Assembly: GCF_014396165.1 (NCBI RefSeq)
Contig: NZ_CP060715.1
Span: 1,590,001-1,622,000 of the forward strand
Direction: 5' to 3'
Source: Erysipelothrix inopinata
GTDB taxonomy: Bacteria > Bacillota_I > Bacilli_A > Erysipelotrichales > Erysipelotrichaceae
DNA length: 32,000 nucleotides
Made by a program: the position numbers and the translations under genes. How positions within the stretch are numbered: position 1 is the stretch's first letter; every line of letters starts with the position of its first letter. Below the pieces are notes generated by a model. That model made no database searches, had not been told where the DNA came from, and saw only the letters and a program-made list of their open reading frames with translations. This document shows positions 1 to 32,000 of the stretch, in pieces.

Positions 1-35
1 GAAATGGTTTAAAATTAGAAATTGAGGATGATATT

Positions 36-1499
36 ATGAAGAAAAATAAAAATAAAGAATTCTTTCTATTTCGAGCTAAGTTTATTTTTGGTTTACAAGT
101 TCTTATCAGTGCTCTCACTACATTTGCACTTTACCGTTTAAACTTACTTCCAATGAAATACTTTGGTATTGTAGTAGCATTAATTGTTGTCTTACTTTTA
201 CTAGTAGGATTGATGCTTCTCAAATCCAAAAAAAATGGTGTCATTAATACAGGAAAAATCTTAAGTTTAATTCTGAGCCTCGCAATGATTTTAGGTACAA
301 AATACGTCTTTGACGGAAACAGTTTCCTAAAGAAAATCACAGGCGCTGACAAAGATGTTCATTTGATTTCAGTTATTGTTATGGAAGATAGTAGCTATAA
401 AAAATTTGATGACGTTAAGAATTTAGAGTTTGCTGCAAATACCGGATTTGATAAAGAAGGTATTGCGAAGGCTCAAGAACTAATTAAAAAGGAATTTAAA
501 ACAGATGTTAAGACGGTTGATTATAAAACTTATGATCAATTAGCTGATAGTCTCTACACTGGTAAAAGTCAAGTCATGCTGCTTAGCGAAGCACACCGTG
601 GCCTTATAAAAGAATCCCACGAAGACTTTGATCAAAAGACACGCGTTATCGCAACTGTCCAATATGACGAGGATAGTAATGTTAAGAAACGTGATGTGAA
701 TGTTAAACAAGAAACGTTCTCGATTTTTATCACAGGAATCGATACTTATGGACCCGTCTCTACGGTAGCACGTTCAGATGTGAATATGATCATGACGGTT
801 AATCCACGTCAACGTCAAGTGTTGCTTACTAGTATTCCTCGTGATTATCACGTGAAACTTGCATCAAAAGGCGCATATGACAAACTGACTCACTCTGGTA
901 TCTATGGACCTATGGAATCAGTCAATACGCTAGAAAACCTACTTGATATTGAAATTGATTACTACTTGAAAGTTAATTTTAGTTCTGTAGAACGCATTGT
1001 TGACGCTCTAGGAGGAGTTGAAGTAAATTCATTTTATACCTTTAGCGTTGGAGGTTATTCGTACCAAAAAGGAATGAATCATATGAATGGCCCTATGGCA
1101 CTTCGATTTGTTCGCGAGCGAAAAACATTGCCAAATGGAGATTCGGATCGTGGACGTCACCAACAAGAACTTATCAAAGGAATCATTAACAAAGCGGCAT
1201 CACCTGCAATTATTACTAACTTTAACTCAATCCTAGATTCTGTTTCAGATAGTATTATTACAAGTATGCCTGATAATGAACTTCGTACATTGATTAAAAT
1301 GCAGGTAGATAATCCTGCATCATGGGATGTGCAAACAGCACAACTTAAGGGTACAGGGGCTTACAGTAAGACAACTTACTCAATGCCAGGTTGGAACTTG
1401 TACGTTATGGAGCCTGATTTCAATTCAGTGAATAATGCTACAAAACTTATCCATGATATGGAAAACAACAAAGTTATTAAATCAAATAACGATAATTAG
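36..1499 (+). CDS. LytR-CpsA-Psr (LCP) family glycopolymer-to-peptidoglycan ligase
   Basis: 487-aa ORF with GAGGA about 7 nt upstream of the ATG. It has a basic N-terminus, a single TM helix (FGIVVALIVVLLLLVGLMLL) and an extracytoplasmic domain with LCP-type motifs (SIPRDY, LRFVRERK..GDSDRGRHQQ). Confidence 0.85.
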   Translation: MKKNKNKEFFLFRAKFIFGLQVLISALTTFALYRLNLLPMKYFGIVVALIVVLLLLVGLMLLKSKKNGVINTGKILSLILSLAMILGTKYVFDGNSFLKKITGADKDVHLISVIVMEDSSYKKFDDVKNLEFAANTGFDKEGIAKAQELIKKEFKTDVKTVDYKTYDQLADSLYTGKSQVMLLSEAHRGLIKESHEDFDQKTRVIATVQYDEDSNVKKRDVNVKQETFSIFITGIDTYGPVSTVARSDVNMIMTVNPRQRQVLLTSIPRDYHVKLASKGAYDKLTHSGIYGPMESVNTLENLLDIEIDYYLKVNFSSVERIVDALGGVEVNSFYTFSVGGYSYQKGMNHMNGPMALRFVRERKTLPNGDSDRGRHQQELIKGIINKAASPAIITNFNSILDSVSDSIITSMPDNELRTLIKMQVDNPASWDVQTAQLKGTGAYSKTTYSMPGWNLYVMEPDFNSVNNATKLIHDMENNKVIKSNNDN

Positions 1500-1501
1500 T
1501 C

Positions 1502-1532
1502 AAAAAAAGAGAACTCTCCGGAGTTCTTTTTT
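1502..1532 (+). terminator. Rho-independent terminator of the LCP gene
   Basis: An A-run, the stem GAGAACTC..GAGTTCTT around the loop TCCG, then T6, starting 3 nt after the stop codon. The A-run/T-run symmetry would let it work in both directions. Confidence 0.8.
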
Positions 1533-1533
1533 A
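1526..1533. repeat. 8-bp target-site duplication (CTTTTTTA), left copy, of IS copy 1
   Basis: The same octamer abuts the other IS end at 3031-3038. An 8-bp TSD is the ISL3-family norm. Confidence 0.85.
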
Positions 1534-3030
1534 GGTTCTTTAAAATCTGGTGTTGGTGAGATATTTATCTCATCAACACTTTTTTATTTTAGATAATAAA
1601 AAAAGACATAGATAAGTAAATCCTCTATACTAAAGTCACCACAACCAGAGAAAGGGATCCATCATCTATGTCCAATCAAAATAATACACGAATTTTACTT
1701 AATATTAAAGACAAATCCATACATTTTTCAGATGAAAGTGTTCAACAAGAAGTCATAAAAGGAGTTTTATCTCACGTTGTATACGCTACACACTCTCCGG
1801 ATCATCCCGATTATTGCACAAAATGTGGTTGCATTAATCAAGATAACTCTATTATTAAAAACGGAACTAAGTCTGTCACAATTAAACTTCCAAAGTGTTC
1901 TAATTTCACAACCTACTTAAAACTTAAAAAACAACGCTATTACTGCAAGATGTGTTCGCATACATTTATCTCTCAAACAAACCTAGTTGATAAAAACTGC
2001 TCCATATCCAAGAACACCTATCATAAAGTACTTTTAGAAATTAAGACAAAACGTTCTGTTTGGGATATATCAAAGAGTAATAATATCTCTCACACTACCA
2101 TTAACTCTTGGATCACAAATATCAATTCAAAGTTTATTCAACCTCACAATTCCTTGCCCAAGAACCTATCCTTCGATGAGTTTAAGTCAGTTAAAGAGGT
2201 TAAGGGTAAGATGTCATTTATTTTTACAGACGCTGATACAGGTAAGATACTGGATATCCTTACGCATCGTCATATTGGTTTCCTCAAGTCTTATTTCTTT
2301 TCATTCCCTCTTGAAGTTAGAAAACAAGTAGAGACTGTTTCTATGGATATGTTTAAAGGATATATCGACCTCGTAAAGTCCTGTTTCCCTAACGCTAAAA
2401 TAATTACCGATAGATTCCATGTCGTTCAGCTTATTAATCGATCATTCAACTCTGTAAGGACGCAAGTTATGAAAGAGAATAAACAATACTACTCTAAATT
2501 GAAGAAGTATTGGAAACTCTTAATGATGACTCAAGATGATTTAGATGACAAAGAATATAAGCACTTTAAGTGTTTCCCTCATCTTATGACTGAACAACAG
2601 GTCGTCGATGAACTCTTGAGATCTTCAAAAGAACTCGAAGAGTGTTATTGGTTAATGCAGCGAATACGGCTCTCTATCAATAACAGGCAAATAGACTATT
2701 TCGAAGACTTAATATCCAAGAATTACAAACATCTACCCAAGACGATTCAAACCACAATCAATACATTCAACTATCATAAAACATCGATACTTAATGCACT
2801 TACTTATGAATACTCAAACGGAAAATTAGAAGGTACTAATAACTTAATAAAAGTAATTAAGAGAATTGCATTCGGGTATCGATCATTCACAAATTTTAGA
2901 GCGAGAGTTTTACTTATAAGCAACACAATGTTACCATTACAATTATAAAAAGCTCCACCACAAATTAATGTGATGGAGCCGTGACTCTAAATCAATATTG
3001 GAGTTCACCAACACTAGATTTTCAAGAGCC
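1534..3030 (+). mobile_element. ISL3-family insertion sequence, copy 1 (1497 bp)
   Basis: Imperfect terminal inverted repeats: IRL GGTTCTTTAAAATCTGGTGTTGGTGA and IRR (reverse complement) GGCTCTTGAAAATCTAGTGTTGGTGA. It carries a single transposase ORF and is flanked by an 8-bp TSD. The ends were defined by comparison with copy 2. Confidence 0.9.
1668..2948 (+). CDS. ISL3-family transposase (N-terminal zinc finger + DDE domain)
   Basis: 426-aa ORF with Cys pairs (CTKCGC...CKMCSH) typical of zf-ISL3, plus a C-terminal ...NGKLEGTNNLIKVIKRIAFGYRSFTNFRARVLL motif typical of ISL3 transposases. The protein is identical to that of 12460-13740. Confidence 0.9.
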   Translation: MSNQNNTRILLNIKDKSIHFSDESVQQEVIKGVLSHVVYATHSPDHPDYCTKCGCINQDNSIIKNGTKSVTIKLPKCSNFTTYLKLKKQRYYCKMCSHTFISQTNLVDKNCSISKNTYHKVLLEIKTKRSVWDISKSNNISHTTINSWITNINSKFIQPHNSLPKNLSFDEFKSVKEVKGKMSFIFTDADTGKILDILTHRHIGFLKSYFFSFPLEVRKQVETVSMDMFKGYIDLVKSCFPNAKIITDRFHVVQLINRSFNSVRTQVMKENKQYYSKLKKYWKLLMMTQDDLDDKEYKHFKCFPHLMTEQQVVDELLRSSKELEECYWLMQRIRLSINNRQIDYFEDLISKNYKHLPKTIQTTINTFNYHKTSILNALTYEYSNGKLEGTNNLIKVIKRIAFGYRSFTNFRARVLLISNTMLPLQL

Positions 3031-3038
3031 CTTTTTTA
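3031..3038. repeat. 8-bp target-site duplication (CTTTTTTA), right copy, of IS copy 1
   Basis: Identical to 1526-1533 and directly abuts the IRR. Confidence 0.85.
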
Positions 3039-3109
3039 GTGTAATCACTTTTTAGATTTCTGTGACTGTTTAGAGGTATAATATGATATATGTAAAAAGG
3101 AGTGGAGAT

Positions 3110-3841
3110 ATGAAAAGTAGAAAACCGGTTATTGGAGTTACAACAAGTTATACTTTTGAGCATGAAGCACCGTTTGCGGGGTATAAACGGACTTATGTTA
3201 ATGATGATTACATTCAAGCGATTATTCGTAATGGGGGAGTACCACTGATGCTACCACTCAATACTGAGATTGATGTGTTAGAGGCACAACTTGATATGGT
3301 TGATGGCATCATTCTCTCTGGAGGATATGATGTTAATCCTGTATTATATAATCAACAACCGCGTCAAAAACTGGGAGAAATTCTACCGGTACGCGACGAA
3401 TTTGAATTTAAAGTCTTAGAAATTGCAAAACAAAAGAAGTTACCTGTTTTAGGTGTTTGTCGAGGACTTCAGATTATGAATACATTTTATGGTGGAAGTC
3501 TTGAACAGGATCTTTCATATGTTGTTTCAGAAAATGAAATCTTGAAACATAATCAAAATCAAACGCCAACACTTACGACTCATGGAATCGTAATTGAAGA
3601 AGATTCGTGGTTAACTCCGATTTTAGGAAAAGAGAACACCGTTAACTCATTTCATCATCAAGTTGTTAGAGAAGTAGCGCCAGAATTTAAGGCGGTAGCA
3701 CGTGCTCTAGATGGTGTTATTGAATCAATTGAGTATTCTGGTGATCAATTCTTGGTTGCGGTTCAGTGGCATCCAGAAATGTTGAAAGACAATGAAGAAA
3801 TGAACGAAATATTTAAGCTTATAATTAAGAAAGCGATGTAA
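3110..3841 (+). CDS. Class-I glutamine amidotransferase-like gamma-glutamyl hydrolase (peptidase C26, PuuD family)
   Basis: Family motifs KPVIGVT, DGIILSGGYDVNP, LGVCRGLQIMN, NSFHHQ and VQWHPE are present. I prefer the ATG at 3110 (AAAGGAG 8-14 nt upstream) over the track start at 3083. A TATAAT sits at 3077-3082. Confidence 0.8.
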   Translation: MKSRKPVIGVTTSYTFEHEAPFAGYKRTYVNDDYIQAIIRNGGVPLMLPLNTEIDVLEAQLDMVDGIILSGGYDVNPVLYNQQPRQKLGEILPVRDEFEFKVLEIAKQKKLPVLGVCRGLQIMNTFYGGSLEQDLSYVVSENEILKHNQNQTPTLTTHGIVIEEDSWLTPILGKENTVNSFHHQVVREVAPEFKAVARALDGVIESIEYSGDQFLVAVQWHPEMLKDNEEMNEIFKLIIKKAM

Positions 3842-3845
3842 TAAC

Positions 3846-5233
3846 ATGAAAAAATATGAAAAAATGGGTTATTGGTCGATTGTATTATTAACGATTAATT
3901 CAATCATCGGGTCGGGAATTTTCATTTCTCCGACTGATGTTGTGAAACAAGCAGGGACGCTTACACCCATAGTCTATCTCTGCGCTGCCATCTTTGCATC
4001 TGTGCTTGCCATTTCATTTGCTTCTGCATCGAAGTATGTTGTGAAGGGTGGAGCTGCTTACGCATATACAAAAGCTGCCTTCGGAGAAAAGACTGGGTTC
4101 TATATTGGTATTACACGTTTTGTTTCAGCAAGTATAGCATGGGGTGTCATGGCCACAGCTGTTGTTAGAACGAGCTTGAATATTTTCAAAATTGAACCGA
4201 CTAACTCTGCAATTACAATTGGCTTTTTGATTCTTATGCTAATTCTGTTATTTATAAACATGTGGGGTACGAGAATCTTAACGGTTATCAGCAACCTTTC
4301 GACAATCGGGAAGCTTCTTGCACTCTCAATAACAATCATCGCTGGTATTGTGATCGTGCTTAAAACAGGTGAAAATCATTTCAGTGAAATAGCCACAGTA
4401 ACAGGTAGTGATGGATCCCTAGTTGTGCCCCCATGACAGTGTCTGTATTTGTTATGAGTATGCTCGCTGCATTTTATGCATTTACCGGATTTGAAAGTAT
4501 CGCGAGTGGTTCTCAAGATATGGAGAAGCCAGAAGTTAATTTACCTCGAGCAATTCCTGTGGGAATTATTATCATTGCTTTCTTCTATATTGCGATTGTT
4601 GGTATCGCGATGATGGTGAATCCAGTAGCGCTTGCAACATCAAAAGAAGTTGTTATACTGGCGGCTGTCTTTGATAATCCCTTTATTAAAGGATTAATCA
4701 TTATAGGAGCACTTGTTTCGATGTTTGGTATAAATGTAGCGGCCTCATTTCACACACCGCGAGTTTTAGAATCAATGGCAAAAGAAGGTCAATTATCTAA
4801 GTTTTTTGATAAACGAACGGGTCATGACTTTCCGCTTAGAGCCTTCTTACTTACTGCAATTGTTGCGATTGTAGTCCCAATATCCTTTGATTATAAAATG
4901 GGAAGTATTATGGTTATCAGTTCCATTTCGCGATTCGTTCAGTTTGTTATGGTTCCTCTAGCAGTTATTTACTTTTATAGAGGGAAATCAAAAGAACCAA
5001 TCTTAGATGCACATAAAAATAAAATTACCGATGTTGTTTTACCGATAATTTCAATAATACTGACAATTTTCTTATTAGTTAAGTTCGATTGGGCAGGTCA
5101 ATTTTCGGAAACTACCGCTTTAGGAACAACAGTTTTAAACTATAAAGCGATTACTGCAATGGTATTTGGATACATTGTAATTCCTATAAGTTTGTACTAT
5201 TTAAAAGAATTCTCACAAAAAAGAAACGCATAA
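3846..5233 (+). pseudogene. APC-superfamily amino-acid permease, split by a -1/+2 frameshift at a C5 tract
   Basis: ORFs 3846-4436 (196 aa) and 4433-5233 (266 aa) are the N- and C-halves of one ~462-aa, 12-TM APC permease (N-terminus INSIIGSGIFISP). The frames join if CCCCC at 4428-4432 were C6, reading ...SLVVPPMTVSVF... Confidence 0.75.
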
Positions 5234-5270
5234 AAAAGAGGTTGCTTCATAAATAAGCAACCTCTTTTAA
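5232..5270. terminator. Bidirectional rho-independent terminator between convergent genes
   Basis: AAAAAAGAGGTTGCTT-cataaata-AAGCAACCTCTTTT: an 11-bp GC-containing stem with an A-run on one side and a T-run on the other. Confidence 0.8.
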
Positions 5271-5283
5271 TGTTTTATAGCTA

Positions 5284-5508
5284 TTATACGTATTCGCCAG
5301 GTTTAACTGTGAACATGATTGCGCCTGCCATTGGATCTTTTTTGATTGCTGCTTTAATAAGCTTGCAAGCTTCTTCTTTATCTTCCATTTCAACTTCGAA
5401 ATAGAGCTTAATACCGTCTTTTTTAACGAAAGTTGCTTTTGGGTTATCAAGACCTTCAACGATAGTTTGAATTTGTTTTTGCATAATAGGGCTGTTTACA
5501 ATAATCAT
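5284..5508 (-). CDS. Small hypothetical protein (74 aa)
   Basis: An ATG at 5508 is preceded by AAAGAGGTG with 6-nt spacing. The ORF is compact, terminator-bounded, charged and non-membrane. I recognise no family. Confidence 0.55.
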   Translation of the reverse strand: MIIVNSPIMQKQIQTIVEGLDNPKATFVKKDGIKLYFEVEMEDKEEACKLIKAAIKKDPMAGAIMFTVKPGEYV

Positions 5509-5576
5509 AGGGTGCACCTCTTTCTACGAAAATATTCTAGCAAAATTCAGTTGGGAAAGCAACGAAATATACAATC

Positions 5577-5595
5577 TTTGAAATAATATTCCAAA
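5577..5595. promoter_or_regulatory. 19-bp palindrome TTTGAAATA-A-TATTCCAAA, candidate MurR/RpiR operator
   Basis: It matches the palindrome core at 10139-10157 at 17 of 19 positions. It lies in the divergent intergenic region upstream of the PTS-mupG operon. Confidence 0.45.
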
Positions 5596-5610
5596 AATAT
5601 GCTAATTTAC

Positions 5611-5639
5611 TTGAAATTTATTTCTTAATGGTCTATCAT
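5611..5639 (+). promoter_or_regulatory. Putative sigma-A promoter of the EIIC-mupG operon
   Basis: -35 TTGAAA (5611-5616), 17-nt spacer, -10 TATCAT (5634-5639). It overlaps a weaker GAAAT-TT-ATTTC half-palindrome at 5613-5624. Confidence 0.4.
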
Positions 5640-5679
5640 ATCCACTGTAAGCACTAACAGTGCAGAAAGGGAGTTTAAA

Positions 5680-6981
5680 ATGGAGAGTTTAACACGCTTT
5701 ATTGAAGAGAAAATTGCACCACCATTGATTAAGTTTTCTCAATTAAAATATGTCCAAGTAATGCAACGTACTGGACTTGGAATCATGAGTTTATTAGTTA
5801 TTGGTTCTGTATTTTTATTAGTTGCATCATTCCCAATTCCAGGTTGGACTGATTTCCTTGGAGATTTCCGATGGACAATCGCTGCAGCATCAGGCGTTGG
5901 TACAGGATTTATCGCATTATATACTGTTATTACTGCATCTTATGGATTAGTAGAATACTACAACAAGCAAAAAGGGGAGAACCACGATATTGTTCAACCT
6001 ATGATCTTAGCTGTAGCATCATTCTTATTACTTAACCCAGCACAAACTGTAAAAACAATCGTTGAAGGATCAGACAAACCTGGTTCATTCACAGGTGTTC
6101 CGACATTGTACTTAGGAGCAATCGGGGTATTTGCTGCCTTAATTATTGCTATTGTTACTGTTGAAATTTACCGTTTCGTAGTTAACAAGAAAATGGTTAT
6201 CAAAATGCCAGAAGGTGTTCCACCAATGGTATCTCAATCATTCGTTGCTTTAATTCCTAGCTTCTTTGTAATCTTATTCTGGTGGATTTTCGGACATGTT
6301 CTCCACATGAACATTCCAGAAATGATCGCAGGAATCTTTACACCACTTGTACAAGTTGGAGATAGCCCAATTGTTGTTATCGTTACAACATTCTTAAACC
6401 GTATTCTATGGGCAGTGGGTATCCACGGTTCAAATATCGTTAACTCTGTTGCTGGTACATTCTGGGGACAAATGGCTAACGAAAACTTGGCAGCATTCCA
6501 AGCTGGAATCCAACCACTACCATACAAATTTTCTTCAGTATGGATTGACAACTACATTTGGATTGGTTTATTCCCATTAGCATTGTCATTAATTACTTCC
6601 AAATCACCACGTTTGAAAAAACTTGGTCAATTATCAATTGCTGCATCACTATTTAACATTGGTGAGCCACTAATCTTTGGTCTTCCAATCATGCTAAACC
6701 CATTAATGATGATTCCATTCATCTTAAGTTATGTATTCTTAGCAATCGTTGCAATTGTATTAACAACAATCGGTTGGTTGCCAGTACCTGCATTAATGAT
6801 CTCATGGATCACACCAGCTCCAATCAAAACATTCTTAGCTACAAACGGTAGCTTTGCAGCTCTAGCATACGTATTACTTGCATGGGTATTTATGTACTTT
6901 GTATTCTACCCATTCGTTAAAGCAATCGAAAAGAACGATCTTATGGAAATTGCTGCTGCGGAAGCTGAAGAACAAAAATAA
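5680..6981 (+). CDS. PTS EIIC permease, lactose/cellobiose/chitobiose family (TC 4.A.3 type)
   Basis: 433-aa polytopic protein. The N-terminus (FIEEKIAPPLIKFSQLKYVQVMQRTGLG) and an internal GIHGSN motif are typical of type-3 EIIC. RBS AAAGGGAG. No EIIB or EIIA domain or gene lies nearby. Confidence 0.8.
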   Translation: MESLTRFIEEKIAPPLIKFSQLKYVQVMQRTGLGIMSLLVIGSVFLLVASFPIPGWTDFLGDFRWTIAAASGVGTGFIALYTVITASYGLVEYYNKQKGENHDIVQPMILAVASFLLLNPAQTVKTIVEGSDKPGSFTGVPTLYLGAIGVFAALIIAIVTVEIYRFVVNKKMVIKMPEGVPPMVSQSFVALIPSFFVILFWWIFGHVLHMNIPEMIAGIFTPLVQVGDSPIVVIVTTFLNRILWAVGIHGSNIVNSVAGTFWGQMANENLAAFQAGIQPLPYKFSSVWIDNYIWIGLFPLALSLITSKSPRLKKLGQLSIAASLFNIGEPLIFGLPIMLNPLMMIPFILSYVFLAIVAIVLTTIGWLPVPALMISWITPAPIKTFLATNGSFAALAYVLLAWVFMYFVFYPFVKAIEKNDLMEIAAAEAEEQK

Positions 6982-6984
6982 TCT

Positions 6985-8022
6985 ATGTTAGGAATCTCAA
7001 GCTATTTCCAAGATTTAGATTATGAGTACCTAAAGAGAGCATCTGAAATAGGAGCGAAGTATTTGTTTACTTCGCTTCATATTCCAGAAGAAGATCTATC
7101 ACAACTCGATAAACAATTACCTGAGTTCTTAAAAACAACAAAGGAATTAGGACTTGAGTTAGTTCCTGATATTTCTCCTGCAACCTTTGAAAAATTAGGG
7201 GTTGAAGCGAATGATTATAAGGCACTTAAAGAATTAGGATTTACAGCACTTCGTCTTGATTACGGTTTTGATGATTTTGAAATTGTTAAAACACTACTTC
7301 AAGATTTTGAATTGATGTTAAATGCTAGTGTTGTGAATGAACAATATATTCTCGATGCCAAAGCAGCCGGTGTCGATTTCACTCACATATCAGTGCTTCA
7401 TAATTTCTATCCAAAAACTGAAACTGGATTGTCTTTAGATTACTTTAAAAAGATTAACAAAGTATTTATTAAACATGATATTAAAATTATGGCATTTGTG
7501 CCTGGAGATCGTCTAAAACGATTCCCACTTTACGAAGGACTTCCAACAGTAGAACAACATCGTCAAAAGAATCCGTATGTTGCTGCTGTCGAATTAATTC
7601 ATGAATGTGGTATTGCTGATATTTTAATCGGTGACTCATTAGCACATGAATCAACATTGCAAAATATTGAAAGCTATATGAAAGATCGTACTATGACCAT
7701 TCCTGCTCATTTTAATGAAAATGCACAGGATATGTACGAAAAAGAACATACTGTTCGTAAAGATTTATCAGAAAACGTAATTCGTGTCCTATCACCTCGT
7801 GTACCAAACATTGATGTGATTGATAACTCATACCGTGTACGCGGTGCGATTACAATGGAAAACAAACTATCGGGTCGTTATAGTGGTGAAATTCAAATCA
7901 CTAAAAAAGACTTCCCAATGGATGCTCGTACCAATGTTTTAGGATTTATTCATCCTGATTACGTAGAATTGGTCGATTACATTGATCGTGATACGAAAAT
8001 TAAGTTTATTCCAATTAAATAA
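6985..8022 (+). CDS. mupG: DUF871 / MupG-family 6-phospho-N-acetylmuramidase
   Basis: 345 aa. The N-terminus MLGISSYF...GAKYLFTSLHIPEE and the overall length fit DUF871. It sits with murR, murQ and a PTS EIIC, as in characterised MurNAc-GlcNAc utilisation loci. Confidence 0.75.
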   Translation: MLGISSYFQDLDYEYLKRASEIGAKYLFTSLHIPEEDLSQLDKQLPEFLKTTKELGLELVPDISPATFEKLGVEANDYKALKELGFTALRLDYGFDDFEIVKTLLQDFELMLNASVVNEQYILDAKAAGVDFTHISVLHNFYPKTETGLSLDYFKKINKVFIKHDIKIMAFVPGDRLKRFPLYEGLPTVEQHRQKNPYVAAVELIHECGIADILIGDSLAHESTLQNIESYMKDRTMTIPAHFNENAQDMYEKEHTVRKDLSENVIRVLSPRVPNIDVIDNSYRVRGAITMENKLSGRYSGEIQITKKDFPMDARTNVLGFIHPDYVELVDYIDRDTKIKFIPIK

Positions 8023-8049
8023 AAGAGGGAAGCTATTCCTTCTTTTTTT
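8023..8049 (+). terminator. Weak or partial intrinsic terminator after mupG
   Basis: AGAGGGAAG-ctattc-CTTCTTTTT followed by a T-run. The stem relies on G-U pairs, so attenuation is more likely than full termination. Confidence 0.35.
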
Positions 8050-8087
8050 AAAATAAAGTATGATGTACTTGGATGTGAGGTATTAAA

Positions 8088-9260
8088 ATGTTAGAAAAAA
8101 TTGTTTCGGCGGTTCAAACAAACCGTTATTTGAATGCAATTAAGTCAGCCATTAATAAAGCTGCGTATATTAATATTGCATTAGCTTTTTTTATTTTTGT
8201 GTTTTATCAATTTGATCAGTACGGTACAGTTAGTGAAGAATTGCGTATTTTCTTCGCTTCAGTTTACCAATATTATTGTTTACTACTTGCGTTAATATTC
8301 GCATATGTAATTTCTTCTGAATTAACAGAAGAGGGTGTTACCGATCACTTCCGTTATGCAACAGTATTCTTAGTGGCACTTTTTGCACCTAACTATATTC
8401 CGAATGGATATGGAACCGTTTATCCATTTGTTGCTTGTATTTTAGCAGTATTCTTCCATGCTCTTTTGGAAGGATTAAATCAGTTTAAAGCTAAATCAAA
8501 GCGTTTGCCACAAGCAGTAGTGGATTACTGGAATCGTATATTCCCATTAGTAATTGTCTTTTCTGTAGCATTTGTGATGACATATGTCTTAAGAGATTGG
8601 ATGTATGTGATACCACATGCATTTATGTTTGTGACTGACTTACTTAATACACCTGTTGCGGTAATTGCAACAATTCTTCTTATCTGTTCTTTCTGGGTAC
8701 TTGGAATTCATGGTGTGGGTGTCATTGGAACATTATTAAGACCATTTTGGCTCTTTATGATGGTTGTTAATGGTTTCCAAGTTATTATTAAACAACCTGC
8801 GATCTATATTGGTTCAGAAACATTCTTCCAATGGATTGTATGGCTAGGAGGGTCAGGATGTACTCTTGGACTCTCACTTGCAATGCGATACTTCTCGAAG
8901 AGTAAACATATGAAAGAACTTGGAAAAGAAGCGATTGTGTCCAATTGGTTCAATATCAATGAAAATATTATCTTTGGTGTACCAATTGTTGATAACAAAC
9001 ACTTCAGACTTCCGTTCTTCCTTGCGCCAATCGCATGTGCAGCGCTTGGATACATTGCGTTTTATTCAGGATATGTTACGATACCTTCTATTGTAGCACC
9101 ATGGGTGTTACCTGTTCCAATCGGTATCTTTATATCGACACTTGGAGATATTCGTGCAGTCGGACTTTCATTCTTACTAATCTTAATCTCATTTTTAGTT
9201 TATTTCCCGTTCTTTAAGAAATATGATTTAGAACTATTCCAACAAGAAAATAACAACTAA
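8088..9260 (+). CDS. Divergent, short PTS-EIIC-like permease (lactose/cellobiose family fold)
   Basis: 390-aa polytopic ORF with EIIC type-3 hallmarks (NRYLNAIKSAI near the N-terminus, LGIHGVG motif). It is about 40 aa shorter than its neighbour at 5680 and clearly diverged from it. RBS GTGAGG. Confidence 0.65.
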   Translation: MLEKIVSAVQTNRYLNAIKSAINKAAYINIALAFFIFVFYQFDQYGTVSEELRIFFASVYQYYCLLLALIFAYVISSELTEEGVTDHFRYATVFLVALFAPNYIPNGYGTVYPFVACILAVFFHALLEGLNQFKAKSKRLPQAVVDYWNRIFPLVIVFSVAFVMTYVLRDWMYVIPHAFMFVTDLLNTPVAVIATILLICSFWVLGIHGVGVIGTLLRPFWLFMMVVNGFQVIIKQPAIYIGSETFFQWIVWLGGSGCTLGLSLAMRYFSKSKHMKELGKEAIVSNWFNINENIIFGVPIVDNKHFRLPFFLAPIACAALGYIAFYSGYVTIPSIVAPWVLPVPIGIFISTLGDIRAVGLSFLLILISFLVYFPFFKKYDLELFQQENNN

Positions 9261-9272
9261 GGAGGATGCGTT

Positions 9273-10109
9273 ATGAGCTGTATTTATCGTATTAAAAAAA
9301 ATATGCATACTTATACAGAAACAGAGAAGAAAATAGCTGAATACATCTTAAACAATAAAGATGAAGTTATTAATTTTTCTTCGCAAAGATTTGCCAAAGA
9401 AGTTGATTCTTCCGCAGCGGCTGTTGTTCGCTTTTCTAAGAAAATTGGATATAAAGGATTTACACATTTGAAGGTTGAACTTGCTAAAGATCAATACGAT
9501 GATGACGAGTCCATTGATAAGCTCATAAAAGAGGATGATTCTTCAGAGACAATGATTCGTAAAGCATTGTATTCAAATCATCGAACATTCACGAACACTT
9601 ATAAATTAATTAATGTACCGATTCTTGAAGAAGCAATCGATGCCTTAAAGAAAGCGCGTCGTGTTTATCTCTTTGGAGTGGGTGGATCAGGAGTGGTCTG
9701 TGAGGACTTGTATCAAAAATTAATTCGAATTGATGTAGAGGCTCGATACTTTACAGATGCTCACCTTGAGATATCAGCATTATCTTTCGCAGATGAACGT
9801 GATGTTGCGATTGCAATATCATACTCTGGTGTGACACGAGAAGTTGTTACTGCTCAAAAGATGGCGTCAGCTCAAGGTGTAAAAACGATTGCAATCACAC
9901 AAGTGGGGCGATCAGACTTGACGAAGTATTCCGATATGATCTTGAATATTCCTCAAGAAGAGTCTGAGCTTAGACTTGGATCTATCGCATCACGATTCTC
10001 AATGTTTGCAGTATCGGATTTACTGTATTTAGGAGTAGCGAAAGATAACATTGAACAGACGCGAGATAAACTCGTTAAAACACGTCAGTCTGTTCAATCT
10101 CTGAGATAA
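9273..10109 (+). CDS. murR: MurR/RpiR-family transcriptional regulator (HTH_6 + SIS domain)
   Basis: 278 aa. The N-terminal HTH (EKKIAEYILNN...SSQRFAKEVDSSAAAVVRFSKKIGYKGF) is followed by a SIS sugar-phosphate-binding domain (VYLFGVGGSG). Strong RBS AAGGAGG. Confidence 0.8.
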   Translation: MSCIYRIKKNMHTYTETEKKIAEYILNNKDEVINFSSQRFAKEVDSSAAAVVRFSKKIGYKGFTHLKVELAKDQYDDDESIDKLIKEDDSSETMIRKALYSNHRTFTNTYKLINVPILEEAIDALKKARRVYLFGVGGSGVVCEDLYQKLIRIDVEARYFTDAHLEISALSFADERDVAIAISYSGVTREVVTAQKMASAQGVKTIAITQVGRSDLTKYSDMILNIPQEESELRLGSIASRFSMFAVSDLLYLGVAKDNIEQTRDKLVKTRQSVQSLR

Positions 10110-10132
10110 CACAATAATTTCATAATTTAACT

Positions 10133-10163
10133 AAAAGATTTGAAATATTATTTCAAATCTTTT
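10133..10163. promoter_or_regulatory. Perfect 15+15 palindrome (AAAAGATTTGAAATA-T-TATTTCAAATCTTTT) overlapping the murQ promoter; candidate MurR operator
   Basis: The arms are exact reverse complements. The palindrome covers -35 TTGAAA (10140-10145) and abuts -10 TATAAT (10163-10168, 17-nt spacer). A related site lies at 5577-5595. Confidence 0.55.
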
Positions 10164-10194
10164 ATAATGTCATTATATAAAGTGAGGAAAGAGT

Positions 10195-11097
10195 ATGAAA
10201 GTAGATTTAAGTAAGATTGGAACTGAGCAACAAAATCAAAACACATTGAATATCGATAAGTTAAGCACACTTGAAATGGTGCAACTCATTAATCGTGAAG
10301 ACCAAGCGGTTATCGATGCTGTTGAGAAAGCAACACCTCAAATTGCAGCTGCTGTAGATGCTGCATACGAAGCTGTTTCTAATGGGGGACGTCTTGTCTA
10401 CATTGGAGCAGGTACATCAGGACGTTTAGGAGTTCTTGACGCATCAGAATGTCTCCCAACATTTGGAGTAGGTGAAGAAGCTGTTGTTGGACTTATTGCT
10501 GGTGGAGACACAGCATTACGTCACCCAGTTGAAGCTGCAGAAGACAGTAAAGAAGACGCAGTTAGAGATCTTAAAAATATTAATTTCAATGAAAATGATG
10601 TTGTATGTGCTATTGGTGCATCAGGCCGTACACCATACTGTATTGGTGGATTAGAATATGCTAAAGAAATTGGTGCAAAATCAATTTCACTTGCTTGTGT
10701 TGAAAACAGTGAGTTCTTCAACTATGCTGACTACCCAATTGAAGCAGTTGTAGGTCAAGAAGTTGTGACAGGTTCAACACGTATGAAATCAGGTTCAGCA
10801 ACAAAAATGGTTCTTAATATTTTATCAACAGGAATCATGATTAAATGGGGTAAAATTTACGGAAACCTTATGGTTGATGTTAAAGCAACAAATGAAAAAC
10901 TTGTTGAACGTGCACGTCAAATCATTATCAAAGCTACAGGTTGTTCATATGATCGTGCAGCTGAATTACAAAAACTAAGTAAAGATAATGTAAAACTAGC
11001 TATCGTTATGGAAAAAGCGAATCTTGATGCAGAAGCAGCAATGACACTTCTTGAAAACAATCAAGGACGTATCTCAGCAGCACTCGAAAATAAATAG
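10195..11097 (+). CDS. murQ: N-acetylmuramic acid 6-phosphate etherase
   Basis: 300 aa with the signature MurQ SIS motif GGRLVYIGAGTSGRLGVLDASECLPTFG and a C-terminal ...TGSTRMKSGSATKMVLN. RBS GTGAGGAAAGAG. Confidence 0.9.
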   Translation: MKVDLSKIGTEQQNQNTLNIDKLSTLEMVQLINREDQAVIDAVEKATPQIAAAVDAAYEAVSNGGRLVYIGAGTSGRLGVLDASECLPTFGVGEEAVVGLIAGGDTALRHPVEAAEDSKEDAVRDLKNINFNENDVVCAIGASGRTPYCIGGLEYAKEIGAKSISLACVENSEFFNYADYPIEAVVGQEVVTGSTRMKSGSATKMVLNILSTGIMIKWGKIYGNLMVDVKATNEKLVERARQIIIKATGCSYDRAAELQKLSKDNVKLAIVMEKANLDAEAAMTLLENNQGRISAALENK

Positions 11098-11107
11098 GAG
11101 AAAAAAC

Positions 11108-12259
11108 ATGCAAGATAAATATGCAGTAGGTCTTATGTCAGGTACCTCACTCGATGGGGTCGATGCAGTACTCGTTAAATTAAACGGATTTGGTACAGAT
11201 ACTCAATGCGAAGTAATTGAATTTACATCTCTCGATATTTCTGATGATTTAAGATCACGCATTTTAAAAGCAAGTCATCCAGAAACATCATCTGTAGATC
11301 TTATTTGTTCACTTAATTTTGAGTTGGGTGACATTTGGAGTCAAGCAGTTCAAAAAGTATTAACGAAAGCAGACTTCAAAGGCGAATTGGACTTTGTTGC
11401 ATCACATGGTCAAACTATTTATCACATGCCAAAGGCTGAAAAACCTTTCTATCGTTCAACACTACAAATTGGTGATCCATCACAGATTGCTTACGATCAC
11501 CATACTCAAGTAGTTTTTAACTTTAGACCCATGGATATGATTGCAGGAGGCGATGGTGCGCCACTTGTTCCTTACACAGAATTTATTCTTTACTCTCGTA
11601 AAGATGAATCCGTACTTCTTCAAAACATTGGTGGAATTGGTAATGTTACAATTATTCCTAAAAATTGTGGACTTGAGGATGTTACAGCATTTGATACCGG
11701 TCCAGGAAATATGATGATGAATGCAGCAACTGCACACTTCTATAATGAGCCTTATGATAAAGATGCTCAATACGGTTTTAAAGGACAGTTAATTCCTGAA
11801 CTATATGATGAATTAATCAATCATCCGTATCTAAAACTGTTGCCACCTAAGTCAACAGGAAGAGAGATGTTCGGAGAAGATGTTGTAGCAGACATTTGCA
11901 AGCGGTTTACGGAGCCTAATGACGTTATCTATACCTTGACTAAGTTTACTGCCTTTACGATTGCAGACGCTTATAAAAAGTATGTTTTTGACAAACTTGA
12001 TATTGATCAAATCATTTTAGGTGGTGGAGGAGCTTATAATCCACTCCTAATTAAGGAATTAAAGGAGATGTTACCAGATCATTCTGTTGTAACACAAGAA
12101 GATTTAGGATTCTCCAGTGATGCAAAAGAAGCAGTTGCATTCGCAATCCTAGGTAATGAAACACTCAATAATGTTGCAAGTAATGTTCCATCTGCAACAG
12201 GCAGTGATCGAAGAGTCATACTTGGGCAGATTTGTCCAAATCCAATTCAAGTCTTCTAA
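11108..12259 (+). CDS. anmK: Anhydro-N-acetylmuramic acid kinase
   Basis: 383 aa counted from the ATG at 11108 (AGGAG 8 nt upstream). The track start at 11051 overlaps murQ and adds a non-homologous extension. The N-terminus YAVGLMSGTSLDGVDAVL and the motifs GGIGN and DTGPGN fit the AnmK/UPF0075 family. Confidence 0.85.
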   Translation: MQDKYAVGLMSGTSLDGVDAVLVKLNGFGTDTQCEVIEFTSLDISDDLRSRILKASHPETSSVDLICSLNFELGDIWSQAVQKVLTKADFKGELDFVASHGQTIYHMPKAEKPFYRSTLQIGDPSQIAYDHHTQVVFNFRPMDMIAGGDGAPLVPYTEFILYSRKDESVLLQNIGGIGNVTIIPKNCGLEDVTAFDTGPGNMMMNAATAHFYNEPYDKDAQYGFKGQLIPELYDELINHPYLKLLPPKSTGREMFGEDVVADICKRFTEPNDVIYTLTKFTAFTIADAYKKYVFDKLDIDQIILGGGGAYNPLLIKELKEMLPDHSVVTQEDLGFSSDAKEAVAFAILGNETLNNVASNVPSATGSDRRVILGQICPNPIQVF

Positions 12260-12342
12260 TTGTTTGAAGTTAAAAATAGGTTGTTAATCTATAATTTGTG
12301 CCACAGGTAATCCCGTTGCTTATTCGCAATAAGATTTTTTGT

Positions 12343-12377
12343 GGTTCTTTAAAATTTGGTGTTGATGAGATATTTAT
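12343..12377 (+). repeat. Solo 35-bp ISL3 left-end (IRL) remnant from an older, slightly different IS copy
   Basis: GGTTCTTTAAAATTTGGTGTTGATGAGATATTTAT matches the first 35 nt of the IS at 1534 with 2 mismatches. It is cut off exactly where the IRR of copy 2 begins. Confidence 0.8.
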
Positions 12378-13874
12378 GGCTCTTGAAAATCTAGTGTTGG
12401 TGAACTCCAATATTGATTTAGAGTCACGGCTCCATCACATTAATTTGTGGTGGAGCTTTTTATAATTGTAATGGTAACATTGTGTTGCTTATAAGTAAAA
12501 CTCTCGCTCTAAAATTTGTGAATGATCGATACCCGAATGCAATTCTCTTAATTACTTTTATTAAGTTATTAGTACCTTCTAATTTTCCGTTTGAGTATTC
12601 ATAAGTAAGTGCATTAAGTATCGATGTTTTATGATAGTTGAATGTATTGATTGTGGTTTGAATCGTCTTGGGTAGATGTTTGTAATTCTTGGATATTAAG
12701 TCTTCGAAATAGTCTATTTGCCTGTTATTGATAGAGAGCCGTATTCGCTGCATTAACCAATAACACTCTTCGAGTTCTTTTGAAGATCTCAAGAGTTCAT
12801 CGACGACCTGTTGTTCAGTCATAAGATGAGGGAAACACTTAAAGTGCTTATATTCTTTGTCATCTAAATCATCTTGAGTCATCATTAAGAGTTTCCAATA
12901 CTTCTTCAATTTAGAGTAGTATTGTTTATTCTCTTTCATAACTTGCGTCCTTACAGAGTTGAATGATCGATTAATAAGCTGAACGACATGGAATCTATCG
13001 GTAATTATTTTAGCGTTAGGGAAACAGGACTTTACGAGGTCGATATATCCTTTAAACATATCCATAGAAACAGTCTCTACTTGTTTTCTAACTTCAAGAG
13101 GGAATGAAAAGAAATAAGACTTGAGGAAACCAATATGACGATGCGTAAGGATATCCAGTATCTTACCTGTATCAGCGTCTGTAAAAATAAATGACATCTT
13201 ACCCTTAACCTCTTTAACTGACTTAAACTCATCGAAGGATAGGTTCTTGGGCAAGGAATTGTGAGGTTGAATAAACTTTGAATTGATATTTGTGATCCAA
13301 GAGTTAATGGTAGTGTGAGAGATATTATTACTCTTTGATATATCCCAAACAGAACGTTTTGTCTTAATTTCTAAAAGTACTTTATGATAGGTGTTCTTGG
13401 ATATGGAGCAGTTTTTATCAACTAGGTTTGTTTGAGAGATAAATGTATGCGAACACATCTTGCAGTAATAGCGTTGTTTTTTAAGTTTTAAGTAGGTTGT
13501 GAAATTAGAACACTTTGGAAGTTTAATTGTGACAGACTTAGTTCCGTTTTTAATAATAGAGTTATCTTGATTAATGCAACCACATTTTGTGCAATAATCG
13601 GGATGATCCGGAGAGTGTGTAGCGTATACAACGTGAGATAAAACTCCTTTTATGACTTCTTGTTGAACACTTTCATCTGAAAAATGTATGGATTTGTCTT
13701 TAATATTAAGTAAAATTCGTGTATTATTTTGATTGGACATAGATGATGGATCCCTTTCTCTGGTTGTGGTGACTTTAGTATAGAGGATTTACTTATCTAT
13801 GTCTTTTTTTATTATCTAAAATAAAAAAGTGTTGATGAGATAAATATCTCACCAACACCAGATTTTAAAGAACC
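12378..13874 (-). mobile_element. ISL3-family insertion sequence, copy 2 (1497 bp, inverted relative to copy 1)
   Basis: Same length and ends as copy 1. The non-coding ends and every stretch I compared by eye are identical. The flanking octamers differ (ATATTTAT vs GAAATAAT), so there is no TSD. Confidence 0.9.
12460..13740 (-). CDS. ISL3-family transposase (identical to 1668-2948)
   Basis: The 426-aa translation is identical residue for residue to that of copy 1. Confidence 0.9.
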   Translation of the reverse strand: MSNQNNTRILLNIKDKSIHFSDESVQQEVIKGVLSHVVYATHSPDHPDYCTKCGCINQDNSIIKNGTKSVTIKLPKCSNFTTYLKLKKQRYYCKMCSHTFISQTNLVDKNCSISKNTYHKVLLEIKTKRSVWDISKSNNISHTTINSWITNINSKFIQPHNSLPKNLSFDEFKSVKEVKGKMSFIFTDADTGKILDILTHRHIGFLKSYFFSFPLEVRKQVETVSMDMFKGYIDLVKSCFPNAKIITDRFHVVQLINRSFNSVRTQVMKENKQYYSKLKKYWKLLMMTQDDLDDKEYKHFKCFPHLMTEQQVVDELLRSSKELEECYWLMQRIRLSINNRQIDYFEDLISKNYKHLPKTIQTTINTFNYHKTSILNALTYEYSNGKLEGTNNLIKVIKRIAFGYRSFTNFRARVLLISNTMLPLQL

Positions 13875-14996
13875 GAAATAATCAATTCAACTATGTTATT
13901 TACTGATTGTATTTCTGAATTGGAAGATGTACATTTTTTTGTTGTTGCAGTTCCAACTCCAATAAACGAGGATAAAACCCCAAACTTAGATTTAGTAATT
14001 TCTGCTACCGAAATTGTAGCACCATACCTAAAAAGAAACTCTGTAGTAGTGTATGAATCTACAGTATATCCAGGAGTGACAGAGGATATATGTCTTCCTA
14101 TTCTCAAACAAAACTCTAATTTGAATTATCCTAACGATTTTTCTATTGGGTATTCTCCTGAAAGAATCAATCCTGGTGATAAATTACATAGATTGGAAAA
14201 TATTGTTAAAGTTGTAAGTGCAGATAATTCTGAAAGCTTGAATTTAGTATCCGAAATATATGGAGAAATTATAGAAGCTGGAATTTATAAGGCAACATCA
14301 ATCAAAGTTGCTGAAGCTGCAAAAGTAATTGAAAATAGTCAAAGGGATATTAATATTGCTTTTGTAAATGAGTTAGCTATGATTTTCGATAAATTAAATA
14401 TTAATACTAGTGAAGTGCTAGAAGCGGCATCTACAAAATGGAATTTCCTGAATTTCACTCCGGGTCTCGTCGGAGGGCACTGCATTGGTGTGGATCCCTA
14501 CTACTTAACTTACAGAGCTAATCAAGTAGGTTATGTATCTCAAATAATTACTGCAGGTAGGACAGTAAATGATGACATGGGTAAATATATAGCACAAAAG
14601 AGCATTAAGATGATGATTAATGACAAAAAATCTCTTTATGATTCCAAGGTTGCAATTTTGGGATTCACTTTTAAAGAGAACTGTGCAGATATCCGAAATA
14701 CCAGAGTAATTGATATTGTTAAGGAACTTAATGATTTTGGAGTAAATGTTGATATATTTGATCCGCTTGCAGATGCAGATGAAGTAGCGACACATTATGG
14801 GATCAAAGTTGTTAATAACCTTCCGTTTGCGGAAAGTATTAGCTATGATGTTGTAATCCTTGCGGTAAATCACTCTGAATATGTAGAAATGTCTTCTGAA
14901 AAATATGGCAAGCTTCTCAAAGATGATGCTATTGTTGTTGATGTTAAAAATGTGAAAAATGAATTGAGTAAATCATATAAATACTGGAGCTTATAA
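13875..14996 (+). pseudogene. 5'-truncated TviB/WbpO-family UDP-N-acetylhexosamine 6-dehydrogenase (about 60 N-terminal residues with the Rossmann GxGxxG missing)
   Basis: The frame is open from the IS boundary (EIINSTMLFTDCISELEDVHFFVVAVPTPINEDKTP...VVVYESTVYPGVTED...GYSPERINPGD). This aligns from about residue 60 of TviB-type enzymes. The NAD-binding N-terminus is absent, and the first ATG (13893) has no SD sequence. Confidence 0.8.
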
Positions 14997-15973
14997 TGGA
15001 AAATATTATTAAAAAATTAAATGAAAAACAGTTTAAATTCCTAATAACCGGTTGTGCTGGATTTATTGGATCAAACCTTGTCGAATTTCTTTTGTCTCAT
15101 AACCAAATTGTGATTGGAATTGATGATCTATCAAATGGATTGATAGAAAATATTCATGAACACATGGATAATCCTAACTTTGAATTTGTTGAAATGAATA
15201 TTTGTGATACAAATAATCTGGCCGATAAAATGGTTGGAATTGACTATGTTTTACACCAAGCTGCGTGGGGTAGCGTGCCTAGAAGTATGATTATGCCAGT
15301 TTTTTATGCTGAGCAGAACGTTATTGGAACTGTAAGTGTATTTGAGGCAGCGCGACTAAGTAAAGTAAAAAAAGTAGTGTATGCTTCTAGCTCATCTGTT
15401 TATGGTGACGAACCAAATTTGCCAAAAAAAGAAGGCATAGAAGGAAACTTACTGTCGCCTTATGCGCTTTCTAAGAAAATTGATGAATACTATGGGGAAT
15501 TCTACTCGAGAATATATAAACTCCCTACTGTAGGGTTAAGATATTTTAATGTTTTTGGTAGAAAACAAAATCCGAATTCACAGTATTCAGCTGTAATTCC
15601 TAAATTTATTAAAGCGATTCTCCAGAATGAACCTATTCAGGTGAATGGTGATGGAAATCAATCACGTGATTTCACTTATATTGACAATGTCATAGAAGCG
15701 AATTTGAAGTCGTGTTTCAGCGGTGATATTGCAAATGGTAAAGCATATAATATTGCATTTGGAGGAAGAGTTAGCTTGAATGAGCTCATTGACTCCTTAT
15801 TCATCACTATGAATAAAAAAACTTCCGTATCGTTTGGGGTTGATAGAGAAGGTGATATAAAGCATTCTAATGCTTCAATTGCAAGAGCGAAAACCGACTT
15901 GAATTATAACCCTCGATTCTCCTTTCAAGACGGACTTGAACTCACAATTAAGTGGTATATTGATAACCTTTAG
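14996..15973 (+). CDS. TviC/WbpP-like NAD-dependent UDP-GlcNAc(A) C4-epimerase (extended SDR)
   Basis: 325 aa with LITGCAGFIGSNL, HQAAWGSVPRS, YASSSSVYGD, SPYALSK, GLRYFNVFGRKQNPN, AVIPKF and GDGNQSRDFTYIDNV. The resemblance to WbpP/TviC is close. The start overlaps the upstream stop (TAATG). Confidence 0.85.
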   Translation: MENIIKKLNEKQFKFLITGCAGFIGSNLVEFLLSHNQIVIGIDDLSNGLIENIHEHMDNPNFEFVEMNICDTNNLADKMVGIDYVLHQAAWGSVPRSMIMPVFYAEQNVIGTVSVFEAARLSKVKKVVYASSSSVYGDEPNLPKKEGIEGNLLSPYALSKKIDEYYGEFYSRIYKLPTVGLRYFNVFGRKQNPNSQYSAVIPKFIKAILQNEPIQVNGDGNQSRDFTYIDNVIEANLKSCFSGDIANGKAYNIAFGGRVSLNELIDSLFITMNKKTSVSFGVDREGDIKHSNASIARAKTDLNYNPRFSFQDGLELTIKWYIDNL

Positions 15974-16145
15974 TCTTTAATCTACCAAGTAAGGTTTTTT
16001 GTAGTTGATAGGTTGTCGTTTTAACCTTTAAATAAGTATTATAGCGTTTGTTGTTAGGGATTAAAAGTTATATTTGATATCAGTATTTATTTTTTTGAGA
16101 GTCTAGATTGATATCCTCTTTCGAATTGAATTTAGTGAGGTGAAA

Positions 16146-17489
16146 ATGAAAAAAAATTTAAAAAGTCTGACAATTCTTACATATAAGCTTGTTGTATATT
16201 ATTTGCTTTACACAATATTTTTCCAAATGTTTGAATTGTACAACGTTGGGCTTCAATATGTATCAAGAACAACTGTTATTACAACGATGACATTTGCAGT
16301 TATTTTGGTATTAATGGTGTTTGTGTATGGAAATTTCTCAATCGGAAAGCAAAAGAGTAAGCCAATTATTTTTTCAACTTCGATCGCAGTAGTGTTAACG
16401 GATATTGTAACCTATATTCAACTCATGATTATGAATACAAATCCTCATAATAATCAAACATTTAGAATCGAACAACTAGATATTTTGTTGTATGTGATTC
16501 TGATGCAAGTCGTTGTTATCACAATTGCTGCTTACGTAGGTAACTGGCTCTACTTTAAGTTATACACTGTGGAACATGTTTTAATCGTAAAATCATATGG
16601 ATCTGATGACGATACTTTGCGAAAAATACATCGTTATCTATCAAATTATAAATTACAGTACCGTGTCGTTGATGTTATTGATTATTCGAGAATTAACAGT
16701 TTTAATTTTAGTGATATTGATCGTGTTGTATGCGTAGGAATTCATAATGAAGAACGTTCATCCCTGACAGATTTTTGTTACAAGAATGGAATTTCAATTA
16801 GTTTCACACCTGAAGTTACTGATGTGGTTGAACTTGCTGGTGAACAGGTCGTTTATGATGATATTCCTCTTATTGTTGTGGAATCCAAAGGGCTATCATT
16901 TGAGCAAAAATTCTTTAAACGAACTCTTGATCTAATTTGTTCGATTTTTGGATTGATTCTATCATCGCCGATTTGGATCATCGCAGGAATCGCAATCAAA
17001 TTAAACGATGGCGGAAAGATTTTCTTTAGACAGGAACGATATACTGAGAACGGGAAAGTTTTCAAGGTATTTAAGTTCAGAACTATGAAAGAAAATGTTG
17101 CGAACTATTCATCGACAGAAAACGATGATCGTATTACTGCAGTCGGCAAGGTATTAAGAAAAACGAGAATGGATGAATTGCCTCAAATTCTCAATATAAT
17201 TAAAGGTGATATGAGTATGGTAGGGCCAAGACCAGAGATGTTGGAGAATGTTCACGAATATGAAAGTGATTTACCACAATTCCGATATAGATTAAAAGTT
17301 AAGGCCGGACTAACAGGAATTGCTCAAATCGAAGGAAAATACAATACGACCCCTAAAGATAAACTGATTATGGATTTAATGTATATCGAAAACTACAGTG
17401 TTTGGATGGATATTAAACTCATTCTAAGAACTGCGACTGTGCTAGTTAAAAAAGAAAGCACAGAAGGATTTGGTATCGAAATTAAATAA
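16146..17489 (+). CDS. Polyprenyl-phosphate glycosyl-1-phosphate transferase (priming PGT, Bac_transf/WbaP-CpsE type), copy A
   Basis: 447 aa counted from the ATG at 16146 (GAGGTG RBS). This start is equivalent to that of copy B; the track start is a GTG 6 nt upstream. It has N-terminal TM helices and a C-terminal catalytic domain (KRTLDL..., FRQERYTENGKVFKVFKFRTM, DELPQILNIIKGDMSMVGPRPE). Confidence 0.85.
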   Translation: MKKNLKSLTILTYKLVVYYLLYTIFFQMFELYNVGLQYVSRTTVITTMTFAVILVLMVFVYGNFSIGKQKSKPIIFSTSIAVVLTDIVTYIQLMIMNTNPHNNQTFRIEQLDILLYVILMQVVVITIAAYVGNWLYFKLYTVEHVLIVKSYGSDDDTLRKIHRYLSNYKLQYRVVDVIDYSRINSFNFSDIDRVVCVGIHNEERSSLTDFCYKNGISISFTPEVTDVVELAGEQVVYDDIPLIVVESKGLSFEQKFFKRTLDLICSIFGLILSSPIWIIAGIAIKLNDGGKIFFRQERYTENGKVFKVFKFRTMKENVANYSSTENDDRITAVGKVLRKTRMDELPQILNIIKGDMSMVGPRPEMLENVHEYESDLPQFRYRLKVKAGLTGIAQIEGKYNTTPKDKLIMDLMYIENYSVWMDIKLILRTATVLVKKESTEGFGIEIK

Positions 17490-17668
17490 TGTCGAAAGTC
17501 TTCATTAATAAATTTGATATGACAAATTGGAAAAATTGATAGTTCCTTTTCTTTGAGTCATGAGAGTAATAAAAAAATGAGAAAATACTATTTGATACTT
17601 ACAAGTAACTTTCTTTAAAAAATAATTTATAAATGAAACTCAAAAAGGTGAAAAATATAGGCTTGTCG

Positions 17669-17822
17669 TGGAACTTTTAGAGTGTCTCCAATATCGAGTG
17701 TAGGTGAACTCCAATATTGGTTTTTTGAGTCGCCGCTCCACTACATTAATTTGTAGTGGAGATTTTTATATTTGTAATGGAAACATTGTGCTGCCAATAA
17801 GTAAAACTCTTGCTCTAAATTA
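17669..17822 (-). mobile_element. Degraded remnant of a third ISL3 element (IRR end plus last ~17 transposase codons)
   Basis: 17696-17820 aligns by eye with 12392-12520 of copy 2 (GTGAACTCCAATATTG..., hairpin GCTCCAC..GTGGAGA, TTTGTAATGG.AACATTGTG...AAGTAAAACTCT.GCTCTAAA) with scattered substitutions. The reverse frame reads FRARVLLIGSTMFPLQI*. The boundaries are approximate. Confidence 0.7.
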
Positions 17823-17941
17823 ATTGTGCAAAAATAGTAATGACGATAGTTCACTTTCTAATAATTTTTGACAAAAACATTGTAAGTGAGTCGCCTTCTG
17901 TATTACATTATCTATTATATATAGTTATTATTACATGGTTA

Positions 17942-17969
17942 TTGCTTAAAAGCGTACTTGTGATATAAT
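17942..17969 (+). promoter_or_regulatory. Putative promoter of licCA-licB (extended -10)
   Basis: -35 TTGCTT (17942-17947), 16-nt spacer, TG-A-TATAAT (17961-17969), about 70 nt upstream of the ATG at 18040. Confidence 0.45.
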
Positions 17970-18039
17970 TATTCATTAGGTAACCATGTTTTTTTACAGC
18001 TAGAAAGATTGCTAAATAATCATAGGGGGTATTTTATTT

Positions 18040-19788
18040 ATGGTGAACAGTTTTGTAGTTCTGCGTGATATTATTGAAAATAACGCTCTTACGTTGAATG
18101 ATCTTTTAAGTAAGTTTGAATTTCCCGCTATTCAAGAACTAAGTAATTCAAATTTAATCGAAGAATCAAAAGGTGTTGTATCTGTGACGGAGGAAGGGCT
18201 CGCTAAAATGAAGCCTTTCAAAGTCGATAATGCAATCATAATGGCTGCAGGTATGGGGTCTCGTTTTGTACCATATTCATACTACATACCAAAAGGGTTA
18301 ATTGAGGTGAATGATGTTCCTTTGGTTGAACGTCAAATTATTCAGTTCCGTGATGCAGGTATTGAAAACATTTACATCATTGTTGGATATATGGGGAAAC
18401 AATTCGAATATCTCGCAAAAAAATATGATGTTAAAATTATTCAGAATTTAGATTTCGCAACTAAAAATAACATATCGAGTTTATATTATGCAAACAAAGA
18501 AGGAATACTTGGTAACTCCTATTTAACGCCTTCTGATATTTATATTGAGGATAATGTATTTCATCAATATGAATATCATTCTTGGTATGCGACGAAGTAT
18601 TTTGAGGGAAAAGTTTCAGAGTGGGGTATTGAATGTGATGATACCGGACTGATAAACAATGTTTCTAAGTCTGCTGTGAATCAAGAAGCGATGTATGGTA
18701 CTGCATTTCTTTCGAAATCATTTACAAAAGTTTTGGCTGAAAAGATTGTGGATTTATACGAGGATGAATCATTTTCTCAGTGGTATTGGGAAGATGTTTA
18801 TATTAAATTTATGAATGAATTACGTTTATATTCCAATCTTAGTGCTGGTGAATCGGTATTAGAGTTTGAATGCTATGAGGAGTTGCGTGAATTTGATACG
18901 AGTTATTGTAAAAATGCTAGAAACCCGCTCTTAGATATTATCTGTAAAGAGTTAGATTGCTCACTGAGTGATATTCACGGTATTACTCCGCTAAAAGTTG
19001 GTATGACTAATGATTCCTTCAAATTCACTGTGAAGGATGCAGATTATGTCTTCCGTGTGGCTGGAGAAGGTACTGATGTCCTCATTGATAGATATGCTGA
19101 AGCTAAATCATATGAAGCAATTCAGCATTTAAACATATCGGATGAAATCATATATTTTGATCCTAAGAAAGGAATCAAAATTGCTAAGTATATAAAAAAT
19201 GCAAAACAATTCACTGAAGAAGATATAGAAGTGATGATTGGAACAATTCGAAAGCTTCATGAATCGGATATTGAAGTCGAACATAAATTTGATGTCAATG
19301 AAAGAATTGAATATTATTTTAATCTTTGTGAGAGTAATGAAGCAAAATATTATCCGGGATTACTTGATCATTATGACAAAATTCGAGAAATTAGAGATTA
19401 TGTCGATGCTAATCATAACGAGCTATGTTTTTGCCACATAGATCCTATTGTTCTTAACTTTGTGTGGTCAGATGACAAACATCATCTTCTTGATTGGGAA
19501 TACTCTGCAATTTCTGATCCATACTTGGACCTAGCGATGATTGTGCTATTCTCTTATTTGCCTGTAAATGAAACTGATGAGCTTTTAAGATTGTATCTTG
19601 AAGAGGAACCTAATGAGTATCAAAATGCGTTGTTATATGCATACTGCTCGCTCGTAGGGGTACTGTGGGCATTGTGGACTCAGTACAAAGAAACACGTGG
19701 AGAAACTTATGGAACATACGGTATTGATCAATTTAAATGGTCAGAACTATACTATGATGAGTTTGTGAAAGTAACGAAGGTGGGATAA
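18040..19788 (+). CDS. licCA: Fused CTP:phosphocholine cytidylyltransferase (LicC) and choline kinase (LicA) with an extra ~60-aa N-terminal wHTH-like domain
   Basis: 582 aa. Residues ~63-290 are a nucleotidyltransferase (AIIMAAGMGSRF, KGLIEV). Residues ~295-582 are an APH/choline-kinase fold (GMTNDSFKF, CHIDPIVLNF = HxDxxxxN, LLDWEYSAISDPYLDLA). Residues 1-60 are a separate small helical domain. Confidence 0.8.
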   Translation: MVNSFVVLRDIIENNALTLNDLLSKFEFPAIQELSNSNLIEESKGVVSVTEEGLAKMKPFKVDNAIIMAAGMGSRFVPYSYYIPKGLIEVNDVPLVERQIIQFRDAGIENIYIIVGYMGKQFEYLAKKYDVKIIQNLDFATKNNISSLYYANKEGILGNSYLTPSDIYIEDNVFHQYEYHSWYATKYFEGKVSEWGIECDDTGLINNVSKSAVNQEAMYGTAFLSKSFTKVLAEKIVDLYEDESFSQWYWEDVYIKFMNELRLYSNLSAGESVLEFECYEELREFDTSYCKNARNPLLDIICKELDCSLSDIHGITPLKVGMTNDSFKFTVKDADYVFRVAGEGTDVLIDRYAEAKSYEAIQHLNISDEIIYFDPKKGIKIAKYIKNAKQFTEEDIEVMIGTIRKLHESDIEVEHKFDVNERIEYYFNLCESNEAKYYPGLLDHYDKIREIRDYVDANHNELCFCHIDPIVLNFVWSDDKHHLLDWEYSAISDPYLDLAMIVLFSYLPVNETDELLRLYLEEEPNEYQNALLYAYCSLVGVLWALWTQYKETRGETYGTYGIDQFKWSELYYDEFVKVTKVG

Positions 19789-19792
19789 ATCA

Positions 19793-20755
19793 ATGGAAAC
19801 TAAAAACGGGAGTATCGTTGGACTTTTATCAGGAGTTTTCTGGGGTTTGGATTCAGTGTTACTTGGAGTTGTGCTTTCAAGTGTGATCTTTATGTCACTT
19901 GGAGATAATGGCTCACTATATTCAACCTTTATTCATGATAGTGCTTCATTTGTATTGTTATTTGTCTTAATTGCTGTTAGAGGCAAAATTAAAGATTTTA
20001 CAAAAGTGTTGTTTTCAAAGTCGGGAGCGATTATTGCGTGTGCTGCCTTATTGGGTGGCCCAATCGGAATGGGATCGTATATTATTTCAATTAAGTACCT
20101 GGGTTCGTCAATGGCTGCGGGTATATCTGCAGTTTACCCGATTTTCGGATTAATATTAGGATACCTACTATTCAAGGAAAAATTATCAAAACAAGGAATT
20201 GTTGGGGTTATTCTCGCGGTATCTGCAATTGTCATGATGAGCATCAGTGGTATCGGTGTTATTGATAACCTTGGAGTTGGTTTGCTGGCTGCAATAGGCT
20301 GTGTTGTGGGATGGGGAAGTGAAGCGGTTATCGTAGGCGTTGCATTGAAAGAAGATGTAAGTGCAGAAATCGCTCTTGGTATCCGTCAAATGGTATCAGG
20401 TTTAACTTATGGTTTGATAATTGTTCCATTCCTTGGGTATGAGGGGGTTATGCAAATCTTTGGTAACGGAAATCTTGTGATGCTGTTAATCGGTGCTGGA
20501 GTTGTAGGAACTATTTCTTATCTTTGCTACTACAAAGCAATTGGTATGATTGGAGCGGGTCGTGCAATGGGACTCAATATCTCCTATCCTGCATGGGCTT
20601 TCCTATTTCAATTAATTTTAACTCGTGACTTTGATGCTTTACATTTCATTTTAGTACTTGTAATTATTCTAGGTTCGATTCTAACTTCAGACAATCCTGA
20701 AGAACTTCTACCATTCTTAAAGTATTTCACGAAGAAAGAAATCGATGAAGTCTGA
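19793..20755 (+). CDS. licB: EamA/DMT-family permease, LicB-like putative choline transporter
   Basis: 320-aa protein with about 10 TM helices and two EamA-like halves. It lies immediately downstream of licCA (4-nt gap, RBS AAGGTGGG). Confidence 0.65.
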   Translation: METKNGSIVGLLSGVFWGLDSVLLGVVLSSVIFMSLGDNGSLYSTFIHDSASFVLLFVLIAVRGKIKDFTKVLFSKSGAIIACAALLGGPIGMGSYIISIKYLGSSMAAGISAVYPIFGLILGYLLFKEKLSKQGIVGVILAVSAIVMMSISGIGVIDNLGVGLLAAIGCVVGWGSEAVIVGVALKEDVSAEIALGIRQMVSGLTYGLIIVPFLGYEGVMQIFGNGNLVMLLIGAGVVGTISYLCYYKAIGMIGAGRAMGLNISYPAWAFLFQLILTRDFDALHFILVLVIILGSILTSDNPEELLPFLKYFTKKEIDEV

Positions 20756-20795
20756 TTTTTTTAAATGTATTACTTCGTGTGATTTTTCTCATAAA

Positions 20796-20837
20796 CCTCT
20801 CTTTAATGCCATATTTTGTTTATTAAAGAGGGGTTTT
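20796..20837 (+). terminator. Rho-independent terminator after the licB-like gene
   Basis: CCTCTCTTTAAT-14 nt loop-ATTAAAGAGGGG (12-bp stem with one G-U pair) followed by TTTT. Confidence 0.7.
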
Positions 20838-20908
20838 ATGCTATCATAATAGAAGGCCAAAATATTAATTTTTGAGCGGTCTTTTTTACTAACTGGAGAT
20901 TTTAAAAA

Positions 20909-22252
20909 ATGAAAAATAATTTAAAAAGTCTGACAATTCTTTTATACAAGCTCGTTGTGTATTATTTACTTTACACAGTATTTTTCCAAATGTTTGAATT
21001 ACACAACGTTGGGCTTCAATATGTATCAAGGACAACTGTTATTACAACGATGACCTTTGCAGTCATTTTGGTATTAATGGTATTTGTCTATGGAAATTTC
21101 TCAATAGGGAAGCAGAAGAGTAAACCAATTATCTTTTCAACGACGATTGCTGTAGTGTTAACGGATATTGTAACCTATATTCAACTCATGGTTATGAATA
21201 CAAATCCACATAATAATCAAACATTTAGAATCGAACAACTAGATATTCTGTTGTATGTAATTCTTATGCAAGTCATTATTATTTCAATCGCTGCTTACGT
21301 CGGGAACTGGCTCTACTTTAAGCTATATACTGCGGAGCATGTTTTAATCGTAAAATCCTATGAATCAGATGATGATACTTTACGAAAAATACATCGATAT
21401 CTATCGAATTACAAATTACAATACCGAGTCGTTGATGTCATTGATTATTCAAAAATAAACAGTTTTAATTTTAGTGATATTGATCGCGTTGTATGTGTAG
21501 GAATTCATAATGAAGAACGTTCATTCCTGACAGATTTCTGTTACAAAAACGGCATATCAATTAGTTTTACCCCTGAGATTACTGACGTAGTCGAGCTGGC
21601 TGGTGAACAAGTTGTTTATGATGATATTCCACTGATTGTTGTGGAGTCCAAAGGACTATCATTTGAACAGAAATTCTTTAAACGAATTCTTGATCTGATT
21701 TGCTCTATTTTAGGATTGATTTTATCATCGCCGATTTGGATTATCGCAGGAATTGCAATCAAATTAAACGATGGCGGTAAGATTTTCTTCAGACAGGAAC
21801 GTTATACTGAGAACGGTAAAGTTTTCAAGGTATTTAAGTTCAGAACGATGAAAGAAAATGTTGAAAACTATTCCTCAACTGAAAATGATGATCGAATTAC
21901 TGCAGTAGGTAAGGTATTAAGAAAAACACGAATGGATGAGTTACCTCAAATATTGAATATTATCAAAGGTGATATGAGTATGGTAGGACCGCGTCCTGAG
22001 ATGCTTGAAAATGTTCATCAATATGAGAGTGATTTACCACAATTCCGTTACCGACTTAAAGTTAAAGCTGGTTTAACGGGTATAGCTCAAATCGAAGGAA
22101 AATACAATACAACCCCTAAAGATAAACTGATTATGGATTTAATGTATATCGAAAACTACAGTATTTGGATGGATATTAAACTCATTCTAAGAACGGCGAC
22201 TGTATTGGTTAAAAAAGAAAGTACAGAAGGATTTAACACAGAATCAAAATAA
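20909..22252 (+). CDS. Polyprenyl-phosphate glycosyl-1-phosphate transferase (priming PGT), copy B
   Basis: 447 aa, the same length as copy A. My manual alignment gives 22 substitutions, and the last five residues differ. RBS GGAG. Confidence 0.85.
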   Translation: MKNNLKSLTILLYKLVVYYLLYTVFFQMFELHNVGLQYVSRTTVITTMTFAVILVLMVFVYGNFSIGKQKSKPIIFSTTIAVVLTDIVTYIQLMVMNTNPHNNQTFRIEQLDILLYVILMQVIIISIAAYVGNWLYFKLYTAEHVLIVKSYESDDDTLRKIHRYLSNYKLQYRVVDVIDYSKINSFNFSDIDRVVCVGIHNEERSFLTDFCYKNGISISFTPEITDVVELAGEQVVYDDIPLIVVESKGLSFEQKFFKRILDLICSILGLILSSPIWIIAGIAIKLNDGGKIFFRQERYTENGKVFKVFKFRTMKENVENYSSTENDDRITAVGKVLRKTRMDELPQILNIIKGDMSMVGPRPEMLENVHQYESDLPQFRYRLKVKAGLTGIAQIEGKYNTTPKDKLIMDLMYIENYSIWMDIKLILRTATVLVKKESTEGFNTESK

Positions 22253-22278
22253 ATTAAGTATACAAGGAGGAAATTTGT

Positions 22279-23295
22279 ATGTTTGAAAATTCAGTATTCG
22301 TAGTAACTGGTGGAACGGGTTCATTTGGACACGCCGTTGTAAGAAGATTTTTGAAAGAAGATGTTAAAGAAATTCGTATTGTTTCTAGAGATGAAAAGAA
22401 ACAAGATGACATGAGAAAAGAATTTAATGATGACCGTCTCAAATTTTATATCGGAGATGTTCGTGATCGTAGTACACTAACACATGCAATGAGAGGAGCA
22501 GATTACTTGTTCCATGCTGCGGCACTTAAACAAGTTCCTTCATGTGAGTTTTTCCCAATTGAAGCAGTTAAAACTAATGTAATTGGAACTGATAACGTTC
22601 TTGAAGAAGCAATTCATGCAGGTGTTAAAAAAGTTGTATGTCTATCTACAGATAAAGCAGCATATCCAATTAACGCTATGGGAATTTCAAAGGCGATGAT
22701 GGAAAAAACATTTGTTGCAAAAGCACGATTGGCACAATCAACAGGGACGACAATTTGTGGAACACGTTATGGTAATGTTATGGCCTCTCGAGGATCTGTA
22801 ATTCCATTGTTTTTTGATCAAATCCGTGAAGGAAAGCCATTAACTTTGACAAATCCTAAAATGACACGATTCTTAATGTCATTGGATGAGGCAGTAGATT
22901 TAGTTTTATTTGCATTTGAGAATGCTCAACCTGGTGATATATTTGTCCAAAAATCACCAGCAAGTACTATTGATGATTTAGCAGAAGCAGTTCAAAATGT
23001 TGCAGGTGTTCATACAGGTACTCGCTTGATTGGAACACGTCATGGTGAAAAAGTATACGAAACACTATTAACTAAAGAAGAATTTGTTAAATCAGAAGAT
23101 CTTGGTGGCTATTTCCGAGTTCCTATGGATCAACGTGATTTAAACTATGACAAGTATTTTGTTGAAGGAGAAGAGCAAGAAGGATTAGACGAATATAATT
23201 CACATAATACTTATCGCTTATCAGTTCCTGAAATAGAAGAAAAACTACGCTCCTTATACGAAATTCAAGAAGATTTGAAAGAATTTAATTCATGA
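22279..23295 (+). CDS. fnlA: UDP-GlcNAc 4,6-dehydratase/5-epimerase (CapE/FnlA/WbjB type)
   Basis: 338 aa. The N-terminus VFVVTGGTGSFGHAVVRRFL...EIRIVSRDEKKQDDMRKEF...KFYIGDVRD closely resembles CapE. Strong RBS AAGGAGG. Confidence 0.9.
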   Translation: MFENSVFVVTGGTGSFGHAVVRRFLKEDVKEIRIVSRDEKKQDDMRKEFNDDRLKFYIGDVRDRSTLTHAMRGADYLFHAAALKQVPSCEFFPIEAVKTNVIGTDNVLEEAIHAGVKKVVCLSTDKAAYPINAMGISKAMMEKTFVAKARLAQSTGTTICGTRYGNVMASRGSVIPLFFDQIREGKPLTLTNPKMTRFLMSLDEAVDLVLFAFENAQPGDIFVQKSPASTIDDLAEAVQNVAGVHTGTRLIGTRHGEKVYETLLTKEEFVKSEDLGGYFRVPMDQRDLNYDKYFVEGEEQEGLDEYNSHNTYRLSVPEIEEKLRSLYEIQEDLKEFNS

Positions 23296-24407
23296 ATATT
23301 CTCGTGACAGGAGCCTCAGGCTTTGTAGGTAAAAATCTATGTAGTCAACTTCATAATCTTGGTTATGAAGTTTTTAAATATGATAAGTCGGATACTTTAG
23401 AAACATTATCCGCATATACTAAATCTTGTGATTTTGTAGTCCATCTCGCTGGTGTAAATCGACCTACAAATCCCGAAGATTTTTTTTCGGGAAACAGAGG
23501 ATTTACAGAAACACTATGTGACTTGCTTCACCAACATAATAATAAAGCTCCAATTGCTATTTCAAGCAGCATCCAAGCTGAGTTAGATAATGATTATGGT
23601 GTAAGTAAGAGAGAGGGTGAAAGCATTCTCTTGGATCATTCACGCAAGAATAATTCAGAAGTATATATATACCGCTTTTCTAACTTGTTTGGTAAATGGT
23701 GCAAGCCATTCTACAACTCAGTGGTTGCTACGTGGTGCCACTCAATTGCTCGTGGAGAAGACATTCAAATTAATAATGAAAACGCAGAGCTTACTTTGGA
23801 ATACATTGACGATGTTGTGAATGAACTTGTAAGGTGCATAAATGGAAAGCCTAATTTTAAAAATGTAGAAGAAAGATTATGCTCAGTTCCAATTAATGAA
23901 AAAGTCACCTTAGGAGAATTGGCGAAATTAATCCAATCATTTAAAGCATCAAGAACTTCTCTTCTTATACCCAATATGGGAGATGAGTTTACAAAAAAAT
24001 TGTATAGTACTTACCTTAGTTATTTACCAACTGATGAGTTTTCATATAATTTAAATTCTCATGTCGATAATCGCGGTAGTTTCACCGAAATCTTAAAAAC
24101 GATTGATAGAGGCCAAGTGAGCCTCAATATATCCAAGCCTGGAATTACTAAAGGTCAACATTGGCATCACACAAAAAATGAAAAATTCTTGGTAGTTTCC
24201 GGACAAGGCAAAATTCAATTTAGAGATATATTTTCTCAAGAAATAATTGAATACGAGGTTACTGGTGATATATTACAAGTGGTTGATATTCCCGTAGGCT
24301 ATACACACAATATAATTAATACAGGTGAAAATGATTTAATCACAATCATGTGGGTAAATGAAATATTTGATCAAGATAATCCTGATACATATTACTTGGA
24401 GGTATAA
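23292..24407 (+). CDS. fnlB: UDP-2-acetamido-2,6-dideoxy-L-talose-forming reductase (CapF/FnlB/WbjC type; SDR + C-terminal cupin)
   Basis: 371 aa with an N-terminal ILVTGASGFVGKNL Rossmann motif and a C-terminal cupin (RGSFTE...GQHWHHTKNEKF). ATGA start/stop overlap with fnlA. Confidence 0.85.
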   Translation: MNILVTGASGFVGKNLCSQLHNLGYEVFKYDKSDTLETLSAYTKSCDFVVHLAGVNRPTNPEDFFSGNRGFTETLCDLLHQHNNKAPIAISSSIQAELDNDYGVSKREGESILLDHSRKNNSEVYIYRFSNLFGKWCKPFYNSVVATWCHSIARGEDIQINNENAELTLEYIDDVVNELVRCINGKPNFKNVEERLCSVPINEKVTLGELAKLIQSFKASRTSLLIPNMGDEFTKKLYSTYLSYLPTDEFSYNLNSHVDNRGSFTEILKTIDRGQVSLNISKPGITKGQHWHHTKNEKFLVVSGQGKIQFRDIFSQEIIEYEVTGDILQVVDIPVGYTHNIINTGENDLITIMWVNEIFDQDNPDTYYLEV

Positions 24408-25538
24408 ATGAAAAAATTAAAAGTTATGACCGTCGTCGGAACTCGACCGGAAATTATTCGCTTATCAGCTGTGATTCAACGCCTTGAATCATCAGAAGCT
24501 ATTGAGCATATCCTTGTTCATACAGGACAAAATTATGACTATGAACTTAACGAGGTGTTCTTCGAAGATTTCAAACTAAGAAAGCCTGACTTTTTCCTCA
24601 ATACTGCGACAGGAGCACCAATCGGAACAATTGGCAATATTTTAATTAATATTGAACCAGTTCTAAATGAAGTGCAACCAGATGCATTTTTAGTGTTGGG
24701 AGATACAAACTCTTGCTTGTGTGCAATTGCAGCGAAGAGAATGCATATACCAGTGTTCCATATGGAAGCTGGAAACCGTTGCTTTGATCAACGAGTGCCA
24801 GAAGAAACTAACCGAAAGATTGTTGATCATATTTCCGACATTAATCTTACATATAGTGATATTGCTCGAGAATATCTCCTAAGAGAAGGCATTCCTGCTG
24901 ATCGCGTTATTAAGACAGGTAGTCCGATGTTTGAAGTAATTAATTTGAGAAGAGAGGATATCGAAAATAATACTATTGTTGAGGCTATGAATCTTGTTAG
25001 AGGCAAGTATTTTGTAGTTTCCGCTCATCGTGATGAAAATATCAATTCAGAACGTAACTTTATGAATCTTGTGGATAGTTTGAATGAGATTGCAAAGGTT
25101 TACGATATGCCTGTAATTGTAAGTACTCATCCTCGTACAATGAAAATGATTGAATCACGAGGTGTATCTTTTGATTCAAGGGTTCAAATACTCAAACCAA
25201 TGGGATTTAATGATTATGTTGCACTTCAGGTAAATTCTAAAGCAACTCTAAGTGATTCAGGTACAATTAGTGAAGAGTCATCAATTCTAGGTTTTAATGC
25301 ATTGAATCTGCGTGAAGCACATGAACGTCCAGAAGCAATGGAAGAAGCTTCCGTTATGATGGTTGGGCTTGAAAAAGAAAGAATTCTTCAAGGTCTAGCC
25401 GTTCTTGAAACGCAGGATAAGAATACACTTCGTCATGTTGCTGACTATTCCATGCCAAATGTTTCAGAAAAAGTGCTACGTATTATTATATCTTATACAG
25501 ATTACATCAATCGAAATGTGTGGAAAAAAGTGAGTTAA
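24408..25538 (+). CDS. fnlC: UDP-N-acetylglucosamine/UDP-L-RhaNAc 2-epimerase, non-hydrolysing (CapG/FnlC/WbjD type)
   Basis: 376 aa with KVMTVVGTRPEIIRLS, VLGDTNS and HMEAGNRCFD motifs. It follows fnlB directly (RBS GGAGG). Confidence 0.9.
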   Translation: MKKLKVMTVVGTRPEIIRLSAVIQRLESSEAIEHILVHTGQNYDYELNEVFFEDFKLRKPDFFLNTATGAPIGTIGNILINIEPVLNEVQPDAFLVLGDTNSCLCAIAAKRMHIPVFHMEAGNRCFDQRVPEETNRKIVDHISDINLTYSDIAREYLLREGIPADRVIKTGSPMFEVINLRREDIENNTIVEAMNLVRGKYFVVSAHRDENINSERNFMNLVDSLNEIAKVYDMPVIVSTHPRTMKMIESRGVSFDSRVQILKPMGFNDYVALQVNSKATLSDSGTISEESSILGFNALNLREAHERPEAMEEASVMMVGLEKERILQGLAVLETQDKNTLRHVADYSMPNVSEKVLRIIISYTDYINRNVWKKVS

Positions 25539-25642
25539 GCTTTTTAACGACAAAAATTACGTTTTATTTGTAGATACTGTATAATAGTGTTTGATATTAG
25601 TTAAAATTTAAAAATGTGGTAACCATAAGCTTTGGAGGAAAT

Positions 25643-27148
25643 ATGAAAAAAATTACTATCGTTATGATGTTACTTTCTGTGTGCTCGAAATTTTTAGGAT
25701 TTGCACGAGAAATTGTATTGTCAAAAACCTATGGCGCATCAATTGTTTCCGATGCGTTCTTATACTCATATAGTTTACCTGCGACACTATTCTCAGTTAT
25801 TATTGCAGCGTTTGTGACAGGGTTTATTCCGATGTATACTCGGATTAAAAATGAAGACGGATCTGAAAAAGCAGTTCTCTTCGCAAATAACGTTCAAAAT
25901 GTAATGGTAGTCATTGCATTGGTATTTGGACTGATTTTCGTAACATTTACAGACGTATTTTTAGGTATGTTGGTTCCTTCAGCTTCACCTGAATTATTAG
26001 GATACTTGATTCCATTTACTCAGGTAACTATTTTTACGTTGATTTTCACATGTATTGTTCAAATAATGACAGGATTTTTAAATATTCATGAAAGCTTTAT
26101 TTTTCCTTTAGCTTTATCATTTCCTTTAAATATAATACTAATCGCAACAGTACTTATTTCAAAACAAACGTCTGAATTTATCATGCCATTTGGTATTCTC
26201 TTTGCTTATTTTGTTCAAGCGGCACTAATATTGTGGTATGCAAATCGTAAGGGATTCAAGATTAGTTTCAAGATTAATCTTAAAGATCCAAATTTAAAAG
26301 CAATGCTTGTTCTTGCTATTCCTCTAATTATTGGATCAGCAACTACAAGTATTGGTACCGTTGTAAACCAAGCACTTGCTTCAGGAATTGACGGTGGTAT
26401 TTCTCAAATAACCTATGCTGCTAAGATAGGTGGTATTGTAGAAGGCGTATTTGGCCTGGCGATTATTTCAGTAATGTATCCTGCATTATCAAAGGCAGTT
26501 TCAATTGGTAATATGGAGGATGCTTCTAGGGAGTTTGAATCGGCATTATCGTCATTACTCTTCTTTATTGTTCCTTGTGCGATTGGTATGGCAGTTCTTG
26601 CAAAACCAATTGTTCAATTTATTTATATGCGTGGTGAGTTCGGAATGGAAGAAGTGTTAGTTCTGACACCAATTTTTAGAGCATACAGTTTAGGTCTTGT
26701 AGGATTTTCAGCGTATGGTCTTCTTGCAAGAGTTTTCTACTCATTCCAAGATACTAAGACGCCAATGTACACATCTATACTTTTAATCGGAACTCAAATC
26801 ATTTTAGGATTATTATTATCTAACCGTATGGGCTTGCATGGGATTACGCTAGCTATGACGATTGCTAATGCTATTGGAAGTATTATTCTATTAGTTCTTT
26901 CGTTTAGAAAATTTGAAAACTTTAATTATAAAAAGCTTCTAACAGAAGTCATAAAGATATTTGTGGCAGGACTTTTAATGGGCTTTGTTGCATATGTGAT
27001 TTATGGATTTGTTGGAAATCGCTTTGGAAATACAATGTCCTTACTCTCAGCAATTGGTGCAGGAGTCATTGTTTATTTTGCAATGGTATATATTTTAAAA
27101 ATTAATGTTCTTGTTGAATTTATAGGACAAATAAAGAACAAAAAATAG
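25643..27148 (+). CDS. MurJ/MviN-family (MOP superfamily) flippase, probable repeat-unit flippase of this locus
   Basis: 501 aa counted from the ATG at 25643 (GGAGG 5 nt upstream). The protein is polytopic, and the N-terminus SKFLGFAREIVLSKTYGASIVSDAFLYSYSLPATLF is MurJ-like. Confidence 0.75.
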   Translation: MKKITIVMMLLSVCSKFLGFAREIVLSKTYGASIVSDAFLYSYSLPATLFSVIIAAFVTGFIPMYTRIKNEDGSEKAVLFANNVQNVMVVIALVFGLIFVTFTDVFLGMLVPSASPELLGYLIPFTQVTIFTLIFTCIVQIMTGFLNIHESFIFPLALSFPLNIILIATVLISKQTSEFIMPFGILFAYFVQAALILWYANRKGFKISFKINLKDPNLKAMLVLAIPLIIGSATTSIGTVVNQALASGIDGGISQITYAAKIGGIVEGVFGLAIISVMYPALSKAVSIGNMEDASREFESALSSLLFFIVPCAIGMAVLAKPIVQFIYMRGEFGMEEVLVLTPIFRAYSLGLVGFSAYGLLARVFYSFQDTKTPMYTSILLIGTQIILGLLLSNRMGLHGITLAMTIANAIGSIILLVLSFRKFENFNYKKLLTEVIKIFVAGLLMGFVAYVIYGFVGNRFGNTMSLLSAIGAGVIVYFAMVYILKINVLVEFIGQIKNKK

Positions 27149-27171
27149 TTTAACTTTAGAAGGAGATTCAT

Positions 27172-28287
27172 ATGAAAATTCTAATTTACGGAATGAGTGA
27201 GCAAAGAGGTGGAGTAGAAACTTTTATTTATAATTTCTATTCAAATTTTTCAGATGATGTTCAATGTGATTTTGTTACTGATTTCGCGTCAATTCCATTT
27301 GAAGATGAATTTGTAAGTAAAGGGTCAAGGATCTTTAAATTACCCAGTCGCCGTAAAAATCTAATTGCTTACAATAAATATCTAGATAGATTATTCACTG
27401 AGAATAAGTATGATATTGTTTGGGCTAATGTGTGTACATTAAGTTCAATCGGTGTTCTTTCTTATGCGAAAAAATATGGAGTTCCGGTGAGAATTGTTCA
27501 TAGTCATAATTCAGAGAATATGGGTGGCAAAGTTACAGCATTGCTTCATGGCATGAATCTCAAGAAAATTAAGAATGTAGCAACTGATTTCTGGGCTTGC
27601 TCTCCTGAAGCAGGGGAATGGATGTTTGGAGAAGTCATTGAGACTGAGAAAGTAAAAGTAATTCGAAATGCTATTGATCTCGATAAATTCTCATATTCTT
27701 TAGATATTCGTCAACAAGTTAGAAATGAATTGAATGTCGATAATGAATTTGTTATCGGTCATGTAGGACGATTCCATCCTCAAAAAAATCAAAAGTTTTT
27801 ACTTGATATTTTTAAAGAAATTGTAGCCTTAAAAGATAATTCAAGATTAGTGATGGTCGGTTCTGGTTCTCTTCAAGAAGAAATTGAAAGTTATGCGAAA
27901 GAATTAAATGTTTATGATAAGGTTTTATGGTTAGGGCAAAGATCAGATGTTGAAAGACTTCTTCAAGGATTTGATGTATTCCTTTTGCCATCTGCTTACG
28001 AAGGGCTTCCGTTTGTATTGGTTGAGTCTCAAGCTGCAGCATTACCTTCATATACGACACTTGGAAAGGTTAGCAAGGAATCTAAAATATCAGATTGCTT
28101 AGAATTTGTTGACCTCAATCTTGGTGCAAAGCATTGGGCAACGTTAATTGTAAACAATGCCGATTTACCTAGAGAAAACAATACTGAAGCTTTACGTGCT
28201 ACTGGATTTGATATAGTTACAGAATCCAGAGATATTGAAAAATTCCTTAAAATGAGAGTTGATAGTAAGAATGATGATAAAAAATAA
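27172..28287 (+). CDS. GT4-family (Glycos_transf_1) glycosyltransferase
   Basis: 371 aa with GHVGRFHPQKN and LLPSAYEGLPFVLVESQAAALP (EX7E motif). RBS GAAGGAG. Confidence 0.8.
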   Translation: MKILIYGMSEQRGGVETFIYNFYSNFSDDVQCDFVTDFASIPFEDEFVSKGSRIFKLPSRRKNLIAYNKYLDRLFTENKYDIVWANVCTLSSIGVLSYAKKYGVPVRIVHSHNSENMGGKVTALLHGMNLKKIKNVATDFWACSPEAGEWMFGEVIETEKVKVIRNAIDLDKFSYSLDIRQQVRNELNVDNEFVIGHVGRFHPQKNQKFLLDIFKEIVALKDNSRLVMVGSGSLQEEIESYAKELNVYDKVLWLGQRSDVERLLQGFDVFLLPSAYEGLPFVLVESQAAALPSYTTLGKVSKESKISDCLEFVDLNLGAKHWATLIVNNADLPRENNTEALRATGFDIVTESRDIEKFLKMRVDSKNDDKK

Positions 28288-29413
28288 ACGTATACTACTT
28301 ATTGCGAATACAAGTCGATTTTTCGTTCATTTTATGTTGCCGCTGATTGATACGCTTCGATCAGAAGGTAATATAGTAGATGTTATTGGGAGTGGTGATT
28401 CTGCTGATTTAGAAGCGAAATGCGACCATTTTTATAATGTCAATATGACACGTTTTCCTCTGTCAGGAACAAATATCAGTGCTTATCGCGAAGTGAAAAA
28501 AATAATCAAATCAAATAATTATGATTTGATTCATGCTCATACACCTGTTGGGGGACTTTTACCACGTTACTATAAATATTTTAATCGAAAAAAGGTACCG
28601 CCTATTATTTATACAGCACATGGGTTTCACTTTTTTAAAGGGTCTTCACTTGCAAGCTGGACCATTTTGTATCCAATAGAAAAAGTAATGGCACGTGTAA
28701 CAGATGCATTAATTCTTATCAATCATGAAGATTACCAGCTTTCTTTAGAGAAGAAGCTTAAAGCCAAGAATATTTACTACATTCCTGGGGTCGGTGTCGA
28801 AATTTCTCAATTCAGTAATCTTTCAGATGAGTTAAATCGTGAGGAAATCTGTTCAAAGTTTAATTTAGATCCTAATAAACGATATATTAGTTTTATTGGT
28901 GAACTAAACAAGAACAAGAATCAAAGCCTACTTATTCATATGATGAGCTACTTAAAGGATCAAGTCCCTAATGTACAATTATTATTAGTAGGCGATGGTA
29001 TAGAAACAGAATCATATAAGAAACTCGTTTCCGACTTGAATTTGAACGAATATGTTAAGTTCTTGGGTTATGTCAAAGAAAAAGAAGAAATAGTATTTAT
29101 CAATGAAATTGCACTCTCAAGTTCCTTTAGAGAAGGCCTGCCGATTAACTTAGTCGAAAATATGGCGGCAGGGAAACCGATTGTAGCAACAGATTGTCGC
29201 GGAAATAGAGAATTGGTTATCAATGATAAAAATGGTTTTTTAATTGATTTCGATCCTAAAGTATTTTCGGACCGTGTTTCTCAGTTACTATTGGATTCAG
29301 ATTTATATGCCAAATTTTCTAGTGAATCGCTACTTTTAGCAGAAAAATACGATGTTGATATTATCAACAAGCAATATATTGATGTATATGAGAGTGTGCT
29401 TTATGACAAATAA
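28271..29413 (+). CDS. GT4-family glycosyltransferase
   Basis: About 380 aa with FIGELNKNKNQ and SSFREGLPINLVENMAAGKPIVATDCRGNRELV. The start is uncertain (ATG at 28271 or 28274, or the TTG at 28259 used by the track). It overlaps the upstream gene's end. Confidence 0.75.
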   Translation: MMIKNKRILLIANTSRFFVHFMLPLIDTLRSEGNIVDVIGSGDSADLEAKCDHFYNVNMTRFPLSGTNISAYREVKKIIKSNNYDLIHAHTPVGGLLPRYYKYFNRKKVPPIIYTAHGFHFFKGSSLASWTILYPIEKVMARVTDALILINHEDYQLSLEKKLKAKNIYYIPGVGVEISQFSNLSDELNREEICSKFNLDPNKRYISFIGELNKNKNQSLLIHMMSYLKDQVPNVQLLLVGDGIETESYKKLVSDLNLNEYVKFLGYVKEKEEIVFINEIALSSSFREGLPINLVENMAAGKPIVATDCRGNRELVINDKNGFLIDFDPKVFSDRVSQLLLDSDLYAKFSSESLLLAEKYDVDIINKQYIDVYESVLYDK

Positions 29414-30491
29414 GATAAGAATATTACAAGTTGTCTCCATCATGAATGTGGGTGGAATTGAGACAATGCTTATGAACTATTTACGAAATATTGACAGAAA
29501 CCTATTCGAAGTGGACTTTTTAGTGCATCGTGAAGATGAAGGTTTTTTTGATAAAGAAATAAAAACGCTCGGTGCTCAAATCTATAAGGCGCCAAGTATT
29601 AATCCATTTAAAAAGGGCGAGTATAAGAGTTTTATGAAAGAATTCTTTAACAATCATCACTATGATATTGTGCATTCACACCTTGACGCACTTTCTTATT
29701 TTCCATTGATGTGTGCGAAAAACGCTAATATCGATGTGCGAGTAGCGCATAGTCACGTAAATGGGTTTGATAAAGATGCGAAGTATTTACTTAGACGATA
29801 TTATACTACTAAGATTCCTAAAGTTGCTACAGATTATGCTGCTTGTTCTGAATCAGCTGGAAAGTTTATGTTTCCTAATGCTGAAAATGTAAAAGTTATT
29901 CTAAATCCACTTGATATTGAAAAATTTAAGTATTCTGAACAGTCAAGTCATGATTTAAAACAAGAGTTTAGTATCCCAGAAAATTCAAAGGTAGTAGGTC
30001 ATGTTGGACGTTTTAACAAAGCGAAGAATCATCCTTTTATCGTGGAATTAGCAAAACTAAATCCTGAATTAATATTTGTATGTGTTGGTGAAGGCGATGA
30101 CAAGCCAGTTATTGAAAAATTATGCTTGGATCAAGAAGTTGATAATATTGTTTTCACGGGTGTGAGAAGTGATGTTTACAGATTCTATTCACTTTTTGAT
30201 ATTTTTATTTTGCCGTCATTTTATGAAGGACTTGGAAATGTTGCGATCGAAGCTCAATGTGCTGGTATTCCTACAATTGTATCAGAGCATGTAAGTTCCG
30301 ATGTGGATTTAACGAACCTGGTTGACAGATTTCCATTAAATCTTGATATGTGGTCAAGCGCGATTCAAAAACATATTTCTGATTCTAAAGAATTGATGAT
30401 CCCTCAAAGCCTTATGAAATATGATATCAAACCTGCCTTAGAAAATCTCGAGTCGTTCTATTGTAAATTAGTGGGAGGAAAAGACAAATAA
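29403..30491 (+). CDS. GT4-family glycosyltransferase (paralogous in layout to 27172-28287)
   Basis: 362 aa counted from the ATG at 29403 (MTNKIRILQVVSIMNVGGIETM). Motifs GHVGRFNKAKN and ILPSFYEGLGNVAIEAQCAGIP are present. The track's 5' extension lies inside the previous gene. Confidence 0.8.
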   Translation: MTNKIRILQVVSIMNVGGIETMLMNYLRNIDRNLFEVDFLVHREDEGFFDKEIKTLGAQIYKAPSINPFKKGEYKSFMKEFFNNHHYDIVHSHLDALSYFPLMCAKNANIDVRVAHSHVNGFDKDAKYLLRRYYTTKIPKVATDYAACSESAGKFMFPNAENVKVILNPLDIEKFKYSEQSSHDLKQEFSIPENSKVVGHVGRFNKAKNHPFIVELAKLNPELIFVCVGEGDDKPVIEKLCLDQEVDNIVFTGVRSDVYRFYSLFDIFILPSFYEGLGNVAIEAQCAGIPTIVSEHVSSDVDLTNLVDRFPLNLDMWSSAIQKHISDSKELMIPQSLMKYDIKPALENLESFYCKLVGGKDK

Positions 30492-31567
30492 TGTTTATTT
30501 ATCTAGGTGTCTTATGTTTGTCAGTATTTCCTATTTGGTATTCTGAAAATAATTTTAAAGACACAAACAAACAAAAAAACTATATATTGTATAGTGTTAT
30601 CTTTTCTGCACTGCTGCTTATCTTAGTGGGATCACTTCGAAGCTTAAGTGTTGGATACGATTTGCGAAGTTATCATGAATACTTTGTATCGGATTATTAC
30701 TATAACATTGAAAAAGGATATGTAAGTTTATCGAGGATTGTTGCATATCTGAATTTAGATTTCAGAGTTCTACTTATTCTTGTACAATCTATCGTAATTA
30801 TTCCAATCTATTATGTGCTATATAAAACAAGCAAAATGAAGTGGCTCTCTGTTCTTGGATATCAATCTCTTTATCTTTACGTGAATAGTTTTAATATCCT
30901 AAGACAGTCCCTTGCTATGTCTATATTCTTACTGGCTACGTATTTCCTTGTTACTATGAAGGATAACGTTAAGTCCTCTGTTACGTATGTTGGACTGACA
31001 ATTATTGCATCCTTATTCCACGTTTCTGCCTTACTTCTTATACCTCTCTTTTTCCTTAAATTTTTGAACTTGAACAAGTGGTATATTTTAGGATTAACTG
31101 GGATTTCACTAGTTCTGTTCTTGGGTCATAATCAATTACTAAGTTTTTTAATGAGTCTTTTTAGTCGTGAGTACTACGGAGAGTTTACAATTGAAATTGG
31201 CTACGCAACGATTGCGATATTTGCTGCGTATATTGGATTATTTTTAATACTTAAACAAAAATTACCGGACTTGTATTTGAATAATAAGTTTTTATCTAAT
31301 ATTCTTGTACTTGCACTATTGTTTAATGTTTTATGGGTATGGTTCCCAAATCATGCCAGAATTTCAATGTACTTTTATATGGTTGTTGCAATCTACTTTC
31401 CAACGCTTCTTTACGAGTATTACGAAGTAACGAATAAGAGATGGCAGATCGTAACTTATACTGTTTGTTTAGTAGGGTTCTATGCACTGCAATTAATGAC
31501 TCGTGATTATGGCGGCGTTGTACCATATACGATTCTAATAAATATTTTAATGGGGGTATTCCTATGA
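30491..31567 (+). CDS. EpsG-family / Wzy-like polysaccharide polymerase
   Basis: 358-aa protein with about 10 TM helices. An EpsG-type SVGYDLRSYHEYF motif follows the second TM helix. TAATG overlap with the upstream gene. Confidence 0.7.
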   Translation: MFIYLGVLCLSVFPIWYSENNFKDTNKQKNYILYSVIFSALLLILVGSLRSLSVGYDLRSYHEYFVSDYYYNIEKGYVSLSRIVAYLNLDFRVLLILVQSIVIIPIYYVLYKTSKMKWLSVLGYQSLYLYVNSFNILRQSLAMSIFLLATYFLVTMKDNVKSSVTYVGLTIIASLFHVSALLLIPLFFLKFLNLNKWYILGLTGISLVLFLGHNQLLSFLMSLFSREYYGEFTIEIGYATIAIFAAYIGLFLILKQKLPDLYLNNKFLSNILVLALLFNVLWVWFPNHARISMYFYMVVAIYFPTLLYEYYEVTNKRWQIVTYTVCLVGFYALQLMTRDYGGVVPYTILINILMGVFL

Positions 31568-32000
31568 AGGTTTTATATATAAGTTCGACATATTCTGGAA
31601 TGCACCAAAGTAGTATTTACTTTGATTTAATGCAGGAGTTTCATAAGCATGGTCATGATGTTTATATAGCGTATGCTCGAGAGAAGCGCCTGAATAAAAA
31701 AACAGAATTATATCAAGATAACAATATTACTTATCTTGGTGTCAAAACCATGAATATGACAAAGAACACCAATAAAATTGAAAAAGGGTTGGCTACTATT
31801 TCAATTGATTCCTTGTTTTTGAGGGCTTTTAAAAAGCATTTTTCAAATAAGGATTTTGATCTTGTATTATACTCTACACCGCCAATTACTTTTTCAGATT
31901 CACTAGATTATTTAAAACATCGTAATCCTAGTGCAAAGTTCTTCTTAATGCTAAAGGATATATTTCCTCAGAATGCAGTTGATTTAGAATTAATGAGTCA
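31564..32000 (+). CDS. Glycosyltransferase (GT4, WbuB/CapL-like), 5' part only; runs off the window
   Basis: Not in the ORF track because it has no stop in the window. ATG at 31564 (ATGA overlap with the upstream stop). The frame stays open to 32000 and reads MKVLYISSTYSGMHQSSIYFDL...LYSTPPITF...LMLKDIFPQNAVDLELMS, typical of the N-terminal domain of GT4 enzymes that accompany fnlABC. Confidence 0.65.
   Translation, partial: MKVLYISSTYSGMHQSSIYFDLMQEFHKHGHDVYIAYAREKRLNKKTELYQDNNITYLGVKTMNMTKNTNKIEKGLATISIDSLFLRAFKKHFSNKDFDLVLYSTPPITFSDSLDYLKHRNPSAKFFLMLKDIFPQNAVDLELMS

Follow-up and report, generated by a model that had tools for sequence, protein, structure and literature searches.

The window analysed here is a stretch of 32,000 nucleotides (G000:C1:1590001-1622000) from a 2.2-Mb Erysipelothrix genome with a GC content of 35.6%. 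At positions 5680-12259 of the window lie, in this order, six genes encoding a first PTS permease (EIIC1), a GH170/MupG-family enzyme, a second permease (EIIC2), a MurR-type regulator, MurQ and AnmK. The same gene list had been drawn up in a sequence-only reading of this DNA, and matches to Pfam and NCBIfam profiles bear it out at all six positions. The features of the locus are as follows.

5577-5595, no strand: candidate MurR operator upstream of EIIC1, matching the murQ site at 17 of 19 positions
5611-5639, + strand: promoter-like site of the EIIC1-GH170-EIIC2-murR operon, TTGAAA-17-TATCAT, a consensus match only (10/12)
5680-6981, + strand: EIIC1, orphan lactose/cellobiose-family PTS EIIC of 433 amino acids (PF02378, TIGR00410)
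6985-8022, + strand: GH170/MupG-family 6-phospho-glycosidase of 345 amino acids (PF19200, PF05913)
8088-9260, + strand: EIIC2, compact divergent Lac-family EIIC of 390 amino acids (PF02378, 72 bits)
9273-10109, + strand: MurR/RpiR-family regulator with HTH_6 and SIS domains
10132-10164, no strand: candidate MurR operator, by sequence symmetry a perfect 16+1+16 palindrome over the murQ -35 box
10195-11097, + strand: MurQ, MurNAc-6-phosphate etherase (TIGR00274, 410 bits, cut-off 302)
11109-12259, + strand: AnmK, anhydro-MurNAc kinase (NF007142, 517.5 bits, cut-off 435; PF03702, 322.6 bits)

The murQ gene (a single tblastn match) and anmK are each the sole copy in the genome. The open reading frame listed for AnmK spans 11051-12259, and the ATG at 11109 is the likely start because an AGGAG ribosome-binding site stands 7 nt upstream of it. 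With the regulator, the highest-scoring MurR/RpiR models reach 187 and 170 bits, against cut-offs of 378 and 355, and the position of its gene beside murQ-anmK is conserved in five Erysipelothrix genomes. The GH170 gene starts 3 nt after EIIC1; both domains of its product pass their cut-offs (MupG_N PF19200, 215 bits; MupG_C PF05913, 80 bits), and among solved DUF871 structures the protein matches 2P0O with 162 bits and 1X7F with 136 bits. Three further GH170 paralogues in the genome are of the 1X7F or other types, from which the window type is sharply set apart as a distinct 44-row clade (stem branch 3.59, 100% support). The genome encodes MltG, an internal source of anhydro ends, but no NagZ or other GH3 protein was found in it; therefore, GlcNAc-(anh)MurNAc needs a phospho-glycosidase route.

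Classification of both permeases with PF02378 places them in the lactose/cellobiose family of PTS EIIC proteins (TC 4.A.3). EIIC1 (PF02378, 144 bits) also passes the Lac-family subfamily model TIGR00410 (270.5 bits, cut-off 236), which EIIC2 does not reach (152.8 bits), and aligns along its full length with residues 2-432 of the ChbC structure 3QNQ (219 bits). It falls below the cut-offs of the cellobiose, chitobiose and lactose equivalogs of NCBIfam (270 bits against 434 for TIGR00359, 189 against 503 for NF007157, 127 against 760 for NF007634 and 150 against 614 for TIGR00394), and EIIC2 scores lower still on all four. Both proteins retain the equivalents of ChbC His250 and Glu334, the pair of substrate ligands that solved EIICs have in common (PMC11393339), within the motifs GIHG and NI(N/G)E, of which EIIC2 has GIHG and NINE. 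In length, EIIC2 falls short of EIIC1 by about 45 residues and of ChbC by about 50. Its N-terminal domain has diverged; the first 108 or so residues have no sequence alignment to ChbC, and the Lac-family models match only the C-terminal 250 or so. An AF2 model of EIIC2 (pLDDT 89.9) superimposes on 3QNQ over the full length with a Foldseek TM-score of 0.80; judged by this predicted fold, EIIC2 is a full ChbC-like transporter. EIIC2 forms a separate 18-row clade in the EIIC tree and evolves faster than EIIC1 (45-52% identity within the genus versus 77-80%).

Domain and profile searches revealed neither a gene nor a domain for EIIA or EIIB in the cluster, nor a glucose-family EIIBC, as the earlier reading had stated. 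The absence of EIIA and EIIB, which that reading treated as notable, is not unusual, given that the genome has about 15 Lac-type EIICs and only two EIIA genes, one of which forms a free-standing pair with an EIIB gene. Potential cognate partners are available outside the cluster: a genome search found two genes for EIIA(Lac) (1299458 and 680859) and at least five for EIIB(Lac) (1300444, 1464182, 681635, 82741 and 670922). With these EIIA(Lac) and EIIB(Lac) genes at other sites of the genome, the EIICs of the cluster are ordinary orphans; in relatives, some of the equivalent clusters include EIIA and EIIB. The claim that MurP is missing holds for the cluster but not for the genome, which encodes two EIIBCs of the sucrose/MurP subfamily (843311-844759 and 1547568-1548995). 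The best model for the first of these is MurP (NF007152, 321.6 bits against a cut-off of 516). Its gene is not linked to murQ. It is 67% identical to EIIBCs whose genes, in other MAGs of Erysipelothrix, are flanked by murQ and GH170, and is a candidate MurP that could carry MurNAc or MurNAc-GlcNAc.

The promoter of murQ (TTGAAA-17-TATAAT, 10140-10168) is the best promoter match of the region (11/12), and the site at 5611-5639 is the second best. When the 2.2-Mb genome was searched for the 19-bp core of the murQ palindrome with up to two mismatches, two sites only were found, at 5577 and 10139, the murQ site being the only perfect match. Similar sites lie upstream of EIIC1 in five related loci (L041, L065, L052, L056 and L050), and other genera have related sites ahead of EIIC1 or murQ. 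The only copy of the palindrome found in E. aquatica is at murQ.

Relatives of the locus span Erysipelotrichales, Clostridium, Enterococcaceae and Lactobacillaceae. In 29 of 46 related loci, from four bacterial families, murQ lies within 10 kb of the orthologue of the window-type GH170 gene, and members of this GH170 clade are found in clusters with murR, murQ and a murP-like gene. As the transporter beside GH170, the 46 loci encode either an EIIC1 orthologue or a MurP-like EIIBC (in L061, both) or else a different Lac EIIC accompanied by EIIB. The orthologues of EIIC1, with 54-80% identity, group in a 25-row clade with 100% support, most members of which adjoin a window-type GH170; such pairs occur in Erysipelothrix, Bulleidia, Clostridium paraputrificum, Enterococcus, Tetragenococcus, Vagococcus and Lacticaseibacillus. 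MurP-like EIIBCs serve the same GH170 clade in lactobacilli and enterococci, and in the GH170 tree the EIIC1-linked and MurP-like-linked members are interleaved, the pattern expected when one transporter has taken over a substrate from another.

Within an order-wide sample of 151 genomes, the EIIC1 type is present in eight, all of which have it adjoining a window-type GH170 and all of which have AnmK. A high-scoring EIIC2 type is likewise present in eight genomes, all carrying AnmK, and EIIC2 and anmK are directly adjacent in one group (g51: G102, G104 and G120). AnmK itself, which the earlier reading had described as best known from Gram-negative recycling, is not exotic in this order: it is encoded in 34 of the 151 genomes, mostly beside Lac-type EIICs, and for 23 of the 34 anmK genes the gene of an EIIC2- or 1252k-type Lac EIIC is no more than 10 kb away. 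The 1X7F type of GH170 is also linked to murQ or anmK in many genomes, and related clusters add a GH3 (NagZ-like) protein, a beta-lactamase-fold (AmiE-like) protein and a BadF-type sugar kinase.

The locus may be interpreted, with a probability of roughly 0.6, as a MurR-controlled PTS locus for the salvage of peptidoglycan amino sugars, in which lactose/cellobiose-type EIICs stand in for MurP. EIIC1, together with shared EIIA(Lac) and EIIB(Lac), would take up a beta-1,4-linked MurNAc disaccharide, most likely MurNAc-GlcNAc, with phosphorylation at C6 of the non-reducing sugar. The adjacent GH170 enzyme would release MurNAc-6P and GlcNAc, MurQ would convert MurNAc-6P to GlcNAc-6P and D-lactate, and AnmK would feed 1,6-anhydro-MurNAc into the MurQ step. 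The anhydro sugar would most likely enter through EIIC2; GlcNAc-anhMurNAc with the phosphate on its GlcNAc and free, unphosphorylated anhMurNAc are two conceivable forms. MurR would repress both operons via the palindrome until a pathway intermediate builds up. The sequence-only reading had already proposed that GH170 and MurQ are supplied by a Lac-family EIIC importer; the EIIC1 clade, the synteny, the GH170 tree and the palindrome are in favor of this part, but it left the supply of substrate to AnmK unexplained, for which EIIC2 or a GlcNAc-anhMurNAc route fits better. The substrate of each permease is one that we infer. That reading had also called the transporter family new to muropeptide uptake, and the literature searched contains no description of a Lac-type EIIC route for MurNAc disaccharides.

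The assignment to MurNAc rests on the linkage to murQ because a GH170 enzyme and a Lac-type PTS have already been paired for diacetylchitobiose (PMC12791066). EIIC1 and GH170 might be a chitobiose-type system like ChbC and ChbE of L. paracasei, importing GlcNAc-GlcNAc or another non-muramyl beta-linked amino-sugar disaccharide, with murR-murQ-anmK as mere neighbors. ChbE itself belongs to GH170 and acts together with a PTS of the cellobiose type (PMC12791066), the EIIC1-GH170-EIIC2 triad stands apart from murR-murQ-anmK in the genomes of five Erysipelothrix species, and the closest paralogue of EIIC1, at 56% identity, has a PIG-L de-N-acetylase as its partner, suggesting that the subfamily takes N-acetyl-amino-sugar glycosides generally. 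This is quite unlikely to be the explanation here, given the proximity of murQ to this GH170 type in four families, the service of the same clade by MurP-like EIIBCs, the palindrome common to the EIIC1 and murQ promoters, and the three other GH170 paralogues, which could serve chitobiose.

The roles might instead be reversed: the Lac-type permeases would import GlcNAc-beta-1,4-MurNAc and GlcNAc-beta-1,4-anhMurNAc (disaccharides released by muramidases and lytic transglycosylases) and phosphorylate C6 of GlcNAc, GH170 would act as a 6-phospho-N-acetylglucosaminidase yielding GlcNAc-6P and MurNAc or anhMurNAc, and AnmK or a BadF-type kinase encoded elsewhere would phosphorylate the freed sugar for MurQ. 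Such a scheme would make AnmK obligatory and explain why anmK so often clusters with Lac EIICs, GH170 and BadF kinases; it agrees with the missing NagZ, with the phosphorylation of the non-reducing sugar by Lac-family systems in general, and, through ChbE, with the existence of a GH170 able to act on GlcNAc-6P glycosides (PMC12791066). It appears unlikely all the same, since the GH170 clade of the window alternates with MurP-like EIIBCs, and MurP of S. aureus delivers MurNAc-6P-GlcNAc (PMC6262408), and elsewhere anmK is most tightly linked to a module with the 1X7F type of GH170 and not the window type. As for EIIC2, its shortness, its unaligned N-terminus, its score below the Lac-family cut-off and its fast evolution might be signs of a decaying or non-functional duplicate, leaving all uptake to EIIC1 or a MurP-like EIIBC. 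Decay is highly improbable for a gene whose orthologues have an intact frame in more than 10 species and 40 invariant columns that include the substrate-ligand motifs, whose product has a confident model matching ChbC over its full length, and which is accompanied by AnmK in all eight genomes with the high-scoring type and directly adjacent to anmK in g51.

Most of what is known of Gram-positive cell-wall recycling comes from S. aureus and B. subtilis, in which the transporter is MurP; the glucose-family EIIBC MurP is the MurNAc transporter of S. aureus and E. coli. To our knowledge, the use of anhydro-muropeptides by Gram-positive bacteria has not been worked out. The locus and its relatives suggest that a transporter family other than that of MurP does the same work, and they assign AnmK a definite place in Firmicutes. 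A broader proposal can be made tentatively, at somewhat less than even odds: Lac/cellobiose PTS permeases may constitute a major unrecognised route for peptidoglycan disaccharides in Firmicutes, in two modules, one of EIIC1-type permeases with window-type GH170 and one of EIIC2- or 1252k-type permeases with 1X7F-type GH170, a BadF-type kinase and AnmK. If so, the second module would be the first Gram-positive path to be described by which 1,6-anhydro-MurNAc products of lytic transglycosylases are taken up without AmpG or NagZ. If the interpretation of the locus is true, some of the many orphan cellobiose-type EIICs of gut- and animal-associated Firmicutes would acquire a substrate class. The prediction also has a bearing on how these bacteria scavenge fragments of cell wall from their environment, such fragments being immune signals.

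Among known systems, the recycling of anhydromuropeptides in E. coli employs AmpG, NagZ, AmpD, AnmK, MurQ, MurP and MurR. The cluster resembles it in that AnmK and MurQ would turn anhMurNAc into GlcNAc-6P and that a regulator with the MurR/RpiR domain architecture is encoded, but no NagZ/GH3 was found in the genome, and PTS EIIC uptake with phospho-glycosidase cleavage is proposed in its place. ChbC of B. cereus (PDB 3QNQ), which serves as structural reference for EIICs of the Lac family, resembles EIIC1 by sequence and EIIC2 by predicted fold, but neither permease reaches a cellobiose, chitobiose or lactose equivalog cut-off and the N-terminal domain of EIIC2 has diverged. The chb cluster of L. 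paracasei, comprising the ChbABC PTS, ChbD and ChbE with diacetylchitobiose as substrate (PMC12791066, 2026), likewise combines a cellobiose-type EIIC with a GH170 phospho-glycosidase for a beta-1,4-linked N-acetyl-amino-sugar disaccharide; it lacks murQ and anmK and has its own EIIA, EIIB and DUF3284 protein, all absent from the cluster of the window. The cluster would also share the logic of the mupG-murQ-murP-murR operon of S. aureus described by Kluj et al. 2018 (PMC6262408), in which PTS import of a disaccharide is likewise followed by a 6-phospho-glycosidase and the etherase. Three of its four components, GH170/DUF871 (a putative counterpart of MupG by family domains and gene context), MurQ and an RpiR/MurR-type regulator, are together in one locus in the window as well; in place of the fourth, the glucose-family EIIBC MurP, the cluster has two Lac-family EIICs without an EIIB domain, and AnmK is added.

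The genome of E. inopinata is a single contig (G000:C1 in the locus coordinates below) of 2.2 Mb with a GC content of 35.6%. Positions 5680-12259 of the window hold six genes, all transcribed in the same direction:

5680-6981, EIIC1, a PTS permease of 433 aa, above the cut-off of TIGR00410, the Lac-family subfamily model (270.5 bits against 236)
6985-8022, a GH170 (MupG-family) protein of 345 aa, starting 3 nt downstream of the EIIC1 stop
8088-9260, EIIC2, a PTS permease of 390 aa
within 5680-12259, an RpiR/MurR-type regulator
within 5680-12259, MurQ, passing its equivalog model
within 5680-12259, AnmK, passing its equivalog model; the start is likely the ATG at 11109, preceded by an AGGAG site, rather than the TTG at 11051

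No gene for EIIA, EIIB or a glucose-family EIIBC lies within this cluster, and the family and equivalog models bear out the sequence-only reading of a six-gene salvage set lacking all three.

An inverted pair of 100% identical ISL3 copies of 1504 bp (1527-3030 and 12378-13881) flanks 9.3 kb of sequence with the entire salvage cluster, a gene for a peptidase C26 and an amino-acid permease split in two; this block could be invertible or mobilisable. A near-identical MAG contig (L040) stops within murR, 377 bp before the edge of the ISL3 copy, where its end may be an assembly break. The split permease, of the APC family, occupies two overlapping orfs (3846-4436 and 4433-5233; 196 and 266 aa) that match the N-terminal and C-terminal halves, respectively, of family models, and is probably a frameshifted pseudogene.

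The genome encodes about 15 Lac-type EIICs, five or more EIIB(Lac) proteins and only two EIIA(Lac) proteins; one EIIA/EIIB pair is free-standing, with no adjoining EIIC. Of its four GH170 paralogues, three adjoin orphan Lac-type EIICs. With about 15 EIICs to two EIIAs, the sharing of coupling proteins among orphan EIICs is the norm in this genome and the cluster is no anomaly. EIIA(Lac) and EIIB(Lac) coupling proteins are available in the genome outside the cluster. The absence of MurP, on the other hand, is safe for the cluster but not for the genome. No EIIBC of the genome attains the MurP cut-off, but the EIIBC at 843311-844759 has MurP as its top model (322 bits against a cut-off of 516) and is a candidate MurP; other Erysipelothrix MAGs have EIIBCs with 67% identity to it that are flanked by murQ and GH170. 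Divergent from it are genes for a BglG-type antiterminator and an LPXTG-anchored 806-aa protein of beta-lactamase fold (L086, G000:C1:840499-844759); this protein and the EIIBC could be a surface enzyme that processes muramoyl peptides paired with a MurP-type transporter.

Both permeases of the cluster are intact. EIIC1 aligns end to end with ChbC of B. cereus (PDB 3QNQ; 219 bits). The sequence alignment of EIIC2 with ChbC begins only at about residue 109; an AlphaFold model of EIIC2 (12 orthologues in the alignment, pLDDT 89.9) superposes on ChbC over its full length with a TM-score of 0.80. A GIHG histidine and an NI(N/G)E glutamate are kept in both proteins and align with His250 and Glu334 of ChbC; solved EIIC structures have these two substrate ligands in common (PMC11393339). 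The idea that EIIC2 is a pseudogene was rejected in view of its fold, its invariant motifs and its conservation. Its histidine-glutamate pair is compatible with phosphorylation-coupled transport, though no proof of it. EIIC1 belongs to the Lac family by its subfamily model; both EIIC1 and EIIC2 score below the equivalog cut-offs of all models for characterised cellobiose, chitobiose and lactose EIICs.

GH170 proteins of the window type were distinguished from those of the type of B. cereus 1X7F. The window protein is nearer to 2P0O, a structure from E. faecalis (162 bits), and the paralogues at 1.254 Mb and 0.887 Mb are close to 1X7F (about 375-380 bits). Either clade could be the 6-phospho-muramidase and the other a 6-phospho-N-acetylglucosaminidase. 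MupG of S. aureus was not among the best 120 homologues of the window protein, the best 120 of a Bacillales relative, or ten named representatives from an exhaustive search. ChbE of L. paracasei shows that chitobiose can be served by a GH170 protein and a cellobiose-type PTS together (PMC12791066). When 46 loci with relatives of the window GH170 were taken from species-representative genomes, murQ was found within 10 kb of the GH170 gene in 29, and the adjacent transporters fell into the following four classes.

Transporters adjacent to relatives of the window GH170
Class 1: EIIC1 orthologue (54-80% identity); Erysipelothrix, Bulleidia, C. paraputrificum, Enterococcus canis, Enterococcus diestrammenae, Tetragenococcus, Vagococcus, Lacticaseibacillus
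Class 2: MurP-like EIIBC; Lactobacillus, Tetragenococcus, Enterococcaceae, two Erysipelothrix MAGs
Class 3: EIIC1 orthologue together with MurP-like EIIBC; locus L061
Class 4: more distant Lac EIIC with an adjoining EIIB gene; loci L054, L062, L075

A clade of 44 rows in the GH170 tree, separated by a very long stem (3.59; support 100), makes up the window type, and MurP-linked and EIIC1-linked members are interleaved within it. In the EIIC tree, the EIIC1 orthologues form a clade of 25 rows (support 100%) with a sister clade of five rows that are likewise near window-type GH170. Of 151 genomes sampled evenly from the order, eight contained the EIIC1 type, in every case directly adjoining a window-type GH170 and accompanied by AnmK. 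The pattern is the classic one left when a transporter family takes the place of another before the same enzyme. Related clusters also contain genes for a GH3 (NagZ-like) protein, a BadF-type sugar kinase and a protein of beta-lactamase fold, the fold of B. subtilis AmiE. The closest paralogue of EIIC1 in E. inopinata (56% identity, inside the EIIC1 clade; L039, G000:C1:2136554-2139503) is paired with a PIG-L-family de-N-acetylase and divergent from an RpiR regulator and a GNAT gene, with a GH73 glucosaminidase and murF-ddl-alr-like genes a few kb away; amino-sugar disaccharides may have a second system here, one that uses deacetylation.

Lac-family PTS permeases work with phosphorylation on the non-reducing sugar. 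For this reason, and because the window-type GH170 clade alternates with MurP, MurNAc-GlcNAc fits as the predicted substrate of EIIC1. In the proposed pathway, EIIC1 with shared EIIA and EIIB would import and phosphorylate a beta-1,4-linked MurNAc-containing disaccharide, the adjacent GH170 protein would split the phospho-disaccharide, MurQ would remove the lactyl ether, and AnmK would bring in anhydro-MurNAc. The suggestion of the sequence-only reading that a Lac-family EIIC is the importer has its main support in the apparent replacement of one transporter family by another before the same GH170. MurNAc-GlcNAc as substrate leaves AnmK without a supply. The best candidate to fill this gap is EIIC2, which might carry GlcNAc-anhMurNAc with phosphorylation on GlcNAc, or might admit free anhMurNAc. 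The genome, in which murQ and anmK each occur once, encodes MltG and two GH73 glucosaminidases; an SLT-family enzyme and GH3/NagZ were not found in it.

AnmK is not rare in the order (34 of the 151 genomes, 19 of 68 genera), and 23 of the 34 anmK genes have a Lac-family EIIC matching the EIIC2 profile no more than 10 kb away. The EIIC2 type proper, called by a score of at least 323 bits on that profile, is a shorter, fast-evolving offshoot present in eight genomes, each with AnmK and window-type GH170. A full-length profile match was rejected as a marker of the type, two such matches (in genomes G108 and G121) being EIICs of the kind found at 1.252 Mb in E. inopinata (1252k type). In C. paraputrificum and Bulleidia a 1X7F-type GH170 comes after EIIC2, and in Erysipelothrix no GH170 does; in the group of genomes G102, G104 and G120 EIIC2 immediately adjoins anmK, and in the one neighbourhood of this group that was fetched (L111, from G120) a kinase gene and no GH170 comes after it.

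Fourteen AnmK neighbourhoods were fetched. Ten share a recurrent set of murR, anmK, murQ, a small protein, a 1252k-type EIIC, a 1X7F-type GH170 and a BadF-type kinase, with EIIB and GH1 each present only sometimes; Lac-type EIIA and EIIB are both inside the cluster in three of these ten, and EIIB alone in a fourth. GH1 replaces GH170 in one other neighbourhood, one is of the EIIC1/EIIC2 type, and AnmK stands alone in two. The murQ/anmK/Lac-EIIC clusters L052, L101, L105 and L106 contain a GH1 phospho-beta-glycosidase gene, which in L105 occupies the place of GH170. In E. inopinata the second module is separate, at 1.252-1.257 Mb, where EIIC, a 124-aa protein, 1X7F-type GH170, BadF-type kinase and HAD hydrolase are encoded (L025, G000:C1:1252467-1257119); most of the order's other genomes with AnmK have a module of this type joined to murR-anmK-murQ. 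The proteins of about 100-125 aa encoded ahead of 1252k-type EIICs had no Pfam matches. Lacticaseibacillus jixianensis has two murQ genes in separate clusters, one near an EIIC1 and window-type GH170 pair (L068) and the other with anmK, Lac EIIC, 1X7F-type GH170 and BadF kinase (L116).

The top two sigma-70-like promoter matches within 5200-12500 precede EIIC1 (5611-5639) and murQ (10140-10168). At the murQ promoter, a perfect 16+1+16 palindrome spans the -35 box, and the 19-bp core of this palindrome is repeated with two mismatches upstream of EIIC1 (5577-5595). These are the only two sites with at most two mismatches to the core across the 2.2 Mb genome; shuffled genomes yielded 0-6 matches at three mismatches. 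Related palindromes are found upstream of both genes in Erysipelothrix tonsillarum, at both with four mismatches in Erysipelothrix urinaevulpis although the two blocks are unlinked there, at murQ only in Erysipelothrix aquatica, and ahead of EIIC1 or murQ in C. paraputrificum, Bulleidia and Enterococcus canis. Genome-wide, TTGAAA-N5-TTTCAA as a loose half-site pattern shows no enrichment (three matches, 0-4 in simulated genomes), so the regulon claim depends on the strict 19-bp match and its conservation across species, by which the palindrome is a candidate operator shared by the EIIC1 and murQ promoters. Three-mismatch core sites upstream of an orphan EIIB (1464144) and the 1252k EIIC (1252356) are at chance level. 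The intergenic region that holds the palindrome before EIIC1 is shared with a divergent 74-aa orf (5284-5508, minus strand) that has a good ribosome-binding site and no Pfam matches.

In the literature searched, no paper links a Lac-family EIIC to MurNAc-containing disaccharides or to AnmK, and MurNAc goes unmentioned in a 2026 review of glycoside transporters in bacteria. The arrangement, with its proposed role for Lac EIICs in cell-wall salvage, is widespread and testable. It introduces no new principle: a PTS permease combined with a 6-phospho-glycosidase and MurQ is a kind of system already known.

Follow-up and report, generated by a model that had tools for sequence, protein, structure and literature searches.

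Large monotopic phosphoglycosyl transferases of the WbaP/CpsE/WcaJ type combine a C-terminal catalytic Bac_transf domain, in which DE and PRP motifs are found, with an extended N-terminal part made up of membrane and accessory regions, and are encoded at the start or the end of Wzx/Wzy-type loci. The Lic pathway of Streptococcus pneumoniae and Haemophilus influenzae comprises LicA, LicB, LicC and LicD, and the phase variation of lic1 in H. influenzae runs through tetranucleotide repeats. The capsule of Erysipelothrix rhusiopathiae carries phosphocholine (Shi et al. 2012, as cited in PMC10434233), and a serovar-determining polysaccharide region is described for E. rhusiopathiae and E. tonsillarum (Ogawa et al. 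2018, as cited in PMC7641416 and PMC7083082).

The window, the whole 32,000-nt stretch of E. inopinata DNA analysed here, contains two transferases of this type, PT_A and PT_B, each of 447 residues (Table 1), for which the coordinates, length and domain assignment in the earlier note all agree with the present analysis. The 6.1-kb feature that they delimit is probably a seam between two neighbouring surface-glycan gene clusters, an IS-truncated relic ending in PT_A and an intact choline locus to which PT_B belongs. A pair of 95%-identical transferases only 3.4 kb apart sets the window apart from WbaP/CpsE/WcaJ-type systems.

Table 1. Features of the window, with coordinates, strand and supporting matches.
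Feature	Coordinates	Strand	Evidence
ISL3-family IS copy 1 (transposase 1668-2948), context only	1534..3030	+	PF01610 DDE_Tnp_ISL3 E=8e-56
ISL3 copy 2, cuts upstream polysaccharide locus	12378..13874	-	identical to copy 1, inverted
tviB-like UDP-GlcNAc 6-dehydrogenase pseudogene, 5'-truncated	13875..14996	+	NCBIfam TviB and Pfam profiles
tviC-like UDP-GlcNAcA 4-epimerase gene, intact	14996..15973	+	NF011728 TviC E=1.6e-88, below curated cut-off
PT_A, large Bac_transf priming phosphoglycosyl transferase, QNN60275.1	16146..17489	+	PF02397 210 bits
ISL3 right-end scar, 140 bp: terminal repeat and last ~18 transposase codons	17680..17819	-	alignment to intact IS
Promoter-like site before licCA, TTTACA-16-AATAAT, 10/12 consensus matches	17993..18020	+	consensus match only
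licCA, fused CTP:phosphocholine cytidylyltransferase and choline kinase	18040..19788	+	PDB and Pfam matches
licB, choline transporter (EamA/DMT)	19793..20755	+	PDB 7B0K LicB, full length, E=1.2e-42; PF00892
PT_B, large Bac_transf priming transferase, QNN60278.1	20909..22252	+	PF02397 212 bits
fnlA-fnlB-fnlC-like genes (UDP-L-FucNAc-type pathway)	22279..25538	+	TIGR04130, NF047837, TIGR00236
MurJ/MOP-family flippase	25616..27148	+	PF03023 E=1.4e-66
Three GT4 glycosyltransferase genes	27172..30491	+	PF00534 and PF13439
EpsG-family putative polymerase	30491..31567	+	PF14897 E=4e-42

The Bac_transf match covers residues 258–434 in both proteins (cut-off 27 bits), while TIGR03025 (cut-off 295.55) gives 301.4 bits for PT_B and, slightly below the cut-off, 293.1 bits for PT_A. 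PT_B matches the WbaP structure 8T53 (E=2e-36), and the DELPQ, GPRP and KFRTM motifs are all intact in PT_A. Unlike true WbaP and WcaJ, both score well below the equivalog cut-offs of these enzymes, so that the scores point to no particular transferred sugar. Direct comparison of the genes gives 148 differences in 1344 nucleotides (89.0% identity) and, as had been counted by hand, 22 amino acid substitutions and no indels (~95% protein identity). Fourteen of these lie in residues 1–257, five in the 177-residue catalytic domain, which makes the earlier description of that half as almost invariant a fair one, and three in the last five residues; the C-terminal ends do differ (GIEIK versus NTESK), but at three positions and not at all five. 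The abundance of synonymous changes was also borne out, with 114 codons differing synonymously and 22 non-synonymously (dS 0.61, pairwise dN/dS about 0.05). This divergence indicates that PT_A and PT_B are old relatives and not a recent copy. Their similarity stops at the borders of the open reading frames, the flanks matching at chance level, and the differences are evenly spread, with no long conversion tracts; at eight places the copies are identical over 28 nt or more, the longest such run being 51 nt. A repeat search recovered the reported direct repeat with its 4763-nt spacing, and alignments and structure matches confirmed that the sequence between the copies holds only the ISL3 end scar, licCA and licB.

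Such an arrangement could in principle come from a mis-joined or expanded repeat, and related short-read contigs do break near the copies: one (L094) starts at 22165, right after the 51-nt run, and two (L002 and L083) inside licCA. However, the copies differ at 148 sites, and sequences only 89% identical do not collapse. An independent assembly, GCA_965139835.1 (L001), matches this 13.7 kb, both copies included, at 99.97% identity; there, one 89-kb contig runs from the truncated tviB to the flippase. Both proteins are listed by NCBI as separate records from two assemblies. An assembly artefact, which the earlier note had already dismissed, is thus hardly credible.

PT_A is the final gene of a tviB-tviC-PT module. 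Profile matches on the tviB-like pseudogene begin at profile position 67–69; relative to a 435-residue E. tonsillarum homologue the first 62 residues are absent, including the GLGYVG NAD-binding (Rossmann) motif, and the rest is 86% identical. The homology begins exactly at the boundary of ISL3 copy 2. The two ISL3 copies are identical (1497/1497); copy 1 has imperfect inverted repeats at its ends and is flanked on each side by an 8-bp target duplication, CTTTTTTA, while no target-site duplication is present at the flanks of copy 2 (ATATTTAT versus GAAATAAT), whose left side adjoins a 42-nt remnant of an older IS end (12336–12377). Insertion of this copy and an adjacent deletion would have removed everything upstream of tviB codon 63.

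The tviC product is 83–88% identical to that of the same-position gene in three related loci (L085, L086 and L090). The order tviB-tviC-PT closes polysaccharide loci in E. tonsillarum and E. rhusiopathiae assemblies, where unrelated genes (Mem_trans, 2-Hacid_dh) follow, and positions 13875–17471 of the window are collinear with this module at 75–80% nucleotide identity; the PT homologues of the two species are 73–82% identical. The relic locus contains no glycosyltransferase, flippase or polymerase genes. What is left of it would be a tviB that no longer functions, a tviC that is intact, and PT_A, likewise intact but orphaned and now presumably redundant, although with its intact catalytic motifs and a dN/dS to PT_B of 0.047 PT_A may still be in use and so be more than a relic.

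PT_B is the first biosynthetic gene of an intact locus headed by licCA-licB. The matches of the fnl genes to TIGR04130 FnlA (E=1e-151) and the NF047837 WbcJ-type reductase (E=3e-125) fall below the curated cut-offs, and that to TIGR00236 WecB (E=9e-71) lies above its cut-off. The flippase, glycosyltransferases and putative polymerase are followed, past the end of the window, by a GT4 gene, an EpsG-like gene, licD, an LtaS-like sulfatase gene, another GT4 gene and a second licD, as read from contig L094, which is 100% identical to the window over 22165–32000. The gene content suggests that this locus most likely makes a phosphocholine-decorated polymer. With PT_A collinear with an end module and PT_B heading a separate complete locus, the suggestion that two cps loci had been joined agrees well with the data.

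In the licCA product, residues 56–286 match LicC (PDB 1JYK, E=5e-30) and residues 320–566 match LicA (PDB 4R77, E=1.5e-27), in line with the Pfam NTP_transf_3 and Choline_kinase matches. Promoter-like sites such as that preceding licCA are in total not above shuffle expectation across the region. The gene is 96–97% identical at the nucleotide level in three relatives (L002, L083 and L095), and the block from licCA-licB through PT_B, fnlABC and the flippase to the glycosyltransferases is 96–97% identical in L002, L083, L084 and L095. The more distant L097 has retained a 3' remnant of licB upstream of its PT, and therefore the licB-PT adjacency is older than the split between PT_A and PT_B. Because licCA-licB, PT_B and fnlABC form one block, L097 keeps this remnant and licD genes lie downstream, the gene order indicates that the lic genes are part of the PT_B locus. 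In E. tonsillarum DSM 14972 a licCA-like gene likewise lies within the PT-fnlABC locus, adjoining anmK.

The scar between PT_A and licCA is about 87% identical to 12386–12513 of the intact ISL3, including the degenerate terminal inverted repeat; its outer terminus faces PT_A and its licCA side is cut off. A hairpin with a T-run inside it (17736–17761) scores as terminator-like on the + strand. The scar borders the left edge of the lic genes, which some relatives possess and others (L096 and L097) lack, and the earlier note had considered an IS-associated mobile cassette, made up of licCA-licB and a priming transferase of its own, spliced into an existing cps locus. This is very unlikely: the licCA-licB-PT_B-fnlABC block is of uniform identity in relatives, with the lic genes consistently placed at the head of the fnl locus, the licD genes that need CDP-choline belong to the downstream part of that locus, the lic genes and PT are not bracketed by another IS end or by a target duplication, and the L097 remnant points to an old vertical association. 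Moreover, L095, which can be read across the junction, has neither the scar nor PT_A, and carries a different, tagD/tagF-like upstream cluster with a small 240-residue Bac_transf protein 42% identical to PT. The 550-bp PT_A-licCA junction has no counterpart in any relative compared; for several relatives the contig does not extend past licCA into the upstream region.

A look at the neighbours of the two copies and a tree with their homologues had both been proposed earlier. PT_B is 99.1–99.6% identical at the protein level in L083, L084 and L095 and 97.5% in L096, in each case with fnlABC after it; a PT_A-type gene was found, among the genomes sampled, only in E. inopinata and GCA_965139835.1. 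In the tree PT_A falls outside the PT_B clade in 100% of bootstraps and joins this clade before L097, also in 100%; dS between the copies exceeds by far the values within the PT_B clade (at most 0.185). PT_A and PT_B are thus the closest relatives of each other outside the PT_B clade and are both intact under purifying selection, as expected if an ancient in-situ tandem duplication in the E. inopinata lineage had left licCA-licB between two copies kept under selection, other strains later losing copy A when the upstream locus was replaced. A three-site patch at gene positions 1164–1173, common to PT_A, L095 and L096 but not to PT_B and L097, may be the trace of old gene conversion between copies that shared a genome. 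Such a duplication is nevertheless unlikely, since no flanks are duplicated, PT_A keeps the outgroup tviC-PT synteny, the licB-PT adjacency already exists in L097, which branched before the split, no other sampled genome has both copies, and the long co-residence that it supposes has left no long conversion tracts.

It was also proposed that RecA could act on the two copies as direct repeats and delete licCA-licB, which would leave phosphocholine-negative variants with a single chimeric transferase. The direct orientation and lack of indels would keep every crossover in frame, the identical runs offer sites for exchange, and apart from the lic genes there is no intact gene in between. Recombination, however, drops log-linearly with divergence, and 11% divergence is expected to cut it by orders of magnitude. 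No 5'-A/3'-B chimera occurs among six related PT genes; in L096, which lacks lic genes, PT is B-type over its whole length and is preceded by a distinct spacer, only 71% similar, and therefore lic was lost by another route or was never there. Being a one-way gene loss, the event would not be a switch. Such a deletion is formally possible, but looks inefficient and is highly improbable as an explanation of the layout.

The seam reading draws on the anatomy, homology, synteny in relatives, divergence and truncations described above, and the direction and order of events can be suggested from them. PT_A most likely arrived with, or stayed in, a tviB-tviC-PT module whose source was another, diverged lineage of Erysipelothrix; no lineage with a PT_A-type gene in an intact module was found among the sampled genomes, and the donor is therefore hypothetical. 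An IS insertion, followed by a deletion leaving the 140-bp IS end, would then have brought PT_A beside licCA. The layout would thus be an ordinary mosaic polysaccharide locus, a footprint of locus shuffling, and would not amount to a novel type of switch.

The window encodes clear homologues of LicC, LicA and LicB, and the same locus has two LicD-family genes further along. In contrast to the described Lic pathway, LicC and LicA are fused in a 582-residue protein with an extra N-terminus of ~60 residues, which in the E. tonsillarum homologue shows a winged-helix match, and the genes are split across the locus, with licCA-licB placed before the priming transferase and licD a long way after it. 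Nothing comparable to the tetranucleotide repeats of H. influenzae lic1 was seen in the window.

The region is probably equivalent to the serovar-determining region of E. rhusiopathiae and E. tonsillarum, with which it shares the tviB-tviC-PT end module, and the E. tonsillarum DSM 14972 locus adjoins the same PTS-mupG-rpiR-murQ-anmK genes. The upstream cluster of L095 (tagD, glycerophosphotransferase, epsG and small sugar transferase) resembles the gene list of serovars 1 and 2 as it appears in PMC7641416. In contrast to the E. rhusiopathiae and E. tonsillarum loci examined, the E. inopinata module is a truncated relic, after which comes another, complete locus whose priming transferase is nearly identical.

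Streptococcal cps loci, those of S. pneumoniae among them, are reportedly mosaic as well, IS elements and relic genes occurring where their modules meet (for example Bentley et al. 2006). The window resembles them in its adjacent or replaced modules, in joints marked by IS copies and scars, in the truncation of sugar-nucleotide genes and in intact genes left without partners, but differs in that the gene left over here encodes the priming transferase, which is closely paralogous to the initiator of the active locus.

The two large Bac_transf priming transferases of the locus, PT_A and PT_B, were confirmed by ORF listing and direct comparison as 447-residue proteins whose genes start 4763 nt apart, and the earlier manual count of 22 substitutions and no indels between them was exact. 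At the DNA level 148 of 1344 nucleotides differ (89% identity), and the many synonymous changes noted earlier amount to 114 codons that differ only synonymously. The differences are evenly distributed over the gene, with 6-17 per 100 nt, and the Nei-Gojobori estimates are dN 0.028 and dS 0.61 (dN/dS 0.047). The similarity is confined to the ORF, ending at its borders in the direct comparison. The layout is real, as had been supposed, and not an assembly artefact, since a second assembly of the same region (GCA_965139835.1) bears both copies on a single contig at 99.97% identity. Over 13.7 kb the two assemblies differ at four places, all of them in the AT-rich spacer between PT_A and licCA (window 17490-18039, second assembly 3735-4285); sequencing errors may account for these, or junk DNA that changes fast.

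Both proteins match PF02397 at residues 258-434, PT_A with 209.9 bits and PT_B with 212.2 bits, above the gathering score (cut-off used, 27 bits). Both also cover approximately positions 5-443 of the 445 of TIGR03025 (EPS_sugtrans), where PT_B reaches 301.4 bits, above the curated cut-off of 295.55, and PT_A, with 293.1, is slightly under it; their scores against the WbaP and WcaJ equivalog models are far under the respective cut-offs. The motifs DELPQ at residue 343 and GPRP at residue 360, which correspond to the catalytic Asp-Glu dyad and the PRP motif of PglC and WbaP, are kept in both proteins, and none of the 22 substitutions hits either of them. A caution for annotation is that two 95%-identical transferases need not mean two polymers.

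Gene order and coordinates of the features, with the continuation past the window end read from relative contig L094
Feature	Position in window	Strand	Description
LCP gene	36-1499		CpsA/LCP-family glycopolymer ligase, far left
IS copy 1	1534-3030	+	ISL3 element
C26 peptidase			follows IS copy 1
Amino-acid permease	3846-5233		frameshifted
PTS-mupG-PTS-rpiR-murQ-anmK			MurNAc catabolic genes
Older ISL3-type remnant	12336-12377		42-nt left end, abutting IS copy 2
IS copy 2	12378-13874	-	inverted relative to copy 1
dtviB	13875-14996		5'-truncated tviB-like gene
tviC			between dtviB and PT_A
PT_A	16146-17489		exactly QNN60275.1/WP_187533405.1 (E. inopinata)
IS scar	~17680-17819		one end of an ISL3 element
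licCA	18040-19788		582-aa LicC-LicA fusion
licB	19793-20755		LicB choline transporter match
PT_B	20909-22252		exactly QNN60278.1/WP_187533408.1 (E. inopinata)
fnlA-like gene	22265-23300 (range compared with relatives)		first gene of fnlABC
Remainder of fnlABC, MurJ-type flippase, three GT4 genes, EpsG-like polymerase			follow in this order
GT4, EpsG-like gene, licD, LtaS-like sulfatase, GT4, second licD	past window end (L094)		licD genes ~3 and ~7 kb beyond window end

As the earlier note had read it, the interval between the two transferases holds the scar of an ISL3 end, licCA and licB, the latter two recognized by matches to PDB entries. The single licCA protein matches LicC-type 1JYK over residues 56-286 (E=4.9e-30) and LicA-type 4R77 over residues 320-566 (E=1.5e-27), and licB matches the choline transporter 7B0K over residues 1-295 (E=1.2e-42). 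The two licD genes encode PF04991 proteins of 283 and 281 aa; the contig they were read from, L094, shows 100% identity over window 22165-32000. The LicC-LicA fusion possesses an additional N-terminus of ~60 residues (window 18040-18220), which in the E. tonsillarum homologue (L003, 18873-20618) gives a weak winged-helix match to PF24409 (E=6e-6, slightly below the gathering score) and also to PF13412, a hint that a regulator may be fused to the enzyme here.

The cpsA-like LCP gene might suggest a streptococcal cps locus, a reading rejected because synteny and protein names point to Erysipelothrix. Genes of the cpsBCD type for chain length or a kinase were not seen within the window, and IS copy 1 together with the MurNAc catabolic genes stands between the LCP gene and the glycan loci. 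The permease gene consists of two overlapping ORFs of 196 and 266 aa, corresponding to profile halves 2-178 and 189-405, and is probably a frameshifted pseudogene. An Rfam scan of the window gave no matches, promoter and terminator scans found promoter-like sites there at a frequency no more than chance, and GC and GC3 do not distinguish the modules.

Outside the E. inopinata clade the nearest homologues of the transferases are one of E. tonsillarum at 82% and two of E. rhusiopathiae at 75% and 73%. The nine contigs read from these two species all have the order ...GTs-epsG-fnlA-like-tviB(435 aa)-tviC(325 aa)-PT, and in the seven that extend past PT the genes 3' of it are unrelated. Their tviB-tviC-PT genes run collinearly with window 13875-17471, the nucleotide identity being 75-80%. 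In the window, homology to tviB starts precisely where IS copy 2 stops, and dtviB is without its first 62 codons, the GLGYVG NAD-binding motif included. As tviB is cut at this point, and IS copy 2 lies against an older remnant and is not flanked by a target-site duplication, the remainder of the PT_A cluster appears to have been removed by an IS-associated deletion. PT_A is consequently the final gene of a truncated cluster that lacks glycosyltransferase, flippase and polymerase genes, and dtviB-tviC-PT_A should be annotated as a truncated relic module. The fnlA-like gene that stands directly 5' of tviB in these species is 83-84% identical to that of the window at the nucleotide level (L085 5727-6749, L086 5587-6623, L090 5752-6786), whereas tviB-tviC-PT next to it reach 74-80%; the higher value may reflect stronger constraint or exchange.

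The transposase of the IS belongs to the ISL3 type (PF01610, DDE_Tnp_ISL3, E=8e-56), and of the first 26 positions of the terminal inverted repeats 23 agree. Copies 1 and 2 are identical at 1497 of 1497 positions; copy 1 has a clean 8-bp target duplication, CTTTTTTA. The remnant beside copy 2 is ~10% diverged and indicates repeated IS hits at the same spot. The scar is ~87% identical to the right end of the intact IS and has a degenerate terminal repeat, with its outer terminus facing PT_A and its licCA side cut off. The two intact copies flank a 9.3-kb segment running from the C26 peptidase to anmK, and recombination between them could invert this MurNAc-utilisation segment. A composite transposon carrying PTS-mupG-murQ-anmK was considered and rejected, because in E. 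tonsillarum these genes already form the native left flank, and because a target duplication belongs to IS copy 1 by itself; the copies were inserted independently.

The neighbours of PT_B are of another kind. The remaining members of PT_B's 90% cluster are all B-type. Three relatives' loci (L002, L083 and L084) show the order (licCA-)licB-PT-fnlABC... at 97% nucleotide identity to the window. A fourth, L095, carries the same block from the start of licCA onward (97%) behind another upstream cluster, GT4-epsG-tagD-GT2-tagF-like-small Bac_transf-epimerase-acyltransferase. As L095 has neither the IS scar nor PT_A, the proposal that an IS cassette brought in its own priming transferase is not upheld. 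The other proposal, that two cps loci were fused, is upheld, with PT_A ending a truncated tviB-tviC-PT cluster and PT_B heading a separate locus.

Further relatives vary upstream of the large transferase. L096 has yet another upstream cluster and no lic genes, its homology beginning at the PT start with a spacer that is 71% similar, while in L097 (PT 85% identical in nucleotides) a small Bac_transf gene, a 3' remnant of licB and PT follow in order. In this Erysipelothrix MAG lineage (L097 1242-1590, also L098 and L099) all that is left of licB 5' of the large PT is its final ~197 bp, and licCA-licB was therefore lost there by deletion. The small Bac_transf genes of L095 and L097 are not truncated copies of PT_A, since their identity to PT_A and PT_B is no more than 42%. 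The PTS...anmK block of E. tonsillarum DSM 14972 lies directly 5' of a PT-epsG-GT4-fnlABC-GT4-licCA-like locus; the anmK-side segment is therefore native flank, and loci of this family normally include lic genes. These contexts point to a clade design in which a variable upstream cluster ending in its own priming transferase is followed by licCA-licB or what remains of it, and then by a large PT with which the downstream cluster begins. All that sets the type strain apart is the close relationship between the transferase of its upstream cluster and that of the downstream cluster.

The age of the pair was addressed with a neighbour-joining tree from a codon alignment (200 bootstraps) of PT_A, PT_B and the genes of L083, L084, L095, L096 and L097. 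A clade of PT_B with L083, L084, L095 and L096 excludes PT_A in 100% of bootstraps, and PT_A joins this clade before L097, likewise in 100%. The dS of 0.61 between PT_A and PT_B compares with at most 0.185 within the PT_B clade and ~1.1 to L097. This distance, together with the even spread of differences, rules out a recent duplication, and the earlier statement that the pair is not a very recent in-situ duplication agrees also with the placement of PT_A outside the PT_B clade. The data fit PT_A being an allele of a diverged lineage, imported with or kept in the tviB-tviC-PT module. No PT_A-type donor lineage was found by a metagenome-contig scan (best 51%), a genome-collection scan (best 57-58%) or a protein homologue search, so that a single transferase gene may instead have been duplicated in situ long ago. 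At gene positions 1164-1173 (window 17309-17318 and 22072-22081) three sites within 10 nt are common to PT_A, L095 and L096 and absent from PT_B, L083, L084 and L097, which hints at past exchange of A- and B-type sequence, perhaps by micro gene conversion or inter-strain recombination. For the seam, an IS could have inserted downstream of PT_A, after which a deletion would have run to just upstream of licCA; the cut licCA side of the scar and the 550-bp PT_A-licCA junction, which has no counterpart in the relatives, are consistent with these steps.

The earlier note had further proposed that a crossover between the copies would remove licCA-licB and act as an OFF switch. The first part of this reasoning holds, and any crossover would be in frame owing to the lack of indels. 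The repeat is 11% diverged with a longest identical run of 51 nt, and is not a near-identical direct repeat suited to frequent recombination. No 5'-A/3'-B chimera was found among the related PT genes of L083, L084, L095, L096 and L097, and the junction in the lic-less L096 differs from that of the window, so that the absence of lic genes was reached by another route. The outcome of recombination would be irreversible loss and not switching, and a deletion OFF switch is speculative and unlikely, though rare deletions may occur. It is also highly improbable that PT_A is kept as a second initiator, either for initiation independent of the lic-PT_B operon or as the upstream partner of PT_B in rare in-frame crossovers that would excise licCA-licB, yielding phosphocholine-negative, antigenically altered variants; if true, the pair would be a one-way surface-variation device made of diverged paralogues.

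A literature search found no published description of the E. inopinata locus. IS-bordered relic modules are commonplace at the edges of streptococcal capsule loci, and the E. inopinata locus is an ordinary mosaic glycan locus, whose PT_A/PT_B seam opens no new mechanism. Glycan modules that can replace one another, every one equipped with a priming transferase, occupy the region adjacent to anmK; one of these modules is headed by the choline genes, which are an integral part of it but can be lost. Serotyping and vaccine work on Erysipelothrix gains from this further evidence that variation, that of the phosphocholine genes included, is driven by the replacement of modules and by deletions due to IS elements, and not by dedicated switches.

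According to passages in PMC7641416 and PMC7083082 citing earlier work, E. rhusiopathiae has a known serovar-defining polysaccharide region, and its capsule carries phosphocholine, as cited in a passage of PMC10434233. The tviB-tviC-PT module of the window is collinear with assemblies of E. rhusiopathiae and E. tonsillarum, and E. tonsillarum DSM 14972 has the anmK-side flank in common with the window; this synteny suggests a possible equivalence to the serovar region. The E. inopinata locus takes its place among Erysipelothrix surface-antigen loci of the kind already known.
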